From IMG/VR virus record IMGVR_UViG_3300037156_000269, positions 96,626 to 160,625 of that record: a stretch of 64,000 nt of DNA. The stretch is one strand, 5' to 3'. The notes below the pieces were generated by a model. That model saw nothing but the letters and a program-made list of their open reading frames with translations, searched no databases and was not told where the DNA came from. The number at the start of each line of letters is the position of its first letter. Position 1 is the first letter of the stretch. This stretch comes from a virus (taxonomy: Duplodnaviria > Heunggongvirae > Uroviricota > Caudoviricetes). This document shows, one piece after another, positions 1 through 64,000 of the stretch. Both the position numbers and the translations under genes were made by a program.

Positions 1-8243: not shown

Positions 8244-9476
8244 TTAGAGTGGGATATCTACATCTGTGTCATAGACTTTATTATCGACCGCAGCAGTGGA
8301 ATTGTCAATAGTCCCTTCTTTTATGTCGTTCCGCGTGGGGCCGCGGGAGATCAGGTAGTGGGTTCCGCCGATCGCTCTCACTGCCGTTTTTGCAAACAGA
8401 TCCGCCGATATCATTCCGCGGATAGCTAGAACAACTTTGTCGTCTGTCTGATCCGCGCATGTTAGAACAAAATGTGGTGTTACGTTAAGATCAAAGGCTG
8501 TGATCAAATCCTCCTTAATTGTATCCACAAGAACGCCTTGATCGATAAGCCCAAATCGCAAGTCACCCTGATGCTCATTAGGGACGTTCGTCTCATCCAT
8601 AACCCCATCTGGCCGAGAAACCTCCCACGGCAGAGGTCCAGCTCCGTGACGAGTCAGGTAAGTTCTCGACACGTAGTACGCATCCAGTTTAGTTATCCCA
8701 ACTTCACGAGCAAGTTCTGCGACGTATGGAAGTCCGGTCTTCGAGTGTGTGGTGTGCGGGAAGTTGGGGTGGTCCATATCCAGCATGAGTCCTTGGGCAC
8801 CCTCGAAAATTAAATGCTGACCTTCGTCTGCTCCCTCGCAAAAACTGCCCCACATAATGCCATGAGCCCAGTTAGTTAGAGTACCGCAGTCTGAAAGGAA
8901 ATGGTCGATGATTCCACTATCGTGAAGATACGGAAGCTCACCATCTAACCCGAGCTCCTCCATTCTGCGCGGCACGTACTTGTCTCTAATCCACTGGAGT
9001 TTGTTCTTGAGTGTTTTCTGGTTGCTCAAATCTGTGTAGTGCAAGTTAAACGCGGTTTTGGTTCGCTGGAGGGTCTCGTTAAAGCCAGCGCCACAACTGC
9101 CGTGCCTCTTGTCGCCACGCTGCCTCTCGATCGCGTGGTTGAGTATTATGTCGAACGGGGTGGTCAAAGGGCATCTTGGATCAATGTAAATTGCTGGGGT
9201 CGGTATTTTATCTTTAAGCTCCGCGAACTCTTTTACAAAGAGAATTGGGTTCACAACGAATCCGCGTGCCAGAAATGTCGGAGCACCTGAGAAGCTGCCG
9301 CTTCCGAAATGGTGAAAGACATGGCGCTTGCCGTCTGTGGTTACTACAGTGTGGCCGGCCTGCGCGCCGCCGTTGAAGCGGACGACTGTCGCGCTACCCT
9401 GTGCCGCTAAATAGTCGACAGTTAGGCCTTTTCCCTCGTCTCCAAAATTTGCTCCTATAACAACTGATGTTCTCAT
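8244..9476 (-). CDS. adenylosuccinate synthetase family protein (PurA homologue; PurZ-like candidate)
   Basis: GDEGKG P-loop, RFNGGAQAGHT, FEGAQGLMLDMDH, TRHGAGP motifs conserved; guanine-specificity TKLD motif replaced by TCAD and GRRRRTGW region divergent. Confidence 0.8.
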   Translation of the reverse strand: MRTSVVIGANFGDEGKGLTVDYLAAQGSATVVRFNGGAQAGHTVVTTDGKRHVFHHFGSGSFSGAPTFLARGFVVNPILFVKEFAELKDKIPTPAIYIDPRCPLTTPFDIILNHAIERQRGDKRHGSCGAGFNETLQRTKTAFNLHYTDLSNQKTLKNKLQWIRDKYVPRRMEELGLDGELPYLHDSGIIDHFLSDCGTLTNWAHGIMWGSFCEGADEGQHLIFEGAQGLMLDMDHPNFPHTTHSKTGLPYVAELAREVGITKLDAYYVSRTYLTRHGAGPLPWEVSRPDGVMDETNVPNEHQGDLRFGLIDQGVLVDTIKEDLITAFDLNVTPHFVLTCADQTDDKVVLAIRGMISADLFAKTAVRAIGGTHYLISRGPTRNDIKEGTIDNSTAAVDNKVYDTDVDIPL

Positions 9477-9486
9477 AAATCTCCTT

Positions 9487-9524
9487 TAAAAATAAAAAGT
9501 CCCTACCTCGTTAAAGGTAGGGAC
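9487..9524 (-). terminator. rho-independent terminator-like hairpin
   Basis: 9-bp stem GTCCCTACC/GGTAGGGAC with 8-nt loop followed on the minus strand by a T-rich run, between the VWA gene and the purA-like start. Confidence 0.4.
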
Positions 9525-9700
9525 AAGGTGGGGCGTGTCTACAGTGGCCATTACTCAACATTCTGGCATGTACCACAGCTTCCCGCGCCGCCACCAAAAC
9601 AAAAGATGACGGTGTCCCTTCTGAGCCACTTAATCCCAGCGGCAGATACCGCAGGTAGTTCTAGCTCTATGCCCAGTCCATACACCGCCACCAAAAACAA

Positions 9701-10615
9701 TTACAAACTAACTACGCCATTCACTGAGGAATTGGTGCCTACTGTCAAACCACCGATGGCTTTTGAAACCACAAGAGCTGTCGACTTATCCCACGAATCC
9801 ACAACAGCCGCATGGTCAGTACCTTCAGCAACCTGAATAGTAGAGACTATAACTTCAGCCATCTTCGTATGATCTGCCAAGTGAAGCGCCCGCTGACCAA
9901 GAACTTTTTTCCACTTCTCATCGACCGATGGAAATTTACCATTTGAACCTTCATCTACGATGAGATGGAAAATTTCCCACTGCTTCGACGCCATTGTCAA
10001 AAGAGCGTCCATCGAGAAATCCGACTGGATCTCGTGACCAAAGATGTCTTTCAAGTTCTTCTTTAGAAGATGTGGAGTCGGCTCTTCGTCACCTACAGTG
10101 AACAGGTAGCCCTTTTTTCCGCGCTTCTCAAAACAGTCGATCTTGGTATGAAGTGCTGCGAAATACCATGCTAGAGCGTAGCCCTCGTACTCATTTCCGC
10201 CACCGCCCATTTCAAGGTAAAGCTTCTCTAAATCTGTTGCAATGCGGATATCGGATTCGAACTGAGTAGCCTGGAGGGGCGCACTGTCGCACTCAGCATC
10301 TCCGATAGCGAGGCAGCACACCTGAGGGCTTGTGACTGGCTTTCTGTCGTAGATATCTTTCATCAGAGTTGGAAGACCCTTACGGGCCATCGAATCAAGA
10401 ACACGACCCATCGAGCCCGTCACATCAAGACCGATAATGATGGCCGTCGAGTTGGCGTTGTCAGCCGAGTCACGTGACTCGCGAAACGTGATCTTCTTAG
10501 GGTCAAGATCCTCGTTCAGCTTACTCGAATAAATCTCTCTTGTGGACTTACTCGACATGCCGCTCGTTGTCGCGTACGTATCCCAATCACTTGGTTTCCA
10601 CGAACCGCTTCCCAT
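9701..10615 (-). CDS. von Willebrand factor A (VWA) domain protein
   Basis: MIDAS motif IIIGLDVTGSMG and VWA-like fold pattern. Confidence 0.7.
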   Translation of the reverse strand: MGSGSWKPSDWDTYATTSGMSSKSTREIYSSKLNEDLDPKKITFRESRDSADNANSTAIIIGLDVTGSMGRVLDSMARKGLPTLMKDIYDRKPVTSPQVCCLAIGDAECDSAPLQATQFESDIRIATDLEKLYLEMGGGGNEYEGYALAWYFAALHTKIDCFEKRGKKGYLFTVGDEEPTPHLLKKNLKDIFGHEIQSDFSMDALLTMASKQWEIFHLIVDEGSNGKFPSVDEKWKKVLGQRALHLADHTKMAEVIVSTIQVAEGTDHAAVVDSWDKSTALVVSKAIGGLTVGTNSSVNGVVSL

Positions 10616-10950
10616 CAGTTATCTCCTTGTGGTTGAACTTCCTCTTCAGACAGATCGAGGTGATCCAGAGCCCCTTCGAGGTGCTCCAAGTCACACAGAA
10701 CCAGTTTCTGAGCAACTTTGCTGTCATCGACTTCGAAGTAGTGCCCCACGATCGGATCGATGCTGTAAACGCCGCCCGGGTCTTCTGTGTCGTGAAACAC
10801 GTTGATTGAGACAACTAGGTTACCCTTAGCCGCGCGCACTCCTTGCAAAAGTGTGATGAGGTCGTCGACCAGAAGCGGTGTCGGCGCTGTCACCACTGCC
10901 TCCGTTTTTTCAGCATACTCCTCAGGTTCAAACGTAGATCCCATTCCCAT
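10615..10950 (-). CDS. hypothetical acidic protein
   Basis: 111-aa ORF. Confidence 0.4.
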   Translation of the reverse strand: MGMGSTFEPEEYAEKTEAVVTAPTPLLVDDLITLLQGVRAAKGNLVVSINVFHDTEDPGGVYSIDPIVGHYFEVDDSKVAQKLVLCDLEHLEGALDHLDLSEEEVQPQGDN

Positions 10951-10961
10951 AAATCTCCTTC

Positions 10962-11963
10962 TTACCCTACCGGGTAAATTTGTGATGGCTTCAGGTCCAT
11001 GACCGTAAAGCGTTTCGGACCAAAACTTTTAAGTAACACTTCATTCCATTCCTTATACGCGGCAAATGCGTCTTTTTGCGCCACTTCACCTAAACAATCC
11101 ATGAGCGCAACTGGAGCCGAGCTGCCCGGCCCCAGGATCTCACGCCCAGTGGCCTTTACAAGCTCCATGTCGGTCTTTCGCGACGCGCGCTTAGTAACCT
11201 TCACCTTCCACGGCAGAAGCCCGTGGGTGCGCTTTGAGACCTTCGCGATCGGCGCTCCGGCGGCCTTTGAATACCACCAGCCGCCCAGAACCGCGAGAGA
11301 GTGGTCGGCTGGATCGATGAACACCGTGTCAGGCGATATCTCGTTGTGACAAAGTTTCACAGCGTGCAGGTAGCACGCAAAATTGTGGAGGCGATTTTGG
11401 ATCCAAGCCACGTGCTTTGCGTCGATGTGGCCGTCATAATGCTCGAGCACATCGCGAAGCCGGATGAGTTCTGGGCGTTTGGTGATGTGAAGCACCAGAC
11501 GGTCGGCCTCTGTCTCGAAAGACTCAAAGTTCATCGGCAAGTACGGACTGATCTCTTTTTTCATTTGATCAGAAGAAAAAGGAAAGTCGACAATGGCATT
11601 GATTGCATTTTGCCATAGGTCTTTATGTTCTTTATCTAAAACATAAGTCACAGAGTCTGTGCCTAGGTAGCAGGTGCCAAGCTCGAATAGACTGGCCGTG
11701 TGGTATTTTACGTTACGACCCTTACCAGACTTATCCACAATGCGTATATAGGTCTGCCCCCTCCACTCGTCATTGGTTATTCTGATCTCGGCCTGCGCGT
11801 AAAGCCTGGCAATGTGCGAGAACACTTCAGTCGCCTGTTTATCTTTACAAACATCCGGGTGCCACTTCTTTGACAGGTCATGATACTCTTTTTTGACCAG
11901 CGAAGCCTCAACCGCGAACAGCTTCTCTGGATACTTGATGGCCAGGATTTCTGCTGCGGTCAT
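10962..11963 (-). CDS. J-domain (DnaJ-like) protein with uncharacterised C-terminal domain
   Basis: N-terminal KKEYHDLSKKWHPDV with HPD tripeptide in J-domain helix-II context. Confidence 0.6.
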   Translation of the reverse strand: MTAAEILAIKYPEKLFAVEASLVKKEYHDLSKKWHPDVCKDKQATEVFSHIARLYAQAEIRITNDEWRGQTYIRIVDKSGKGRNVKYHTASLFELGTCYLGTDSVTYVLDKEHKDLWQNAINAIVDFPFSSDQMKKEISPYLPMNFESFETEADRLVLHITKRPELIRLRDVLEHYDGHIDAKHVAWIQNRLHNFACYLHAVKLCHNEISPDTVFIDPADHSLAVLGGWWYSKAAGAPIAKVSKRTHGLLPWKVKVTKRASRKTDMELVKATGREILGPGSSAPVALMDCLGEVAQKDAFAAYKEWNEVLLKSFGPKRFTVMDLKPSQIYPVG

Positions 11964-12280
11964 GTGCTTCCTTCTTCTAGTAATTTCTGATTTTCGATCA
12001 AAGCAGGAGACGCGTCGCGCTCAACGCACGGTTCGAAGTTTTTCCTGAATTGATGGTCGGAGGAGACATAATACGGAGAACCGATTGTGCAGCTCAAACT
12101 GCACACAACCCAATCACCAGGTCTAAGCGACACAGACTCAAACTCTGACATGTGAAATTCTAGAGTGGGCTGCGGCACGTACGGACGTCGTAAAAATTTC
12201 GCCACGATCTCTCTGTTGTCCGTAGCCACCCACTGAATCGCCAGGACTTCTTCGCCTGAGCTCTTTGAACGAAATCTCAT
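11960..12280 (-). CDS. hypothetical protein
   Basis: 106-aa ORF with conserved start context. Confidence 0.45.
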   Translation of the reverse strand: MRFRSKSSGEEVLAIQWVATDNREIVAKFLRRPYVPQPTLEFHMSEFESVSLRPGDWVVCSLSCTIGSPYYVSSDHQFRKNFEPCVERDASPALIENQKLLEEGST

Positions 12281-12302
12281 AAATCTCCCTTAAGTTTTCT
12301 AC

Positions 12303-12623
12303 CTATAAACCCAGAGCCTTGTAAAGCCCACATTTCTCTTCTACCAGGAATTTATGCATTTTGGGCGGGCAGTCCTCAATAAGCTTTGTGAGGTGCTTTG
12401 CAGCCTCGTCTTTTGACTCGGTCTTTACGAGCTGCGTGAAATTAAGAAAAACACAAATTCTGTCGTCTTTTAGGTTGTAGCCGCGGTGTGGCCAGGCGTT
12501 CCAGAGGCTCGCGTAAATGCAAACTTCGCCGAACTGCTTGAAGTCCACGTAGGCCCAGTTGTTTCTGAATTCGTTGAGGATCCCGATCCTGTAGAGGATG
12601 GGGGAGGTGTATTCGGGTGGCAT
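12303..12623 (-). CDS. hypothetical protein
   Basis: 106-aa ORF with conserved start context. Confidence 0.45.
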   Translation of the reverse strand: MPPEYTSPILYRIGILNEFRNNWAYVDFKQFGEVCIYASLWNAWPHRGYNLKDDRICVFLNFTQLVKTESKDEAAKHLTKLIEDCPPKMHKFLVEEKCGLYKALGL

Positions 12624-12645
12624 AAATCTCCAGTGTAAACAAAAT

Positions 12646-12720
12646 GGCTAGATTGGCAGGATTCGAACCTGCGACCGCACGCTTAACAGGCGTGAGCTCT
12701 ACCTCTGAGCTACAATCTAA
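12646..12720 (-). tRNA. tRNA-Asn (anticodon GUU), CCA encoded
   Basis: Perfect 7-bp acceptor UAGAUUG/CAAUCUA, D-arm GCUC/GAGC, anticodon stem CACGC/GCGUG, loop CUGUUAA, T-arm GCAGG-UUCGAAU-CCUGC, discriminator G + CCA. Confidence 0.8.
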
Positions 12721-12797
12721 CAACAGGGCTATTATCCCTAATAGGTATAATGTCGCCCATCTTACCCTATTTCAAGCTTTCATTACCTAATTTAAAA

Positions 12798-12886
12798 TGG
12801 CGGAGCCTGCGTGATTCGAACACGCGCCAAGCTTTCGCGAGGACGGTTTAGCAAACCGTTGGTTTAAGCCTCTCACCCAAAGCTCC
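12798..12886 (-). tRNA. tRNA-Ser (anticodon GCU), class II, CCA encoded
   Basis: Acceptor GGAGCUU/AGGCUCC, anticodon stem ACGGU/ACCGU, loop UUGCUAA, long variable arm, T-arm GCGUG-UUCGAAU-CACGC. Confidence 0.75.
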
Positions 12887-12893
12887 GTAAAAA

Positions 12894-12981
12894 TGGCGGA
12901 AGACCCGAGACTCGAACTCGGACGACTTTTCAGTCTCGGCGGATTTCAAGTCCGCTGGTTTAGCCATTCACCCAATCTTCC
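12894..12981 (-). tRNA. tRNA-Ser (anticodon UGA), class II, CCA encoded
   Basis: Acceptor GGAAGAU/GUCUUCC, anticodon stem GCGGA/UCCGC, loop CUUGAAA, long variable arm, T-arm CCGAG-UUCGAGU-CUCGG. Confidence 0.75.
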
Positions 12982-12999
12982 ACAAAACCAAAACAAAAC

Positions 13000-13082
13000 T
13001 GGTGTCTAAGGCGAGACTTGAACTCGCAAGCCGAGGCCACGGGTTTTAAGCCCGCTGTGTTTACCAATTTCACCACTCAGAC
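13000..13082 (-). tRNA. tRNA-Leu (anticodon UAA), class II, CCA encoded
   Basis: Acceptor GUCUGAG/CUUAGAC, anticodon stem GCGGG/CCCGU, loop CUUAAAA, long variable arm, T-arm GCGAG-UUCAAGU-CUCGC, discriminator A. Confidence 0.75.
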
Positions 13083-13086
13083 ACTA

Positions 13087-13169
13087 TGGTACCCGAGACA
13101 GGACTTGAACCTGCACGCTTGCGCACCAGATCCTAAGTCTGGCGTGTCTGCCAATTTCACCACTCGGGC
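13087..13169 (-). tRNA. tRNA-Leu (anticodon UAG), class II, CCA encoded
   Basis: Acceptor GCCCGAG/CUCGGGU, D-region near-identical to the UAA Leu tRNA, anticodon stem CCAGA/UCUGG, loop CUUAGGA, T-loop UUCAAGU; two G.U pairs make it slightly less canonical. Confidence 0.65.
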
Positions 13170-13356
13170 ACAAAACAAAAACCCCGGGTTTTATCCCAGG
13201 GTTCCTTTAATCTAAACTCTAATTTTTAATCAGACGTTAGACGAAGTTCCCCCTGAGCTCAGCGCTCAAATTCGAATAATTACTGGATGAGAGGGATAAA
13301 AGTAGTAACGTCATAAATTGAAGTCTATCTCGTTTATGTTGGAATTCAAGCGAAAT

Positions 13357-13971
13357 TTACGGAGTACCAAAAATCCGGTCCCACACGCCAGTGATGACAC
13401 CAAACTTCTCGTTCGGCCGCTTGTGGTGCCGCTCGTGGTTCGCGCGCGCCCAATTGCCAGGAAGAAATTTGGAGAAGTGCACAAGGTTATGCAGGTACAG
13501 GTAGATCCCATATCCGAGCAAAATGCCGGCATCAAGTGGAGCCGCGTTTTCAGCGCCAATAGCTAAAAATAAAAATCCATAAACAGCGCTCATGATGAGA
13601 ATGGTGTTCAGTAAACCCGGGCCTGATTGCTCTTTCGGATGCGTGTGGTGACGCATGTGGCTCTTGATCCGGTACACGTGGAGCGCGCGGTGAATTGCGT
13701 ACTCAGCAAAAGACCAGAACACGATACCCGCAAAGACAAGGCAAACCAATGACATATCCATGCCAGCTGTGATGAGGCGATATTCCAGTAACAAGATGGC
13801 CGCAATGGGTGCCAAAACCATGTCCGCGTAGTACAAGTATTTCATATTCACATTGTACCACGCCACATCAGAAAAGGAAAATCTCCCGCCAGATCCTCCA
13901 TACGATGACTGTAGGTACAGCCAAAGGCCCAAGCGCCGCCTACTTTCCCTGAGCATCCCGCACCTCATCAT
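13357..13971 (-). CDS. fatty-acid hydroxylase / sterol-desaturase superfamily membrane enzyme
   Basis: Three histidine boxes (HRALH, HMRHHTH, HERHH) and four hydrophobic segments. Confidence 0.7.
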   Translation of the reverse strand: MMRCGMLRESRRRLGLWLYLQSSYGGSGGRFSFSDVAWYNVNMKYLYYADMVLAPIAAILLLEYRLITAGMDMSLVCLVFAGIVFWSFAEYAIHRALHVYRIKSHMRHHTHPKEQSGPGLLNTILIMSAVYGFLFLAIGAENAAPLDAGILLGYGIYLYLHNLVHFSKFLPGNWARANHERHHKRPNEKFGVITGVWDRIFGTP

Positions 13972-14011
13972 ACGACCACAAACCTAGAGGCATCATTTGT
14001 GGAAGTGCATA

Positions 14012-14371
14012 TCAAATCAAATTATAGTGTCTTATCACACCCCAGCCGTATGCCGGATCTGCGACAGTAAATCTGCCGTGAGAGGGGTCATAGCTTATTC
14101 GAGCTCCCCTGTACCTTCCATTTTTATCTCTTGGCACAAGTGGGTCTAAGTCAGATGTGACAGAGATTATAGTAACTTTGATTTTAGTGCTTTCAAGCAG
14201 ATCTATTGCTCTGTCGAGTTCCTTTAAAAACGGATCTCTATGCCTAAGTAAAACCTGTCTGATTTTTAACGACTCTGCGTCTTTTGAACGACGAGAGAAA
14301 AATACCAGCACACCGGCAAATATAAGAACGGAAATAATCTGGATAACGGAATAAATGTTCTCTACCATCAT
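14012..14371 (-). CDS. membrane-anchored hypothetical protein
   Basis: N-terminal TM helix; conserved GGAGATTTATG start context. Confidence 0.45.
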   Translation of the reverse strand: MMVENIYSVIQIISVLIFAGVLVFFSRRSKDAESLKIRQVLLRHRDPFLKELDRAIDLLESTKIKVTIISVTSDLDPLVPRDKNGRYRGARISYDPSHGRFTVADPAYGWGVIRHYNLI

Positions 14372-14489
14372 AAATCTCCTTTAAAAGGTAGGGGCGTCGT
14401 GATCCCTTCTCAGCAACTCCATTACAGAATCGCACAGAGCTACGCGCTTTAATCCAGCCGGGATATTGCCGGAACCCCATAAACAAAAA

Positions 14490-14920
14490 TGGTGGAGGTA
14501 GCGGGGTACTGCCCCCCGCGTACACAAAACTGGTTTAGTACACTCTCTACATGCTTAGTCGGATTATGGCTCGGCTCGCCCGCTTGCAGTTATACTCGGC
14601 AAGCTCACGATTTGGAGACGATTATGGCCGTCATCCTCCACCAGATGGTTTGTTTATCCCCGTCCAACAACGAGGTTCCGCCTAACTTATTAGAGAGGGG
14701 CGCGGCATCGTTGTCCCTCTTGCCAGTCTTAGGTATCAAGGCTCCTGGCGGCCCCGGCACTACTGCTGTTTAAGCAGCGATGCGATCGGCAGTAGCCTTG
14801 CGGCTAAAGTCGACGTGTGTAACATTGCTGTTAGCACTTATTGTTTTACCCATTTAAGAGACCTTGGGTGCTCTGCATGCAAGTGTAGTTCCAGTCCCAT
14901 GGCGAATCTAAGTTACCCCC
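14490..14920 (-). ncRNA. ssrA: tmRNA (transfer-messenger RNA)
   Basis: 5' GGGGGUAACUUAGAUUCGCC pairs with 3' UACCUCC-A-CCA giving a G3.U70 pair; 14-mer GACUAAGCAUGUAG and CCCAAGGU blocks shared with E. coli tmRNA; tag ORF AAUAAGU-GCU... encodes ANSNVTHVDFSRKATADRIAA-stop (about 14772-14835), closely resembling E. coli AAUAGUC-GCA... Confidence 0.85.
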
Positions 14921-14925
14921 ATAAA

Positions 14926-15144
14926 TTAATCTACTAATACTTTATTTCTCTTGTTTTTCAGTTTAGCTTCCATGACCTTCATTTTCGACACGCAGTTCAT
15001 CATGTACCAATCGCCGTCATTATCCAGCCACCTTTGCAGAATCTTTTTTGGATTACGACGGATCTCTTCGGGATTAAGGTGGTCATTTAACTCAATGGTC
15101 GTGTCAATCTTGATGAGCGCTTCAATTCGGACTTCTCTGCCCAT
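14926..15144 (-). CDS. hypothetical protein
   Basis: 72-aa ORF with conserved start context. Confidence 0.35.
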   Translation of the reverse strand: MGREVRIEALIKIDTTIELNDHLNPEEIRRNPKKILQRWLDNDGDWYMMNCVSKMKVMEAKLKNKRNKVLVD

Positions 15145-15170
15145 GATAAATCTCCTTTAAAACTAAACGA

Positions 15171-15644
15171 CTATTCTATACTTTTTTCATTCTCTTTTGC
15201 AAGCTCTTGAAGAAACCCAAAGAGATTATCGAACTCTTCATTCCGGAAAGCGTGGTACAGAAAGCCTTTAGGCTCGCTCATATCACCCAGATTGTGCCTG
15301 TTGATGCGCACATGTTCTAAGAGTCCGCGCTCGGTCAGGAAGACGTTCTGGACCTCCTGATGACTCTTGTACGGTATCTTCTCCACCAACTCAAGGTCGT
15401 GCTCTGGGTCGTTCTCCAGAAGCTCTTCCATTGAGCTGAAGGGCTCGTTGCCGTGCCTGTCTTTGTACCAGTACCCGTCGTTGTCGTAGCCGTCAGCGGC
15501 TGGGTAAACGATGTCCCGACGCAGGGCGAAGAAGTACGGTTTCGCCGTCGCACGGTTGTCCTGTCTTTCAATCTCGGTCGCTAGGCTTTTTAGGAATTCA
15601 TAAGACTTTTTGCTGATAGTGATTGTTACTTTTTCGTCGGACAT
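15171..15644 (-). CDS. hypothetical protein
   Basis: 157-aa ORF. Confidence 0.5.
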   Translation of the reverse strand: MSDEKVTITISKKSYEFLKSLATEIERQDNRATAKPYFFALRRDIVYPAADGYDNDGYWYKDRHGNEPFSSMEELLENDPEHDLELVEKIPYKSHQEVQNVFLTERGLLEHVRINRHNLGDMSEPKGFLYHAFRNEEFDNLFGFLQELAKENEKSIE

Positions 15645-15839
15645 TTGACCTCATTTACATGAAATTTTAATAAAAATCCTCACTGCCAGACTTTTAAAAC
15701 CGAAAAGCTGAAACCTTTGAACCCATTTTTCTTGTAATAAACACGGCATTCTTTTGCCCGCTTTTGCAGGTACTCTTTGTCTAGTGAGTACTCGATAGTG
15801 GTCTTGTTGATACGGGACTCTAAAATTAAAATGTACACC

Positions 15840-16166
15840 TCATGCCTCCAATCTCTTCAGCCTCTCAGCCTGCAGCTTCTGAGCCCGCTCCTTGTATAGG
15901 TACGCGCACGGAAGCTCCGGCACAACGCCGTAGTCCCTGCACACCTGCGGCCGAATGCTGTGAATCGAGCACTTGCCGTTAAGCAGGTAGGGACACGTGC
16001 CACCAGGCCTGTGGATTACTGTACCGCCAGGAATGCGGGCCAGAAGCGTTCCTTCAGGAATTCCACGAGTCAGGCGCACAAGTTGAAGCTCGCTGTCGGT
16101 GAAGACGGGAAAAGTACAGCATTGGCCACCGCACTCGTTACAAGGTAGTAACATCTTGCCCTCCAA
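15840..16166 (-). CDS. YkgJ-family Cys-cluster (Zn/Fe-S) protein
   Basis: CNECGGQCC ... C ... C pattern typical of the UPF0153/YkgJ family. Confidence 0.55.
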   Translation of the reverse strand: MEGKMLLPCNECGGQCCTFPVFTDSELQLVRLTRGIPEGTLLARIPGGTVIHRPGGTCPYLLNGKCSIHSIRPQVCRDYGVVPELPCAYLYKERAQKLQAERLKRLEA

Positions 16167-16368
16167 ACACCGTCTCTAGCCTCTCGACGATCCAGTCCAT
16201 TGGATCACCCGTGCGGGCTTTCTGGACTCCATAGGGCATCTCGAGTTGGAAGTTGACGTAGAGCTTTTCCCAAAGTCTTTCATCGTCCAGGATGTCGCGT
16301 TCGCCGCTTGCTATCTCTTTGCACTTTTCGATTTCGTCTTCTGTGAAGTTTTTTAGTTCGGTTGTCAT
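16138..16368 (-). CDS. hypothetical protein
   Basis: 76-aa ORF with conserved start context. Confidence 0.4.
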   Translation of the reverse strand: MTTELKNFTEDEIEKCKEIASGERDILDDERLWEKLYVNFQLEMPYGVQKARTGDPMDWIVERLETVFGGQDVTTL

Positions 16369-16465
16369 AAATCTCCTTTTAGTTCTAATAGGGTAATTGT
16401 TTACACATTACTTATACCCGATTAAAGGCTAAAAAGGAGCGCCCGAGGAGGGCGCCTCATAAGAG

Positions 16466-17218
16466 CTAGATCATGCCTGGGGCCGTAGCCTCAACATCCT
16501 CGGCGGAGGCTTGCTGCATGCTTTCCTTAAAATCTTCATAGGTCTCAACGGTGATTTTGATATCTTTAATGTTGATCAGCTCTGAGTCGACTTCTGTGAT
16601 ATAATTTCGAAAAGTCGTTACGCTCTTTGGGATACTAATTTTCCCTCTCCTGAAGTCCAACCCCATTTGTGTAATGCGCCAGTTTCCGGTACGACGACTA
16701 TCCACTGCTGCTATTAAGCCCCAATGGTCCATTTTTCCAAAATTTGAACTTTTAGATTGTCCACCTGGGGCCGAAATAAACCTATCGAACAACTCTTGCA
16801 CGTGAATGGTTTCATTCGGATCGTTGGGGAAGTCTAGAAGAGCACCAGCCAACAGTTTACTCATACTTGACGTGCTCTTCATCAACGGGGCATGACAATG
16901 TTCGCAGTATTTTTTCTTACCGCTGTAGTAAACATCCGCATAGGTGTCGGGATCGAAAAACGCATCGTAGCGGGCATTGCCATGCCCTGTATAAGCGCCA
17001 ACCCTGGGAGCCTCACCGTCACCTAGACGGTCGAGAACCACCTGGACGGTATTCTTTACTCTTTTTGTTGCCGCATCATAACCTTCGCTGACTGCCTTAA
17101 GAAATTGTCGAATTTGTTGTGCAGCTTCTGGAGAGGTTGTGGCAAACTTTGCAGCCAGATACTCCAAATCTTTGACATTTAATGCTGTTCTGTTTGTGTC
17201 TATTTTAAAATCTTCCAT
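16466..17218 (-). CDS. hypothetical protein
   Basis: 250-aa ORF with conserved start context. Confidence 0.5.
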   Translation of the reverse strand: MEDFKIDTNRTALNVKDLEYLAAKFATTSPEAAQQIRQFLKAVSEGYDAATKRVKNTVQVVLDRLGDGEAPRVGAYTGHGNARYDAFFDPDTYADVYYSGKKKYCEHCHAPLMKSTSSMSKLLAGALLDFPNDPNETIHVQELFDRFISAPGGQSKSSNFGKMDHWGLIAAVDSRRTGNWRITQMGLDFRRGKISIPKSVTTFRNYITEVDSELINIKDIKITVETYEDFKESMQQASAEDVEATAPGMI

Positions 17219-17354
17219 GAATCTCCTTAAAGTTGCTTCACAAGTGCTTTAATCTCACGAACCAAATTATCATACTCGATGTGCTCTTGCCAAGTCTCTG
17301 GTTTACCTAGATTTACAAGTTTCTCTATAGCTGAGTTGAGCCGGTCTACAAGTC

Positions 17355-17603
17355 TCACTCATCTCCCTCTCTCAGCCTCTTCGACAGATCGGCGGCGTAA
17401 TTAGCAAGCCACCCATTCGTGTAGGAAACTGAAGCGTAATCGCAATTCCGAACAATCTCCTCAACCTTTCCCGGCGGAAGATGGTCTCGCATAAGATCGT
17501 AGAGAAAGGACTGTACCCGATCGGTGCCCGACACGTTTCCAGAAACTGATCTGAGAGCGGCGCTGTATTCGTTAAATTTTTCTTTTTTTACTACCTCGTC
17601 CAT
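17355..17603 (-). CDS. hypothetical protein
   Basis: 82-aa ORF. Confidence 0.4.
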   Translation of the reverse strand: MDEVVKKEKFNEYSAALRSVSGNVSGTDRVQSFLYDLMRDHLPPGKVEEIVRNCDYASVSYTNGWLANYAADLSKRLREGDE

Positions 17604-17655
17604 GTATCTCCTTTCAACTACTTAACCCTCTCACTCCCAATTATAAGTGTGAGGG

Positions 17656-17868
17656 TTACTCTATTGATTCTATTGCTTTTTCCAGTTCCGGTTTATACAG
17701 GTAAATCTTATCCGCAATGCCAAGCACGACGCCATCACAAACGAGCTTTACGCCTTCCAGAATAATCGCAGTGCCTGTGCTGCTGTCGTAAGCTTGCCGA
17801 CATCCGAAAAGCTGAAGCTCCAAAGAATCCAGTCCTTTTATGAATTGAGGTAATGATTTTTCTGTCAT
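17656..17868 (-). CDS. hypothetical protein
   Basis: 70-aa ORF. Confidence 0.35.
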   Translation of the reverse strand: MTEKSLPQFIKGLDSLELQLFGCRQAYDSSTGTAIILEGVKLVCDGVVLGIADKIYLYKPELEKAIESIE

Positions 17869-18128
17869 GCAATCTCCACACCCAACACGTCATCGTCATC
17901 GTACCAAGACTCGAGGTCATCGAAGAGCCTCCTTCGTGCTACTACCACTTTCAGTTCGGAGACATCAAAGATGTGGTACCACTCGGAACTTTCTCCGCAC
18001 ATCCAACGGTCGTTTTGACTTGTGGCAAACTTTTCGCACTCTTCGATAGACGAGAAGTCACCACAAAAATCATGGAATCCCCCTCGTGGATAGTAGATGT
18101 CTCCGGCGAAGAGTAAATAGTTTTTCAT
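17865..18128 (-). CDS. hypothetical protein
   Basis: 87-aa ORF with start/stop coupling to neighbours. Confidence 0.4.
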   Translation of the reverse strand: MKNYLLFAGDIYYPRGGFHDFCGDFSSIEECEKFATSQNDRWMCGESSEWYHIFDVSELKVVVARRRLFDDLESWYDDDDVLGVEIA

Positions 18129-18430
18129 TTAGACCCCTTGGTTAATTCTTCCTCTAGGCGAGCCAGCTCTTTTTCCGCAACGGTGACTTTGTTCAGAAAA
18201 TGCGCGATTTTGTTTTTCGCTATTTGAATTCCACGATCAACCGCTTCTTCTTTTGTAGCAAAAACTACGGCTGGTTGCAGAAGCCAGTAATCATGGTCGT
18301 TTGACTTTTCACTGTAGAATAGCATTGCGTTTATTTCACCATTAGCTGTAACTCCATCTTTGGTGACAACGCCTTTTAAAACACGCCCTGCCGCCAGGGC
18401 CCAGATAGTTTGTCCTATTTTATACTCCAC
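18125..18430 (-). CDS. hypothetical protein
   Basis: 101-aa ORF. Confidence 0.4.
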   Translation of the reverse strand: MEYKIGQTIWALAAGRVLKGVVTKDGVTANGEINAMLFYSEKSNDHDYWLLQPAVVFATKEEAVDRGIQIAKNKIAHFLNKVTVAEKELARLEEELTKGSK

Positions 18431-18667
18431 TCAGGCATCCTTTCTTCAGTCTCCACCTAAAATACCGGCACGAGGAGCACCGGCAATCGGGGTTTATTTC
18501 ATTTGGGAATTGTCTAATTTTTCTTGGACGCGCGTCCCTAATGTACCCGTGATACGGGCCGCTCGTCTCAAGCCTAAGTCTCTCGATTCCCATCCACAGC
18601 TGCATGCCGGGTGTCTGACAGATACGGATCTTTTTGGTCTTTAAGACACTCACATACTCGAACATGC

Positions 18668-18925
18668 TCACAGCAGCTCACACTTCTTAATCGCCTTCAG
18701 CCGAGTGATTGCCTTTTCAGTGAGGTAGAAAAGTCCGTAACCTTCGGCCACAAGTCCTATTCCTTGTGGCTTGTGGAAAAAACCTTCCTTCACCATCTGC
18801 ACCATAGCCGGGTCGTTGAGCTCCGTGCAGTAGTGTGTGCGAAAGCCGGGCTTCTTTTCGGAATAGCCCCAGGCGTGTTTCATCATGTCGATTTGTTTAA
18901 AGGTGAGTACATCGTTGTGCTCCAT
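18668..18925 (-). CDS. hypothetical protein
   Basis: 85-aa ORF. Confidence 0.4.
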   Translation of the reverse strand: MEHNDVLTFKQIDMMKHAWGYSEKKPGFRTHYCTELNDPAMVQMVKEGFFHKPQGIGLVAEGYGLFYLTEKAITRLKAIKKCELL

Positions 18926-19501
18926 CGGCCTCCTCGTCGGTAATCAGTCCGTCTGCCGCCCCTCGGTTAACCACATCTTCGACCAGGAGGTGATCTGACC
19001 AAGACATTTTTTTAGGATTCATAGCTGTTAGCAGAATCATTAGGAATTCATTGCTCGTTTTCTGCGCCACGCGCACCGCCAGCTCGTGCGCTCGCGTCCC
19101 GTCTGTTAGTTTCTGTTCCACCGTCACCCCTCCCCTAGCCCTTGGCTGACGATCTTGCCTTTGTCATCGAACTTAAACCACCACCAGTACCCGTGCTGGC
19201 CGCCAGTGAACAAGGTCACTCGGTTCTGGGTAGCGGTAAACCGAACCACCTTAGCAGCGCCGTTTAGGAAGTGGATGAGGTTTTCTAAGTCAGTGTCAGT
19301 CTTTACTTGATCCGTCGTCATAGATTATCCTTCCAACAAATGTTAAGTTTTCTGTGCAAACCGGAACGCCGTCCATGACAGTACTTTTCCATATTATCCG
19401 AGCATCGGTATAGATAGTTTCCACACCCTCTTTGTTTACCACGTGCAGATCGCCGTCCTCGAGCCAGTATTCAATAACATCTAGAGGCTTACCCTCAATC
19501 A

Positions 19502-19861
19502 TCAGTCCATCCTCCCATAATCAAACCAGCACTCAATACCTTCTGCGTTGAGTTGCTTCACGATCTTGCCGACCGAGGCTTCCCAGGTGGCAGAACCCTG
19601 GCACGGGCTGATTTCATGGGGGTTGATGAGACATAATTCCTCAGGAGTGCGCTTGCGTTTACCCATAAAGTAGATCTTGATGCCTGCGCCGAGAACGCAC
19701 GTCCCGTAGTCGCCTTTCTTTTGGAAATACTTTTCGATCTCAGCTTTCCATCTTGCTTTAGCGACCGCGACGGAATTCATAAAAGCGGCACTCTCCAGAT
19801 CCACTGGCTGATAAACTGTGACTTCTTTTCTATTTGACGGTTCTAGTCTCATTTTCTTCAT
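19502..19861 (-). CDS. hypothetical protein
   Basis: 119-aa ORF in a run of overlap-coupled small genes (18897-19861). Confidence 0.45.
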   Translation of the reverse strand: MKKMRLEPSNRKEVTVYQPVDLESAAFMNSVAVAKARWKAEIEKYFQKKGDYGTCVLGAGIKIYFMGKRKRTPEELCLINPHEISPCQGSATWEASVGKIVKQLNAEGIECWFDYGRMD

Positions 19862-19873
19862 TTGTTATCCTGT

Positions 19874-20185
19874 TTATTTCTTTAATCTTCGTTTTTTCTT
19901 CTTGATGACCTTTTGCGCCTTAGCCACCCACTCACCCAACTTTTCAAGGTCGTGCTCATTAAGCCATAAAGATTTTTCAGCCACGACGCTTGCAAACCTA
20001 GGCACCTTAGCATCCGCAAAATTGCTGAACTCCTCGCTCCCGACCATAACTTGTGTGGGTAAAGCAATGTGGATTCGCCAAGTGAGATCTAAATCGTTAT
20101 CACTCTCATCTATGTCGCATTTGAGTTTGGGGTGATGACTTGCATCCCCCGCTAAAATTAAAGCTTTCATCCTTACTCCTTCCAT
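19874..20185 (-). CDS. hypothetical protein
   Basis: 103-aa ORF. Confidence 0.4.
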   Translation of the reverse strand: MEGVRMKALILAGDASHHPKLKCDIDESDNDLDLTWRIHIALPTQVMVGSEEFSNFADAKVPRFASVVAEKSLWLNEHDLEKLGEWVAKAQKVIKKKKRRLKK

Positions 20186-21186
20186 TCAATTTTCGGACAG
20201 TACCCGTCTTTTGTGGCTTTCACGTATTCCTTGAGCAAGGCAAAAGCGTCCGCAACCCCCGTGCCGATCGTCACAAAGATGTTTCCAACCATTCGGAATA
20301 TCCGAATGGTTCGCGGCCATGTCCGCTTTGGTTTTTCTTTTCTGTCCCTGATAGGAAGCAGAGCCCAGCATTTCGAGAAGACCTTTTTGATCAGCTTGAC
20401 AATAAACACACCAGCTACAAAAACGAGGGTGGCTCCAGCAGCGAAGGCTATAAAACACCCAAGCACTATCGCGAGCTCATGCCCTACAGAGAACCAAGGA
20501 ACTCTGATAAGACCCACTCCAATCCAGTAGAAGCCCCAAATAGCCGCCCCCAGAACAGGAGCGGCAACAAGGGCTAGGAGAACAGGTGCAAACTTTTGAG
20601 TCGCCGCAGCTAGCCGCATGAGACGTTGTCGACGCAGTTCGCGGAGACGTTTAGTTTCTTGTGCGGCGAGATACTCAGCCTTAAGCCTGCGCGCATCTTC
20701 TAGATTCTTCTCCTTCTTAAGAGCCTCCTGCCTGATCATGAGGTCCTCTCGGTACTTTATAGAAAGCTCCCACGCCTTCTGCTGGTCATTAATACTGTCT
20801 GCCCAACGCCTGTACAACTTTGCATCTTTGCTGAAGCGACTGTTGAACAGTGTTGCAATGTCGTCCGGTGTCAGCGCCGCTATCTTTGGCTCCACATACT
20901 TCGCATCAAATGGCTTGCAGATGTGTTCCTTGATCGGATTGCCGATAAAATCGACAGCGCGTTCTATGAGCTCACCCATGGCGGCGAAAGTCCACAGGAA
21001 GAGGCCGAAGAGACCGAGCACAATCTCTTTCCAAAAGAATACGAAAGACACCGCAAACAAACAGAACACAGTGAGCCAAAAGTACGGACAGAGATTGGGA
21101 AAATCATCTGACTGGGATTTTTGGATACCAAGCACGTACCGCTGCAAACGACGGTGCCAGCTATTTCGACTTAGGTTTATTTTCAT
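20173..21186 (-). CDS. polytopic membrane protein with central coiled coil
   Basis: Multiple hydrophobic helices flanking a charged coiled-coil segment; start MKINLS at 21186 with AAGGAG RBS. Confidence 0.5.
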   Translation of the reverse strand: MKINLSRNSWHRRLQRYVLGIQKSQSDDFPNLCPYFWLTVFCLFAVSFVFFWKEIVLGLFGLFLWTFAAMGELIERAVDFIGNPIKEHICKPFDAKYVEPKIAALTPDDIATLFNSRFSKDAKLYRRWADSINDQQKAWELSIKYREDLMIRQEALKKEKNLEDARRLKAEYLAAQETKRLRELRRQRLMRLAAATQKFAPVLLALVAAPVLGAAIWGFYWIGVGLIRVPWFSVGHELAIVLGCFIAFAAGATLVFVAGVFIVKLIKKVFSKCWALLPIRDRKEKPKRTWPRTIRIFRMVGNIFVTIGTGVADAFALLKEYVKATKDGYCPKIEWKE

Positions 21187-21403
21187 TTTTAGATCTCCTT
21201 TTAAGTTTTTGGTGCAGCCTGACTTTAAAATACTCATCAGACGGAATTTCGCAGATAAACTCGGCCCCACAGCCGACACATCCCATTATGAGACTTTCCT
21301 CATCTTCGTACTCGTCACTATCATAACTGCCAGTTGTAGGTTGCCCACACTTAGAGCAGATTCCGATAAGACTGGCTTTCCCTATGACCACATCAGTCCA
21401 CAT
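21161..21403 (-). CDS. small zinc-ribbon protein
   Basis: CSKCGQ ... CVGCG Cys pairs; AGGGAG RBS. Confidence 0.45.
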   Translation of the reverse strand: MWTDVVIGKASLIGICSKCGQPTTGSYDSDEYEDEESLIMGCVGCGAEFICEIPSDEYFKVRLHQKLKRRSKNENKPKSK

Positions 21404-21413
21404 ACTGCTCCCT

Positions 21414-21821
21414 TTAAATTTTAAGTTGTCTCCAGTTCCTCAGCAGATAGCTTGTCTGCCGAGTTACATCCAAGATCGTGCTTATACCCCGCACCACGTT
21501 CACGTCATCCTCTGGAATGAAGTGAGAGTAGTTCACAGTCAGCTCCGTGCCTTCGGAGATCCGCCACCGCGTAAACACCATGCCAAACAGATAAACGCAG
21601 TTTGGTTTATCTGAGTGGTTGATGTAGTCGGTGTCTTCTTTCTCGCCGTCAATGTACAGATACCCAAACAGACGAATGGCTGTCTGGTTCTCCTGCGAGT
21701 ACTGCTTTCGCCCGACGATTTGTGAGCTTCTCAGCCAGTTGATGACGAGCTTCCCTTGAGGCAAGTTCTGGGTCGCGAAGAGTCCGTAGCCGTGAATTGA
21801 GGAGTTGCGTTTCTCTAGCAC
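21414..21821 (-). CDS. SET-domain protein (putative lysine methyltransferase)
   Basis: GYGLFAT (GxG), YINHSDKPNC (NHSxxPN) and GTELTVNY (ELxxxY) motifs in SET order; 135 aa. Confidence 0.75.
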   Translation of the reverse strand: MLEKRNSSIHGYGLFATQNLPQGKLVINWLRSSQIVGRKQYSQENQTAIRLFGYLYIDGEKEDTDYINHSDKPNCVYLFGMVFTRWRISEGTELTVNYSHFIPEDDVNVVRGISTILDVTRQTSYLLRNWRQLKI

Positions 21822-21824
21822 TTC

Positions 21825-22241
21825 TTATCTTCCTTTTTTACAATTTTCATAAAACTTCCTGAGCGCGTACTTTTGCTTCATGGATAGCCTTCTGGTCCTA
21901 CGGAACTGCGAGTCGAGAGATTCTATGAACTCTCTTGAGTCACCGTAAACTTTAGTCAGACAGACTCTAAGCATTTCCTCAACAGAAACAGAGCCATCAA
22001 ATCCAGGGTAGTCATCCGGAGCTCTGTACTTCTTGTGATCAAAAGGATCTCGCTTGGTCCCTGTCGTGCTGCCTTTTGCTGCAAAATGCACAGAAGAAGA
22101 CTCGAAAGCCTTCTCCCATGTTGTTCCTGATTTTTTGATAAGAGCGTTTGCGAACCTGACCGCGCTTAGAGCCTCGTGATCATTTGTCGACGAGGATAGA
22201 TTCAGAAGCTTGATGAGTCGTGTCTTGTCCGCTTCTGTCAT
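21825..22241 (-). CDS. hypothetical protein
   Basis: 138-aa ORF. Confidence 0.45.
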   Translation of the reverse strand: MTEADKTRLIKLLNLSSSTNDHEALSAVRFANALIKKSGTTWEKAFESSSVHFAAKGSTTGTKRDPFDHKKYRAPDDYPGFDGSVSVEEMLRVCLTKVYGDSREFIESLDSQFRRTRRLSMKQKYALRKFYENCKKGR

Positions 22242-22551
22242 CTTTAACCCCCTCGATCATCCACATAAGTAAGTACGCTGTAGCGTACGGGTGCGGGCAT
22301 TTGGCCAGAAGTTCCCGTGAAACAAAATCCTCGCCGGTGTTCTCAACCCAATTCAAGAGCACCCGGTGCTCTTGCTCAGTTAATTCGTCATAAGCGAGCT
22401 CGAACATCTGGTCTCCGAAATCCTCCTCTTCATCTTGTATGATGCCAGCTAGTAACTCAGAAAGCTTTTCCCCAAACAGCGAAAACTTATCTCTTGCATC
22501 TAAAATTTCCATTTGAATCTCCTGTTTACTGTTGTACGACCGTAACCTCAT
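22180..22551 (-). CDS. hypothetical acidic protein
   Basis: 123-aa ORF. Confidence 0.4.
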   Translation of the reverse strand: MRLRSYNSKQEIQMEILDARDKFSLFGEKLSELLAGIIQDEEEDFGDQMFELAYDELTEQEHRVLLNWVENTGEDFVSRELLAKCPHPYATAYLLMWMIEGVKDDRSGQDTTHQASESILVDK

Positions 22552-24283
22552 CCACTTCTGTTTCTACCTTCGCCACAAACGTCTGAAGATCGGCCGGAAC
22601 TAAATAACGCCACTGATCCATTAATTCAGTGTCGTCCACGAAGAGCCACGACGGAGCTCGCGCGCCTGCTGCTTTTCTGAGCGACACGCAAAACGACATA
22701 TCTGACTTCATTTTTCTGCCAGAAGACAAACTTGAGTATGGAATGCCGCCAGCCGAGATTGCCAAGCTCCCATCCACCAACTCCACATCAACACCCTCAA
22801 CCTGCAACGTCTCTAGAATTTTCCTAGTTTCTACTTTTGGAAGATCCTTGAGTGCCTGCTCGAGAGCGCCGTAGTCCGCACACTGGCGCTCTTTCACAGC
22901 GATAGCTGACACAAGTAAACTTTCCTGCTCACGCATCTGCCCAAGCTGAGTCGCCTGGCGCTGTGCCACGTTGAGTGCCGTACTGATGTCGAGCTGCTGT
23001 TGGCGCAAAGTCTTCTCATCACCGGGCGGTTTTTCAGGTGCCGCAGGCTCCTTGATCTTCTGAATCTCAACGAGCTCACGCTGAAGCTTTACTAGGTTAG
23101 CCTCTACATTGGCTTTACTTAGCGTCAGCTGCTTGTGCTCGCTTTTAAGATTTGTAAGATCAACCATAATGCCCTGGGCCTCGTCGAGCCCCATCTTAAT
23201 CGTGGCGTTCACTTTCTCATTGAACGTCGCGATCTCGCGCGCCTCTTTATTGTAGGCGAGAAGCTCCTTCTCATAAGACCCCATGATGTGATTCACGTGG
23301 TCCTCACCTACCGTCTGGCCGCAAGCATCGCACTTGGATCCGGCTTTTGGCGCCGCCGGCTTCTTTGGGGGAAACGGGACAGGTTTTAATTTCTTACCCA
23401 AAGTCACCGTAGCCGCGCGAACATCGCCTTCTTTCTTTGTGAGCTGAGCGATCGTATCTTCCATAAACTTGAACTGTTCTGGAGGTGGCACTTTAGATGC
23501 CAAAATCCCCGCCTCGATAGCGCCGCGGCGGTTGAGGGACTCACCAAAACGCATTGCGTCGGTCTGGTATTTAGCCAGAGCCTGGCGGTAGAAATCGTGG
23601 GCCGCGAGCTGCGCGTTCAGGTCGTTTAAGGCGCCGGAGTAGGATTCAGTGTCTACATCGTCCTGGGCGGTCAGCTGTGAGAGTTGGGCCCTGACCTGGC
23701 TCAATGCCCCCTCATCCGAAGCTTTCACGTTCTGGAGCTGTCTGCGTTCGCCTGCGATGGCATCAGCATCGATCTTGGGGCTCACGAGCTTCACCTTGGC
23801 CGGGATCTGCGTCCCTGCCGGGAGCATCGACTGAAGAAGGGCCCTGCGATCGACGGCCGCGAGCTCTCCTAAAACTGCAAGCTGCTTCACATCTTTGAGC
23901 GACATGAAGTAGCCGGCGTTCCAGCAGCACATGAAGGTGTCGAGCTTAAGCTTTAAAAGAGCCTCGAGCTCCGTCTGGTTCATGGAGACAGGGGGCAAGG
24001 CGCCACGCGCGAACTTAATAACACTTGTCTTGCCTCGGGCCTTTGTGCGCGTAATGGTCGCATGCTGTGTTGTAACCGACACCTCGGTCTTGTCCTGGCC
24101 TTTTGTGATGAGGTGGTCGGGGCTGTTGCCATTGGAGTCGGTGCCGTACCACACGAAAGCGAACGCTTCCTTCACGGTACTTTTGCCAGACTCGTTCGGT
24201 CCACAAATGATGTTAATGTTTGGTCCGAATTCGAGAACTCGGCAGTGACCGCGAAAGTAGTTCATGCTGACTGTTTTAATCAT
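22526..24283 (-). CDS. SbcC/Rad50-like SMC-family ATPase
   Basis: N-terminal Walker A GPNESGKST, long coiled coil, C-terminal signature/Walker-B-like LFVDDTELMD. Confidence 0.7.
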   Translation of the reverse strand: MIKTVSMNYFRGHCRVLEFGPNINIICGPNESGKSTVKEAFAFVWYGTDSNGNSPDHLITKGQDKTEVSVTTQHATITRTKARGKTSVIKFARGALPPVSMNQTELEALLKLKLDTFMCCWNAGYFMSLKDVKQLAVLGELAAVDRRALLQSMLPAGTQIPAKVKLVSPKIDADAIAGERRQLQNVKASDEGALSQVRAQLSQLTAQDDVDTESYSGALNDLNAQLAAHDFYRQALAKYQTDAMRFGESLNRRGAIEAGILASKVPPPEQFKFMEDTIAQLTKKEGDVRAATVTLGKKLKPVPFPPKKPAAPKAGSKCDACGQTVGEDHVNHIMGSYEKELLAYNKEAREIATFNEKVNATIKMGLDEAQGIMVDLTNLKSEHKQLTLSKANVEANLVKLQRELVEIQKIKEPAAPEKPPGDEKTLRQQQLDISTALNVAQRQATQLGQMREQESLLVSAIAVKERQCADYGALEQALKDLPKVETRKILETLQVEGVDVELVDGSLAISAGGIPYSSLSSGRKMKSDMSFCVSLRKAAGARAPSWLFVDDTELMDQWRYLVPADLQTFVAKVETEVDEVTVVQQ

Positions 24284-24753
24284 GTAAATCTCCTGTTTAA
24301 ACTCTTATATCTGAATTGTGCGGATTTGTGATTTACCTAATTTGGGTTTTTATTTACCTAAAAAGGGTAACTCACTTTTTGAGCTACTTATCTTCCTCTC
24401 CATGCACCTGAACCGCCTCAACCTTTGGGTAGTTACCTCTCGTCCCCGTAGCCTTATATGCTGCTTTTATTTTCTCGGCTTCTTTGTAGGCTAGCTCCTC
24501 TGTGGTATAAAACCTTGAGACCTGAAACACTTTCGAATCATCAGAGACCCTGAGCCACGACACTTGATAAACAATCATTTCTTCCCCTTTTTAGGACTGA
24601 GCTCTTCTCTTGTCGGCTCCCTGTCCAGATGTCCAATGTACTGCACATTTATGTTGGTAGAGTGGCTGTTGATGAAGTCATAGGCCAACTCTAGAGTTTC
24701 AAAACGCACAAAGTAAAAATAGTCGTTATGTTTATATCTATACTGAACGTAGT

Positions 24754-25074
24754 TCATTTGATCGCCTTCCCCTTTCTTTCTCTCCATTTATCCCTGGCAT
24801 CTGATACACGGCAGTGTCCGTTTTGGCTGAGCTCGCGCCCTATGATTTCCAGTGCAGCCATGACGGCCTCATCCTCGCTGTACCACCAGGCCTCTTGTAT
24901 GAGTCTATTCCCAATATCTCGGCGAGCGATCTCGGCCGCCTTGTAAGAGAGATTGACGTAGGCCTCTTTAAACTTGTCGACCATGTAGCCGATGGAGCCT
25001 GCGCAGAAGCCTATAGAAACCACAACGCAAACTCCGACTCCGATCCATGAGAATAAAATTGTCATCATCTCCAC
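24754..25074 (-). CDS. membrane protein
   Basis: N-terminal TM helix. Confidence 0.4.
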   Translation of the reverse strand: MEMMTILFSWIGVGVCVVVSIGFCAGSIGYMVDKFKEAYVNLSYKAAEIARRDIGNRLIQEAWWYSEDEAVMAALEIIGRELSQNGHCRVSDARDKWRERKGKAIK

Positions 25075-25477
25075 TCCTGATAATAGTCACAGTACCATCT
25101 AAGCCATTTGTCATACTCTTCGAGAGTCATCATTTTTCTTTTCTTAGAGCCGAACATAACTTTTATAGGCCCCAAATGAAAGGTCCACCCAAACCAAAGT
25201 CTTTCAAGCCCAGTCGCACCAATCTCCCAGCCGTGCCAGGTAAACCAACTCCACCACCGTGCGTTGAGAGAAAAATTTAGTTTGATTGGCCAGTACATGT
25301 AACGCTTAAAGGGCGGCTGTGGAACTTGTCTCATTTTTTACTCCCATTGCCTTTTGAATAATTAGCACCCTCTCCATCAAATACTTACGACGCTCATCTG
25401 TAGGGCTTTGGCAGTAAGCTTTGACTTCCTCAGAGAGAACCTCAAGCGCAGCCATTGCAATTTTAAGCTTCTTCAGA

Positions 25478-25819
25478 TCAGAAGACATGCAGCCCCCAGA
25501 AATTAATAAGCGGAACTGTCAGCACCAAAACCGTCATGTGGAGAGCCTGGTCGGCTCCAATAACAACGAAAAATTTATGAATGTCCTGCTTTTTCCAAAG
25601 GTAGCTCGTCATGCGAGAGGTACAAAAATCCGTAGCGAAGTGGGCCGCGCCATTGATCAGAGCAAACTTCCATCCGAACGGTATTAGAAACAATGTGTAC
25701 GCTAAAATATGCGTCGATAGCCACCTAAGTGACGTGCTCTTGTTGTTTGCCATCTTGCGAGTTTGGAAGATGAAGTCAGCCATCCAGTGAACCCAGATAA
25801 GAATTATGAGGACCGTCAT
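25478..25819 (-). CDS. polytopic small membrane protein
   Basis: Three hydrophobic helices. Confidence 0.4.
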   Translation of the reverse strand: MTVLIILIWVHWMADFIFQTRKMANNKSTSLRWLSTHILAYTLFLIPFGWKFALINGAAHFATDFCTSRMTSYLWKKQDIHKFFVVIGADQALHMTVLVLTVPLINFWGLHVF

Positions 25820-26112
25820 CTGTCCGACCTCTCCCCTGTTTCCGGGTCTACGTTGACTGTGCCGATCGCGCGAATCAGTATCGCCAGCCCCTTAAATTTT
25901 GGGTTATCAAAACCCTCTATTAAGCCTGCCGCAAGCTCTTTTGCTTTTCTAAACCCATCCAGATAAGCCACGTCCTCAATGGACTGAGCGCTGCTGCCAT
26001 GCTTCTCAACCCACTGCCGTGCTAAAAACTCTTGTGCTTTCATTTGTGTCTCCTGTTGGTTTAATAATCTCTTGAATTTCCGCCAGAGCGTTCGCACACG
26101 CCACGTGGTCAT
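25816..26112 (-). CDS. hypothetical protein
   Basis: 98-aa ORF. Confidence 0.4.
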   Translation of the reverse strand: MTTWRVRTLWRKFKRLLNQQETQMKAQEFLARQWVEKHGSSAQSIEDVAYLDGFRKAKELAAGLIEGFDNPKFKGLAILIRAIGTVNVDPETGERSDR

Positions 26113-26935
26113 CTTCAGGGTATTCTCCGGGAGCTGCGTGACGCGCGTCCAGAGCTTTCTGTATTCTCTGATGCGTGCCTTCTAGCTTTGTAACACGAGC
26201 CTGAAGCTCGCCTACAAGTTCCCTGAAATCCTCCTCTATGTTCACTTATATCTCCCAATTATAATCGCGATTAAAATAAGTAATCCGTATCCCAAGATAA
26301 ACCCTAGAAAACTATACGCCGGCCACCAGATATCAAAATTATTCCAAGCCGGTAGCGCCACTTATCTCCCTTTTAAATCTCTCCAGTTTACACCCACCCG
26401 ACGCGCCTCATGAAGTCTTCTTTGGAATGAGATGAGTAAATCCTCTTCGTACTTCGGAAGAGGTTTCTCTTCTTTCATAATCTTTCGCAGCCTGAGCCGC
26501 TGCTTCTGCTCGTTAAACGTCGCTGTCATTTCTTTCTGACTCCTGTTTTAAATTTAGTCATTTCCCAGAGCTTGAGAATCTGCTGTCTGGTTCTTGACCC
26601 TATGAATCTCTCAATCCTGGACTCCTCTGCGCGCTGGGCGTTTTGGGCGGCCTCTTCAAGGGCACCTTTGATCCAAGAGATCTTTGTATCGTCGTCCTCA
26701 CAGAACGGAGAATTCATCTTCTCCACAAGATCGTTTGCCACTTCGAGACACGTTTTGCTCTGACTTGCGAAAATATCTGTGCGCATTTACCACATCCATC
26801 TTTTACCTGTTGCCCAGGTTCCATCAATATTTCCAACCAGCATCTCATAAATCAAGACCAGGAACGCAAACGTGCCAAACCACAACGGCATGGTTAGAAA
26901 AATGATCCAATTAGTCAGCGCTAACAGAAGTCGTT

Positions 26936-27136
26936 TCATTTTACCAATACCTCAAACTTTACTGGCAGGTACGTTAGAATCTTACAAATCGTCCCAAGAG
27001 ACGGCTCGCGCTTGCCGTTGAGAATCTGAGAGATAGCCGCCTGTGTAAGCCCCGTTCTTTCTGCAACGTCTTTTTGACAAAGACCTAAAGCATCCATCAC
27101 AGCCTCCAGATTCTTACCAAAGTTTTCCGAGTTCAT
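26936..27136 (-). CDS. XRE-family HTH regulator (paralogue of 50931-51266)
   Basis: GLCQKDVAERTGLTQAAISQILNGKREPS. Confidence 0.6.
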   Translation of the reverse strand: MNSENFGKNLEAVMDALGLCQKDVAERTGLTQAAISQILNGKREPSLGTICKILTYLPVKFEVLVK

Positions 27137-27363
27137 AGTTTCATCACAGCCGCAGTAATCGCCGCGAACATAAAAAACCCAAGAAAAGCAAATAGAATGC
27201 TCGCGCCAGCACCGAAGAACCAGAAGATAAACATAACAGCTATTCTTCCGTTCTCAGACTCCGGAGCAATTATCTTGTAAGAAATAAACATGATCGTTTC
27301 TGGAATCAGAGCTATGCAGATAGAGGCAACTGTCCCACAGAGCCAAAATAGAAGTTTAGTCAT
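27133..27363 (-). CDS. small membrane protein
   Basis: Two TM helices. Confidence 0.4.
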   Translation of the reverse strand: MTKLLFWLCGTVASICIALIPETIMFISYKIIAPESENGRIAVMFIFWFFGAGASILFAFLGFFMFAAITAAVMKL

Positions 27364-27635
27364 TCCCGCACCCTTTCCACAAATGTTTCAGAAGCCTTGA
27401 ACTTTGGAAACCACCTAGCGCTCTTCTGGATCATCGAGCGAGCACTTGGATCAAAGTAAGCGCGCGCTTTGCGTTTAAACTTAACGAAGGTGCCGAAGTT
27501 TTTGATCTTCACCTCATCGCCTTTACGCACAGCTTCAACTATGATCTCCGTGACCGAGTCCAGGAGATTCTCAGCAAGGGTCAGTGTGATTTTACTCTTC
27601 TCCGAAAGCTCTTTGATCAGTTCTTGCTTATTCAT
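27360..27635 (-). CDS. HU/IHF-family DNA-binding protein
   Basis: MNKQELIKEL ... NFGTFVKFKRKAR ... beta-arm pattern of bacterial histone-like proteins. Confidence 0.7.
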   Translation of the reverse strand: MNKQELIKELSEKSKITLTLAENLLDSVTEIIVEAVRKGDEVKIKNFGTFVKFKRKARAYFDPSARSMIQKSARWFPKFKASETFVERVRE

Positions 27636-27754
27636 TGTCTTCCTTCTCTAGTTTGTCTAATGCTGCATTAAACAGCGTGTACATTAGTAAGTCCTCTGAC
27701 AACAGAACATCAAGTCTCATGTCTATCAGAGTCATAATGAACCACTGCTGAAGC

Positions 27755-28402
27755 TCAGACTTTATTCTTTTCCTCAGCACTGCAATACTCCCAAGCCTGT
27801 AGCAATTTGTCGATCTCTTTGATCTCACTTCGTGCCTTGATTCCAGCATCTGTCTTTGAGATATTGTAGGAGTCAACACCCATCCAAACAAACACCTGTC
27901 GTATGCGGCGTAGACCTGCCACCAACAATCTGTTTTGGTCCTTCAGCTCATCTACTGTAATTTCAGGCACCACTTCTACTTTTGGTATAAAGCTTAGCCC
28001 CATCCTGACAAGGGTCGCATTCAGCTCTTGCGTAAGCCTGATACGTTCATAGGCCTGATCTGCCTTTTGTGCAGGAGTCATCTCCGGTTCATTTAGTTTC
28101 TTCATGAGAAGCTCATTTAAGCGGGCCTGATCCGCGGAAAGGTCTCTGTACATGTCGGCCTTTCTCTTAAGGTGAGCCGTCTCCCCCATGGCGCCGGAGA
28201 GTCGGGTCTCTGCATCCCAGCACTCTTCTGTGCGCTTAATGAAGGCAGCATCCATCATGGATACTTCGTTCTCCATGCCAAGCAAAAAAAGCGCCTCAGC
28301 CCTAGAAAGAGAATATGCCTCGACAGCGTAGTCTTTGGCGGCGTAATCACGCAGTCTTTCCCAGAGCTGTTTTGGCTTCGGGTTCATACGGTCGTAGCTC
28401 AT
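27755..28402 (-). CDS. hypothetical coiled-coil protein
   Basis: 215-aa ORF. Confidence 0.45.
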   Translation of the reverse strand: MSYDRMNPKPKQLWERLRDYAAKDYAVEAYSLSRAEALFLLGMENEVSMMDAAFIKRTEECWDAETRLSGAMGETAHLKRKADMYRDLSADQARLNELLMKKLNEPEMTPAQKADQAYERIRLTQELNATLVRMGLSFIPKVEVVPEITVDELKDQNRLLVAGLRRIRQVFVWMGVDSYNISKTDAGIKARSEIKEIDKLLQAWEYCSAEEKNKV

Positions 28403-28598
28403 TTTTTGGTTCTCACTTTCTGTTCTAGTAAAGCTATCTGCAAAAGAGCAATCTCTTTAGTGGCGATCGCAAGATATTCGCGCAAAGACTCATACTCTCT
28501 CCGAAGCTCTCCGTAGAGCTCAGAGAGCTTCTTCTCGTTTGTATGCTCAAGCCTCCGACACTCGCTCATCGACACGATTGGTTTAAATGGTTTTTTAC

Positions 28599-28871
28599 TC
28601 AACTGGCATCCCCTCCATTTTCAAACTGCCGATCGCGAAGGTGCTGAACCAACGCCTCCAGCTTCCTGATCCTCTCGTCACCAAGAGCATTCGCGGCTTC
28701 CATTTCATATTCGTGGCGGATCTTGTCCTGCTCGAACTGCCACTTCGCACCTTGAGTAAAGATATCTGCGATTTCTTTCTGGCCGCCACTGTATCTGCAC
28801 TCATGAGCACGATAGTGGCCGCCCTGCCACCTGGCGGCTTTTTCGTCAAAATCAACCATGCTCACTCCCAA
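28599..28871 (-). CDS. hypothetical protein
   Basis: 90-aa ORF. Confidence 0.4.
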   Translation of the reverse strand: MGVSMVDFDEKAARWQGGHYRAHECRYSGGQKEIADIFTQGAKWQFEQDKIRHEYEMEAANALGDERIRKLEALVQHLRDRQFENGGDAS

Positions 28872-29354
28872 ACCATCTGTATTTCGTTTCGCAAATCAGA
28901 AGAAAGGTCCTCAACCACGTCTGCCAGTCTCTGAAGAGCTGGGCTGGTTTCAGACTCGTCTAGTAGTGAAAAGGAGAGAACCTCTAAGCCCTCCAGAGCC
29001 TCAAATGCCATGGCCTCAATACCTCTGCGTTGCGGAGGCGCCACTTTGCGCTTCACCTTCTTTTTGCTCGGCGGCTTCTTCAGATCTTTCTCTTTGAGTT
29101 CTTTTCTTCTATACTTCACAGCTCCCCCAACACTTCCATCTTGTTCGCAATCAGCTCTTTTTTACACATGATCCACGGAAAGTCCTCATCCATTTTGCCT
29201 TGGAATATAGCCCATAAATCAAAATCATCTTTGTTTACAAGCCTGACTGAGTACCCTTCTAGGTTCATGAGCTCTTGGTCCTCTGCGCCTCCGAAGAAGC
29301 ACATTTTAACTCCGAGACCAAGCTCGCCTTCTTTATTCATCAATATGAATTGTT

Positions 29355-29639
29355 TCATTTACTGTGTTTCTCCAAAAACTCATCCACAATTGAGTTGGTT
29401 GTATTAGGTGCGAACAGGGCTTTGCCTTGGCGCAAATACTGAACGGCTTTCTCTAGTTCCTTCTCAAGCTCAACTCGCTTCGCTGCTGCCTGCAAGCGAG
29501 CCGCTGAGTGCAGATGCGAAGCCTGTTTCCAGTGTGCCACGTCTTTCTCCAGCTGCTCGACTTGCTCGAAGTAGCGAAGGTTACGTTCCTCGAGCCGGGC
29601 GATTTGTATATCAAGATCGTTTAATTCTTGGTCGCTCAT
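29355..29639 (-). CDS. hypothetical coiled-coil protein
   Basis: 94-aa ORF. Confidence 0.4.
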   Translation of the reverse strand: MSDQELNDLDIQIARLEERNLRYFEQVEQLEKDVAHWKQASHLHSAARLQAAAKRVELEKELEKAVQYLRQGKALFAPNTTNSIVDEFLEKHSK

Positions 29640-29857
29640 GTTTTACCTTTCCCCGTGGAAACGGAACCCCGCGAAGCTCTTTCAGCTCCATGATCAGTGT
29701 ATCGAGCTGCTCCCAGCTTAAATCCCATTGCGCGAGAGTCTCTTTATCCGGACTTCCTTTAGCGCCAAGAAGTCTGCGACCAATCCCCTGCTCATTATTC
29801 ATCAGGCAAAGCTGGATCGGCCCGTCTGCATTCTGTACGTAAAGACTGAATCTTTTT

Positions 29858-30202
29858 TTAGTCATTCACAACCTCGCCATTCTTAAGTCTATCAACCAAG
29901 ATACCAGCATAGCTGGTGGGTGCATAGGATCTCAGTATACGGATGATCTCGCTCTTTTTGATTTTTTCTTTCTCGATTGGTTTTGCGCCGAGGAGAAGAG
30001 CGACGTGGGTAAGCGATGCCTTACGTATACTTATATATCCCCATCCAGAATCTACGTCTCCAACATTGGTGTAAACAACTTGAGCACCGTTGAGTAGCTC
30101 CTCTACTTTATCAGCCCACCTGCAAAGATTGTCTATGTAAGTGTGAAGGCTGTCGCACACAGAGCGACTAGGTCTCTTCGGATAAAAATCTGATTTATTC
30201 AC
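29858..30202 (-). CDS. hypothetical protein
   Basis: 114-aa ORF. Confidence 0.4.
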   Translation of the reverse strand: MNKSDFYPKRPSRSVCDSLHTYIDNLCRWADKVEELLNGAQVVYTNVGDVDSGWGYISIRKASLTHVALLLGAKPIEKEKIKKSEIIRILRSYAPTSYAGILVDRLKNGEVVND

Positions 30203-30407
30203 GTGTCACCCTTTCCCAAAAATGGCGTCTAAGTCATACTGATCAACCTCTGCCACCACAAAATCCGCACGGCAAAAATTGCCCTCTCTCATGAGCTCTC
30301 GTGCGGCGCACTGATTTTCAATCTTAGCCATGATCGCGCAAGCGCAGGCGAAGCCCTGAACCCACGGATCCTCCGCTGTCTTTACCTTTTTTACCTTCTT
30401 CGTCTTC

Positions 30408-30723
30408 TTAGTGAGTTTTTTCATCTAACCCCAGCAATCCCCACATATTCTTAGGAGCAAATAATCGTAAATTGGCTTTGTCTTCTTCGTCTGCCGTTTC
30501 ATCAAAGTCACCGTTCATGACTCTCTTGGCCAGCTCCTCAAGCCCAGCCTGGCGTAGGAGGCCGACGGCAGCTACCTTACCGCAGTTGTACTTTTTGTTT
30601 TTATAATCGTGAAATTCGCCAGCTTCTGCTTCTGCAATGATCTGAGCAATGAGGGGGGTCTGTGGGACTTTTTCGAGTTCAGCTACAAGGTGAATCCTCG
30701 TGTCCAGGTAAGATTTTTTCATT
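30408..30723 (-). CDS. hypothetical protein
   Basis: Start MKKSYLD at 30723 with GGAG RBS. Confidence 0.4.
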
Positions 30724-30923
30724 CTGTGTCTCCGTTTGTTCTTTAATCCACATAAGGCGGGAGAGAAGCTTTTTACTCGAGCGCAGGTAATCTCGTGCAT
30801 AGGCAGCCTTCTTCAAGGGAACGACAGCCACCTCAAGGATAGCAATGCGCTCACGTAAAGCTCTGATCTTTTCCTCTACACTTTTGGGCCTGCGCCCTGC
30901 TTTCTTGCTCTCTACCCTCATAA

Positions 30924-31247
30924 TTACTTCTTTGTTGTCGCGCCGAGACCCTGAGGAAACTCGTACTCCATCTTTTCCGGAATAATAATGATCCTAATGA
31001 TCTCTGGTTTAGTCCGGCCAGGAGGGGTTATAGTTGTTTTTAGTTGTGTGAGCTTAAGCTCGAGAGCCGCATCGTACATCGCAGCTATCAGCATATCTCC
31101 AAAAATATCTGCTTCTTTTTTATGATCCGACGACATCCCGTGATCCTTTCCAAACGAATTCAATAAGAGGATAATGCTTTTTACACTTGATACAAAAAGT
31201 ACCGTTATAGAAGTCAGGCTGTCTGGCGTACGTAGCTGCCAGCTCAT
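30924..31247 (-). CDS. hypothetical protein
   Basis: 107-aa ORF. Confidence 0.35.
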   Translation of the reverse strand: MSWQLRTPDSLTSITVLFVSSVKSIILLLNSFGKDHGMSSDHKKEADIFGDMLIAAMYDAALELKLTQLKTTITPPGRTKPEIIRIIIIPEKMEYEFPQGLGATTKK

Positions 31248-31535
31248 AGTTCATCTTGGTGTCACTCCCGCATGTAAGGTGCGTATAGGTGCTCCGCAAT
31301 GGACGCACAAAGCCCTTTTCCCGCTCATCTTCAGACAGGACGACATAGCCTCTCGCTGACCAGTCTTAGGATCAATCTCCGTGTGGCTACGGTCCTCAGG
31401 CACCGGAGAGCCGTCTGTCAGAACTTGCTTGGACATCTTTCCTACAAAATCTCATAACCAGGCTGGGCGTACTACTTAGCCGTCCGGCCGACACTGTGTT
31501 GCCGACCATCCGGAACCTGATTAAGAGAAAACTAA

Positions 31536-32354
31536 TTACTTCTCATTCTTCAAGTTGATGAAGGGGACCGCGCCGCCTCCAGAAACCTGTGGTAATTTTC
31601 CGTCCCACTTCTGCAAAGACAAGTATTGCAGGAGTGCTGGTGAAAGGCTCTGCGTCTTTAGACGGTTCGCCTCAGCCTCACCACGAGCCACTGCGATCGC
31701 TTTTTCAGCTTCCGCGCGCGACTGCGCAACTTCGTTCTCGATCTGCATGGCCTTCTGAGTAGCCTGAATCTTAGCGTTCAGCGCCTCGATTACACCCTCT
31801 GGAGGACGCATAGCGCCGACAGCGTAGATGTTGATTACGTGAATACCGACAGGCTCAACCTGTTCGTTGACTTCCTTAGTCACGTCTTTAAGCAGTTCCT
31901 CTTTCTTAACCCCAATGATGTCACCAACATGGTACTTGCCGCTTACATTACCGAACGTGCTTCGAACAATGTTCCGGAGCTGACCGTGCGTGATCTCATC
32001 AATTCCAAGACGGTACGTTGTGAACAGGTGCGCGACCTTGTCAGGCACAACCTGGTACGCGATACCGATGTCAGCGCCAATGCTCAGACCATCAATGTCC
32101 TGAAACGTAATAGACTCATCGTGCGTAGCGCCTTCGTGCGGACTAGCTGTCCACACGTAGTTCTGCTGGAACGTCGGGAACAGGTAAAGCTCGACAGTCG
32201 GTGGGAGCCAATAGTAGCCAACGCCAACCACTTCATTCTCAACGCCCTTGTCGGAGCCCATTGTTCTAACCTTGACCCCAACAAAACCTTGGGGAACCTT
32301 CGAGCACGCGGATAGGGCAAAAGCCAGGACCAAAAACAAACCAAACTTCTTCAT
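31536..32354 (-). CDS. SPFH/band-7 (prohibitin/HflC-like) domain lipoprotein
   Basis: Lipobox LVLAFALSAC, band-7 core and C-terminal EAE/Ala-rich coiled coil. Confidence 0.75.
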   Translation of the reverse strand: MKKFGLFLVLAFALSACSKVPQGFVGVKVRTMGSDKGVENEVVGVGYYWLPPTVELYLFPTFQQNYVWTASPHEGATHDESITFQDIDGLSIGADIGIAYQVVPDKVAHLFTTYRLGIDEITHGQLRNIVRSTFGNVSGKYHVGDIIGVKKEELLKDVTKEVNEQVEPVGIHVINIYAVGAMRPPEGVIEALNAKIQATQKAMQIENEVAQSRAEAEKAIAVARGEAEANRLKTQSLSPALLQYLSLQKWDGKLPQVSGGGAVPFINLKNEK

Positions 32355-32572
32355 AAATCTCCTTTTTGAGCCGTGAACATTTTTAAAAAGAACCGGACAA
32401 GGGCGTAACCAAGGATGGCGATTATCAGAAACACCATCCCCAAGGTCACGTCGTTGTCCGTATTAAATAGAGCTGGCAGGATGAATGCGAAAAGCACCCA
32501 CATAAACAAGCCAGCTAAAAACGCCAAATCAAACCACTTCATTATTTTCATAGATTTCCTCTGTAAACACAT
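32351..32572 (-). CDS. small membrane protein
   Basis: Two TM helices; translationally coupled to the SPFH gene. Confidence 0.4.
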   Translation of the reverse strand: MCLQRKSMKIMKWFDLAFLAGLFMWVLFAFILPALFNTDNDVTLGMVFLIIAILGYALVRFFLKMFTAQKGDL

Positions 32573-32627
32573 CCTAAGATGTTTATTTCGTAGCTGTCAA
32601 CCTCCCATGCTGTAGCTGGTTATGTCA

Positions 32628-32975
32628 TTACGGCTGTGCGCCACCACGAATCCATGCCCCAACCATGTCTCGAAGACTCTGGTCCATTTTCATGCCCATG
32701 GGCATGTCCTTCCTGACCACAACACGTTGATTAATTGATGCCTTTGAGGCGAGCGCCGTATTGTAATCTGAGTAATCATTTGGGTTCATTTTTCCAGACC
32801 CATGGCACATGACACATTTCGCTTTAAATATTGGTCTGATGTCTCTTTGAAACGAAACAACACCAGTAAGGTAGTCAGTATAATCTGTGAAGTAATAATC
32901 AGCTTTCGCGCGCGCTGAAAGGGCAAGGATCATCAGTGGCACAACTAGCAGTATCTTTTTCGACTGTAAGCTCAT
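32628..32975 (-). CDS. secreted c-type cytochrome-like protein
   Basis: Signal peptide plus a single CxxCH motif (KCVMCHGSG) and a downstream Met-rich segment (MPMGMKMD). Confidence 0.55.
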   Translation of the reverse strand: MSLQSKKILLVVPLMILALSARAKADYYFTDYTDYLTGVVSFQRDIRPIFKAKCVMCHGSGKMNPNDYSDYNTALASKASINQRVVVRKDMPMGMKMDQSLRDMVGAWIRGGAQP

Positions 32976-33127
32976 AACGTATCTCTCCTATGTTTTGTTA
33001 TTCTTTATTCTTTTTCTCAAACGATTTCCACAACTCCCAGAGAGCCTCGCGGAATTCATACCGAACCATTTGTCTATTCACGCAGTCGCTCACGTCGTCC
33101 TCAAGCGGATCCACAGAGGCGACCCCC

Positions 33128-33463
33128 TCAAACAGTGCCAGAGCCTCCCTGATTTTGAAAACATGATCCTGATGTATCGGTTTCTTGAAGGTTACAGTCA
33201 GGCCTTTGTAATTCATGGTGATTCATCTTCCATACGGTTAGTTTATTAAGTACTTTTTGAGAGCCGTCGGTATAACCGGCTTTTATTAAAGCCTCCTCCA
33301 GCATTTTTATTACGTCAGCAAAATCCTCCAAAATCTCATCGTGCAGACCCTTCTCAATAAGGATTATTTCCTTATCTGCCCCGGTCACGCGTGCCCATCC
33401 AGGGGCGTAAATGCGAAGTGGATCACCCCAGACAGTCCACCATCTACCGTGAAGCTTTTTCAT
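33128..33463 (-). CDS. hypothetical protein
   Basis: 111-aa ORF. Confidence 0.4.
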   Translation of the reverse strand: MKKLHGRWWTVWGDPLRIYAPGWARVTGADKEIILIEKGLHDEILEDFADVIKMLEEALIKAGYTDGSQKVLNKLTVWKMNHHELQRPDCNLQETDTSGSCFQNQGGSGTV

Positions 33464-33735
33464 AGTTCCACCTCTAAAACAATCGTGGCGAGGCGGGCAG
33501 ACGTCGAGTCTGGCAAACGTGAAATAGTCTCAAGTGTTTCCTTAAACTTCGTGTGCTCTTTTAGTATCTGCCGAAGACAGTCTTCCGAATCGGCTACACC
33601 AGGCATCACCCGCTCGTTGATTTTAGCGATCATGGCCTTAAGTCCTTTATTCTCTTCAACTACTTCGAGCATCGCCGGCTCAAGCTCAACAATCATATTA
33701 ACCAAAGCCCTTGCTTGTTTTTCTATGTCCATCAT
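33460..33735 (-). CDS. hypothetical protein
   Basis: 91-aa ORF. Confidence 0.4.
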   Translation of the reverse strand: MMDIEKQARALVNMIVELEPAMLEVVEENKGLKAMIAKINERVMPGVADSEDCLRQILKEHTKFKETLETISRLPDSTSARLATIVLEVEL

Positions 33736-34061
33736 TTCAGCCTCTTTAAGAGCACGTTAAAGCCCTTCAAATAGCTGTCGATAATGTTCATGTGCTTGCG
33801 GTTGTGGGCGTGCATGGCATTGGACTCAGCGCGCTGCTTGTCATTCTTCTTGGTCTCAGCCGCCATCCACTCTGTAAGCTCTTTACGCATCGGCGCGCAG
33901 ATGTCCTCCAGGCGCTTGTCGAGATGCGCGTACAGTTCTTTGAGCTGCTCCTCATTAGGAGTGATATGAAAACTCACGTTTCCCTTGTCGTCCTCAGTGG
34001 GTGGCTTTCTGTTCGGATCAAGTGAAATGCTGTATGTTGCTTCTTTTTTTGACTTCTTCAT
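33732..34061 (-). CDS. hypothetical protein
   Basis: 109-aa ORF. Confidence 0.4.
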   Translation of the reverse strand: MKKSKKEATYSISLDPNRKPPTEDDKGNVSFHITPNEEQLKELYAHLDKRLEDICAPMRKELTEWMAAETKKNDKQRAESNAMHAHNRKHMNIIDSYLKGFNVLLKRLK

Positions 34062-34264
34062 AAATCTCCTGCAGGTGCGTCAGCAGCCTCGATCGTGATT
34101 ACAACTCTGATTAATTCGTCATTCGGCCCGTCAGTGGCGAGCTCGCCACTTGCGATATCTTGTTCGAGCATCGTCGCTACCGTTGCTCGAACTGCGTTCC
34201 CCAACGCTTCTGCGGTGTCAGAACCAGGCACTTTAAAAACCCGAGCTTCTGTTTTCTTTTTCAT
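34058..34264 (-). CDS. hypothetical protein
   Basis: 68-aa ORF. Confidence 0.35.
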   Translation of the reverse strand: MKKKTEARVFKVPGSDTAEALGNAVRATVATMLEQDIASGELATDGPNDELIRVVITIEAADAPAGDL

Positions 34265-34272
34265 AAATCTCC

Positions 34273-34689
34273 CTACTGCACATACCTACCGAAGTGGTCG
34301 TACAGCTCTTTTTGTTTTTGCATAAAATTGTACTGAAGTAGCTCTACGGACGCCCCGATGCTAGACGGAATGTCCATTGTTGAATTGTGGGCTGCCTCTG
34401 TCGAGCAGCTCCACTCAGCCATGATTGCAGCACAAGCATCAAGCGCCACGTAAGTCCGCGTCTCATAGTCGAGCTTCGCGTGCTCCTTTAGAAACTCATC
34501 GCGAGTGGCTAAAAGGTTCTTCTGAAGCTTTCGTGATAACCCGTTGATAATTTTCAAATTCTCAGGGGTCATCGAATGGACTGTCGGCTGACTGATTGGA
34601 GCGACCATACCTAAAACCTGACTCATGCTTTCCGCACGGCCTCGGTACGGATTAGCAGGGGACACTGTAGGGACACTCGTGGTCGTCAT
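34273..34689 (-). CDS. hypothetical protein
   Basis: Start MTTTSVP at 34689 preceded by GGTAAAGATG; C-terminal part of the longer 257-aa track ORF. Confidence 0.35.
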   Translation of the reverse strand: MTTTSVPTVSPANPYRGRAESMSQVLGMVAPISQPTVHSMTPENLKIINGLSRKLQKNLLATRDEFLKEHAKLDYETRTYVALDACAAIMAEWSCSTEAAHNSTMDIPSSIGASVELLQYNFMQKQKELYDHFGRYVQ

Positions 34690-35104
34690 CTTTACCGCTG
34701 GTGGGTTCGTCGCCAGGTACTCCTGAAGACTCGCTTGAGCAGGTAACTCCAGGGCTTCCTGTAAACTCTTCCAGCCAGACGGAGTCGGCGGCTGACTTGG
34801 GGAAGCTTCCCCCGACAGCTTCGCAATCAGATTCGTCATCTGCTCCTTCGTCAACTGCTCCTTCGTCAACTGCATGTGGCTCACCGTGATCTGGGGTTGC
34901 GTATCTGCAACTGTGAAGGATTTCTCTAATCCCTTCGTCTTTCTGAACCAACTGAATAATCCTGCTAAAAATTTCATTTTTCCCTTTCTCAGTGAGTGAG
35001 CACACATCTTCAAAGGTGCCGTCATAATGCCCTGTGAACGCTTCAAAAAGAAATCGATGGGCAGCGTCTCTGTCCTCCAGCTCCTTACGCCTATCTTTCT
35101 CCAC
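34652..35104 (-). CDS. hypothetical acidic protein (GTG start)
   Basis: GTG start with strong AAGGAGG RBS; overlaps the 34273 ORF in another frame. Confidence 0.4.
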   Translation of the reverse strand: MEKDRRKELEDRDAAHRFLFEAFTGHYDGTFEDVCSLTEKGKNEIFSRIIQLVQKDEGIREILHSCRYATPDHGEPHAVDEGAVDEGADDESDCEAVGGSFPKSAADSVWLEEFTGSPGVTCSSESSGVPGDEPTSGKDDDHECPYSVPC

Positions 35105-35444
35105 TCTCCACCTCCTTCTTAAGACTCTCTAAAATCTTAGGCAGAGAGTCCTTGTACCAGCCGTTGAAATTATCAATGGCCTTGCCCGCTCCGTACTCCT
35201 TCGGTTCAAACCCGTGGGCAATCATAGAAGCTGTGTAGTGTGCTAAAAGATTTGCGCACACTCCCGTCACGACACAGTTCATTCCCGATTTGTCTGGCGT
35301 ACCAGAATCCACAGACAGAGCGGCTTCACTCAAGATCGGCCAGATCTTTTGAACAGTTTCCGAGACCACATTATTTAAGAACTTCGTGTGCTCTTCCCAG
35401 CTCTGCGGCTCCTCCGGGAGGGGTGTAAATTCCTCTTCTGTCAT
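35091..35444 (-). CDS. hypothetical protein
   Basis: 117-aa ORF. Confidence 0.4.
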   Translation of the reverse strand: MTEEEFTPLPEEPQSWEEHTKFLNNVVSETVQKIWPILSEAALSVDSGTPDKSGMNCVVTGVCANLLAHYTASMIAHGFEPKEYGAGKAIDNFNGWYKDSLPKILESLKKEVESGER

Positions 35445-35727
35445 AAAACTCCTTTACTTTAGATAAAACTCTCTCACTCTCTTCTATAGCCAATCTTAAC
35501 GGTTCTGGGAAGTGGTGTTTTGCATGCAGGACCATATCAGCCAATGCGTGGTGAAGTTCGGGGGCGAGCGCCATGACGCAGGTGCGCGACCACATGTGAT
35601 CTTCTGGTTCCTGCATATTCTGGTATCGATGAGAGGTCGCAATCCTCTCACCCGTCTGCTCGTCAAAAACATAAGGCTCATGGGAATCGTCGATCGGTAT
35701 CCACGCCATAACGAGCCTCTCTTTCAT
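35371..35727 (-). CDS. hypothetical protein
   Basis: 118-aa ORF. Confidence 0.4.
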   Translation of the reverse strand: MKERLVMAWIPIDDSHEPYVFDEQTGERIATSHRYQNMQEPEDHMWSRTCVMALAPELHHALADMVLHAKHHFPEPLRLAIEESERVLSKVKEFYDRRGIYTPPGGAAELGRAHEVLK

Positions 35728-36031
35728 CTCTAATAAGATTTGAATCTCTGTCCCAGTCAGCCTCCACCACTTTAAACAGCGGAGCTATCCCGGCCTCCAA
35801 ACACATCTTCTTTGCTTGCTGATTGATGTAGCATAAAATAACTGTTTCGGGGCTTAGTCCAATCGCGTCAGCCCACCTGCCTAGGAGTGCGCCGGGCGGT
35901 GGTTTTAAATTCATCTCCACTGCTTCTATCAGTGATTTGTCACAGCCAACTTCATAAGCCAAAGACTCTGTTGTGTGTCGGCGATACTGGCGCGCTTGGC
36001 GCATGAAAAGTCCGAAGTGGGATTTCGTCAT
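35678..36031 (-). CDS. hypothetical protein
   Basis: 117-aa ORF. Confidence 0.4.
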   Translation of the reverse strand: MTKSHFGLFMRQARQYRRHTTESLAYEVGCDKSLIEAVEMNLKPPPGALLGRWADAIGLSPETVILCYINQQAKKMCLEAGIAPLFKVVEADWDRDSNLIRDEREARYGVDTDRRFP

Positions 36032-36380
36032 TTTGATTTCCTTTTCTTTAGGCGCGCGCTTGTTGGGACGTACAAGTCACCGCACGACCAGGATGTGATT
36101 CCATTCCGCGCGGACTGTATCGCCCACTGGCGGTCGGACTTTTTCTCATAATAAATTGTGACTGCCACCTCAAAAATGACGCGTTCTTTTTTCAATGTCG
36201 TTTCATATTTCATAAATATCCTTTGAGAGTAAAATCTTTCTCAAAATACTTATGCCAGGATTTTCGTGATTTTTGATTTATGAAAAGGTGGTGAGGAGTG
36301 GTCGAAGGCTCTGCAATCCGTCGCTGCAGCATCCGTGCTGCTAACCCACCCCGCTCCCCACCGCTATTAATGCTAGCAAT

Positions 36381-36860
36381 TTAATTTAGAAAGCGCCAAT
36401 CACATTTCACATCAGTCACGGTAGTGGCTTCAGAATCCACGCGGCAGGTAAAGTAATACTCATCAGTGCTGATGGCGAGCGTGAACGCTTTTATTTTCTG
36501 AACACTTTCTGTGAACTCATCGATGATTTTTTGCGAGGCTTTAAGCTCGAACGCGCATGTCTCTGAGAACACGGTGGCGAGCTCCACTTCTTCGAGGTCC
36601 TCATCCTCAGGCTGAATGAAAAGGTGAAGGAGCAGCTTCGCTGTGTCGGTTTCGTGGGGGTCAAGACTTACGCAAACCATACCCATTAGAAAATGACCGA
36701 TCGGATGCGCAAGACATCCTAAATACACCGCGGTGATGGTGGGCAAGCCCTTGCTATAAGAGCCGTCGCGGACGGGGGAGAGGACGAAGTGGTCGGGAGT
36801 AGGGAAATCCTCCTCAGAGCTGTCGCCAGGGGGTGCGGAGGCAATGCTGCCCTTACTCAC
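36381..36860 (-). CDS. hypothetical protein
   Basis: 159-aa ORF. Confidence 0.45.
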   Translation of the reverse strand: MSKGSIASAPPGDSSEEDFPTPDHFVLSPVRDGSYSKGLPTITAVYLGCLAHPIGHFLMGMVCVSLDPHETDTAKLLLHLFIQPEDEDLEEVELATVFSETCAFELKASQKIIDEFTESVQKIKAFTLAISTDEYYFTCRVDSEATTVTDVKCDWRFLN

Positions 36861-37114
36861 GACTCCTCTGTTTCTGTATCCCCACAGGCTCTATGGTTGT
36901 TTTTAGGGGTCATGTAAAACACTTCCTTAGTTGCTTCGTCGGCATGAACAAAGACAAGGTCGCCTTCTTTTACGTCAAAGCCTAACTGTTTCGCAGACTT
37001 AAAGATCCAGGTATGCATATTTCCCCGAGCATCGATCGCTGCGAGTCGGTCCGGGAACTTCCACAATAGAGTGGCCTCGACAGTCACAGGTCTGGGATCG
37101 GGTTTTATCTTCAA
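36857..37114 (-). CDS. hypothetical protein
   Basis: 85-aa ORF, first gene downstream of the large intergenic region. Confidence 0.4.
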   Translation of the reverse strand: MKIKPDPRPVTVEATLLWKFPDRLAAIDARGNMHTWIFKSAKQLGFDVKEGDLVFVHADEATKEVFYMTPKNNHRACGDTETEES

Positions 37115-37726
37115 CTGCTATTACCCCCTGGTTCATTTTCAGATGAGTGCCTATTTTACGTCAATGCTGCTGCGGTCTAGGATCACAAATTAATGCTATT
37201 TTTGTGATCAGAGGGTAGGTCGAAAGCGTCACCAGAAATAGGCAAAAACCATCATTTGTAACCATGTCACCAGCCACCGGAAGAGAGAGGGAGTCAGAAA
37301 GGAAAAATATGAAGGAAAGGGTATGTAGTCACAAAAACTTTTATTAGGAGCTTATTAAAGATGTCGCTGGTGACGGTGGTGACACCCGCTGCGTCATTAA
37401 ATACTCCAGTGATTTCATACGACGCACGCTTTTGCGTTACAAATATTTTGTACCCACTTTTCCTATTTCTTTTTGTACTAGGGTATTTTTTAGGCATATA
37501 CGCACCGTATAAACGTAACGCACAGTAGCAATTGCTGCATTGCATTGGTCTAGTGTGTGTTGAAAGCCACATATTTTAGGCTATGACGCGATGTACAGTC
37601 GGTTACAAATCGCATTTGTAACCAGGATTTTTTACTCGTTCGGACTCATAAGGTTTGTTTAGTTTTTGGCCCATTTGATACGCCGCGCATTTTGTATACA
37701 AATTCGTGGTCTGTTGGTGGTGTGCC
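37115..37726. promoter_or_regulatory. roughly 600-bp intergenic region rich in inverted repeats (candidate operator cluster / origin)
   Basis: Perfect palindromes GATCACAAA-N12-TTTGTGATC (37181-37209) and GGTTACAAAT-CGC-ATTTGTAACC (37601-37623), related half-sites TTTGTAACC (37255) and GTTACAAATATTTTGTAC (37435); purine-rich tract 37280-37320. Confidence 0.4.
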
Positions 37727-38290
37727 TTACTCGCGAAGGTCCGTGCCCAGATCTCTGAGGGCTAAAAACAACGCAGCGCACCCGACTTGGGTGTCCATAA
37801 AAGTGGGATCAAATTCCCCGTCACTCACGTACTTTCCGGGCACCTGGTGGTTGGTCAGGGACCAGAGATATGGAGACGGAAGTCCCATATGGTCGTAGCC
37901 AAAGCCGTTCCAAGAATCACATTTCAAAAGTGAGGTGACTAAATCCCACGAGGCTCCGAGCGGGAGCCTATCAAATCCACGAAGCTTGAGCGAGTCGATT
38001 GCTCCGTCGGTCCAGTTATTGAATGGCCCGCGCCCAGATGGAACGTGTGTCGTCACCACACCAAGCGGGTCGCCATTACCAAGATAACGATTGTGGTTGC
38101 AGCCCTCTTCTCTCATGTCGAGCGCCGCCACCACATACCACGGAATTCCAGTGATATTTTCCACAGGAAGATAAAATCCGAATTTATATCCGAGCGCGGC
38201 TCTGGCGGCCATCTGCGCCTCGCTCACGTGACGCGGCAAGACCTGACAACTTTGCCACATGGAGAGCACAGACTGCTTGTTGATAATCAT
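37727..38290 (-). CDS. hypothetical protein (possible cell-wall hydrolase-like)
   Basis: 187-aa ORF; weak resemblance only. Confidence 0.35.
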   Translation of the reverse strand: MIINKQSVLSMWQSCQVLPRHVSEAQMAARAALGYKFGFYLPVENITGIPWYVVAALDMREEGCNHNRYLGNGDPLGVVTTHVPSGRGPFNNWTDGAIDSLKLRGFDRLPLGASWDLVTSLLKCDSWNGFGYDHMGLPSPYLWSLTNHQVPGKYVSDGEFDPTFMDTQVGCAALFLALRDLGTDLRE

Positions 38291-39351
38291 AGTTTCAAAC
38301 CCTCGCGAGCGAATGGGGACTCGAAGAATCCTACATCATGCTCTCTATTGGGGTAGTCATTGATGAGCCGGACAAAGACCGAGTTGAGGTAGCCAGCGGT
38401 ACGGTCACAAAGTTCTCGGTAAGCCTGGTGTACAGCTATCGATTCAAACCCCCAGCCCTCTCTTACCCATAGAAGTTTTTCATAGAGCTCCATGGGCTCA
38501 GTCGCTGACGTGAGTTGAAGGTTGCTGAGTGTGTACTTATTACCCCCGGTCAGCAAAGGGTTTTTAGAGACCAACCCCGAAGACGACGGTGACGTAATCA
38601 CCGGAATCCCGCGCGCCCAAGCTTCTTGCACGGTGTTCGAATAACACTCCAGATGTGAGAGGTGAACAAGCACAGAGCAAGATCTGAGCATAGCGAGAAA
38701 AGCTTCTTGCGGCCGACTGTAGGCCGGTGACTCCACGACTTCTACGTTCTTGTGGTTGGCTGCAAAATCTCGCGCAATGATTTTCGGTCCTTCAGTATTT
38801 TTGTACCAATGGTCCGCGCCGAGAATACCGATTCTAAATGTAGCTGGAGGCACCACTTTCGTCTGTAAAGGAAACGCATGTGGCACCCACACAGCAAATG
38901 TCCTTCGGACTTTCTGGTAATATTCGGCCGTTTGCGGGTGAACAAACCCCATGAGATCGACGAGACCACGTTTGAATGCTGTCTCGAATTCCGGTTCTTG
39001 CCAGTCTTTGTGAAAATAAGATCCGTGAAACTGTGTGCTGTGACTAACATTGAGAATAGGGAACTCTTTATTCCCCGATCGCTTAAGCTCAGTCAAAAGC
39101 TCTATGTAGCCTTTGCTCCAGCCACCAACGACAAGAACATCAGGTCCTTTGTGAAAGATGGCACTCGCGAGTTGCTGCCACTCATGAGGTGAAGCCATGT
39201 GTGGAGCTGGTAGCCAGTCCGTGCAGATGGCTCTGGTGGCTACGGACACACCTAGAAAATCCGGGTTGGAGATGCCGAGGATTCTCATTTCTTCTCCATG
39301 AAGAGAGCCACGATCTTTCCGCCAAGCATGAGAGGAAGACTTAACGGCCAC
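38287..39351 (-). CDS. GT4-like (GT-B fold) glycosyltransferase
   Basis: C-terminal E-x7-E-type motif ECYSNTVQEAWARGIPVITS typical of retaining GT-B transferases. Confidence 0.6.
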   Translation of the reverse strand: MAVKSSSHAWRKDRGSLHGEEMRILGISNPDFLGVSVATRAICTDWLPAPHMASPHEWQQLASAIFHKGPDVLVVGGWSKGYIELLTELKRSGNKEFPILNVSHSTQFHGSYFHKDWQEPEFETAFKRGLVDLMGFVHPQTAEYYQKVRRTFAVWVPHAFPLQTKVVPPATFRIGILGADHWYKNTEGPKIIARDFAANHKNVEVVESPAYSRPQEAFLAMLRSCSVLVHLSHLECYSNTVQEAWARGIPVITSPSSSGLVSKNPLLTGGNKYTLSNLQLTSATEPMELYEKLLWVREGWGFESIAVHQAYRELCDRTAGYLNSVFVRLINDYPNREHDVGFFESPFAREGLKL

Positions 39352-39539
39352 AATAGTCCCGCCAGAACATTTGTGTGATCGTCCCTACCGCTCCCGTCGT
39401 TAAACAGTATTGTCAGTACGCCACCTGCCACCATTAAATAGAGAGCTGCGGGTAGTAGGAAGTATAATAAAAAATCCACTCTATCTCCTGTCTTCGTTCG
39501 ACCAAACCTCAATGCCGTCTTTAAACAAAGTGAAATCAT
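39285..39539 (-). CDS. small membrane protein
   Basis: Two TM helices. Confidence 0.35.
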   Translation of the reverse strand: MISLCLKTALRFGRTKTGDRVDFLLYFLLPAALYLMVAGGVLTILFNDGSGRDDHTNVLAGLLWPLSLPLMLGGKIVALFMEKK

Positions 39540-39757
39540 CGTACATTACATCTACGGGCTCAGCTCCAGCCATAAGCTTACCACCATCTTCTGTGTGGGC
39601 TCTCTTGCGTAAGCTGGCACGGCTGGGGTTGCCTTCTCGAAGGTATATTTCTATGACGGATCCTACCAACACGCCTTTTCTCTTAACGGTATACTGGTTG
39701 GCATTTGTTGACTCAGCAGAGAGATAAAAGAAACCTTCTATACCAAACAAATCCATG

Positions 39758-40720
39758 TCACATCCCTTCGTAAATATTAACAAACCTCTGAGTCATATCT
39801 TTCGGGTGCCAGTACTTCTCCATCCAAGATCTACTTGCTTCGGCTAACATCTTCACACCGCCTGGATCATAAACACAGCCCATGAGCCTGCGTTTTAAGG
39901 TTTCAGGTCTTGCGAGCGCCCAGGGGTGGAAGCCAGCCCCTGTCAAGTCCTTGATGGTTTTGATCTGTATCTCATCAAGCCCAGCAAATGTAAAGCATCC
40001 TTGTGAGAGTGACTCTAAACTAACTAAGTGATAAGATCCTGTGATGATTTCGTCAATGGATATGTTGCACTCACCTCTAAGACGCAAGCACTCTGCGTGC
40101 GGTCTGTCTTGAATAACAACGGCTGTGATGAGTTTAGCATCAACTAATGTTTGTAGGACTGGCAGGGTCTCTTTGAATCCCTTATCATCCCATCCCAAGA
40201 GTCCGATTCGAGAGGGGCTGTAAGCAATGCGGAGAGGTCCACTCCAAAGTCTCTCTTGAGGTCTAAGCAGAGGCTCTTCAATGTCGATGACGTTGGGTAC
40301 AATGGTGCACTCTGGCCATTCGCGCGGGTGGTACTGCCCGATGACGAGGTGCTTGGCCGCCTTATCGCGCAGACCTTCTTCAATATCCATCCATGCTGTG
40401 CTTCTCGGTGAGTGAACTTGCCAAACGCGAGGTTTTCGCAAACAGATTTGCCAGAGGTCAGGGTATTTCCTAAAGAGTTCTTGATTAGAGTAAAAGTTAT
40501 GGAAGTGGAAAATGTCGGCGTCTTCCATAATTTTTCTGATTTCGTCATAGCTGTGCACTCCGATAAGTAAATCTGATTTGTAAACTCGAGCTTCGTTACG
40601 GTCACTGGCCGCAATGTGTCGGCACCGGACCTTGTCACCCTGATATTTACTCAGAGCAAGCGCCAGGTTCATTGGGGCGCCGGCTATGGGATTTTCTGTA
40701 ATATGACAAACTCGTATCAT
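39758..40720 (-). CDS. putative GT-B-like glycosyltransferase
   Basis: 320 aa with Rossmann-like halves and SLESLSQGCFTFAG segment; weak. Confidence 0.4.
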   Translation of the reverse strand: MIRVCHITENPIAGAPMNLALALSKYQGDKVRCRHIAASDRNEARVYKSDLLIGVHSYDEIRKIMEDADIFHFHNFYSNQELFRKYPDLWQICLRKPRVWQVHSPRSTAWMDIEEGLRDKAAKHLVIGQYHPREWPECTIVPNVIDIEEPLLRPQERLWSGPLRIAYSPSRIGLLGWDDKGFKETLPVLQTLVDAKLITAVVIQDRPHAECLRLRGECNISIDEIITGSYHLVSLESLSQGCFTFAGLDEIQIKTIKDLTGAGFHPWALARPETLKRRLMGCVYDPGGVKMLAEASRSWMEKYWHPKDMTQRFVNIYEGM

Positions 40721-40980
40721 TGCGTTAGCGTCTCCGGAGGTTTCTGATCCTCTGTCGATTTCGCGATCAAACCCTTAAATGCCTCTGCTGTTTTTCGCAT
40801 AACGAAGCGAACGAGGGTGTCTTTTGGATTTTCGTGAAGGTACAGGAGCTCCTCGTCGGTCACGACAACGTCGATCTTGATTGCGAAGTTAGTGTTGGGG
40901 TCGATCGTGAGGGTGACTTTCTTAAATTCTTCTACTGGCGGTTCTTCTTTGACGGGGACCTCTGCTGTTTCGCTGGACAT
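40717..40980 (-). CDS. hypothetical protein
   Basis: 87-aa ORF. Confidence 0.4.
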   Translation of the reverse strand: MSSETAEVPVKEEPPVEEFKKVTLTIDPNTNFAIKIDVVVTDEELLYLHENPKDTLVRFVMRKTAEAFKGLIAKSTEDQKPPETLTQ

Positions 40981-41068
40981 GGGGGTTCTCCTTATTGTAT
41001 CGTTTTAAAACAGGTTGACATAATAGGCAAGAATTTCCTACCATTTAAAAAACTTTAAAGGGGGCCCT

Positions 41069-41455
41069 GTGAACGTAGCAGAAATCGCACGAATCGCGCA
41101 CCAGGTAAATAAGGGATATTGTGAGGCCATGGGTGACATGAGCCAAAAAGATTGGCACGTGGCCCCTGAGTGGCAGCGTGACTCTGCAATCAATGGTGTT
41201 GGTTTTATCATCTCCAATCCGACAGCAACTCCTAAAGAAGTCCATGAGGGTTGGAAGAAGCAGAAGATCGCTGAGGGCTGGACCTACGGACCAGTAAAGG
41301 ATGAGGCTAGAAAAGAGCATCACTGTATTGTAGAGGATTACAATATGCTCCCTCTAGCACAGCGCGTGAAAGATAATTTGTTTAGAACAGTTGTTCTGTC
41401 TTTATGTGAGCCAACAGCAAAGGAAGAAGATGTTGCCATACAGCCAGGAGTTTAA
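41069..41455 (+). CDS. hypothetical protein
   Basis: 128-aa ORF, first gene of the plus-strand block. Confidence 0.45.
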   Translation: MNVAEIARIAHQVNKGYCEAMGDMSQKDWHVAPEWQRDSAINGVGFIISNPTATPKEVHEGWKKQKIAEGWTYGPVKDEARKEHHCIVEDYNMLPLAQRVKDNLFRTVVLSLCEPTAKEEDVAIQPGV

Positions 41456-41630
41456 ATCTTTAAAGACTATAGAGGGTGACCATATAAGGTGCGTTTTGCG
41501 CAATTTTAAGGGCCATTTGACGAAAGCGGCAGGTGTTCTTGGCATTAGCCGCGCAACGCTCTATCGGAAACTACTCGTGCATGACTTGGTCGACCAGGTA
41601 AAAAAGTACAGAGAGTTTCGGGATCTATGA
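41391..41630 (+). CDS. Fis-family HTH DNA-binding protein
   Basis: C-terminal GHLTKAAGVLGISRATLYRKL matches the Fis/NtrC-type HTH. Confidence 0.55.
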   Translation: MFCLYVSQQQRKKMLPYSQEFKSLKTIEGDHIRCVLRNFKGHLTKAAGVLGISRATLYRKLLVHDLVDQVKKYREFRDL

Positions 41631-42301
41631 ATTGGTTCTCGAGCGATCATCACTTTTGGCACAGGAACGTGATCACCTATGAGAAGCGGCCTTATTCTTT
41701 ATCTGACGATGGCGTTCTTCAAATGAATGAGGACATGATTTCTAAGTGGAATGAAGTCGTTAAGCCAGACGATGTGGTCTACTATCTCGGGGATTTTTCG
41801 CTTTCTCATAGAGCGGCTGAAGTTTATACAGGTCGTCTCAACGGCTACAAGATTTTGATCCAGGGCAACCATGACTGGGGGCATCCGGCGCACAAGAAAT
41901 CACGCACGGTTGAGGGTCAGAACAAATGGCGGGCGAACTATCTGAAGTGGGGTTGGGATGAGATCCACACGGAGCTGGAGATTTTTATAGGCCCTGATGA
42001 TATCCGAGTACGGCTACATCACATGCCTTATTTAGATGAGAACGACCCGAACCAGAACCACAAAAAGTTCAGACTCAAAGACGACGGCGTTCCCCTTATT
42101 TGCGGGCACGTGCATAGTCGGTGGGCCAACCGCTTAAGTAAAAGGGCGACGCCTCAGGTGAATGTTGGTGTGGACGTTCGCGGCTTTTACCCTATTAACG
42201 AAGACAAAGTGATGGAGCTGTTCAAATATCTTGTGAGCCCTGAATACAATGGCCCGGAAGTAAAGAACTTAAATTTGACCGAGGAATCTAGTGGAGATTG
42301 A
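41627..42301 (+). CDS. calcineurin-like metallophosphoesterase
   Basis: Motifs DHHFWH, YYLGDFS, GNHDW, GHVH in phosphoesterase order. Confidence 0.7.
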   Translation: MNWFSSDHHFWHRNVITYEKRPYSLSDDGVLQMNEDMISKWNEVVKPDDVVYYLGDFSLSHRAAEVYTGRLNGYKILIQGNHDWGHPAHKKSRTVEGQNKWRANYLKWGWDEIHTELEIFIGPDDIRVRLHHMPYLDENDPNQNHKKFRLKDDGVPLICGHVHSRWANRLSKRATPQVNVGVDVRGFYPINEDKVMELFKYLVSPEYNGPEVKNLNLTEESSGD

Positions 42302-42779
42302 AATAAAGTGTCACAAGCAGGAAAATCTGCGGACTCGCTACAGGATCGAGTGGAAGCCGGCGGATCCACCGGTAGACGCCAATGGCCTTGAGGGTCGACC
42401 TTTCAGAACGTGCAGTTACTGCGGGTCTATGCACCCTGAGGATATGCTAGCGGCCTTGAGAGCAGGAGCCCAGCTTCAGGGATCGGACTGGAAGCACGGC
42501 TGGCCGAATAAGCTCTATGTTTTTGACATACCGAATCCTGCGACAGGAACTCCTGCGATCGTGAGCCACACAAAGCGCATGAAGAATGGCGAGTGGTTTA
42601 ACGAGCCTGTTTGGGGTGAGGTTGGCAAAACAACCCACGGCAGGTGGTATAACAGGCATTTCTTTGATCTCAGTCCAGAGGATTTCGAAGAGATCACAGA
42701 TGAGATTCACAAACAAATCGGCTTGAGATTTGTGCTCGATGACGATGGGCTTTATTTTTTAGTTGAGGGGGAGAAGTGA
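42291..42779 (+). CDS. hypothetical protein
   Basis: 162-aa ORF, overlap-coupled. Confidence 0.45.
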   Translation: MEIEIKCHKQENLRTRYRIEWKPADPPVDANGLEGRPFRTCSYCGSMHPEDMLAALRAGAQLQGSDWKHGWPNKLYVFDIPNPATGTPAIVSHTKRMKNGEWFNEPVWGEVGKTTHGRWYNRHFFDLSPEDFEEITDEIHKQIGLRFVLDDDGLYFLVEGEK

Positions 42780-43741
42780 TCGCTTTAGTTTTAAGCTCAG
42801 CGTGGTCAAGATATTATGCGTCGTCTCCATTCAACAATCTTTTAAATTCAAGTCACCCTAAATTTCTTGTCGCAGCAGTACTCCCTCACGAAACTACGAA
42901 CGAGGTTTTTAGAGCGGCCGTAAATGATTGCTCTGCCCTCATTGTCGACGACGTGCTGGCACCGCACATGGATTTTTATACGAATGGCCCGAAGCTCATG
43001 ATTGGCGGGGACCCACACGCGCACGACATGAAAAAGGTCGAGCAGCTCGAGCGTGAGTATGCTTCTGTTGACTACGTGCTCACGGGAGCGGTGTTCTCTA
43101 AAAAGCTATCCCCTCCTTATTTTTATCCAAAAGAAGAGACGCGCGCGAAGCACGTTTATTTCCCGCATAGCGTGCCTGATCAAATGCCTGTAGGCTTGCC
43201 GTGGGCGCAGCGCAACACAATAGCGCTCCTGTCAGGAAGTGTTTCGCAAGATGTCTATCCGTTCAGATGGCAGTGCCGCGAGATCGCACGCCGAGGCGGA
43301 CAAATTGAGTTGCTAGATCTAAACAACTTCCAGCACGCGGCGTACTTCGAACATCTTGGCAAATACAAAGCCGCTATCACTTGCCCATCTGTTTTTGAGT
43401 ACATGGTGGCGAAGTATGTGGAGATTCCTTGGACGGGCACTGTGCTTATCGCTCCTAAAGTTTGCAAAGAAGAGTCGGAGCTTATGGGGTTTGAGCACAG
43501 TAAAAACGTGATCTGGACAGATCATGCCCATAGCGTTTCTCGAGCCGTAGAAGTTGCGCTCACTCAGGGCGAGAACGTAGCGAGAGCCGGAGCCGAACTT
43601 ATGCAAAAGAGCCACACCGCGAGCCGGAGACTTGACTACGTTGTTCGTTTAGTGGAGCGTATTAAACAAGGCAGCTTTGTACCGGAAGACGCGAAGGATA
43701 TTTTTCTGAAAGATCGTAAGGGGGAGCACACGGATGTTTGA
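42776..43741 (+). CDS. hypothetical protein
   Basis: 321-aa ORF, overlap-coupled to the acyltransferase gene. Confidence 0.5.
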   Translation: MIALVLSSAWSRYYASSPFNNLLNSSHPKFLVAAVLPHETTNEVFRAAVNDCSALIVDDVLAPHMDFYTNGPKLMIGGDPHAHDMKKVEQLEREYASVDYVLTGAVFSKKLSPPYFYPKEETRAKHVYFPHSVPDQMPVGLPWAQRNTIALLSGSVSQDVYPFRWQCREIARRGGQIELLDLNNFQHAAYFEHLGKYKAAITCPSVFEYMVAKYVEIPWTGTVLIAPKVCKEESELMGFEHSKNVIWTDHAHSVSRAVEVALTQGENVARAGAELMQKSHTASRRLDYVVRLVERIKQGSFVPEDAKDIFLKDRKGEHTDV

Positions 43742-44390
43742 TGATTATGAAAAGACCCGCTATCCAGGAAATATAATTCATCCGACTGCTATTATAGATT
43801 CAAGCTGCATTATGGGTACGGAGAACTTCATCGGCCCGCACACAGTAATAGGTCAGGGCGTGCGGATTGGAAATCGTAACCGAATTGAGGGCTTCGCCTC
43901 GATCGGATCTCCGGCCGAGCACCAGCGCTATTTCATTCCCGACGATGCCGAGAGACCTACGATAATTGGGCATGACTGTGTTATAAGAGAGTTTACAACA
44001 ATCAACGCGCCAACAACGGGCGAGACGCGGATGGGCAATGGCTGCGTCATGCTTCGCGGCTCGCACCTCTCTCATGATTCAGTTTTGGGAGACAAGGTGA
44101 ATCTGAGCTGTGGGGTTCTCTTAGGCGGACATTCGCACGTCATGAGTTGGGCAACTTTAGGTCTTGGTGCGATCACGCACCAATTTTCGGTTATCGGAGC
44201 GGCAGCTTTTCTCGGCATGGGCACGATCGTAACTAAGAAGTCGGTCATTCGGCCGGGCGAGAAGTACGTGGGAAACCCAGCGAGGCACATCGGTCATAAT
44301 GCCATTGGGGTAGAGAAGGCTTGTTCTGCCGGATTTAACATGGCCGATGCTGATGCTGAGTTCTGGAGACTAAAGGAAACGAAGTCATGA
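43734..44390 (+). CDS. LpxA-like left-handed beta-helix (hexapeptide-repeat) acyltransferase
   Basis: IHPTAIIDSSCIMGTENFIGPHTVIGQGVRIG ... FASIG ... hexapeptide repeats aligning with the UDP-GlcNAc acyltransferase LpxA N-terminus. Confidence 0.7.
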   Translation: MFDDYEKTRYPGNIIHPTAIIDSSCIMGTENFIGPHTVIGQGVRIGNRNRIEGFASIGSPAEHQRYFIPDDAERPTIIGHDCVIREFTTINAPTTGETRMGNGCVMLRGSHLSHDSVLGDKVNLSCGVLLGGHSHVMSWATLGLGAITHQFSVIGAAAFLGMGTIVTKKSVIRPGEKYVGNPARHIGHNAIGVEKACSAGFNMADADAEFWRLKETKS

Positions 44391-44626
44391 GGCGCTTTGA
44401 TAGATTTTTAATCGGTATAGATAATGCCTTTGAGAGCGGGCTCGGGCAGATAACTGTCTATTTCCTCGGACTAATCATCATGGGTCACGTTATAAAGTCG
44501 AACGGAGTGGACACAGTCGACGCCGCTGTCTGCGCAGTGCTGTGGCCTGTTATTTTGTTTTTCTGGCTTGTCTGGAAATTGGTGTGTGCTCTGGTATCTG
44601 TCGCGGTCTTCTTGGCCACGTTCTAA
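44387..44626 (+). CDS. small membrane protein
   Basis: Two TM helices. Confidence 0.4.
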   Translation: MRRFDRFLIGIDNAFESGLGQITVYFLGLIIMGHVIKSNGVDTVDAAVCAVLWPVILFFWLVWKLVCALVSVAVFLATF

Positions 44627-44674
44627 ACAAAAACCTGGTCTAGTGCGCCATTGCGTCACCATTTATAATGGGCG

Positions 44675-45244
44675 ATGCTGTTTATTATTCTCCTGACGAT
44701 TTTCTTTAATCATACCAAGGTGCAGGTCTCGGAAGCGGCTGAGATACCGGTCCCGACAAAAGAGCTTGCCGGGTACTTGTCTACTTTCGTGAGGGAATCG
44801 CGCGGGGTCGTTAAGCTCAGGGACCTGACTGATTCGGAATATGTTTTTAAGAGGCTCGCATGGGAACCGGGCGACGGCGGGACGATCGCTGACTGTGTGG
44901 CTCCTCCGCATGCCTTGCCTTTTGTGATTCACTTGGACTCACGCTACTGGAAAAAATCAACTAGGCAGACACGCGAGGCCATCATGTTTCATGAGCTGGG
45001 GCACTGCGCTTGTGGCCGAGATCACACTTACGCGAAGAGTTCTAAGTGGCTTATCGAGCTCCTCGAGCGCGTGGGGTTCCACGTGGAACATGCGCATAAG
45101 CTGCTGGACGGCTGCCCCGACTCGGTTATGAACTGGACGGTACCGAAGGGCGGATGCTGGATGGCGCACCGCGATTGGTACATGAAAGAGCTTTTTAGGA
45201 AGTGCACACCGTCGGTGAGGGAGATTCCTGAGGATGACCGCTAG
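44675..45244 (+). CDS. putative zinc metallopeptidase (HExxH)
   Basis: N-terminal hydrophobic segment then FHELGHCACGRDH. Confidence 0.5.
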   Translation: MLFIILLTIFFNHTKVQVSEAAEIPVPTKELAGYLSTFVRESRGVVKLRDLTDSEYVFKRLAWEPGDGGTIADCVAPPHALPFVIHLDSRYWKKSTRQTREAIMFHELGHCACGRDHTYAKSSKWLIELLERVGFHVEHAHKLLDGCPDSVMNWTVPKGGCWMAHRDWYMKELFRKCTPSVREIPEDDR

Positions 45245-45281
45245 TAGTAAAAACTCCAGTTTTGGTCACCAATCGCAATCT

Positions 45282-45331
45282 TGTTTTTAACCACAAAACC
45301 CTATAGTGACTGTTTTTTAACCACAAAACCC
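45282..45331 (+). repeat. tandem direct repeat TGTTTTT(T)AACCACAAAACCC x2 (about 29-30 bp period)
   Basis: Two near-identical 20/21-nt copies at 45282-45301 and 45311-45331, in the intergenic space upstream of the 45490 gene. Confidence 0.5.
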
Positions 45332-45489
45332 GGTGTCCGGCGATGAACGTGGGGCATGGGAAGTTTCCGAAATTATTCAGGTCCGACACCGATAATTTCT
45401 GCTTTTTTACATAATTTGTTTTATGATTAGCAGACCAAACGTCCTTAACAATGCGGGCCCGGACGTGCCGCCTAAAAATGGGAGTGTCT

Positions 45490-46380
45490 ATGAGCGCTTG
45501 GGAAAAAGGCTTTGTTGCCGTCATTCTAGATTCAAACGGAAAACCAATCAGAGAATTCAACGAGGGTGAAAACCGTACGGTTCGCGTGCCGTTCGATTCA
45601 GAATATATTTTGAGGTTTAAGAACACCACCGACGCGCGCGCCTACGTCCGCATCGAGATCGACGGGATGGACGTGCTTGGCGGGAAAAGGCTGATTCTTC
45701 CGGCCAAAACCACAAAGGACCTCGAGCGCTTTTTAGAGGGCGATAACACCAAAGGCCGAAAGTTCAAGTTTGTCACCGCGGGCGGTCCTGGCATTACCGA
45801 TCCGACGTCGGCCGAGAACGGTCTTATCCGTGTGATCTTCGAGCCCGAGTCTGTTGTGACCACACTGCTCATGACCACCGGCAGTCTCGGTGTCACGGCT
45901 CCATGCATGTCGTCTGGTATCCTTAGAGGCGGCAGCGATCTAGTCAACACAGGCATTCTGGGCTCTGTTATAGGCACAGCCTATAACTGCAGCGAGGCGT
46001 CTATCTCTTCAGCCGTTAACACAGGGGCTATTCAGCCGACAACAACGACCAACATGTGCTTGGACAGGGATGGGAATAGCCACAAGAAAATGGCCCGCCG
46101 TACGGACATCGGCGCGACATCCACCGGATCTGCAAGCGGTCAACGGTTCACAGATTCGAATGAGTGGTTTCCGACTCTAGCCCCGATTCAGATTGATATC
46201 TGGATGCGCGGCCCGAAGGTAGTTGATGAACCTAAGCCGTTCATCTGCTACCCAGCCTTTCAGCCAGCGAGCGGCGGGATTTTCTACAAAGGCGAAGTAA
46301 TGCAAGGCGTTAAAGAGTTCTCTTTTTCGGGTGGGGAAGTCATTTTGAAGCTGGATCCGGCTCAGATCACTTTTAAATAA
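45490..46380 (+). CDS. hypothetical protein
   Basis: Start MSAWEK with GGGAG RBS (track ORF begins at 45451). Confidence 0.5.
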   Translation: MSAWEKGFVAVILDSNGKPIREFNEGENRTVRVPFDSEYILRFKNTTDARAYVRIEIDGMDVLGGKRLILPAKTTKDLERFLEGDNTKGRKFKFVTAGGPGITDPTSAENGLIRVIFEPESVVTTLLMTTGSLGVTAPCMSSGILRGGSDLVNTGILGSVIGTAYNCSEASISSAVNTGAIQPTTTTNMCLDRDGNSHKKMARRTDIGATSTGSASGQRFTDSNEWFPTLAPIQIDIWMRGPKVVDEPKPFICYPAFQPASGGIFYKGEVMQGVKEFSFSGGEVILKLDPAQITFK

Positions 46381-46443
46381 AAACACTAGGACCCGACCCT
46401 AACATGACTGATTGACGCGCATGGACTAGGATAGACTTAGTCC

Positions 46444-47004
46444 ATGCGAAAATCCAAAGTTCCCTTCGAGAGAGACAAGGCAGAGGCCGCCGGCGAGGTG
46501 GATTTTTTCTCATGCTACGTGATGGGCGAGCTTTGGAGATACGGAGTTGTCACCGCGGCTCAGATGAAGATTCTGGGGGCTGAGACTGACCCAGACGCGC
46601 ACGGGCTGTGTGATGGGGTATCGAACATCATTTATATTTTAGAGGGCCGTGTGAGGCATCCCGTGGTGATCCACGAGCTCTGTCACGCGCACATGTACCA
46701 GAGTCAGACCCAGTCGGCGAAGCTCTCGGCCGACCAGGTAGAAGAAATCATGTGCGACATTTTCGCGTACAACTGGAGCCGCATTCTTCTTCTCTCGCGC
46801 ACAATAGTGCACAACCTCTCTTGCTATGGTCAGTACCTGAAGGGTGAGAAGAAGCAGCCATGGGAAAGCTGTCTTCCGGATATGATCAATGAGGAACTCC
46901 CGAATAATCTGGTGGAGCTTGTTGCAACTTATGCAACAGGTGGGGAGCAGAACCCGCTTCTTAAATGTGCGATAGGTAAAAAGAAGCGCAGGCGGCGCTC
47001 CTAA
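46444..47004 (+). CDS. SprT-like/HExxH metallopeptidase-like protein
   Basis: VIHELCHAHMY motif; Lys/Arg-rich C-terminus. Confidence 0.45.
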   Translation: MRKSKVPFERDKAEAAGEVDFFSCYVMGELWRYGVVTAAQMKILGAETDPDAHGLCDGVSNIIYILEGRVRHPVVIHELCHAHMYQSQTQSAKLSADQVEEIMCDIFAYNWSRILLLSRTIVHNLSCYGQYLKGEKKQPWESCLPDMINEELPNNLVELVATYATGGEQNPLLKCAIGKKKRRRRS

Positions 47005-47484
47005 GTTTGCTTACATTGTATGTGCGCCTCGCCCGGGCGACACTCGAGTGTCTTGCTGCTTACAGTGTAAGCAGCTTCAAGTTTTCCAATACTCTTTTTG
47101 CCAGGGCCAATAGTCCAGATCCCAGACGGAGATATACTCCTCACGACGCCCTGTCGCTAACCAAATAAGGATAGGGATGTAGATAATAATCATGCCTATC
47201 ACCGCAATGGCTTGAACAAGAACTCCGAGAATGATTCTCAGCACGCGCAATTTACTCACAGTACCCGCCCATCATTTCGTTTCGGAGAGCTTCCCAGTAA
47301 TCCAGATTCTTATCCGGCTTTGGAAAATTGGCGAACCCCTTGGCTTTGCCAATAGCGGCATTCGTGCACGATTCTTTCGAGAGATAGTCGCCGAGGCGCT
47401 TGCCTCTGGCGTCTGTGAGGTCCCAAAAACCGTCGGGCCGCTCTTCGCCGAAGTACTCGACAGGCCATCTTGTTAGGCGGATTT

Positions 47485-47799
47485 TCATTTCTTCTCCTTC
47501 TGATCAACTGGCCCAAAGAGCACAAGTTCTACAAAATCCCGTACCCTCGGCTTCTTACCTTCCTCAAATTTCTGCATGTGTAGGAACATCGCTTTCTGAT
47601 AAGCAGCTTTAAACTCTTCGCGAGTGATCATTACCGTATCAGGAAGGACTTCGCGAACTAAGACATGCTCATTGAAGCCTAGAACAAGGCCATCAACGTG
47701 GTTCATGGCCTGATTACCAGGAGGTCCGCCAGGGCGATCATAAACGTAAAGACCTCCCTTAATTATCCATTCACGCGCTTCCATACTCGTCCTCCTCAC
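47485..47799 (-). CDS. hypothetical protein
   Basis: 104-aa ORF. Confidence 0.4.
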   Translation of the reverse strand: MRRTSMEAREWIIKGGLYVYDRPGGPPGNQAMNHVDGLVLGFNEHVLVREVLPDTVMITREEFKAAYQKAMFLHMQKFEEGKKPRVRDFVELVLFGPVDQKEKK

Positions 47800-48262
47800 T
47801 GGTGTCGGGTGGTATCAACACATCTCGCGCAGTCTTCCCGCCGTCTGCCTCTGCCACGGTTGCGCCAGTCCACGGCTCTGCGAGCTCATCATAGATTTTT
47901 TCGTTTCCATAAAACTCAAGCGCCGCCCTCAATCTAAAGATCTCATGTCCAGCCTCATGCTCGATAGCCAGGATCTTGTTTTCAAGCCGCACGTTTTCTT
48001 TTACGACCGGCCACTCAAGATCGAGTTTCATATTAGCGAGTTCTTTGCGAGTGATATCATGGGACTCGTCAAGCGCATCCCGATCTTTTTGGAGCTCGGC
48101 TAATTTTTCTTGAGCCTCAATCAAATCCTGCCCCAACGCCAAAATAAAACCGTCCCCTGCAAGATCTCTCCACGGCTCTCCGTGCCGCTTGGCATACAGG
48201 CTTCCTTGCTCGGACAAGATTAAAGTGTATTTGCCGCCGTCGACTTCTAGTTCAAAGCTCAT
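47771..48262 (-). CDS. hypothetical coiled-coil protein
   Basis: Start MSFELE at 48262 preceded by the CCAAAAGCAAAGGGG junction motif. Confidence 0.45.
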   Translation of the reverse strand: MSFELEVDGGKYTLILSEQGSLYAKRHGEPWRDLAGDGFILALGQDLIEAQEKLAELQKDRDALDESHDITRKELANMKLDLEWPVVKENVRLENKILAIEHEAGHEIFRLRAALEFYGNEKIYDELAEPWTGATVAEADGGKTARDVLIPPDTSEEDEYGSA

Positions 48263-48582
48263 TTCTTCCCCTTTGCTTTTGGAACTGGACGCTCCACATA
48301 GTCGATAACCTGTGTCAGCCAATCGCGAAGTTTTTTAAGGTCTCTGAAATTTGGCTTGCACCAGTCCTGGGAGCCTACACCAACCGTCCATTTAGAAAAT
48401 GTGATGTTACCTAGCTCATCTCGCGTAGCTCTACAAGTTTCAGTGTTGATGGGGTGATTGCTTTTTGCGATATCACAACCGGTGCGAGGTCTACTCATCT
48501 TTATCCCTCGATTTTGTAGCGAGTTGACTCCAAAGAATGTCATAACATAGGAACCGATCTGGCTCGTTGAATGGTCCTGCAA
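48259..48582 (-). CDS. hypothetical protein (C-terminal PKAKG tail)
   Basis: 107-aa ORF. Confidence 0.4.
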   Translation of the reverse strand: MQDHSTSQIGSYVMTFFGVNSLQNRGIKMSRPRTGCDIAKSNHPINTETCRATRDELGNITFSKWTVGVGSQDWCKPNFRDLKKLRDWLTQVIDYVERPVPKAKGKK

Positions 48583-48853
48583 ACCAAATAGCAGCCTCTA
48601 ATTCCTTGCGAGTGATCATTACTGTGTCCGGAGCGCTCCCAAGAACATGCTTAAACATTTGCGCAGCCTCATCTGCTGTTAGCAAGTTTGTGCCGGATCG
48701 TTCATGCGGGTAGGAGCACTCAGTCACACACAGGTCACTGCACACAGTTTTTGGAAGCGGCCAGGCTAAAAACCGGTCTACTAATAGTTTAATCATTCGG
48801 ACTCCTCTTGTAACTGCGGCTTCAGCGCGTACCCAAGAATACTCATAACGCAA
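48491..48853 (-). CDS. hypothetical protein
   Basis: 120-aa ORF. Confidence 0.4.
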   Translation of the reverse strand: MRYEYSWVRAEAAVTRGVRMIKLLVDRFLAWPLPKTVCSDLCVTECSYPHERSGTNLLTADEAAQMFKHVLGSAPDTVMITRKELEAAIWFAGPFNEPDRFLCYDILWSQLATKSRDKDE

Positions 48854-49242
48854 TCTGTGTCATGCCCGCGCTCATCTGTTTTACGTCCAGAATCTCCCAT
48901 GTCACAGCCCATGCAGGCGCAGCCTCGATATGGGTCATTCGGGTCATTTTTGTTAAACCAATGAACGACACACTTTTGAATGGCTTCTCTCAGACGTCCG
49001 TTTTCTTTAAGAACTCTAGCTAGGTCGCCAGGACTGGGTTCCGCAACATTCGCTGCCGCTACGCCATCAAGATTCATAAAGGCGTTTAGCAAATTGTTTT
49101 TCATACCGGCTTCCGTAATCGAACCTTTTGCATTTGGCAGTGGGCGTATCCACCATGCTCTGATGCCAAAAGCAAATTTTGGAATGTTCATTTTTACTCT
49201 CCTTTGCTCTGCTCTGCGATCGGCGCATGCCAGTGTCTCCAC
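48793..49242 (-). CDS. hypothetical Cys-containing protein
   Basis: 149-aa ORF. Confidence 0.4.
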   Translation of the reverse strand: METLACADRRAEQRRVKMNIPKFAFGIRAWWIRPLPNAKGSITEAGMKNNLLNAFMNLDGVAAANVAEPSPGDLARVLKENGRLREAIQKCVVHWFNKNDPNDPYRGCACMGCDMGDSGRKTDERGHDTDCVMSILGYALKPQLQEESE

Positions 49243-49350
49243 CAGTATTTTATTTTCAATCCAACTTCTTTCGCCTTCATCGCGGCTTTGTGTTTCCCGA
49301 GCCTTTGCCGTTTCCGCGCAAAGTGAGACCGGCGTCTGTTCGCACCGTGG

Positions 49351-49758
49351 TCAGCCACCCTCCACTGCCCTGGCAACCTGTCGTGTCGCCCACGCGTGCA
49401 TGTGCTGCCAACGGGCCTCTGGAGTCGGGCCGCCATTCTCGTCGTTCTCCCATTCAATTTCTTGAATGAGTTGATGAGCCACATTAAACATATCGCCAAG
49501 CAGCTTGTGGTCGTAGGGGTCGACGTCTTTTAGGTCCGCTCCTCTCGCAAGACCGACGGCACCTAGAGTACAGACCTGCCCATCCTCAATCAGCTCATGT
49601 GGGATGAGTTTCTTTTCTGGCATAGCCTCTAGGGCCTGCACAAGCTCTTTTAGAAAGGCTTGCCCGCGCTTCCCGCGGATGGCGCTAGCGACCTGCCCCC
49701 GCCACCTGATGTTGGCCCACTGATCGTCACAATCGTCTGAGTAACCGTGTCTGCCCAT
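49351..49758 (-). CDS. hypothetical protein
   Basis: 135-aa ORF. Confidence 0.4.
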   Translation of the reverse strand: MGRHGYSDDCDDQWANIRWRGQVASAIRGKRGQAFLKELVQALEAMPEKKLIPHELIEDGQVCTLGAVGLARGADLKDVDPYDHKLLGDMFNVAHQLIQEIEWENDENGGPTPEARWQHMHAWATRQVARAVEGG

Positions 49759-49782
49759 TACGTGTCTCCATTAAATTAGTTG

Positions 49783-50322
49783 CTACTTTGTTTTTATAGC
49801 AAAGTGTTTTGAAATTGTATCGTGCGCCGCTTGATAAATATCGCTTGGAACAGCTTCACAAAATTCGAATTTCCAAAGTTCAATCTCCTTTTTTAGCTGC
49901 TTGTTTTCATTTATCAAAAAAGCAACTTGTTCTCCTAATTCTCCAAGCCCGTGCGTCATGTCATTATCATGCTGGTGCTCCAGCCTCCTCACTTCCTCAT
50001 CGCGATCTTTTAGACCAAGTTCATATGCCTCGCGCTGAGTGGCCGCAATGTTCACGTGGCCGCAAACTGAGCCCGGAGGAAATTTTAAATATGCTTTTTC
50101 CCGATGTGTGGCTGTATTAGCGCACGGTGCGGCCGGAAGAACTTCGCGAAAATGCACTTTATCGCCGATATTCATTTCTAAAGTATCGAGATCTGTTTTT
50201 TCTTGGATAGTTCCGCTTGAATCTCGATAGATGGTTAATTCTCGCGGTCGCTTGCTGGCGGATTGTGCCTGCGTGGTCATGTTTTCTCCTCGGCTAAAAT
50301 ATCCGCGACCGGAACAAAACAT
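49783..50322 (-). CDS. hypothetical protein
   Basis: 179-aa ORF. Confidence 0.4.
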   Translation of the reverse strand: MFCSGRGYFSRGENMTTQAQSASKRPRELTIYRDSSGTIQEKTDLDTLEMNIGDKVHFREVLPAAPCANTATHREKAYLKFPPGSVCGHVNIAATQREAYELGLKDRDEEVRRLEHQHDNDMTHGLGELGEQVAFLINENKQLKKEIELWKFEFCEAVPSDIYQAAHDTISKHFAIKTK

Positions 50323-50510
50323 CGGTGATAGGCAGCGCTCGCCCGCGACTCATCGAAAGCTTCGCAGAACTTGTTTTGGCATTTCCACCAATGCTTGTTG
50401 GACGGAACTTTCGGAACATTGCAAATGTCGCAGCACTCGATCGTAAAGGCGCGAACGGTTCCGCATCGATTGTGGTCTAGATCGTTGTCGGCTCTGGTAT
50501 GAGTGTTCAT
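50277..50510 (-). CDS. small Cys-rich protein
   Basis: 77 aa with CGTVRAFTIECCDIC ... C ... C. Confidence 0.35.
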   Translation of the reverse strand: MNTHTRADNDLDHNRCGTVRAFTIECCDICNVPKVPSNKHWWKCQNKFCEAFDESRASAAYHRCFVPVADILAEEKT

Positions 50511-50676
50511 AGTTTGTGCTCCATTGCCTCTATGGTGGCCTGAAATATCAGGGCGCGATTAAATTGTATGTAACAGGTCTTGTCGCTTTCCCATTCGCTC
50601 AGAACAGAACGAAGAGCCTCCGTCTCCTGCTGAAGTAAATAGATAAGAGCGAGAAGAAATCGCTCACGCTCGGTCG

Positions 50677-50934
50677 TCATTCGCCCTCACTTGTCGTCGT
50701 GGCTTCAGGTGCCTCGGAGTTTCGCGGAGCCAACTGTCCACATGGCCCGTCTGGACATCTTTTCCGTATTTCGATTAGAGCATTCCTTTGTGTTTCAATT
50801 TCGGTTTCGAGCGAAACAAGAAGTTCCCATAATTGCTCAGGACCCTGAGGACCGAAATTTAGATCAGTGGTGACGTGGCGGCCGGTTACGCGGTCGTGAA
50901 TAGTTTCGTGATCAATGAAAAATCTTTTGCTCAT
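50677..50934 (-). CDS. hypothetical protein
   Basis: 85 aa; start preceded by the CCAAAAGCAAAGGGG motif. Confidence 0.4.
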   Translation of the reverse strand: MSKRFFIDHETIHDRVTGRHVTTDLNFGPQGPEQLWELLVSLETEIETQRNALIEIRKRCPDGPCGQLAPRNSEAPEATTTSEGE

Positions 50935-51266
50935 TCTCGCCCCTTTGCTTTTGGAGTCACGCGCGTTAATTTTTCAAATGAAACCGGAATGACTGTGAGA
51001 ATCAGACAAAGGGACTCAATAGATGGCGTGCGTTCGCCGTTAACTATCTGAGAGATTCCAGCTTGAGTTATTCCACACCGTTCCGCTAAGTCTGCTTGAG
51101 ACATGCCCATTGTTTTCATCAAAGCTTTAAGCCTCATTCCGATTAAAGTCGGATTGTATATGGGGTTCACCTGGACTCCTTTTGTGCTTGGAAAGCAAGA
51201 CGTCGCTCTTGCTGAATTTTGAGAGCCTTGCTTGCTCCTGCGCGCAGCAAATGAATTTCGCTGCAA
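50931..51266 (-). CDS. XRE-family HTH regulator (paralogue of 26936-27136)
   Basis: MSQADLAERCGITQAGISQIVNGERTPS; C-terminal TPKAKG tail. Confidence 0.55.
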   Translation of the reverse strand: MQRNSFAARRSKQGSQNSARATSCFPSTKGVQVNPIYNPTLIGMRLKALMKTMGMSQADLAERCGITQAGISQIVNGERTPSIESLCLILTVIPVSFEKLTRVTPKAKGRE

Positions 51267-51478
51267 TGCTCACACACTCCATAAGAGTCGCACGGCGAAA
51301 CGCCACACTCGGCTAGACATTGAAGCTCAAGCTTTGTTCTTGCCCAATCTTCAACGGCATCAACAATTTCAGCTCGCTCTGTTTCGTCTGTCGTCATCTT
51401 TACCTTTCGCGCACAAGGCCGCGTTAGCTCGCGGGCTTGTGCGGTCGTTAAAATGAGTTTCGTTTTCTGGGCGCCCAT
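51167..51478 (-). CDS. hypothetical protein (start ambiguous: 51478 or 51397)
   Basis: Two candidate starts, each preceded by one of the repeated leader motifs. Confidence 0.35.
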   Translation of the reverse strand: MGAQKTKLILTTAQARELTRPCARKVKMTTDETERAEIVDAVEDWARTKLELQCLAECGVSPCDSYGVCEHCSEIHLLRAGASKALKIQQERRLAFQAQKESR

Positions 51479-51906
51479 TATTCGAGGCCCTTTGCTTTTG
51501 GAGTCTGCGCTGCCTTCAGAGCAAGCCATGCGGCATCGACAGCGCCGTTGGTTATCTGTCTATTTTCATAGTCCAGGCGTGAGTCCTTCCATGACGGCTC
51601 AGAAATGTGGGCTAGCAGATTCTCAAGTGCCGCCCGAAGCCTCTCAATCTCAGCATCGCGCTTTGCAAGTTCTTCAGCCCTGACTTTCATTCCTGCGCCG
51701 GATAGCTCTAGGCGCTTCACTTCCGCATCAAACGCAAAAAGCAATGGCTCAACATCTTCGCAGGCGAAGAATTGACCTTCTGGACGCTGATACATGCCGC
51801 CGATCATGTAATCGTATTTCTTAAGTGTAAGTTTTGCTTTAGTCATTTGCTGGACTCCTTGGTAGCTTGGAAAGCCAATAGTCGGCCACCATCTAAAATT
51901 TTCCAC
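51478..51906 (-). CDS. hypothetical coiled-coil protein (C-terminal PKAKG tail)
   Basis: 142-aa ORF. Confidence 0.4.
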   Translation of the reverse strand: MENFRWWPTIGFPSYQGVQQMTKAKLTLKKYDYMIGGMYQRPEGQFFACEDVEPLLFAFDAEVKRLELSGAGMKVRAEELAKRDAEIERLRAALENLLAHISEPSWKDSRLDYENRQITNGAVDAAWLALKAAQTPKAKGLE

Positions 51907-52067
51907 ATAGAACGATAAGAAGCCAGTCTGCCTCGACCGTAATCATTTAGGCCGCCGCCTTCCGATAGATCGCGGTCGTGTTCCTCCTGAATCTTTTCAA
52001 GCCTGCTTATTTCTTCGTGAACATGATTTACCATTTTTGCTATCAGCTCATCTTTTAGGTCCGCCAT
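51843..52067 (-). CDS. hypothetical protein
   Basis: 74 aa; start preceded by exact 23-nt motif CTTGTGCGCGAAAGGTAAAGATG. Confidence 0.4.
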   Translation of the reverse strand: MADLKDELIAKMVNHVHEEISRLEKIQEEHDRDLSEGGGLNDYGRGRLASYRSMWKILDGGRLLAFQATKESSK

Positions 52068-52098
52068 CTTTACCTTTCGCGCACAAGACCATTGGGTT

Positions 52099-52334
52099 TC
52101 ACGAGGCCAACGCGGCCTGTACTGTACCTATCGACATCCCGATCTCTTTTGCTATTTTCCGAATCGAATAACCCCTGGCTCGCAATGCACGTATTTTTTT
52201 ATCATCGCGAACCTTTGGACGGCCAATCGCTTCGCCAGCGGCAGCCTTCTTTTTATTTGCCAGCTTCAGTCGAACTGATTTCAATTCTGAAAGAAGTTCC
52301 CTCTCACGCTTCCAAAGTTTTTCAATTTCAGTCA
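52099..52334 (-). CDS. small HTH DNA-binding protein
   Basis: C-terminal RARGYSIRKIAKEIGMSIGTVQAAL HTH; start MTEIEK at 52334 preceded by the 23-nt motif. Confidence 0.45.
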
Positions 52335-52337
52335 TCT

Positions 52338-52859
52338 TTACCTTTCGCGCACACAAGCGCTCAGAGAAGGGACATGTTTCCACGTCCGGCATCGTTTTAT
52401 GTTTCCAATAGTAGAGCTCGCTACTCCATATTCGTTCGCAAGAACATACGCTCTCTGACCTTGCGAAAGTCTGAGTCTAATCTCAAGCACCTGTGACTCG
52501 ACCAGAAGCGCTCCCGGGTGCTTGGAGCCACGCGGGCTACGCCCTTTTGGAATTCTATCAGCCATGTTTTCTTTATGAGTTCCAAGGAAAAGATGGTCTG
52601 GGTTCGCACATCGAGGCGTATCGCATTTATGACAAACCGACATTCCTTCCGGAATTTCGCCGTGATGAATCCGGTAGGAAATCCGATGAACCGTGAAGTT
52701 TTTGGTCTTCCTGTTTTCATCGTTCACGTAAATGCGCCCATAGCCACAGGAGTCGCAGCTTTTAGTCCAAATCCAACACCCATTTTCATTGATGAAAAAC
52801 GGATCTTTGAAAAACAATCGTTTAAGATTTTCTAATCCCATTCTCATTTTAACCCCCAC
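52338..52859 (-). CDS. HNH homing endonuclease
   Basis: HNH_3-type motif CHKCDTPRCANPDHLFLGTHKENMAD with upstream Cys pairs. Confidence 0.75.
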   Translation of the reverse strand: MGVKMRMGLENLKRLFFKDPFFINENGCWIWTKSCDSCGYGRIYVNDENRKTKNFTVHRISYRIHHGEIPEGMSVCHKCDTPRCANPDHLFLGTHKENMADRIPKGRSPRGSKHPGALLVESQVLEIRLRLSQGQRAYVLANEYGVASSTIGNIKRCRTWKHVPSLSACVRER

Positions 52860-53126
52860 TCAGAATCGCGAGGCCACATGCCGGTCGAAAAGCTCGAAAG
52901 CTAAAAACTGTCTCGCGCCTTCGTGTATTTTTATTTCATGGGCAACCTCAAGCGCGTCCAGCGCGTCCCAAAGTTCTTTTCGCTTGTCTAACATTTCGCC
53001 TGGCAGGACTTCGCGAACGAAAACAGGCGGCTCACCTAGAAACCGAGCTTTCACATTTTTCAGCATAGTGTCTGATGCGAGCGTTAGTTTTCCCGTTTTG
53101 TAAATCCACCATTCTCTTGGCTTCAT
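52860..53126 (-). CDS. hypothetical protein
   Basis: 88-aa ORF. Confidence 0.4.
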   Translation of the reverse strand: MKPREWWIYKTGKLTLASDTMLKNVKARFLGEPPVFVREVLPGEMLDKRKELWDALDALEVAHEIKIHEGARQFLAFELFDRHVASRF

Positions 53127-53380
53127 TCCGACCTCTTGCTGTCTTGGACAAGTGCCGCAATCAAAGCGTCCGCTGCTTTAACAGCTTGATCGACGCGGTT
53201 GTTATAATCACAGGGCATCTTGCCCTTGTTGATGTCCCACGAGCAAAATCCTTGAAGAGCCATCGCGGCGAAAAGTTCACGCTTTGTCAGACCGTCATTG
53301 TAGTAAACGGTGTTATGAGTTTCGCTAGCTTCAAGACATCTGAGCTGCGGAAATATGGGTTCGTTCGGTTTTGTCGTCAT
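53123..53380 (-). CDS. hypothetical protein
   Basis: 85-aa ORF. Confidence 0.4.
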   Translation of the reverse strand: MTTKPNEPIFPQLRCLEASETHNTVYYNDGLTKRELFAAMALQGFCSWDINKGKMPCDYNNRVDQAVKAADALIAALVQDSKRSE

Positions 53381-53748
53381 TTGCCTGCCTTAGCAACCCA
53401 TCGGTCGCCATCCCATGCGCGATAGTTGAAACCGAATTCACGCCAATGTTCTCCAGCGATGCAGTCGCTATGATCCTTAACTTTTGAAACATTCCATTCT
53501 GTGAGATCGGCATTTTTTATTCCCATAATAAAAGGCTTCCCATTGATATCTTGTTCAATCTTGCCATTAGTAAACGTCCTGAAGCCGTCTCTGGCTACGA
53601 CAGTGAAGTTTTTAGGAATATAGTTTTCGGCGTAATTGAAAACGATATCTCCGACGAAGAGCGGTTTCCCGTCTGCGTCTTTCAAATCAGTTTCCTCGCC
53701 GCAATGACCGAGGAAACAATCTCCGCTAAATATAGCTAACTCTTTCAT
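53377..53748 (-). CDS. hypothetical protein
   Basis: 123-aa ORF. Confidence 0.4.
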   Translation of the reverse strand: MKELAIFSGDCFLGHCGEETDLKDADGKPLFVGDIVFNYAENYIPKNFTVVARDGFRTFTNGKIEQDINGKPFIMGIKNADLTEWNVSKVKDHSDCIAGEHWREFGFNYRAWDGDRWVAKAGK

Positions 53749-53789
53749 ATTCGCTCCTATCGATCGGTTGCTTCAATGGCATACGATGC

Positions 53790-54062
53790 CTACTTCAGCA
53801 TTGTTCTTTGGTTCTTCATTTCACAGATGGCCAGGGCCATACTGAAAATCAGCGTGTGATCGCTCCATTCATCAATCGGAACGATGTCGCCAAACATTCT
53901 AGAGTCAGGTTTGATCGCCGGATCGAGTTTGAATACCTTCCAACCGTCAATAATGTATTCGTCTTGATCGCGGGCCATAAATCCCATCGGCATAGGATAC
54001 CAGTCGCCCAATTTCCATTCTTTCGAATCGCCCCACGGAATTTCGCATTCAATGACTTTCAT
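53790..54062 (-). CDS. hypothetical protein
   Basis: 90-aa ORF. Confidence 0.4.
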   Translation of the reverse strand: MKVIECEIPWGDSKEWKLGDWYPMPMGFMARDQDEYIIDGWKVFKLDPAIKPDSRMFGDIVPIDEWSDHTLIFSMALAICEMKNQRTMLK

Positions 54063-54097
54063 CTAGACCCCACTCAGACACTGGCCAACAAAGGCCG

Positions 54098-54310
54098 TTA
54101 AAGCATTCCGTTTGATTCAAAATCAGTAGCGAGCTTTTCAATAAGCTTGCCCAACTCGTCGAAGTCTTGCGCCACCCATTGCTTTTGATATGCAAAGCCC
54201 TGTGAACTATTTCGCGATTGATCGTGCCAATTCACTATAAAACCGTTCTCTGTGGACGTAATGCTGAGGTTCAAAATCTTTTTCATACTTCTCTCCTGGC
54301 GTTTCGCCAT
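54098..54310 (-). CDS. hypothetical protein
   Basis: 70-aa ORF. Confidence 0.35.
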   Translation of the reverse strand: MAKRQERSMKKILNLSITSTENGFIVNWHDQSRNSSQGFAYQKQWVAQDFDELGKLIEKLATDFESNGML

Positions 54311-54316
54311 CGTTGT

Positions 54317-55213
54317 TTATACCGGCACAATGCCTATCAACCTGCTAAATGCTTCTCGGGCTTGCATCGGAACGACTGCGTTGCCGAGGCATCTAAGACG
54401 GTCCATTCGAGCGGGAATCCCATCAGCCACTCGACCCACATCGGGTTCAGTGAGCCACCAATCTCCATCTCGTCCCGTTTCGCTCGCGCCCGACTGTGCG
54501 AACCGCCGTCGAGACCCGTTGTCCTCGGAGTCGGCCACAATTTTACTGCCGTGGAAAGCCCCGTGCCGCGGTTGGTCCCCTGCTTCGGCGCATTGTGATT
54601 TCCGAAAACCGTGGGAGTCGGCCAAAGATTCTTTCGGGCCATTGATGGGAGCGAGTGACGAATTGCTCCGTTGCGCCCAGCCGCTCCGCCTTGATTCGCT
54701 CCATAACTTGAGGCTGTCGGGGTCGGCAGCGAGCATGAACCATCGTTTTCGAAGGTGAGGGGCTCCAAGTTCCGCGGCTGATACAACCGTCCAGCGACAA
54801 TCATACCGAAGTGCGGAAAACTCTTCGGTAACTAGTCGAAGTCCTCGAGTAGTGATAGCTGGGACATTTTCCAAGAAGACGAGTCCAGGTCGAATATCAT
54901 TAACGAGTCGGATGATTTCAAAAAACAAACCGCTTCGCTCGCCGCCCAGGCCTGCGCCACGGCCGGCAGAAGAGATGTCTTGGCAAGGGAACCCGCCGAA
55001 AATGATGTCGGGCTTTGTTCCGAAGTGCTCGGCTCGCAGCGTGCGCACGTCGTCCCAGATCGGAGCTCGGTCAAGTGTGCCATCCCGCATTCGGGACATG
55101 AGAACACCTTGCGCGTATCGGTCTTGCTCACAATAGGCGATGGTTCGCACCCAAGGCTCGAGTGCGAGACTGATTCCTCCAATGCCAGAGAATAAATCCA
55201 AGCCATTCAACAT
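54317..55213 (-). CDS. DNA (cytosine-5)-methyltransferase
   Basis: Motif I LDLFSGIGG, motif IV GFPCQDIS, motif VI ENV in canonical order. Confidence 0.85.
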   Translation of the reverse strand: MLNGLDLFSGIGGISLALEPWVRTIAYCEQDRYAQGVLMSRMRDGTLDRAPIWDDVRTLRAEHFGTKPDIIFGGFPCQDISSAGRGAGLGGERSGLFFEIIRLVNDIRPGLVFLENVPAITTRGLRLVTEEFSALRYDCRWTVVSAAELGAPHLRKRWFMLAADPDSLKLWSESRRSGWAQRSNSSLAPINGPKESLADSHGFRKSQCAEAGDQPRHGAFHGSKIVADSEDNGSRRRFAQSGASETGRDGDWWLTEPDVGRVADGIPARMDRLRCLGNAVVPMQAREAFSRLIGIVPV

Positions 55214-55274
55214 CCCTTTCCCTCATCCAATCAAACTAGCAACGGGCCATGTTGGCCTCTCGAGCCTGCGCGGC

Positions 55275-55550
55275 CTATTTCCGTCCATTTATTTCGTCGC
55301 ACACTTCCATCGCAAATCGCATCGCCATCGCGGCCACTTGGATTGCCTCTTTGCGCATGGCTTCAAGATCACGGTTTTTCTGTTTCGTCCAGACATGTGC
55401 TTTGAGCTCGTCAACCTCCTCGAGCAGGACTCCGAAGCCCTCATGTGCTGAATTGAATTGCGGCCACTTCTCTTTGGCCGCCATTACCTCAGTCGTGCAC
55501 TCAAACGCGATTGAGCGAATGGGGCCTGGGTCGGGAATAACGTAGCTCAT
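55275..55550 (-). CDS. hypothetical protein
   Basis: 91-aa ORF. Confidence 0.4.
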   Translation of the reverse strand: MSYVIPDPGPIRSIAFECTTEVMAAKEKWPQFNSAHEGFGVLLEEVDELKAHVWTKQKNRDLEAMRKEAIQVAAMAMRFAMEVCDEINGRK

Positions 55551-55816
55551 CTGTACCCCATATCTTTAAATCTGTTGTATCGGCCGGTTGCTCTAGTTTT
55601 GTGTTTATTCTTTGGAACTTTTATATGTTTCGCTAGCTTGTCTAGAGAGAAGTCCAGAGCCTGCGAAAGTTTTGCAGCGTTCTCAAAGCTCGGGTGAGAT
55701 TTCTCCGTCTCATACTGACTGAGCATCGGGTTCGAGATACCGGTCAGGTCCGCCAGCTCTCTCAAAGTCAATCTCTCATTAGATCTACGCGCAGCGATCA
55801 TTTCTCCTATTGTCAT
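55547..55816 (-). CDS. XRE-family HTH regulator
   Basis: LTLRELADLTGISNPMLSQYETEKSHPS. Confidence 0.6.
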   Translation of the reverse strand: MTIGEMIAARRSNERLTLRELADLTGISNPMLSQYETEKSHPSFENAAKLSQALDFSLDKLAKHIKVPKNKHKTRATGRYNRFKDMGYR

Positions 55817-55889
55817 TTATATCTCCAGTCTTTTGTTTATAAAACAAAAGAGGTGGTGAGGCAACACCCCACCACCTCTTTCACAAATC

Positions 55890-56690
55890 TTATTGCACTG
55901 TTTCTTCGGTCCCGTACAAGACCCTTTGGAAAACTCCGTTGAGTTTATCGAGGCGGGCGATCTTGGCGCTCAGCTGCACTTTGGGCAGACGGTGCGTGAT
56001 GACGTTAGTGTAGTTGTTGAAGTAATCCCATGGACTTGTGAGAACCGTTGGCTCAAGGAGCTCTCTATGCTTCACGAGAAGCTTCTCGCCGACAATCTTC
56101 GTCTCAATGGCCTGGTGAAGGATGGAGTCGCGCTCTTCCGCCGTGAGCTTAGCGCCTGCCCACTCATTCCAAGACTCGCCGCCTCGCTTAAAGATGCCGA
56201 GGATCTTCTCCGGATCCGGCAGCTCAAGGATGTCGATACCGGAGGTGTGTCTGAAACTCAGATCAAGACTGCCACCAGGAGCTGTCATGCCATTGAGGCA
56301 ACGAAGCACCATAGCGCAAATCTTGATGCGCAGGGAGCTGCAGCCGTCGTAGCTGTTCATGATATTGAGTCGGAAATGCACAACATCATTCACTTTTGGG
56401 GTTTTCACGGTGATCGAGTTATTCTTAAAAGTGCACTCGCGAACAAAGCGCGCGCCACCTTTTTCAAGGTAGTTCTTTACTTTGTAGTCACCAAAGGTTT
56501 GTAAAAACTTGTCAGTCTTTTCAACCGCTTGCCCGTGAGTAAATAGGTGATATTTGTCGCTCACGACTTTGAGCGGGGCGCCGGTATCGGTCCTAACAAT
56601 GCACCTTGCATTCGGGACGGTTTCTCCACCGATAACTGCGACGGACTTTAAGGCTACGGGGAACTCATACGCTTCCATTTGTGTCTCCAA
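55890..56690 (-). CDS. hypothetical protein (possibly DUF932-like phage/plasmid family)
   Basis: 266 aa; KVVSDKYHLFTHGQAVE segment is reminiscent of DUF932; weak. Confidence 0.4.
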   Translation of the reverse strand: METQMEAYEFPVALKSVAVIGGETVPNARCIVRTDTGAPLKVVSDKYHLFTHGQAVEKTDKFLQTFGDYKVKNYLEKGGARFVRECTFKNNSITVKTPKVNDVVHFRLNIMNSYDGCSSLRIKICAMVLRCLNGMTAPGGSLDLSFRHTSGIDILELPDPEKILGIFKRGGESWNEWAGAKLTAEERDSILHQAIETKIVGEKLLVKHRELLEPTVLTSPWDYFNNYTNVITHRLPKVQLSAKIARLDKLNGVFQRVLYGTEETVQ

Positions 56691-57069
56691 TGTGTTTGTT
56701 TCGTTTCTTCAGTGATTCTTCCAGGGACTTGCGGATCAAGCCCATTGCATTTTCAAACTTGTCTTCTGTGTCGTACGCTTCCAGTAAGAGCCTGTTGCAG
56801 GCGGCATAGATGTTCTCTACGACCCCCTCAGGTTCAGAGGCTTCCACTGCCCGTGCAAATAAATCGGCCGCCTCAACCAGGTTCGCGTGAAAAATTTCAA
56901 CTGCCACAAAAACTCCTAACTTTAATAAAAGAGGCCGTCCTATTAAAGACGGCCTCAAGGGACCTACACTGCCGCGAGAGTAACCGCTTGTCGGTGCGTG
57001 ACGGTAGGGTTTGTCTTTGGCAGGTAGCCAACTCCAAACTCTGTCTCGTTCACCCCAACTTTGATCCAC
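56665..57069 (-). CDS. hypothetical protein
   Basis: 134-aa ORF. Confidence 0.35.
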   Translation of the reverse strand: MDQSWGERDRVWSWLPAKDKPYRHAPTSGYSRGSVGPLRPSLIGRPLLLKLGVFVAVEIFHANLVEAADLFARAVEASEPEGVVENIYAACNRLLLEAYDTEDKFENAMGLIRKSLEESLKKRNKHIGDTNGSV

Positions 57070-57237
57070 GGGCCTCCAGAGCTGCTTCCGTAGTCCACAT
57101 AGAACTGAATCTTGTGCGGGCTATGGATACGTCTTTCAACCACGCTAAACGTCGTCATGACGCCGTTACTAGGATGCTTCTTTTCTACTGTTGTTTTGGA
57201 CATAGATCCTCCTGTCAAACTTATGACAGAATCTACA

Positions 57238-57432
57238 TCATTTTTGCCTGCCCCGTCGGTAGGGGTATTTGGCGCTAAGGCCGTACTTTTTGATCCAGTT
57301 GCGCACTGTTCTAACAGAAACCCCAAGAACTTCAGCTGCTTTGGTGCGGTTGCCGTCGCAGCCAGCCAAGGCGTGCTCGGTCGAGCGCTTCTGCATTTGG
57401 GCTATTTTTAAAATAGGACGATCCTCTGTCAT
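57238..57432 (-). CDS. Fis-family HTH DNA-binding protein
   Basis: GNRTKAAEVLGVSVRTVRNWIKKYGL. Confidence 0.5.
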   Translation of the reverse strand: MTEDRPILKIAQMQKRSTEHALAGCDGNRTKAAEVLGVSVRTVRNWIKKYGLSAKYPYRRGRQK

Positions 57433-57473
57433 AGGGACAGAGGATAATAGGAAAATTTTTCCCCGTCAATCGC

Positions 57474-57698
57474 TTAAAGACGTATAGAGGTTTTGAGCTG
57501 GATAACTTCAGAAACCTTATAGACCCGCACGACACTAACAGCACCAACTTCATTTACGAATTTGGCGGCCTCAGGTCGCGTCGGGAATTCTCCAAGCTTA
57601 ATGCCCTCATCGGTGTCGTAAGCAACGACGAAGACATAAGGGGTTTTTGTTTTCTTTGGCACAACAGCTGCGGCGGATCCAAAAGCTTCACTGCTCAC
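57474..57698 (-). CDS. hypothetical protein
   Basis: 74 aa; conserved start context. Confidence 0.4.
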   Translation of the reverse strand: MSSEAFGSAAAVVPKKTKTPYVFVVAYDTDEGIKLGEFPTRPEAAKFVNEVGAVSVVRVYKVSEVIQLKTSIRL

Positions 57699-57728
57699 AA
57701 TAAATCTCCTTTGATTTGGCCTGAGTTC

Positions 57729-60700
57729 TTACAGCTCGGGCTCATCATCGGAAACTACTTTAAGATGCCCCTGATTACCACCACTTTCTCTACGAACTTT
57801 TGACTTTGCATCGGCTACTGGAATCTCAAAGCCGAGGGATTCACACTTGACGGGCCAGACCCGGACAACGCTTTTGTTTGGAGACCGGATCTGGACGGAA
57901 TACCGCCCGTCTTCGACGTCCATGGAGTCCACACCAAGGTGGCCCTCTTCAAAGAGCTGCCGCGCAACGTGACTCACGACTTGTGAGCTTGCGGTGTTCT
58001 TTTTCATCATATCCGAAACGAGCCCGTGGGCAATTTGCGGATAAATGTAAATAACGTCTGGTGTCTTCTCTCGCCAGAACCCGATCGGTTTGCACCCCGA
58101 ATTCCGCTCGATAAGCATCGTGTCTCTCCAGCCAGCAATTTCGTAATGGGCCGCGTCTTGGATAAGCTCTTTGAGAGCTCCCAAAAACACCGTAGCGCCA
58201 GTAGCGTTGTTAACTGACTTAAGGACCTTGCCTCGGATTCCAACCAGATTCCCGTTGTGCGTGCGACAGAGCTCGTCCCTTTGCACTTCCGGGATCGCTC
58301 CGCGGGCAACCAGCATATCCATACAAAGCCTGAAGGCCAGCATGTTAAGGGCCAAATTTTCGCAGATACGGTTCGGGCTGACTTTCCTGTGGGTTTTAGC
58401 CACAGGGTTGTAGAACCCTTGGTAGTACTCGTCCCAAAGAGTTTTGATTTCCTCTTTTGGTAGCCCGAGACAAAACTGAATAAAATAGGGAGTAAACCCA
58501 TTGTACTCAGTCCTGCGCATTTTCACGCGTCCACCGGTTTCCAGATTTTCCTTAAACGGAACATCCACCAACAAAAGACGAGAAATAGCGCTCGACTCGT
58601 TCTCAACAATGTCCTCGCCAGTCACGCACAAAAGTCCACGGACTCGGTCCACTTTCTTGCGCTGCACACCATTTCTATCTAGTGCTGGCCGCCCACCGCG
58701 GTCATAGGTCACTTGGATAAGGCCCGGCATCTCAGTACCCCACTGATCGACAAGCTTGCGCTTGTAGTCATCAATGAGCATGAAAGCGTGCCTGCAGTTG
58801 TACCCGTTTGCGAGTTTTGACTTCGCCGTGCCGCTTGCACTCTGGACCATCTTGAAGACACCAAAGAAGTTTTGAGCCGCTTCGGCAACAAACGTCTTTC
58901 CTCCGGAGAAGGACCCACCAAGCCAAAGAACAGGGCTTTTGTTGAACCCCGTTGCAACCTCGACTTGCGGCAGGATAACGGATGCCATCGCGTGCGCAAA
59001 AGTCGTCATGGTCAAGACAGCGTTGTTACACGTGAAGTAGTCCGCCACGATATGCTGTGCGAGGTCTTTGAACTCCTCCTCGTCGAGAATCTTGAAATCA
59101 AGACTCTTTGAGAAGTCATCAGCAAAGACTTCCACACCGAACTCCTCGTTTGGTCGGATAGACTCTTTATCTATCATAACCGAGGGCATGATATAGACGT
59201 CTTGCCCCTTAAGAGTGTGGTGTCCGATCTGGCGAGAGACTTTCTTGTGAACGATCTGCTCTTGCGAAAACCCGTTGATGCAGTTTCGGATATGATCGTA
59301 AGCAGGCCGGTTGTATTGAAGCTTCGACCCCGCGAGCTGAGTGAGCGTTCTGAAGAACGTGTCAGACGACCCGGTCCATTCGCGGTAGTTCACGTCAAAA
59401 GGAATTTTCTCGTTTCCGACGTAAATTGTGCCACGAAAGCCCCTGTCCTCAGCCGACTCTGCGTTGTTTAAGTCTGCGCCATCTGCCGCCCTAAGAAGTG
59501 TAAGCTCTTCATGAATCAGGATGTGGAAGTTCGTGATGATCTCTTCTTGTTTGATTCCGTTATTATCGCGCCATGTTCTGACGTAACAATTGTTCTGCAA
59601 GAAAAACTCATTACCTCCAACAGACTTAAAGCTCCGGCCTGTCTTGCGACGGGTCTGATCCTTAGTTTCTGCCTGCTCCTTCTTGAACTCTTTCTCATGC
59701 GCTTTCATCTCGCTGACCTTCATCCATTTATTGGATGTGATATGCGATTCTATGCGCTTGTAGTCCTCAGCCCCTAGCCGCTTCGCACAGCGAAGAAGCG
59801 CCTTGATGCGTTCCTCTGGGTTGTCCGGAAGATAGTCCTTCACGTCAGCGTCTTTAGCCTCGCCAGCTTTAGCTGTCTTTGACCGCGCTTTCAGTGCCTT
59901 GAAGATGTGCGAGAGTCTTCCGATGATGTCGTCAGCACTTAAGTGCCGATCTTCGGCAAAGCGAATAGGACTTGGATCTGGCCACAGATCTTCCGAAAGC
60001 CCCTCTGGATTTATCTTTCTGACGCCCTCTTCGTACACAACAGGAGCAAGCCTCTTTAGACAGTGATCGTCATATTTAGGGTGCAGCCCTTTTGTGCACG
60101 CGTGATTGAACTGCATTGTTTTACAGGACATTGGCGCATAGCCGGCGGCGATAGCAAAGTCGATCTTCTTAGCGGTCTCTGCGTCGTTCCAGCGCTTTTT
60201 TACGATGTCGATGCCATTCTTAGTGTTAACCGCTAACTGGATACTGGAGTAGTAATTCTCCTGTGGGATCTTCCCATCTCTATCAGGATACAAACTATCA
60301 TAAGCAAACTTACCAGTCTCATCCTTAGCCCAATATTGCTGCATTGCTGGGCACCCCTCGACGATGCTCCAGAAATCACCAAACTGTTTAATGGCGAGCT
60401 TGCCTTCGTCCTTCCCCTCGGCCTTGCGCGCCTTTTGACGGTTCTGGCTGGCTGGAGCTTGCAGAATCTCTACATTTTGTACCTGTAATACATTTCGGAA
60501 GTCGGCTGGCAAAATGAGCTGAGTTGACTCCAGATAATCCCACTGTTTGTCTAGCGGAAGCGGAGCTTCAAAGTCATCCATCCAGCAGTTGCGTCCTTCG
60601 CGCATTTTCATGTCGTTCATCGGCACCTTGATCCCATTGCCGGTGCCGTTGACATCGTACGAGCGTTGCTTTGGAAAGACCTCGGGCATACCCGCTTCAG

Positions 60701-61259
60701 GTGTGACCTGATACCTGTGGAAGAATCCGAGCTCCTCAAATAGATGCCTGATGTAGCTGGTGAATTCCGTCGGTACAATAAAGTCGCTAAAGAACCAGTA
60801 AATGTGATAGCCCTTGCTGGTGCTTTTCGCGATGTAGCACGGAACACCGAAACTTAAGCTCAGATCGCGCATGTTCTTAGCATCTTCGAAAACGGTTCCG
60901 CGATCAAAGTCTACAACTCCGAAGCGGATACCTTCTTCGCGCATCATGAGCAGAATAATTTCCTGCTCACCTGACAAGTGCTTCCAGATTTCTTTGTCTG
61001 TAAGTTCTGTGTAGTCGCGGTGGCTGCACTCACCGCAGCTGCCTCTCGGTTTTTGCATGAGAAGACAAATCTCTGGTGGCTTACCGTAGTTCGAGCACGC
61101 AGGCATACCCCACTTCTTCTCCACCCAGGTCTCTTCTCCGGTAACCTTATCTACTTCTTTTACTCTGATAGGATAGCTGACCAGAAACCGGTCCTGTCTT
61201 GCGACGAACCGGGATCTGAACAAATCGACCTTTTTCTTCCATGGGTCTATAGTCGTCAT
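57729..61259 (-). CDS. bifunctional primase-polymerase / D5-like SF3 helicase (replicative primase-helicase)
   Basis: N-terminal Cys cluster and prim-pol-like SKGYHIYWFF block; central D5_N-like region; C-terminal Walker A GGSFSGGKT of SF3 helicases; 1176 aa uninterrupted. Confidence 0.8.
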   Translation of the reverse strand: MTTIDPWKKKVDLFRSRFVARQDRFLVSYPIRVKEVDKVTGEETWVEKKWGMPACSNYGKPPEICLLMQKPRGSCGECSHRDYTELTDKEIWKHLSGEQEIILLMMREEGIRFGVVDFDRGTVFEDAKNMRDLSLSFGVPCYIAKSTSKGYHIYWFFSDFIVPTEFTSYIRHLFEELGFFHRYQVTPEAGMPEVFPKQRSYDVNGTGNGIKVPMNDMKMREGRNCWMDDFEAPLPLDKQWDYLESTQLILPADFRNVLQVQNVEILQAPASQNRQKARKAEGKDEGKLAIKQFGDFWSIVEGCPAMQQYWAKDETGKFAYDSLYPDRDGKIPQENYYSSIQLAVNTKNGIDIVKKRWNDAETAKKIDFAIAAGYAPMSCKTMQFNHACTKGLHPKYDDHCLKRLAPVVYEEGVRKINPEGLSEDLWPDPSPIRFAEDRHLSADDIIGRLSHIFKALKARSKTAKAGEAKDADVKDYLPDNPEERIKALLRCAKRLGAEDYKRIESHITSNKWMKVSEMKAHEKEFKKEQAETKDQTRRKTGRSFKSVGGNEFFLQNNCYVRTWRDNNGIKQEEIITNFHILIHEELTLLRAADGADLNNAESAEDRGFRGTIYVGNEKIPFDVNYREWTGSSDTFFRTLTQLAGSKLQYNRPAYDHIRNCINGFSQEQIVHKKVSRQIGHHTLKGQDVYIMPSVMIDKESIRPNEEFGVEVFADDFSKSLDFKILDEEEFKDLAQHIVADYFTCNNAVLTMTTFAHAMASVILPQVEVATGFNKSPVLWLGGSFSGGKTFVAEAAQNFFGVFKMVQSASGTAKSKLANGYNCRHAFMLIDDYKRKLVDQWGTEMPGLIQVTYDRGGRPALDRNGVQRKKVDRVRGLLCVTGEDIVENESSAISRLLLVDVPFKENLETGGRVKMRRTEYNGFTPYFIQFCLGLPKEEIKTLWDEYYQGFYNPVAKTHRKVSPNRICENLALNMLAFRLCMDMLVARGAIPEVQRDELCRTHNGNLVGIRGKVLKSVNNATGATVFLGALKELIQDAAHYEIAGWRDTMLIERNSGCKPIGFWREKTPDVIYIYPQIAHGLVSDMMKKNTASSQVVSHVARQLFEEGHLGVDSMDVEDGRYSVQIRSPNKSVVRVWPVKCESLGFEIPVADAKSKVRRESGGNQGHLKVVSDDEPEL

Positions 61260-61298
61260 AGGCGGGCCTTTCTAAAATGTATGTCCTTGGCAAATCTC

Positions 61299-63434
61299 TC
61301 ATACCCGAGATTCGCCTCTTTTGATCAGCCTCTCGGCCATCTCGACCGCCACGTCGCCCACACTGCTTGCAGAATCGAATAGAATGTCCCTTCCTTGGGC
61401 TTTGAACCCGAGGACATCCATCAAGTCATGGTCTACAGTAGTGCTTCCGTCGGAAAGGGATGCCAGGCTGTGAATAACAAAGATGCTACTCTTTTGCCCA
61501 AGGCGTTCGATTCGCTTGGCGGTCTGATAATAGTATTCAAAATTGTAATCAAGCGAAAGGAAAAGAAGATAACTGGCCGCAGTCAGGGTGATCCCGTGCG
61601 CCGCAGCTTGTGGTTGTAACACCATAATCTTTATTTTGTCCGTCGTTTGAAAATCCCGAATGTTTTCATTACGCTTGTGAACCGGCTCATCTCCAAAAAT
61701 TGCTGCGACACCTAGATGTTTGTACCTGTCTAAAAGCGTGTAAATTTCTTGTTTGAACTGACACGCAATGACAAGCTTCTCGTCACCAAGTTCATCGATA
61801 AACCCGTCTAGATCTTCAAGCTTAGGGTTGACATCGAAAACTCCTTTAGTACTTTCTTCGCCGACAATGTAGCCAGAGGTGATTTGTCTCAGCTTCATCA
61901 TCTTCGAGAGAACGTTCACGGCCTCAGACCTGATGTTGTTCCTGGTCGCTGGGTCCATGAACTCCGTCAGCAGTTGCTCTTCCATCTCCAGATACGCACG
62001 CTCCTGCTCTCCCGTCATGCGCACGTTGCGCCTCATGTCGGTGCGCGGAGGGAGGTCAATACAGTCGCGTTGTTTAAGGAAGATAGACGAGCGTTTTACT
62101 TTGGCAATAAGACGATCGCGATCTTGTGCGGACCTGACGACCCACTTCACTTGACCTGGACCGCCCATCTGCACGGGCAAGAAGTACTCAGCGTGAAAGT
62201 CAGCCACAGATCCTTCGAGCGTCAGCCCTCGGTCGAGAAAGTAAAACTGTGCCCACAGATCATCAAACCCATTTGGGTTCGGTGTTCCTGTGAGGACGTT
62301 TCGCCTTTTCGCTTTCCAGCTGATGTCGATGTGAGCTTGCGTGACGCTCGATCTTGCGTTTTTGATCTTGGTCGACTCGTCCACAATGACCCAGGCAAAG
62401 TTATGGGCTTTGAGCTGCTCCTGATAGGATTTCACCCCATCGTGGTTGATGAGAAAGAGATCGTAAGAAGGATTGTTTAGCATGGAGAGCACGCGATTCA
62501 CTTTCGTATTCTCTTTAATAGCGGTTTTTCCGATAACAGTACCGAAAGGCCTGCTTTCGCCATTGAGATTATACGAGTAGCTGATGCCAGCCTTGTACTT
62601 GATCCAGTTCGCCTCGTCTGCGCGCTCGAGCGCCGTGAGTTTCGGAAGAACGGCACCTGTGACTTGGTTTTTCCACAGAACCTGATTCTTCTTTTTCACA
62701 CTCACAGAGTCCGCAGGCTTCACGCCGTAGTTGTGAATTATTTCCGCTTCGCCGAGGATGTCTTTGTTGCTGATCTTGGACCAGAGGATTCCAGCCTTGA
62801 GATGCGTAAACTTCGCGATGTCATCCATCCAGCTCGTTTCCAAAATGGAAAGTGGAGCGGAGATGAGGACCTTACCACGCATAATGTCGCCCTTAGCCAG
62901 CTGTAATTCGACAGCTCTGGCGGCGCTGCCGGTCTTCCCAACTCCGCAGTCTGCATATACGCCACTGTAGCAGGTTTCCTGCATTACACCAACAATTTTT
63001 GTTTGGTGACTGTAGGGTATAAATTTGCCATTTGGTTCAATTGGAATGCTGTCTTTTGACATGACTTCAGCGAGCTTTACTGCGTGTCGATTATACTCGA
63101 CCAGCTTCTGCCTCTCCTGATCCATAAAAAAGGACCCGCCTTTTACGACGGGTTTCTTGGCTCCAGTGAACACGGTGTAAATTCGGTTTAGATTGGCAGC
63201 ACTTCTGGTGTACTCAAACACACCAGGAATGTCGGACTTGGCCGAGCCTGTGATCCTGGCCGCGATCGGCCAGTCGGCAGGGTCAGAGACGTAGAGCGTG
63301 ATGCCTTTGGCATCGATTTTGATTTCGTTCATCAGAACTTCCAATCTGCTTGTGTGCGGATTTCTTTTTCTTCCCAACACCCTCCGTTGAGCCATAGAGT
63401 GTACTCGTACACAACGGCATAGCGTTCTAGCCAT
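61299..63434 (-). CDS. SNF2-family (SF2) helicase
   Basis: Motif I ADCGVGKTGSA, motif II VIVDESTKIKN (DExH-box, SNF2-like DEAHRIKN), conserved C-terminal helicase lobe. Confidence 0.8.
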   Translation of the reverse strand: MARTLCRCVRVHSMAQRRVLGRKRNPHTSRLEVLMNEIKIDAKGITLYVSDPADWPIAARITGSAKSDIPGVFEYTRSAANLNRIYTVFTGAKKPVVKGGSFFMDQERQKLVEYNRHAVKLAEVMSKDSIPIEPNGKFIPYSHQTKIVGVMQETCYSGVYADCGVGKTGSAARAVELQLAKGDIMRGKVLISAPLSILETSWMDDIAKFTHLKAGILWSKISNKDILGEAEIIHNYGVKPADSVSVKKKNQVLWKNQVTGAVLPKLTALERADEANWIKYKAGISYSYNLNGESRPFGTVIGKTAIKENTKVNRVLSMLNNPSYDLFLINHDGVKSYQEQLKAHNFAWVIVDESTKIKNARSSVTQAHIDISWKAKRRNVLTGTPNPNGFDDLWAQFYFLDRGLTLEGSVADFHAEYFLPVQMGGPGQVKWVVRSAQDRDRLIAKVKRSSIFLKQRDCIDLPPRTDMRRNVRMTGEQERAYLEMEEQLLTEFMDPATRNNIRSEAVNVLSKMMKLRQITSGYIVGEESTKGVFDVNPKLEDLDGFIDELGDEKLVIACQFKQEIYTLLDRYKHLGVAAIFGDEPVHKRNENIRDFQTTDKIKIMVLQPQAAAHGITLTAASYLLFLSLDYNFEYYYQTAKRIERLGQKSSIFVIHSLASLSDGSTTVDHDLMDVLGFKAQGRDILFDSASSVGDVAVEMAERLIKRGESRV

Positions 63435-63532
63435 ATCGTTAAATTACCCACGTCAGCCGGCCACCACGCAAAACGGATCACTGTCTTCTTATCTCCGACC
63501 TTTGGCGCGCTTTTCTTAGTCCATCTCACAAG

Positions 63533-63913
63533 TTACTCCCATCCTGGCGGCAACGGCGGCACTGCGCCACCGACCAGCATTCGTTGTTGCGGAAACCTTG
63601 TTACGTTGTTGGGGAGAAGCTCCGCGTGTTTAGGATTAAACTCACAAATGACTTTCTCGCACGCCCCACATCGCTTCTGATCTCCGGTCTGTCTGATCCT
63701 CTGGTCCTCGGTCTGATACCTGCACCGGTTGCACCACTGCTCAACACGCAAAGTGCCGTTTTGTTTTGGTGCCTCAACCTGCTTCATGCAGTAATCGACG
63801 GGATAGCTTCCTCCGCAGTTGTCGCATACGTTCGCGTCTTCTCGCTCGTCTACTGCGACAGATTCTTGCGGCACGGCCTGAACCCCGCGCCAGATCCAGC
63901 CCTCGATCCTCAT
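63533..63913 (-). CDS. Cys-rich zinc-binding protein
   Basis: CDNCGG ... C ... CNRCRY ... CGACE Cys pairs; immediately upstream of the SNF2 helicase. Confidence 0.4.
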   Translation of the reverse strand: MRIEGWIWRGVQAVPQESVAVDEREDANVCDNCGGSYPVDYCMKQVEAPKQNGTLRVEQWCNRCRYQTEDQRIRQTGDQKRCGACEKVICEFNPKHAELLPNNVTRFPQQRMLVGGAVPPLPPGWE

Positions 63914-64000
63914 AAGATCGGTGGACTTTATCCTCTTATCTTCTTGTCCAGAAAATCCAGCTTTGAAGTAAGTCTGAAGAATCGATGCGGGCTTTGCTTT

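Follow-up and report, generated by a model that had tools for sequence, protein, structure and literature searches.

The locus at positions 14490-14920 (minus strand) of the window, by which we mean the whole 64-kb stretch of DNA that was analysed, raises the question of whether a phage-like genome encodes here a transfer-messenger RNA (tmRNA, ssrA) for its own use, or whether we are dealing with a piece of host DNA, a decoy or a decaying relic. As argued below, the locus is quite probably a functional tmRNA gene belonging to a phage-like genome of about 175 kb.

The tmRNA gene and its structural elements

The first-pass annotation, made from the letters of the sequence, had placed a tmRNA at these coordinates and named two programs by which to verify it. 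The covariance-model search with the Rfam tmRNA family (RF00023) returned a single match in the window, with exactly the same ends and strand, a score of 89.2 bits (E 2.6e-33; the gathering score is 47 bits) and an untruncated alignment that spans model positions 1-374 of 374. The minimum-free-energy structure predicted for the RNA recovers the acceptor stem, the T-arm, helix 2 and helix 5, and none of the core elements of a tmRNA (acceptor stem, G3.U70, A73, CCA, helix 2, pseudoknot 1, tag ORF and helix 5) is missing. The strong match to the model, the full set of core elements and the covariation among relatives together support the designation of the locus as a bona fide tmRNA gene, as far as sequence comparison can tell. 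ARAGORN, the other program named, did not call the gene in the window and missed three of the four tmRNAs of the clade on which it was run. The variant T-loop described below may explain this partially at best, as the tmRNA of the related contig L035 was also missed despite its canonical T-loop. No riboswitch of Rfam matched the tmRNA of the window. The features of the locus are as follows.

14490-14920, minus strand: complete one-piece tmRNA gene, 431 nt, CCA encoded (RF00023 match; core helices recovered in the fold)
14914-14920, minus strand: 5' strand of the acceptor stem, GGGGGUA (RNA nt 1-7), pairing with nt 421-427
14902-14913, minus strand: D-loop analogue ACUUAGAUUCGC, with UAG where standard tmRNAs read UGG (sequence reading)
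14875-14901, minus strand: helix 2, 5' strands (nt 20-30 and 34-46, including GCAUGC; fold)
14848-14874, minus strand: pseudoknot 1, AGAG/CUCU (nt 47-50 with 61-64) and ACCCA/UGGGU (nt 52-56 with 69-73; stem list)
14770-14835, minus strand: tag frame, with resume codon GCU (14833-14835), 21 codons ANSNVTHVDFSRKATADRIAA and stop UAA (14770-14772; translation)
14756-14783, minus strand: helix 5 (nt 138-165) with the stop codon in its loop (fold; pairs conserved with compensatory changes)
14561-14755, minus strand: region of pseudoknots 2-4 (nt 166-360; candidate stems only, low Rfam posterior probability)
14523-14560, minus strand: helix 2, 3' strands, including GACUAAGCAUGUAG (fold and comparison with E. 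coli)
14501-14519, minus strand: T-arm GCGGG-G-GGCAGUA-C-CCCGC (nt 402-420), with a loop of the alphaproteobacterial type and an extra G-C pair (sequence and fold)
14490-14500, minus strand: 3' strand of the acceptor stem, UACCUCC, with discriminator A73 and encoded CCA (RF00023 match and sequence reading)
12645-13169, minus strand: five tRNA genes (Asn, Ser, Ser, Leu, Leu), 1.3 kb downstream of the tmRNA (ARAGORN and Rfam)

The acceptor stem comprises seven base pairs (GGGGGUA/UACCUCC), including G3.U70, and is followed by A73 and CCA; this alanylation-type acceptor, as proposed earlier, can be read directly from the sequence, and the stem is recovered in the fold. The same is true of the T stem GCGGGG/CCCCGC. 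As to the two strings said to be shared with E. coli, the 14-mer GACUAAGCAUGUAG does occupy the homologous place in ssrA of strain K-12 (position 361 of the window RNA versus 297), while ACCCAAGGU is a coincidence, since it belongs to helix 2 in E. coli and to pseudoknot 1 in the window, i.e., to non-homologous places.

In the predicted fold, helix 2 is formed by nt 20-46 and nt 366-398. Pseudoknot 1 was assigned from stem lists and by eye, with no statistical test. In L035 a pseudoknot of different sequence (CGCGG/CCGCG, GCAU/AUGC) lies at the same place of the alignment, as read by eye, and in L008 its stems are ACCAG/CUGGU and GCAUC/GAUGC. A scripted search for the best-scoring pseudoknot agreed fully with this assignment in L008, agreed for stem 1 in L035 and chose other stems for the tmRNA of the window. 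The pseudoknot 2-4 region, about 195 nt long, holds a long hairpin (GGGGC..GCCCC / GCCAG..CUGGC) and further candidate stems; the MAFFT alignments were too poor across it for covariation counts.

The tag frame had been placed at about 14772-14835; the frame itself and its Ala-Ala end stand, and its true extent, with the stop codon included, is 14770-14835. The resume context AAUAAGU-GCU-AAC, noted earlier as mirroring that of E. coli, is indeed found in the sequence. The frame has no start codon, begins with a G-initial resume codon and ends in a hydrophobic residue followed by Ala-Ala (GCU GCU UAA), the UAA stop (nt 149-151) being located in the hairpin loop of helix 5 in the predicted fold.

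The tRNA-like elbow deserves separate consideration. When the T stem is read as having six base pairs, the T-loop is GGCAGUA and not the canonical UUCRANY, a point that had not been remarked on before; the arm can also be read as GCGGG-GGGCAGUAC-CCCGC, that is, as a 9-nt loop on a 5-bp stem. The 6-bp stem would give an acceptor/T helix of 13 bp, which host EF-Tu and SmpB may or may not accept. The GGCAGUA-type loop is the consensus in the Rfam alpha_tmRNA family. Exact copies of the whole arm were found at 29 other loci. A virus-specific nature of the arm, which we considered, has to be rejected, as it also occurs in two species genomes, and only two, of 185,579: a Clostridia MAG, where it is part of a chromosomal ssrA that immediately follows smpB and rnr, and a Saccharibacteria MAG, where the neighbours of the locus look bacterial, judging from ORF translations read by eye. 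The stem sequence was fixed in the pattern used on these genomes, so that the frequency of the loop type cannot be deduced from the count. Considering the ssrA of the Clostridia MAG and the alphaproteobacterial consensus, the variant arm appears to be serviceable in cells. Furthermore, all 13 of the 13 tmRNAs with the variant T-loop have UAG or UAAG in the D-loop, while all four with a canonical T-loop have UGG. Since the change in the T-loop is matched by the change of UGG to UAG in every one of the former, the pair of changes points to a coherent alternative fold rather than to decay.

Genomic setting and related elements

The tmRNA gene is located more than 14 kb inside an array of phage-like genes, which extend for more than 14 kb on one side and for about 49 kb on the other. 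An AEP primase, an SNF2 helicase, an SbcC-like ATPase, a PurA-like enzyme, an HNH endonuclease, a phage metallopeptidase, a C5 methylase and tRNA genes are encoded in the window, and the only genes recognised there are of phage or mobile-element type. The helicase, the SbcC-like protein and PurA have matches among PHROGs; the domains Phage_T4_Y07C and PhageMetallopep were detected, and DUF932 and HTH genes are present as well. Small ORFs form dense one-directional arrays with clusters of tRNA genes. The tmRNA neighbours an ORF of 157 aa (15171-15644), and the stop codon of the small ORFs upstream of it lies 5 nt ahead of the mature 5' end. An amber-suppressor-like tRNA and a PTH2-like peptidyl-tRNA hydrolase are encoded near the tmRNA. 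Recoding of TAG, which such a tRNA might bring to mind, finds no support in the window, where TAG ends 18 of the 129 ORFs and the genes are unfragmented. Neither is there support for the PurA-like protein being PurZ, the enzyme of 2-aminoadenine genomes, as it is 46-58% identical to many adenylosuccinate synthases, bacterial ones included.

Among the ORFs of at least 85 aa in the 64-kb window (129 ORFs were called in all), none had a Pfam match to an integrase or a match to the SmpB family PF01668; tblastn with the SmpB proteins of E. coli and L011 gave nothing below E 0.8 in the window and in the loci of the relatives. Housekeeping neighbours of the tmRNA, smpB or other, were absent from the window. 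No capsid, terminase, lysis or other virion genes were recognised in the window and 10 kb past its end, where a PHROG scan of seven ORFs (five of them of 226-975 aa) yielded a weak match to a sigma factor alone; genes for conjugation or partition were not seen either.

For both the helicase and PurA there are identical proteins (reached via the cluster representatives P0001 and P0121), and the longest contig listed for them measures 175,117 bp in either case. An independent assembly (Logan, SRR12354357) has the same genes flanking the tmRNA and the exact 3' 45 nt of it, these being the parts that the comparison covered. Judging from gene content and relatives, the carrier appears to be a large (~175 kb), previously undescribed phage-like genome. 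Blastn with the tmRNA and megablast with the surrounding 10 kb gave no match in 50,697 phage records, and for the primase (1176 aa) no relative was found among deposited phages or in IMG/VR. A blastn search of all complete E. coli genomes with the tmRNA gave no match either, because the likeness is limited to short blocks. An exact 22-mer from helix 2 had no match in IMG/VR.

Relatives were traced through PurA homologues. Three contigs of 120-182 kb found in this way, whose relationship to the window shows in the order of their genes and in the similarity of their proteins, carry tmRNAs scoring 125 bits (L035), 95 bits (L036) and 114 bits (L038), while a fourth tmRNA (L045, 70.9 bits) is linked to that of the window by the tag motif only. 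In L035 the tmRNA directly follows an ortholog (58% identity) of the ORF at 15171-15644, i.e., it occupies the same locus. The contig of one relative is listed in IMG/VR, and other relatives encode proteins of the Acb2/Tad1, Acb5 and NARP (NAD-salvage) types and a lysin-type cell-wall hydrolase. In three more distant relatives (L040-L042) there is no tmRNA within 10 kb of PurA, and the same distance around three IMG/VR homologues of the ORF at 15171-15644 (L004-L006, 32-35% identity) is also free of tmRNAs.

Although the related tmRNAs are only 42-56% identical as RNA, G3.U70 is kept in six of six, and compensatory changes were found in helices 2 and 5 and in pairs 4-7 of the acceptor stem (at 29 of the 50 pairs predicted, or at 20 of 36 in a second count). 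The elbow takes one of two forms among the relatives: the T-loop UUCGAUU with UGG in the D-loop, or GGGCRGUAC, which includes the extra pair, with UAG. Homologous tags are encoded in L035, L036 and L045, and the motif common to the relatives is xN(D/S)NV(I/T)H(V/A)DF...[ILVM]AA; the codon differences within it are mostly synonymous (GTT/GTC, GTC/GTG/GTA, GAC/GAT, TTT/TTC). A DNA pattern made from the tag motif had nine matches in IMG/VR, two of them within tmRNAs and the others due to chance. Comparison of these sequences shows a tmRNA that has, by all appearances, been inherited within the group of elements under constraint on both RNA structure and peptide.

Proposed function and alternative explanations

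From these elements we infer expression, charging, use of SmpB, tagging and a benefit to the phage, in the following way. The tmRNA would be co-transcribed with the small ORFs upstream of it, and its ends would be trimmed by the tRNA-processing enzymes of the host. Host AlaRS could then charge it with alanine by virtue of G3.U70 and A73, after which host SmpB and EF-Tu would bring it to ribosomes that have stalled on reaching the 3' end of a broken mRNA or of one that lacks a stop codon; that all three proteins are supplied by the host is presumed because no SmpB was found in the window. Translation would resume at GCU, add the 21 residues of the tag and end at UAA in the loop of helix 5, so that the ribosome is freed and the tagged fragment, ending in Ala-Ala, goes to host proteases. 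The likely benefit for the phage is extra capacity for ribosome rescue during infection, when trapping of ribosomes may be expected from mRNA decay, from nuclease-based host defences and perhaps from read-through.

Several other explanations have to be weighed against a functional, phage-owned tmRNA gene. It is well known that tmRNA genes are common integration sites, and ssrA serves as a classic target of attachment: in E. coli K-12, for instance, both the CP4-57 prophage and the integrase that it encodes begin within the ssrA 3' end. A copy or fragment of the host gene, captured or duplicated at a prophage junction, is nevertheless extremely unlikely here and can be considered largely refuted, as the gene is of full length and not a 3' fragment, has no integrase match among the ORFs searched and no housekeeping neighbours, lies deep between phage-type genes, and has homologues, with homologous tags, in related elements, in one of them at the same locus. 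The full length, the missing integrase match, the flanking phage-type genes and the tmRNAs of related contigs likewise bear out the earlier view of the gene as virus-encoded rather than an attachment-site remnant. As for the nature of the carrier, a large mobile element of another kind, for instance a megaplasmid or a conjugative element, would agree with the absence of recognised virion, terminase or lysis genes in the region covered, with the lack of matches to isolated phages in DNA and, for the primase, in protein sequence, and with the presence of DUF932 and HTH genes, which are common on plasmids too; moreover, large putative plasmids with translation genes are known (PMC7162821). We regard it as unlikely, given the PHROG matches, the two phage-type domains, the small ORFs running in one direction in dense arrays with tRNA clusters, the Acb2/Tad1-type, Acb5-type, NAD-salvage and cell-wall hydrolase genes of the relatives, one of which is listed in IMG/VR, and the absence of visible conjugation or partition genes.

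Two further explanations accept the phage as the owner and dispute the function. The RNA could be a decoy that titrates host SmpB, AlaRS or EF-Tu and inhibits host trans-translation instead of tagging. Such a role has been proposed for the TLD-only RNA of mycobacteriophage DS6A, a tmRNA-like molecule that inhibits tmRNA when expressed in E. coli (as cited in PMC4131195 and PMC11915505), and the T-arm of the window tmRNA is atypical. Yet a decoy would need neither an mRNA-like domain nor a conserved tag, and here the whole domain is kept (pseudoknot 1, resume context, 21-codon frame, helix-5 stop) and the tag is conserved at the peptide level in spite of the divergence of the RNAs, which makes this role quite improbable. 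A non-functional relic, left over from a tmRNA once acquired from a host and now in decay, might be supposed from the silence of ARAGORN, the weak Rfam alignment in pseudoknots 2-4 and the non-canonical T-loop. This we hold to be very improbable: compensatory changes maintain the stems, G3.U70 is constant in six diverged relatives, the tags are read in open, homologous frames, every change of the T-loop is paired with one of the D-loop, and the same T-arm occurs on a chromosomal ssrA beside smpB.

Returning to a functional tmRNA gene of a phage-like genome, one more elaborate version of it may be mentioned, to which we give a rather low probability: the switching of the elbow between relatives (canonical versus alpha-type), together with the conserved N-terminal decapeptide of the tag, xN(D/S)NV(I/T)H(V/A)DF, would mark a virus-borne tmRNA lineage, and the tmRNA, the amber-suppressor-like tRNA and the PTH2-like hydrolase would, as part of the same reading, make up a ribosome-rescue kit of the phage. 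The decapeptide would then speak for a dedicated adaptor or protease, possibly one of the phage, that recognises the tag in addition to its C-terminal Ala-Ala. The switch itself might be an adaptation to the SmpB or EF-Tu of different hosts, or an escape from a host factor that targets the canonical T-loop.

Significance and comparison with known tmRNAs

The analysis adds a complete and well-supported tmRNA to a phage-like group that has no cultured or deposited representative. As this tmRNA appears to be inherited in the group under constraint on RNA structure and peptide, it argues for active use of trans-translation by phages and against ssrA debris. The paired change of T-loop and D-loop, with the extra T-stem pair, offers a natural test case for the tolerance of SmpB and EF-Tu in the elbow. 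A tmRNA in a phage-like genome is not new in kind. The statement of the first-pass annotation that only a few large phages are known to have tmRNAs no longer holds, as an ARAGORN survey detected such genes in 402 of the 18,146 phage genomes that it covered (PMC9004378), i.e., in hundreds of phages; lists have included those of Bxz1-group mycobacteriophages and of Bacillus phage G since 2014 (PMC4131195), and huge phages carry both tmRNA and SmpB (PMC7162821). The published frequencies are probably underestimates, because the surveys use ARAGORN, which missed most of the clade tmRNAs given to it.

Compared with the standard one-piece tmRNA (RF00023; E. coli SsrA), the tmRNA of the window has the same acceptor with G3.U70, A73 and CCA, helix 2 with GCAUGC and GACUAAGCAUGUAG, pseudoknot 1, an A-rich resume context followed by GCN-AAC, an Ala-Ala end of the tag and a stop codon in the helix-5 loop. 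It differs in length (431 nt versus 363 nt in E. coli), in the tag (21 residues versus 10, unrelated past the initial AN), in the T-loop (GGCAGUA with the extra G-C pair versus UUCAACU), in the D-loop (UAG versus UGG) and in its setting within a phage-like genome with no adjacent smpB. With the two-piece tmRNA of alphaproteobacteria (RF01849) it shares the T-loop GGCRGUA and the D-loop UAG; however, the gene is not circularly permuted, its T stem is one G-C pair longer, and its best family is RF00023. Duplications of the ssrA 3' end at prophage attachment sites resemble it in that a tmRNA sequence stands beside phage genes. Those cases, however, consist either of short pieces of the 3' end or of a host gene that stands intact next to an integrase, as in the E. 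coli example, whereas the gene of the window is complete, internal to the element, free of a nearby integrase and conserved among relatives.

The closest parallel is provided by the known phage tmRNAs (Bxz1 group, Bacillus phage G, huge phages, Melnitz, pelagimyophages), which are also complete, are carried by large phages, are accompanied by tRNA genes and lack an integrase, and whose function is likewise putative (PMC4131195; PMC7162821; PMC9004378). Unlike some huge phages, the window has no smpB that could be seen in its 64 kb, and in contrast to that of Melnitz its tmRNA is a one-piece molecule with no riboswitch match. The clade to which the window belongs, with contigs of 120-182 kb, is undescribed and has no detectable DNA likeness to the 50,697 deposited phage records, and its tmRNAs are set apart from those of known phages by a tag family of their own, xN(D/S)NV(I/T)H(V/A)DF...AA.

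The tmRNA gene and its fold

The Rfam scan of the whole window gave a single tmRNA match, to RF00023, at 14490-14920 of the minus strand (89.2 bits against a gathering score of 47, E 2.6e-33, model positions 1-374 of 374, untruncated). It agrees to the base with the tmRNA proposed by the first-pass annotation from the sequence alone. Reading of the strand bore out the described acceptor, T stem and resume context, and translation of the tag frame (the internal frame encoding the tag peptide) gives 21 residues with Ala-Ala at the end.

Elements of the window tmRNA
acceptor stem: 5' GGGGGUA with 3' UACCUCC; G3.U70, discriminator A73, encoded CCA
T stem: GCGGGG/CCCCGC
resume context: AAUAAGU-GCU-AAC
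14770-14835 (-): tag frame, ANSNVTHVDFSRKATADRIAA then stop

The minimum-free-energy fold yields the acceptor stem, helix 2 (nt 20-46 paired with 366-398), helix 5, whose loop holds the UAA stop of the tag frame, and a 6-bp T stem with a 7-nt loop. AGAG/CUCU and ACCCA/UGGGU form pseudoknot 1; pseudoknots 2-4 would fall in an extended, structured stretch, in which they are putative. As to the strings said to be shared with E. coli, comparison with the K-12 ssrA, retrieved by coordinates, upheld the 14-mer GACUAAGCAUGUAG, which occupies the homologous helix 2 position, but not ACCCAAGGU: the latter lies in helix 2 of E. coli ssrA and in pseudoknot 1 of the window tmRNA, so the match is a coincidence. 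ARAGORN, also suggested as a check, reported six tRNAs in the window and missed the tmRNA.

Neighbouring genes and the carrier element

Within 0-40 kb of the window the genes are nearly all on the minus strand and mostly small. Profile searches with every ORF of at least 85 aa among the 129 called provided the assignments listed below, together with HU, SET, SPFH, C5-methylase, HNH, phage-metallopeptidase, DUF932 and HTH proteins; the identical sequence from an independent assembly carries a Phage_T4_Y07C domain annotation.

Genes in the window
57729-61259: AEP primase
61299-63434: SNF2 helicase
22526-24283: SbcC-like ATPase
8244-9476: PurA-like adenylosuccinate synthetase
21414-21821: SET-domain protein (unusual accessory gene, as are the next three)
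4898-5725: papain-family (C1) peptidase
31536-32354: SPFH/Band-7 protein
41069-41455: RyR-domain protein

The same ORFs had no match to integrase, SmpB, capsid or terminase families, tblastn with the E. coli and a second SmpB found no SmpB in the window, and virion genes were seen neither in the window nor in the 10 kb past its end. Five tRNA genes lie on the tmRNA's strand, 1.3 kb downstream of it. The ORF at 14926-15144 has its stop codon 5 nt ahead of the tmRNA 5' end, which suggests co-transcription with this ORF followed by tRNA-type processing; a promoter/terminator scan gave nothing exceeding chance.

An amber-suppressor-like tRNA with a CUA anticodon (7420-7494 (-), labelled 'Pyl' by ARAGORN, Rfam tRNA 60 bits) comes directly after a PTH2-like peptidyl-tRNA hydrolase ORF (7502-7828 (-); 22.7 bits, just under the cut-off of 23). 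The pair is kept in the related locus L035 (15550-15959), where the hydrolase ortholog is 59% identical and scores 26.9 bits. Nothing in the window points to stop-codon recoding signalled by this tRNA, as TAG still terminates 18 of the 129 ORFs. Within 8244-11963 (-), the PurA-like gene and an adjoining 304-aa ORF are kept in all six relatives examined (L035, L036, L038, L040-L042), and the DnaJ-like ORF upstream of them in five, being undetected in L036. PHROGs gives the synthetase family a PurZ-type name; since the protein shares 46-58% identity with many ordinary adenylosuccinate synthases, it is probably PurA. An OB-fold and HD-domain protein (166-1152) is likewise kept in L035 and, with weaker conservation, in L036.

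Relatives of the helicase number in the dozens (43-76% identity), many on 155-181 kb contigs, deposited phages show no DNA match to the tmRNA or the 10 kb around it, and the primase is without relatives in deposited phages or IMG/VR. These comparisons therefore place the carrier in an undescribed group of phage-like genomes, found on 120-182 kb contigs. Its helicase and PurA match clustered proteins exactly, the longest contig listed for each being 175,117 bp. The relatives harbor phage-typical genes (Acb2/Tad1-type and Acb5-type proteins, NAD-salvage genes, cell-wall hydrolases), and the contig of one is present in IMG/VR. In the Logan assembly of run SRR12354357 the tmRNA-flanking genes are arranged as in the window, and the 3' 45 nt of the window tmRNA recur there unchanged.

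Related tmRNAs and the proposed role

We fetched 10 kb either side of PurA homologues and scanned them for RNA families; a tag-motif pattern search of IMG/VR added one further tmRNA locus, L045. No tmRNA was found within 10 kb of PurA in the three more distant relatives, L040-L042.

Further tmRNA loci
L035, 119.5 kb contig: 4598-5034, Rfam 125 bits, tag (S)GDNVIHADFGAKHAKVSRVAA
L038, 164 kb contig: 6030-6438, 114 bits
L036, 182 kb contig: 16904-17331, 95 bits, tag VNDNVIHVDFAAARQARDAAREVRMAA
L045, 134.6 kb contig: 10654-11056, 70.9 bits, tag (E)NDNVIHVDFGKRKQVEVPLAA

The L035 tmRNA directly follows an ortholog (58% identity) of the window ORF 15171-15644, and the two elements have a long run of neighbouring genes in common. 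The related tmRNAs are mutually just 42-56% identical; G3.U70 is invariant among those compared, and two-sided changes preserve pairing in helix 2, helix 5 and acceptor pairs 4-7; of the predicted pairs, this applies to 29 of 50 with five sequences aligned and to 20 of 36 with six. By sequence, the tags of the window, L035, L036 and L045 are homologous, and codon differences in their shared motif are mostly synonymous (GTT/GTC, GTC/GTG/GTA, GAC/GAT, TTT/TTC), which looks like a translated frame under purifying selection.

To the first-pass annotation the gene looked virus-encoded, with phage-like genes on both sides and no integrase, and the homologous tmRNAs in related elements agree with this. 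Taken together, the same-locus homologue, the invariant G3.U70, the kept pairing and the homologous tags with their synonymous differences exclude an attachment-site remnant and a decaying relic, and make a pure decoy role unlikely. The window RNA is most likely a working tmRNA provided by the phage: it is complete, phage-owned and selectively constrained, and is predicted to be expressed, charged, used with SmpB and active in tagging. Charging would be by the host AlaRS and delivery to stalled ribosomes by SmpB and EF-Tu of the host; the RNA would then append its tag and free the ribosome. The phage might gain additional rescue capacity against stop-less mRNAs arising from infection, mRNA decay or nuclease-type defences; similar roles have been suggested for other phage tmRNAs (PMC9004378, PMC7162821).

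ROOL RNAs (RF03087; L043 1-542 and L051 11890-12492; 298 and 337 bits) lie on 159-kb and 164-kb IMG/VR contigs that surfaced only because the tag-motif pattern matched them by chance.

The variant T-arm and known tmRNAs

The window T-arm, GCGGG-G-GGCAGUA-C-CCCGC, has the loop GGCRGUA, the consensus in the Rfam alphaproteobacterial tmRNA model, in comparison with which it adds one G and one C around the loop; the extra pair would give a 13-bp acceptor/T helix. The pattern GCGGGNGGCNGTANCCCGCNNNCTCCA occurs in 5 IMG/VR contigs, 21 metagenome contigs and just 2 contigs among 185,579 species genomes, its N positions flanking the loop being G and C without exception. Most of the loci that were run against Rfam have a one-piece or permuted tmRNA match; the short or contig-end fragments L014, L015 and L030 gave tRNA matches alone and L028 and L024 no match, which makes these five candidate tmRNA loci. 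The arm is not peculiar to viruses. Of the two genome matches, at least the Clostridia MAG (L011 4055-7934; order rnr, ORF, smpB, ssrA) has the exact arm GCGGGGGGCRGUACCCCGC on an ssrA directly downstream of the genes for RNase R and SmpB, the latter sharing 43% identity with its E. coli counterpart. The second match, in a Saccharibacteria MAG (L010 2235-2615), has neighbours that look bacterial by eye.

The arm type differs within the phage group: the variant is found in the window tmRNA and those of L008 and L036, and canonical loops (UUCGAUU or UUCAAUA) in L035, L038 and L045. The D-loop is UAG or UAAG in 13 of 13 variant-T-loop tmRNAs and UGG in all four canonical ones, E. coli included. 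Since it follows the T-loop in all cases, the variant looks like a coherent alternative elbow (the T-loop/D-loop contact) rather than damage. By standard tRNA numbering, the G18-psi55 contact would be altered to A18 and G55, G19-C56 retained, and the U54-A58 pair replaced by G54-G58.

The same T-arm is also present in circularly permuted (two-piece) tmRNAs of IMG/VR and metagenome contigs (L003 167-522; L007 11099-11497; L009 3194-3517; L013, L016, L020, L022, L025, L027, L032); one such tmRNA lies on a 176-kb viral contig next to 12 tRNA genes. The low-GC one-piece variant-arm tmRNAs of L002, L031, L017 and L029 end in ...CUCCAUUA or ...CUCCAUUG without an encoded CCA, unlike that of the window.

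ARAGORN detected one of the four clade tmRNAs tested (L038), missing those of the window, L035 and L036, which score 89-125 bits with Rfam; the variant loop is not the sole cause, because the L035 loop is canonical. Published surveys of phage tmRNAs used this program (e.g., PMC9004378), and our data are evidence that such surveys undercount them.

A 2014 listing comprised eight Bxz1-type mycobacteriophages, Bacillus phage G and the TLD-only DS6A (PMC4131195); tmRNA and SmpB were both found in huge phages (PMC7162821), and the ARAGORN survey counted 133 distinct tmRNA genes, 53 being two-piece, in 402 phage genomes out of 18,146 (PMC9004378). Phage tmRNAs being already established, the earlier argument from rarity ('only a few large phages') is outdated. 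The novelty is modest: an undescribed clade of phage-like genomes as tmRNA hosts, a conserved tag family, the sign that surveys made with ARAGORN count too few, and an alpha-type elbow plus an extra pair within a one-piece RNA.

Follow-up and report, generated by a model that had tools for sequence, protein, structure and literature searches.

We identify a compact SET-domain protein of 135 residues encoded within a 64,000-nucleotide stretch of DNA (hereafter, the window) from a large and novel bacteriophage. Judged from its sequence and a structural model, the protein adopts a minimal SET-domain fold of the class V SAM-dependent methyltransferase superfamily, with all cofactor-binding and catalytic motifs present, and it falls by profile searches into a rare clade of stand-alone proteins (~135–185 residues) in which the SET core is followed by a C-terminal strand–helix module. 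It is probably an active stand-alone SAM-dependent SET methyltransferase whose likeliest substrate class is protein lysine; it may serve in host takeover or in regulating the packaging and expression of DNA during infection.

The SET gene and its reading frame

The coordinates and length given for this gene in the initial annotation (Table 1) proved exact; the strand, which had been left unspecified, is the minus strand, and the plus-strand frame of 21414–21821 is not open and contains many stops. The open reading frame consists of 135 codons from a GTG start to a TAA stop. The TAA of the upstream gene (21825–21827) ends 3 nt before this GTG, and the Shine-Dalgarno-like AGGAAG sits within the 3′ end of the same upstream DUF2786 gene, an arrangement that suggests translational coupling of the two genes. 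The N terminus is backed by four homologues of 48–56% identity that start at the same residue (MLE[KR]R…) and are colinear with the SET protein end to end; a GTG start is also used by one of these N-terminally matching homologues. The same SET gene call was obtained from a Logan contig that was assembled independently and matches the window at 100% identity across 18.7 kb. Between the SET gene and the homologues of 48–56% identity, pS is 0.80–0.83 and pN is 0.29–0.33; since synonymous sites are saturated, these values establish that pN is far below pS and do not provide a dN/dS ratio.

Table 1. Locations of the SET gene, its sequence features, neighboring genes and other SET loci. Positions refer to the window unless an accession or contig is named.
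Feature	Position	Strand	Remarks
SET gene	21414..21821	-	135 codons plus stop
Motif I, GxG (G11-Y12-G13)	21783..21791	-	predicted SAM-binding loop; aligns with GxG of MLL1 and vSET
Motif III, NHSxxPN (N68-H69-S70-D71-K72-P73-N74)	21600..21620	-	predicted cofactor-binding half of the SET pseudoknot
Motif IV, ELxxxY (E93-L94-T95-V96-N97-Y98)	21528..21545	-	Y98, predicted catalytic/channel Tyr
Clade-specific C-terminal module, residues 99–135	21417..21527	-	short β segments, then helix 115–132
Shine-Dalgarno-like AGGAAG	21829..21834	-	7 nt upstream of GTG; read from sequence
80-aa double-CxxC zinc-ribbon protein	21161-21403	-	weak ECs_2282-family match, below cut-off
138-aa protein, N-terminal DUF2786 motif	21825-22241	-	upstream of SET
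585-aa Rad50/SbcC-like ATPase (AAA_23, SMC_N)	22526-24283	-	two genes upstream of SET
76-aa hydrophobic ORF	27133-27363	-	directly after the HU gene
HU-family protein, lysine-rich, 91 aa	27360-27635	-	PF00216
tRNA with CUA anticodon, amber suppressor	7420-7494	-	ARAGORN: “Pyl”
410-aa adenylosuccinate-synthetase homologue	8244-9476	-	Pfam 3.2e-49
tRNA cluster: Asn-GTT, Ser-GCT, Ser-TGA, Leu-TAA, Leu-TAG	12645-13169	-	five genes
298-aa DNA methyltransferase	54317-55213	-	phrog_363, 5.8e-63
1176-aa protein, N-terminal AEP-TOTE (archaeo-eukaryotic primase) domain, and 711-aa SNF2-type helicase	57729-63434	-	adjacent genes
Pelagibacter phage Kolga SET	MT375529.1 23180-23470		“hypothetical protein”
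Prochlorococcus phage P-SSM7 SET	GU071103.1 164245-164535		“hypothetical protein”
Cyanophage P-RSM6 SET	HQ634193.1 132184-132471		“hypothetical protein”
Pseudoalteromonas phage PH1 SET	KX365747.1 33089-33340		“hypothetical protein”
Relative P0003 (contig L001)		+	lone plus-strand SET gene among minus-strand genes, moron-like
Relative P0004 (contig L083)			between ribonucleotide reductase and DnaJ, downstream of family-A polymerase (PolA)
Relative P0008			after a PLD-family gene
Relative P0021			35% identity; end of a bacterial Kps-type capsule locus
Relative P0167 (contig L091; ENA ERZ25039540 contig_49851, 483,791 bp)	10001-10438		40% identity

Sequence and structural relationships of the SET core

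The match of the protein to the Pfam SET family (PF00856) extends over profile positions 1–105 of 105, with an E value of 2.7e-12 and a score of 47.4 bits where the gathering score is 22.4; as a sequence match this lies far above chance. A profile built from the query and 12 relatives and searched against the PDB retrieved MLL1 (5e-22), EZH2 (~1e-14) and vSET (8e-10), and also MLL2–4, yeast Set1, ASH1L, NSD2 and SETD2. A direct hhalign comparison with vSET, for which we used the sequence identical to PDB 1n3j, gave a probability of 97.4% and 34% identity over 89 columns. An AlphaFold2 model from a 13-sequence alignment has a pLDDT of 90.7, a pTM of 0.85 and no disordered segments, and comprises nine β-strands, with the β-fold characteristic of SET domains, followed by the C-terminal helix. 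Foldseek places vSET (3kma) first among PDB structures for this model (E 8e-7; TM 0.71, normalized to vSET), followed by ASH1L, MLL1–4, EZH2 and SETD8. The structure prediction thus gives a confident SET-fold model, and the description of the gene product as a minimal SET-domain methyltransferase is borne out by the Pfam match, the PDB profile matches and the near invariance of the predicted catalytic residues (see below).

The same annotation had called the protein “vSET-like,” and this label holds in one respect and fails in another. vSET (PBCV-1 A612L; PDB 1n3j and 3kma), a histone H3K27 methyltransferase, is likewise a virus-encoded minimal SET protein of comparable size (119 versus 135 residues); both lack pre- and post-SET zinc clusters, share GYG-F-A, NHS-xPN and E-(L/I)-T-x-x-Y motifs, and carry an aliphatic residue at the F/Y switch. 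In kinship, however, vSET is not the nearest characterized relative. The catalytic core, by profile and model comparison, is nearest to the MLL/SET1 type, so that “vSET-like” describes size and architecture only. Furthermore, vSET acts on Lys27 of H3 in a eukaryotic host, whereas bacterial-type ribosome-binding sites, GTG starts, an HU gene, PHROG replication genes and tRNAs mark the present virus as prokaryotic, with a host that would presumably lack histone H3. Relative to the MLL/SET1 (KMT2) enzymes (MLL1, PDB 2w5y and 6pwv), which are eukaryotic, multidomain and work with WRAD-type partners, the phage protein stands alone, has no such partners, and lacks both the post-SET CxCx4C zinc cluster and the Cys of the NHSC motif.

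Conservation of the active-site residues

We analyzed a MAFFT alignment of 149 sequences that comprises the query, relatives of at most 260 residues, vSET and MLL1; MLL1 residues were numbered back from the C terminus, consistent with the N3861, Q3867 and C3882 mutants named in PDB titles. The three SET motifs occur in the order originally proposed, with GYGLFAT at residues 11–17, YINHSDKPNC at 66–75 and ELTVNY at 93–98. N68 is invariant (149/149), H69 and E93 are each retained in all but one sequence (148/149), and Y98 is kept in 143/149, aligned with vSET Y105 and MLL1 Y3944; conservation is also high at G13 (142/149), P73 (136/149) and G11 (128/149). The F/Y-switch position is occupied by V96, equivalent to vSET I103 and MLL1 Y3942, and is V, I or L in 102 of the 149 sequences. 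W29 is found at the position of MLL1 Y3858, which is aromatic in 86/149 (W in 38, F in 30 and Y in 18). D71 takes the place of the zinc-binding Cys of the MLL-type NHSC motif, and the only Cys of the entire protein is C75, with none following it; thus, there is no post-SET zinc cluster.

The SET-I segment (residues ~38–60) is less tractable, as the residue matched to vSET Y50 and MLL1 Y3883 differs with each of the three methods used; the counterpart of vSET Y50, for example, is Y41 by hhalign and Y56 by MAFFT. A phmmer alignment to MLL1 had suggested that Arg50 replaces the lysine-channel Tyr, but MAFFT sets R50 opposite MLL1 R3886; since SET-I cannot be aligned reliably, we dropped this claim.

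The invariance of the predicted catalytic residues, together with a pN far below pS, argues that the gene encodes a functional enzyme, as opposed to a SET fold that is in decay or has a structural role only. The same evidence bears on the notion that the protein, on the model of PR-domain proteins whose activity was lost, is a catalytically silent SET fold whose sole function, as a decoy or an adaptor, is to bind. Here, no cofactor or catalytic residue has been lost, and these residues are near-invariant across 149 diverse sequences, which is unexpected for a pseudoenzyme and makes this reading very improbable.

A clade-specific C-terminal module

Residues 99–135 form a module that stands in place of the post-SET region, with secondary structure predicted at pLDDT 83–96. 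After the catalytic Tyr it follows the pattern Y-R-x-L-...-(D)V-V-x-G-x-S-..-A-L-...-L, in which V109-V110-x-G112 is conserved; V110 is V or I in 104/149 sequences, G112 is kept in 94/149 and L126 in 86/149. The module is carried by 63 metagenomic relatives, which reach the end of the clade HMM, and is absent from all 80 small SET ORFs that we extracted from IMG/VR viral contigs (73–350 residues, mostly 92–137). When the tail was searched by itself as a profile, no relative came up in the PDB, the best E value being 0.87, to unrelated proteins. By analogy with the C-terminal flanks of SET7/9, SETD8, vSET and BurB, we presume that the module serves to complete both the cofactor pocket and the substrate channel.

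An exhaustive HMMER search of 1.84 billion representatives retrieved 645 relatives at E ≤1e-3, almost all of them stand-alone proteins of 115–215 residues; at E ≤1e-10 the number falls to only 47. The closest (P0002–P0005, 48–56% identity) are singletons from metagenome assemblies, and the query aligns end to end with these as well as with P0014–P0019, P0021 and P0167. We define the clade by a SET core followed by Y-R-x-L...(D)VVxG...helix, at a total length of ~135–185 residues. GenBank phages contain no close relative detectable by DNA comparison or tblastn, and a scan of 185,579 species genomes, limited by its search patterns, returned only four remote matches (27–41% identity). The clade is found in large phages and in one bacterial capsule locus, and the latter indicates that it is not tied to infection.

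Phage-encoded SET domains already on record

Minimal SET domains encoded by phages have been catalogued previously. PHROGs holds two SET families labeled “unknown function” (phrog_28741 and phrog_34170), the first of which the query matches with an E value of only 0.018, and SET genes of the isolated phages Kolga, P-SSM7, P-RSM6 and PH1 are deposited as hypothetical proteins (Table 1). These share with the query that they are phage-encoded minimal SET domains, but they are at most 35% identical to it, span 92–137 residues (mostly ~100) and stop immediately past ELxxxY, so that the C-terminal module is missing. The lack of any C-terminal flank in the SET proteins of isolated phages raises the question of how their cofactor pocket is completed. 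Unannotated SET matches also occur in “uncultured phage” GenBank records of 636–735 kb, at least 93 IMG/VR viral contigs carry a confirmed SET relative, and UniProt lists several entries named [quoted passage not shown] and many giant-virus SET proteins besides vSET. SET domains are well known in viruses of eukaryotes and also in bacteria (PMC3980110). Full-text literature searches turned up neither a characterized phage SET enzyme nor any account of a phage enzyme that methylates protein lysines, and no measurements of activity, cofactor binding or substrate for a member of the clade. Phage SET proteins are thus catalogued but unstudied, and the protein described here is a further member, placed in a rare subclade with a distinctive, structurally uncharacterized C-terminal module.

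Genomic context of the SET gene

Genes in the window are closely packed along one long arm, most of them on the minus strand, and the GC content is ~49%. Its phage character is evident from matches to PHROG helicase, primase and DNA-methyltransferase families, a Phage_T4_Y07C match and tRNA genes. The novelty of the phage is seen at two levels: the DNA of the window has no match among GenBank phages, and its conserved enzymes are only 23–41% identical to phage proteins. The 711-aa SNF2-type helicase is only 22–26% identical to GenBank phage helicases among the matches listed. No structural genes occur within the window, and the SET gene is probably expressed with the early and replication genes of the phage.

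Several features of the window deserve mention in their own right. Six tRNA genes are present, one of which is a predicted amber suppressor. Amber recoding within the window was considered and rejected, as reading TAG as sense lengthens ORFs less than does reading TGA or TAA as sense; late genes beyond the window could be recoded at TAG. The N terminus of the 585-aa ATPase resembles the LmuB, PtuA and GajA defense-system ATPases (PADLOC). Counting the 298-aa DNA methyltransferase, the phage genome codes for two or more SAM-dependent methyltransferases that belong to distinct classes. The best phage relatives of the PurA-like protein are 35–41% identical and derive from Vibrio and Rhizobium phages of 154–207 kb and from a fecal phage; some phage relatives are annotated “2-aminooxy adenylosuccinate synthetase.” We do not assign a PurZ identity to this protein, which scores 54 bits with the NCBIfam PurZ model against a cut-off of 300 (145 versus 402 for PurA).

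The SET gene itself is flanked by the DUF2786 and zinc-ribbon genes, and the window also encodes an HTH regulator. The HU-like gene that had been proposed as a possible source of substrate is real; it lies 5.5 kb from the SET gene in the same gene array.

Neighborhoods of related SET genes

The SET genes of the relatives sit in unrelated neighborhoods (Table 1). That of P0167, on a contig that is probably a megaphage, is surrounded by dense small genes, including TnpB/IS605 OrfB, Mom-like, phiTE_072-like and N6/N4 DNA-methyltransferase genes. The contig of P0003 also carries a gene for a 2OG-Fe(II) oxygenase, separated from the SET gene by 2.4 kb (genes at 1036–1575 and 3984–4394). An all-versus-all comparison of flanks from six loci (the window, L001, L083, L091, L084 and L093) finds no gene in common but SET; this excludes a conserved partner gene and indicates a single-gene cassette without a dedicated partner. 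Neither the DUF2786 nor the zinc-ribbon neighbor is conserved beside SET in the loci of the closest relatives. Assignment to a defense or counter-defense family was likewise rejected, with no PADLOC match for SET or its immediate neighbors and no NCBIfam match for SET.

A homologue of the 76-aa hydrophobic ORF that follows the HU gene in the window is found directly downstream of SET in L083 (10427–10594; 36% identity, E ~1e-8 to 1e-13), a weak and unexplained link between the HU and SET neighborhoods.

Proposed mechanism and candidate substrates

In the mechanism we propose, SAM would bind in a pocket between the G11-x-G13 loop and N68-H69, with a contribution from the C-terminal module, and the target side chain would enter from the opposite face via a narrow channel formed by Y98, W29 and other aromatic residues. 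The channel would be closed by the clade-specific strand–helix module and not by a zinc-binding post-SET region. Y98 would help place the incoming amine for SN2 methyl transfer, and the aliphatic V96 at the F/Y switch would leave room for more than one methyl group. The enzyme would act without a dedicated partner, since nothing else is conserved around the SET gene, and would be produced from the long leftward array of early and replication genes, where it may serve host takeover or regulate DNA packaging and expression during infection.

Overall, a protein-lysine methyltransferase appears likely. W29, which replaces a hydrogen-bonding Tyr of MLL1, counts against this explanation, as does the inconsistent SET-I alignment, which leaves one channel Tyr without an assigned counterpart. 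The choice of target within this class is far more tentative. We favor, at low confidence, a nucleoid-type or other basic DNA-binding protein from the host, or else HU of the phage itself, on the grounds of prokaryotic precedents and of an acidic loop that precedes the NHS motif in the clade (D58, E60, E62, D63 and D65) and would suit a basic substrate. The precedents are cpnSET of Chlamydia, which methylates Hc1, and Go1-SET of Methanosarcina, which methylates MC1-α at Lys37 (PMC3980110); these small single-domain prokaryotic SET proteins act on basic DNA-binding proteins of their own organism and, by their description, represent the closest functional precedent, although they are cellular and the query is phage-encoded. 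Transcription or translation factors are the next candidates after nucleoid-type proteins. The initial annotation had suggested HU, H-NS-like, ribosomal or phage proteins as candidate substrates.

A related proposal is that the enzyme methylates the phage's own proteins, namely the HU-like protein or virion or replication proteins, and in this way tunes DNA compaction or assembly. The lysine-rich HU-family protein in the same array, the action of cpnSET and Go1-SET on nucleoid proteins of their own organism (PMC3980110) and the occurrence of a homologue of the HU-adjacent hydrophobic ORF beside SET in L083 are consistent with this proposal. Comparative data argue otherwise: no HU, IHF or TF1-type gene is found in the sequence flanking 92 other SET loci, ~0.87 Mb in total, which leaves HU as a co-travelling substrate without comparative support, no neighbor is conserved among the closest relatives, and a related SET gene resides in a bacterial chromosome. 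We consider modification of the phage's own proteins rather unlikely.

A bolder view, which we hold to be quite unlikely, is that the C-terminal module and the channel Trp define a functionally distinct SET clade that large phages use for a modification undescribed in phage biology. The enzyme might methylate lysine on a host protein of the nucleoid, of transcription or of translation and so mark it for host takeover, or it might, in the manner of BurB, use up SAM and methionine and thereby starve host defenses that depend on SAM.

BurB, a methionine S-methyltransferase, is a small SET protein of Burkholderia thailandensis (PDB 9l4t) that methylates free methionine. Its His93 sits on the adenine of SAM, Tyr124 lies between the cofactor and the substrate, and main-chain atoms hold free methionine in a pocket that a gating loop closes (PMC12542666). 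Its activity means that SET motifs point to a SAM-dependent SET methyltransferase but not to a lysine target. A small-molecule methyltransferase of this kind, converting, for example, methionine to S-methylmethionine, could rewire sulfur and methyl metabolism or drain the SAM pool from host SAM-dependent defenses. The structural identity of the query to BurB is, however, 15%, versus 27% for MLL1. BurB is absent from all 17 phmmer matches and from the best 60 PDB profile matches listed, a set made up entirely of vSET and eukaryotic protein-lysine methyltransferases, and it is not retrieved by the profile of the C-terminal module; thus, neither the best sequence matches nor the tail profile reveals a specific similarity to BurB that includes the C-terminal flank. 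No DMSP or malleicyprol pathway genes lie near the SET gene in the window. A BurB-type substrate is accordingly improbable. Finally, a protein methyltransferase with a non-lysine target, either histidine, as in SETD3, or an N-terminal amine, is highly unlikely, given a core closest to canonical lysine methyltransferases, a canonical catalytic Tyr and ELxxxY motif and the absence of all of the large accessory domains of SETD3.

Implications for phage biology

Taken alone, this is an annotation-level finding: the fold, the motifs and the likely chemistry are textbook, with no sign of an unusual mechanism. ADP-ribosyltransferases, kinases and acetyltransferases are known means by which phages subvert the host. 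Small SET genes have a wide distribution among viral contigs and are also present in isolated cyanophages and pelagiphages. The protein described here is a compact and apparently intact example that would make a convenient starting point, and HU, a candidate substrate, is encoded in the same genome. Identifying what even one phage SET protein modifies would open up the whole class.

Follow-up and report, generated by a model that had tools for sequence, protein, structure and literature searches.

What would a large phage do with glycosyltransferases encoded alongside a protein whose nearest cellular relative is LpxA, an enzyme of lipid A synthesis? The question is raised by one region of the window, the 64,000-nt stretch of DNA analyzed here, which comes from an uncultured large phage with a genome of ~175 kb. 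A sequence-only reading had proposed that glycan-modifying genes lie here together with one for an LpxA-like left-handed beta-helix (LbH) transferase, and such a set is present. It is real and conserved in related phages, and it is best explained as a cytoplasmic glycosylation module of this lineage. Its LbH protein is predicted to tailor a sugar, and phage DNA is tentatively favored as the acceptor.

Layout and Conservation of the Region

The gene coordinates below hold predicted open reading frames. Relatives are represented by three related contigs of ~95-176 kb (L012, L014, and L017).

37727-38290, minus: 187-aa protein without a family match; 4-nt overlap between its start and the GT_A stop
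38287-39351, minus: GT_A, putative divergent GT4-like glycosyltransferase (EX7E; sub-threshold Pfam)
39285-39539, minus: 84-aa protein with two hydrophobic segments (phrog_4955/11608), lineage-specific
39758-40720, minus: GT_B, 320-aa predicted GT-B fold glycosyltransferase (AlphaFold model)
40717-40980, minus: acidic protein of 87 aa, whose gene opens the leftward unit and shares 4 nt with the start of GT_B
40981-41068, no strand: divergent intergenic region, promoter-like sites on both strands (consensus match)
41069-41455, plus: RyR-domain protein (PF02026, E 3e-9; phrog_5154, E 1e-41)
41391-41630, plus: Fis-type HTH_8 DNA-binding protein (E 8e-11; public gene call begins at 41430)
41627-42301, plus: calcineurin-like metallophosphoesterase (phrog_547, E 2e-37; Metallophos_2, E 1.8e-3)
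42291-42779, plus: 162-aa CxxC protein, no Pfam, PHROG, or NCBIfam assignment, not conserved in relatives
42776-43741, plus: GT_C, 321-aa predicted GT-B fold glycosyltransferase (Glyco_trans_1_2 family; E208-x7-E216)
43734-44390, plus: LbH transferase, 218 aa, truncated, LpxA-derived (Hexapep, E 1.6e-13)
44387-44626, plus: 79-aa protein with three hydrophobic segments, lineage-specific
44675-45244, plus: HELGH phage metallopeptidase-like protein (PhageMetallopep PF18894, E 9e-6)
45451-46380, plus: 309-aa protein, conserved N-terminal domain, Ser/Thr/Gly-rich middle, without Pfam match
46444-47004, plus: HELCH SprT/DA1-like protein (weak matches), last gene of the plus block, orthologue in L012
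47055-47075, plus: hairpin with a 9-bp stem, then TTCAAGTTTT; terminator-like, in the convergent gap at the end of the plus unit

The plus block (41069-47004) comprises 10 genes, here and in public gene calls, instead of the eleven counted before. Its described contents were otherwise recovered: the HTH_8 protein, the calcineurin-like phosphoesterase (DxH, GD, and GNHD motifs seen in the sequence; 39-48% identity to the orthologues in L012, L014, and L017), the LbH protein, two HExxH proteins, and, as the small membrane proteins, two with 2 and 3 hydrophobic segments. The inverted orientation also holds. All other genes lie on the opposite strand according to independent gene calls on overlapping contigs, and the sign of the GC skew flips only across 40-47 kb. 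A promoter-like site on the plus strand (TTGACA-18-TACCAT, 41015-41044; a consensus match only, with counts in the region not above those of shuffles), five start/stop overlaps in a row (4-11 nt), and the hairpin give the block the look of a transcription unit of its own with tightly coupled genes, in keeping with the independent regulation that had been suggested.

The suggestion of recent horizontal acquisition fared differently. Neither in GC content nor in tetranucleotide use does 38-47 kb stand out from the window (z -0.96 to -0.15). The divergent arrangement of the genes for GT_A, GT_B, GT_C, the phosphoesterase, the LbH protein, and the 309-aa protein recurs in all three related contigs, down to the overlap of the GT_C stop with the LbH start (8 nt here), which couples these two genes translationally. 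The 187-aa protein has no orthologue in these contigs. In one more distant relative (L020), GT_B is followed by a second GT4-like protein and an Acb3 anti-CBASS homologue, and the plus block is not next to it; the block would thus be at most an old addition. Judged by composition and gene order, the module is not a recently acquired island.

Three Unrelated Glycosyltransferases

The two minus-strand genes had been called GT-B-type glycosyltransferases, an assignment that is borne out to different degrees. GT_A is a putative glycosyltransferase on the basis of its EX7E motif (LECYSNTVQEAW, E235-x7-E243) and matches to Glycos_transf_1, Glyco_trans_1_4, and GT4-conflict in Pfam (E 3e-5 to 2e-4), all under gathering cut-offs. 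Alignment with three orthologues (44-46% identity) places its likely true start at M22, position 39288, which forms an ATGA overlap with the gene for the 84-aa protein. GT_B matches nothing in Pfam, PHROG, or NCBIfam, and its 80 homologues form an unannotated, phage-only family in which no member carries a Pfam domain. Its AlphaFold model (pLDDT 95.8) has a GT-B fold whose neighbors are GT4 enzymes and T4 DNA alpha-glucosyltransferase; the T4 enzyme is the top structural match, tied with BshA, and a profile match to PglA has E 3.5e-4. No gene of the region is better conserved than GT_B, which is 66% identical to its L014 orthologue versus 53% for the primase.

A third GT-B glycosyltransferase, GT_C, had gone unrecognized. 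It was modeled at pLDDT 93.1, PF13524 is matched by 18 of the 22 members of its family, and its fold matches include TreT, a glycosyltransferase of phage HY126 (9iqz, rank 4), WbnH, SenB, and PglA. The confident AlphaFold models thus predict GT4-like GT-B folds for both GT_B and GT_C. For a further "DxD GT" that had been placed at 2768-3757, the WVDCDVHF motif is present but family or solved-structure support is not. The three enzymes of the module are mutually unrelated and not paralogues (hhalign E 0.001 to 0.14). GT_A and GT_B belong to the leftward unit and GT_C to the divergent rightward one. No transmembrane segment was found in the glycosyltransferases or the LbH protein, and all are predicted to be soluble.

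An LpxA-Derived Transferase Predicted to Act on Nucleotide Sugars

The LbH protein derives from LpxA. Its best NCBIfam models are those of LpxA (NF003657 / TIGR01852; E 2e-37), and, counted from residue 15, it shares 32% identity with the LpxA of E. coli. In the alignment of the LbH protein with the E. coli enzyme, H122, H125, H144, and H160 pair with H111, H114, H133, and H149, and the catalytic His of the acyltransferase is present. The left-handed beta-helix, the His-Asp catalytic pair, H160-Q161, and the uridine-contacting Asn are common to both, and H114-D115, H149-Q150, and N189 are invariant in 35 LbH family members. The C-terminal helical domain, in contrast, has been lost: the chain stops ~29 residues past the helix, at 218 aa as opposed to ~260 aa in LpxA. 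A Met occupies the LpxA "ruler" position (M162), as in the C10-specific P. aeruginosa enzyme, and leaves room for a short-acyl donor, a point against the acetyltransferase prediction made below.

LpxA function itself was considered and rejected. The protein scores 128.6 and 109.9 bits against the LpxA models, about half of the curated equivalog cut-offs of 226 and 231. Its best solved relative is 8e62 (189 aa, E 4e-30), ahead of LpxA structures (E 1e-22) and of WlbB (3mqg), for which the match is marginal (E 1e-3). It belongs to a family of short proteins (205-235 aa), mostly viral or metagenomic, that adjoin glycosyltransferase genes in every context examined, often with WlbA-like and WlbC-like genes, and never fabZ, lpxB, or lpxD. 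LbH, GFO_IDH_MocA (GFO), and DegT genes are adjacent in L005-L009; L022 adds an epimerase, GT9, and GT1s to this trio; and in L108 the gene occurs with GFO, an ATP-grasp enzyme, PIG-L, and glycosyltransferases. It overlaps a GT2 gene in L029 and adjoins one in L001-4 and L023. For one bacterial member, the setting is an O-antigen-like cluster that also contains GFO, DegT, GT2, GT4, and Wzx. Among the best 80 bacterial matches, 78 are canonical fabZ-linked LpxA proteins of at least 254 aa and at most 41% identity, and the C-terminal domain is detected in most of these 78 loci but not in the short-family L028 and L029.

From sequence and gene context, namely a short family with glycosyltransferases as constant and WlbA-like and WlbC-like genes as frequent neighbors, we predict a nucleotide-sugar N-acetyltransferase instead of a lipid A enzyme. 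The short, all-LbH architecture is shared with 8e62 and with UDP-amino-sugar 3-N-acetyltransferases of the WlbB/WbpD type, which work with the WlbA oxidoreductase and the WlbC aminotransferase, and GFO_IDH_MocA and DegT genes are immediate neighbors of family members. Counting against this prediction, the similarity to WlbB is marginal, and the WlbA and WlbC partners, the GFO and DegT genes of the other loci, are absent from the window; an amino-sugar substrate would then have to be host-derived. The protein would use acetyl-CoA, not acyl-ACP, and would N-acetylate a UDP-amino sugar of the UDP-GlcNAc3N type or else acetylate the sugar of GT_C. A genuine viral LpxA, serving as an auxiliary metabolic gene to raise or redirect lipid A synthesis in the host, would account for the top-ranking models, the matches to LpxA structures, the conserved His-Asp pair, and the JGI annotation "UDP-N-acetylglucosamine acyltransferase", an automated name identical to that of viral "lpxA" auxiliary metabolic genes. 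With half-height scores, no C-terminal domain, and sugar-tailoring neighbors in place of lipid A genes, it is very improbable.

Candidate Acceptors

The module sits inside a replication and nucleotide-metabolism region (PurZ-like, HD, SbcC, C5-MTase, AEP primase, and SNF2 genes), and in distant phages GT_B homologues adjoin DNA polymerase A or primase-DUF932 genes. Both placements favor DNA, as do the second GT4-like gene and the Acb3 homologue that come next in L020, and the T4 enzyme and the HY126 glycosyltransferase among the fold matches of GT_B and GT_C. The DNA of phage HY126 contains arabinosylated 5-hydroxycytosine (PMC13326640), and its 9iqz glycosyltransferase presumably acts on DNA. 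Like the phage DNA glycosyltransferases (T4 alpha-GT of GT72 and the metavirome GT-B enzymes active on 5hmC/5hoC DNA), the window combines several glycosyltransferases with a replication module and a C5-MTase. Published phage enzymes of the GT-A and GT-B types, similar to BshA, MshA, and PglH, modify DNA, on which hexose, HexNAc, heptose, and Kdo are written as mono- to trisaccharides (bioRxiv 10.1101/2023.12.21.572611). Against DNA, identity to these enzymes is 11%, and no thymidylate-synthase-like hydroxylase/hydroxymethylase or TET/5mYOX was found in the 64-kb window or within ~10 kb of the module in related loci. The only candidate partner is the C5-MTase 14 kb away, and predicted pI values are neutral. 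The main texts of PMC13326640 and bioRxiv 10.1101/2023.12.21.572611 mention no LbH acetyltransferase, the word "acetyltransferase" being absent from both. Weighing these points, we infer that phage DNA is the single most likely acceptor, at appreciably less than an even chance, ahead of phage or host protein and then of host envelope glycolipid.

Cytoplasmic O-glycosylation of a phage protein (virion or other) or host protein, with the LbH enzyme tailoring an amino sugar, is unlikely, although soluble GT4-like enzymes without membrane machinery would suit it and the fold matches include the protein O-GlcNAc transferases GtfA and SdgB. It would parallel giant-virus fibril or mycobacteriophage virion glycosylation. 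LbH-bearing phage clusters, with GFO, DegT, epimerase, ATP-grasp, PIG-L, methyltransferase, and 4-5 glycosyltransferases, match the glycosylation islands of giant viruses or flagellin in complexity. Giant-virus and cyanophage glycan or "LPS" clusters are likewise large-virus sets of bacterial-type glycosyltransferases and sugar-tailoring enzymes, reportedly including LbH acetyltransferases according to a review of giant-virus glycans. The products of giant-virus clusters decorate capsid fibrils. Clusters of both kinds usually carry nucleotide-sugar synthesis genes, and there are none in this window. The Ser/Thr/Gly-rich segment of the 309-aa neighbor, which adjoins the module in relatives too, is a further point in favor. 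With 1784 representative clusters, the very large uncharacterized family of this neighbor is far broader than the glycosyltransferase families (80 and 21 proteins), which speaks against a dedicated partner, and the module lies in the replication region of a window with no structural genes. Modification of the host envelope, with LPS core, Und-PP-linked O-units, or capsule lipid anchors as the targets on the cytoplasmic side, is more doubtful again. The nearest cellular relatives of all four enzymes (LpxA, PglA, PimA, WbnH, and WaaG) serve envelope glycoconjugates, GT9 (heptosyltransferase family) and Capsule_synth (KpsS/C family) proteins occur in related phage clusters, the only clear bacterial member of the LbH family lies in the Wzx-containing cluster, and a membrane di-iron FA_hydroxylase (13357-13971) has an L012 homologue inside the plus block. 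Viral "lpxA" genes have been read as host envelope modification in viromics (PMC9529941). Against it, LPS-type folds have been repurposed for DNA elsewhere (bioRxiv 10.1101/2023.12.21.572611). The seroconversion that the earlier reading had envisaged gained no positive support. The phage-encoded GtrABC and Oac likewise glycosylate or acetylate host glycans, but they are membrane proteins, encoded by temperate phages, that work on the periplasmic side, whereas every enzyme here is soluble. No Gtr, Oac, or Acyl_transf_3 family member, Wzx flippase, Wzy polymerase, initiating transferase, integrase, or other lysogeny sign was found in the window, and a GT_B more conserved than the primase fits strain-variable surface acceptors poorly.

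A small molecule or other acceptor is about as improbable as the envelope or slightly more so. Still a shade less probable are unrelated accessory genes forming no single module, with small-molecule glycosyltransferases or an LbH protein that drains or blocks UDP-GlcNAc. The absence of paralogy, the split between opposite transcription units, GT_B without the block in L020, the compactness of GT_B and GT_C (~320 aa each), and resemblances to TreT, SenB, and BH4 glucosyltransferase (GT_C) and to BshA, MshA, and SPS (GT_B) all suit this explanation, and the RyR, HTH, phosphoesterase, and two HExxH proteins have no evident sugar link. Against it, the three glycosyltransferases and the LbH gene co-occur in conserved order in three of three close relatives, and the LbH family adjoins glycosyltransferases throughout.

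Were the envelope the acceptor, the surface would be altered during infection, with receptor masking or superinfection exclusion as the outcome. A glycosylation module with DNA as its likeliest acceptor is the explanation that we tentatively prefer overall, again at less than even odds. The three glycosyltransferases would draw on host nucleotide sugars, since the window encodes no genes for their synthesis, as well as on the tailored donor, and would assemble from them a short glycan of acetamido sugars. This glycan would be placed on the phage's own DNA after replication, as an anti-restriction hypermodification.

Gene Layout and Genomic Setting

The open reading frames listed in the sequence-only reading were confirmed at their coordinates, and the inverted block described there does lie on the plus strand, although ten genes were counted in it rather than the eleven claimed. 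According to public gene calls on overlapping contigs, all genes of the 64 kb outside this plus block are on the minus strand, and positive GC skew within the window is confined to 40-47 kb. A gap of 88 bp separates the plus block from a divergent leftward unit that carries the glycosyltransferases GT_A and GT_B; a third glycosyltransferase, GT_C, and a left-handed-beta-helix transferase (the LbH protein) are encoded in the plus block.

Genes of the module
40717-40980, minus: 87-aa acidic protein, first gene of the leftward unit
39758-40720, minus: GT_B, second in leftward transcription order
39285-39783, minus: poorly defined small-gene interval between GT_B and GT_A, including an 84-aa membrane protein with two segments
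38287-39351, minus: GT_A, after the small-gene interval
37727-38290, minus: 187-aa protein without assigned function, last of the leftward unit
41069 onward, plus, in order: RyR-domain protein; Fis-type HTH_8 protein; calcineurin-like phosphoesterase; 162-aa CxxC protein; 321-aa GT_C
Continuing to 47004, plus, in order: hexapeptide LbH protein; 79-aa three-segment membrane protein; HELGH "PhageMetallopep" protein; 309-aa protein; HELCH SprT/DA1-like protein

Alignment with three orthologues places the start of GT_A at M22 (position 39288). From the HTH gene through the 79-aa gene, consecutive plus-block genes overlap by 4-11 nt (in order ATGA, 11 nt, GTGA, ATGTTTGA, and ATGA). A promoter-like site (TTGACA-18-TACCAT, 41015-41044) and a 9-bp hairpin with a T-rich tail 3′ of the last plus-block gene (47055-47075) are used descriptively only because the counts in the promoter and terminator scan were not clearly above those of shuffled sequences. 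The small genes between the two leftward glycosyltransferases and both membrane proteins are not conserved among relatives and are therefore not regarded as core parts. The 309-aa protein (45451-46380, plus) has a conserved N-terminal domain of ~120 aa and a Ser/Thr/Gly-rich middle, with no Pfam or PHROG model and no solved relative. Its family spans 1784 representative clusters at E ≤ 1e-3 (593 at E ≤ 1e-10), in which a Pfam domain (VWA) was seen in a single distant member.

The window covers the region of replication and nucleotide metabolism in a large phage, and a contig of 175,117 bp encodes the identical LbH protein. Among sequenced phages, no close DNA relatives were found; the corresponding protein search gave no match for GT_C, a single 484-kb uncultured phage for GT_B, and only distant matches for the LbH protein.

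Other features of the window
166-1152, minus: HD-domain protein, in the same region as the PurZ-like gene
7420-7494, minus: tRNA with anticodon CTA (amber suppressor), labeled tRNA-Pyl by ARAGORN
8244-9476, minus: PurZ-like adenylosuccinate synthetase homologue (phrog_1211, E 4e-62)
12645-13169, minus: five-tRNA cluster (Asn, Ser, Ser, Leu, Leu), oriented like most genes; tRNA genes in the window number six
54317-55213, minus: C5-cytosine DNA methyltransferase (PF00145; phrog_363, E 6e-63), with HTH, DUF932, and HNH genes as neighbors
Within the window: SbcC-like ATPase; 1176-aa AEP-TOTE primase; SNF2 helicase

The PurZ-like and HD-domain genes suggest that adenine may be replaced by 2-aminoadenine (Z) in this genome, which would be unusual in a phage of ~175 kb. 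Recoding by the amber suppressor was considered as a cause of ORF errors and rejected: TAG terminates 17 of 128 greedy ORFs, and past the TAG that closes 44675-45244 come another two stops. Elsewhere in the window, a SET-domain protein (PF00856, 135 aa, about 21414-21821, minus) is encoded near an HU-like DNA-binding protein and a Band_7 protein. A membrane di-iron protein of the FA_hydroxylase family (13357-13971, minus) has three hydrophobic segments and four His motifs, and its homologue in the relative L012 (11294-11779) stands at the end of the inverted block. The sole tetranucleotide outlier of the window, 49000-56000 (z about 3), consists of numerous tiny minus-strand ORFs in series and contains no tandem repeats.

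Three Glycosyltransferases

The GT-B fold, with its two Rossmann-like domains, appears in the predicted models of GT_B and GT_C, and GT_A has partial Pfam matches only. GT_A matches Glycos_transf_1, Glyco_trans_1_4, and the GT4-conflict family, all below threshold (24.0 against a gathering cutoff of 26.4), and carries an EX7E motif (E235-x7-E243). GT_B keeps only the second Glu of this motif (G228...E236) and has no Pfam match to Glycos_transf_1 or Glyco_trans_1_2. The proposal of two GT-B-type glycosyltransferases agrees with the modeled fold of GT_B and, as a putative assignment, with the subthreshold matches and motif of GT_A. GT_C had been overlooked in that reading. It carries the motif as E208-x7-E216 and scores 16.2 in Pfam against a gathering cutoff of 25. 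Its family has 21 members, PF13524 was matched by 18 of the 22 proteins scanned, and the best Pfam value among the other members is E 6.8e-10. The GT_C model (pLDDT 93.1) is of the GT-B type and matches TreT, the phage HY126 glycosyltransferase, WbnH, SenB, and PglA. Curated GT1/GT4 Pfam membership fails on threshold, and the fold is present in the two models. The GT_B family comprises 80 proteins without a Pfam model; apart from the one 484-kb uncultured phage record, the phage contigs that encode them reach about 186 kb. BLASTP and hhalign comparisons ruled out that the three enzymes are paralogues. None of them has a hydrophobic segment, and genes for nucleotide-sugar synthesis, a flippase, a polymerase, or an initiating transferase are absent from the 64-kb window.

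A further "DxD glycosyltransferase" had been proposed at 2768-3757 (minus), an identity that lacks support: its WVDCDVHF motif comes without a family or solved-structure match. Pfam, PHROG, NCBIfam, and the PDB returned nothing, no relative was found in IMG/VR, and the one homologue, 35% identical, is annotated as hypothetical in the 349-kb Xanthomonas phage XaC1.

A Truncated Relative of LpxA

The LbH protein has a hexapeptide-repeat left-handed beta-helix (Hexapep E 1.6e-13, and a structure alignment to LpxA), and its top family matches are two LpxA equivalog models. It scores 128.6 bits against NF003657 (cutoff 226) and 109.9 bits against TIGR01852 (cutoff 231.05), below the cutoff in both cases. 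From residue 15, it is 32% identical to E. coli LpxA; LpxA H122, H125-D126, H144, and H160 correspond to H111, H114-D115, H133, and H149. The catalytic His on which the acyltransferase assignment depended is thus present as H114-D115, and H114, D115, H149, Q150, and N189 are invariant in 35 members of the short family, the truncated LpxA-derived relatives of this protein. Because the LbH protein ends about 29 residues past the helix, the ~70-residue C-terminal alpha-helical domain of LpxA is missing, and PF13720, the model of that domain, has no match in it. A query with the E. coli C-terminal domain matched most of 78 canonical loci and left the short-family loci unmatched. The fabZ-lpxA-lpxB context was not found in the window or in short-family loci, where glycosyltransferases occur instead. 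Assignment of the protein to LpxA itself fails on three features: the equivalog cutoffs, the C-terminal domain, and the gene context. The phosphoesterase, tried as an LpxH-like partner, was dropped when NCBIfam gave no match at all.

The closest solved relative of the LbH protein is a 189-aa protein (PDB 8e62, E 4e-30), for which full-text search found no paper; the WlbB literature gave no answer either. The NeuD/PglB/VioB subfamily model scores 88.9 bits (cutoff 160.8), and the WlbB structure 3mqg matches at E 1.1e-3. The LbH protein has no hydrophobic segments. Some LpxA enzymes naturally N-acylate UDP-GlcNAc3N. With M162 of the LbH protein at the LpxA "ruler" position, a short acyl donor would still be possible. 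We infer that this protein is an LpxA derivative that would have kept the UDP-sugar pocket, lost the domain tied to a long-acyl/ACP enzyme, and become an acetyltransferase acting on a UDP-amino sugar or else on the sugar of a neighboring glycosyltransferase.

The short family has at least 256 members, those listed being mostly 205-235 aa and many lying on contigs of 50-260 kb. When a profile was run against 185,579 species genomes, the matches were almost exclusively canonical LpxA: of the best 80 loci, which were inspected, 78 had proteins of at least 254 aa, fabZ upstream and/or the C-terminal domain, and identity of at most 41%. Only two were short-family members. The neighbors of the short family are largely sugar genes.

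Gene neighborhoods of short-family members
L005-L009: LbH-GFO_IDH_MocA-DegT
L015, L016, L028: GFO_IDH_MocA and DegT genes adjoin LbH
L022: GT9, several GT1s, LbH, GFO, DegT, epimerase
L108: GT1, methyltransferase, GT2, LbH, GFO (without DegT), ATP-grasp, PIG-L, GT2
L001-L004, L023: LbH-GT2
Burkholderiales chromosome: overlapping LbH and GT2 genes
Bdellovibrionales MAG: O-antigen-like cluster with GFO, DegT, GT2, GT4, Wzx

An oxidoreductase-aminotransferase-LbH triad corresponds to the WlbA/WlbC/WlbB pathway, whose products are 2,3-diacetamido sugars. The WlbA-like (GFO_IDH_MocA) and WlbC-like (DegT) partners are absent from the window. The module enzymes would probably work like GT4 glycosyltransferases together with a WlbB-type acetyltransferase. 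In many Acidobacteriota, Planctomycetota, and deltaproteobacterial genomes (L030-L107), GFO_IDH_MocA directly follows canonical lpxA, where it is presumably a GnnA-type enzyme supplying UDP-GlcNAc3N for lipid A; this adjacency shows a close link between LpxA and the 3-amino-sugar pathway in bacteria.

An Old Core Gene with a Later Addition

The suggested horizontal acquisition, taken as a recent event, is rejected on a composition typical of the window and on synteny in relatives. In 6-kb windows over 38-47 kb, GC content and tetranucleotide distance are unremarkable (z −0.96 to −0.15). GT_A, GT_B, the phosphoesterase, GT_C, the LbH protein, the 309-aa protein, and a metallopeptidase-like protein all recur in three close relatives, L012 (95 kb), L014 (175.8 kb), and L017 (175.2 kb), which share the divergent orientation and the overlapping GT_C/LbH junction. 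Between the window and L014, identity is 66% for GT_B, 53% for the primase, and 42% for DUF932. In the more distant L020, GT_B (51% identity, against 38% for the primase) directly follows DUF932 and is itself followed by a second weak GT4-like gene and then, two genes downstream of GT_B, by a homologue of the anti-CBASS protein Acb3 (12347-13423, PF25187, E 3e-43), of which the window has none. Within 10 kb, L020 has no GT_A, GT_C, LbH protein, or phosphoesterase. More distant GT_B paralogues adjoin DNA polymerase A, and one of these loci also encodes a 648-aa GT4 and a KpsS/C-type protein. This pattern of conservation and synteny places GT_B among the old core genes of the replication region and makes the plus block an older addition common to one clade rather than a recent import. 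That such a core gene changes more slowly than the primase implies that its acceptor is important and conserved.

The Acceptor

The acceptor itself is left undecided by the sequence. Phage DNA ranks first, with a chance that we place somewhat short of even. The module lies in the replication region, as do distant GT_B homologues, GT_B is strongly conserved, and an anti-defense gene sits near it in L020. The fold matches include T4 alpha-GT for GT_B and the phage HY126 glycosyltransferase for GT_C. Counting against DNA, BshA ties with T4 alpha-GT, which is 11% identical. In published work, GT-A and GT-B enzymes of phages, similar to BshA, MshA, and PglH, put hexose, HexNAc, heptose, and Kdo glycans on 5hmC in DNA (bioRxiv 10.1101/2023.12.21.572611), and arabinose on 5hoC has been published for phage DNA (PMC13326640). 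Writing of such glycans (heptose, Kdo, etc.) on DNA would account for the GT9 and KpsS/C-type genes of related clusters. The C5-methyltransferase of the window also favors DNA and might open an MT-TET-GT pathway, for which no TET-like gene was found in the window. Against DNA, neither a ThyS-like enzyme nor a 5mYOX was found in these 64 kb of a ~175-kb genome, nor was either seen in eight related loci over some 10 kb around the module. Extension beyond the window through an HD-protein relative led into a different phage lineage, where no thymidylate-synthase homologue was visible. Charge and pI were uninformative as a hint of DNA binding.

Glycosylation of protein, consistent with soluble enzymes and with the complexity of related clusters, is the next candidate and rather unlikely, at roughly one chance among several. 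Modification of the host envelope is more doubtful still: where the enzymes come from and the presence of the membrane FA_hydroxylase speak for it, but the usual membrane machinery is missing and the conservation of GT_B is a poor fit. In its seroconversion form, as originally proposed, it finds no backing, since GtrA, GtrB, GtrV, and Acyl_transf_3 have no Pfam match and the glycosyltransferases and LbH protein have no hydrophobic segments; GtrABC and Oac systems, in contrast, consist of membrane-embedded proteins. Other acceptors together have a small chance. If protein were the acceptor, the module would be a rare instance of phage-encoded protein glycosylation.

Implications

Multi-glycosyltransferase sugar clusters in large phages are a known kind of system. 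Our searches turned up no earlier description of the GT_B and GT_C families or of the short LpxA-derived clade in phages. Short-family proteins are named "UDP-N-acetylglucosamine acyltransferase" in public data, and viral "lpxA" genes are tallied in viromics surveys among the auxiliary genes for lipid A (PMC9529941). Gene content and neighborhood point to the short family as a sugar-tailoring enzyme of phage glycosylation clusters, in which case such counts may mislead. The significance rises sharply if the acceptor is DNA, above all Z-DNA: the module would write a new glycan hypermodification, possibly atop a Z-genome, which would matter for the evasion of restriction and CRISPR and for enzymatic DNA-labeling tools. 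The most specific version, in which an acetamido-sugar glycan is put on the DNA of a jumbo phage with a PurZ-like gene and without a recognizable hydroxymethyl- or hydroxy-pyrimidine synthase, is a long shot. If true, it would mean new hypermodification chemistry, perhaps even a new base as acceptor, with a truncated LpxA recruited for tailoring of the DNA glycan and GT_B as founder of a new family of DNA glycosyltransferases.
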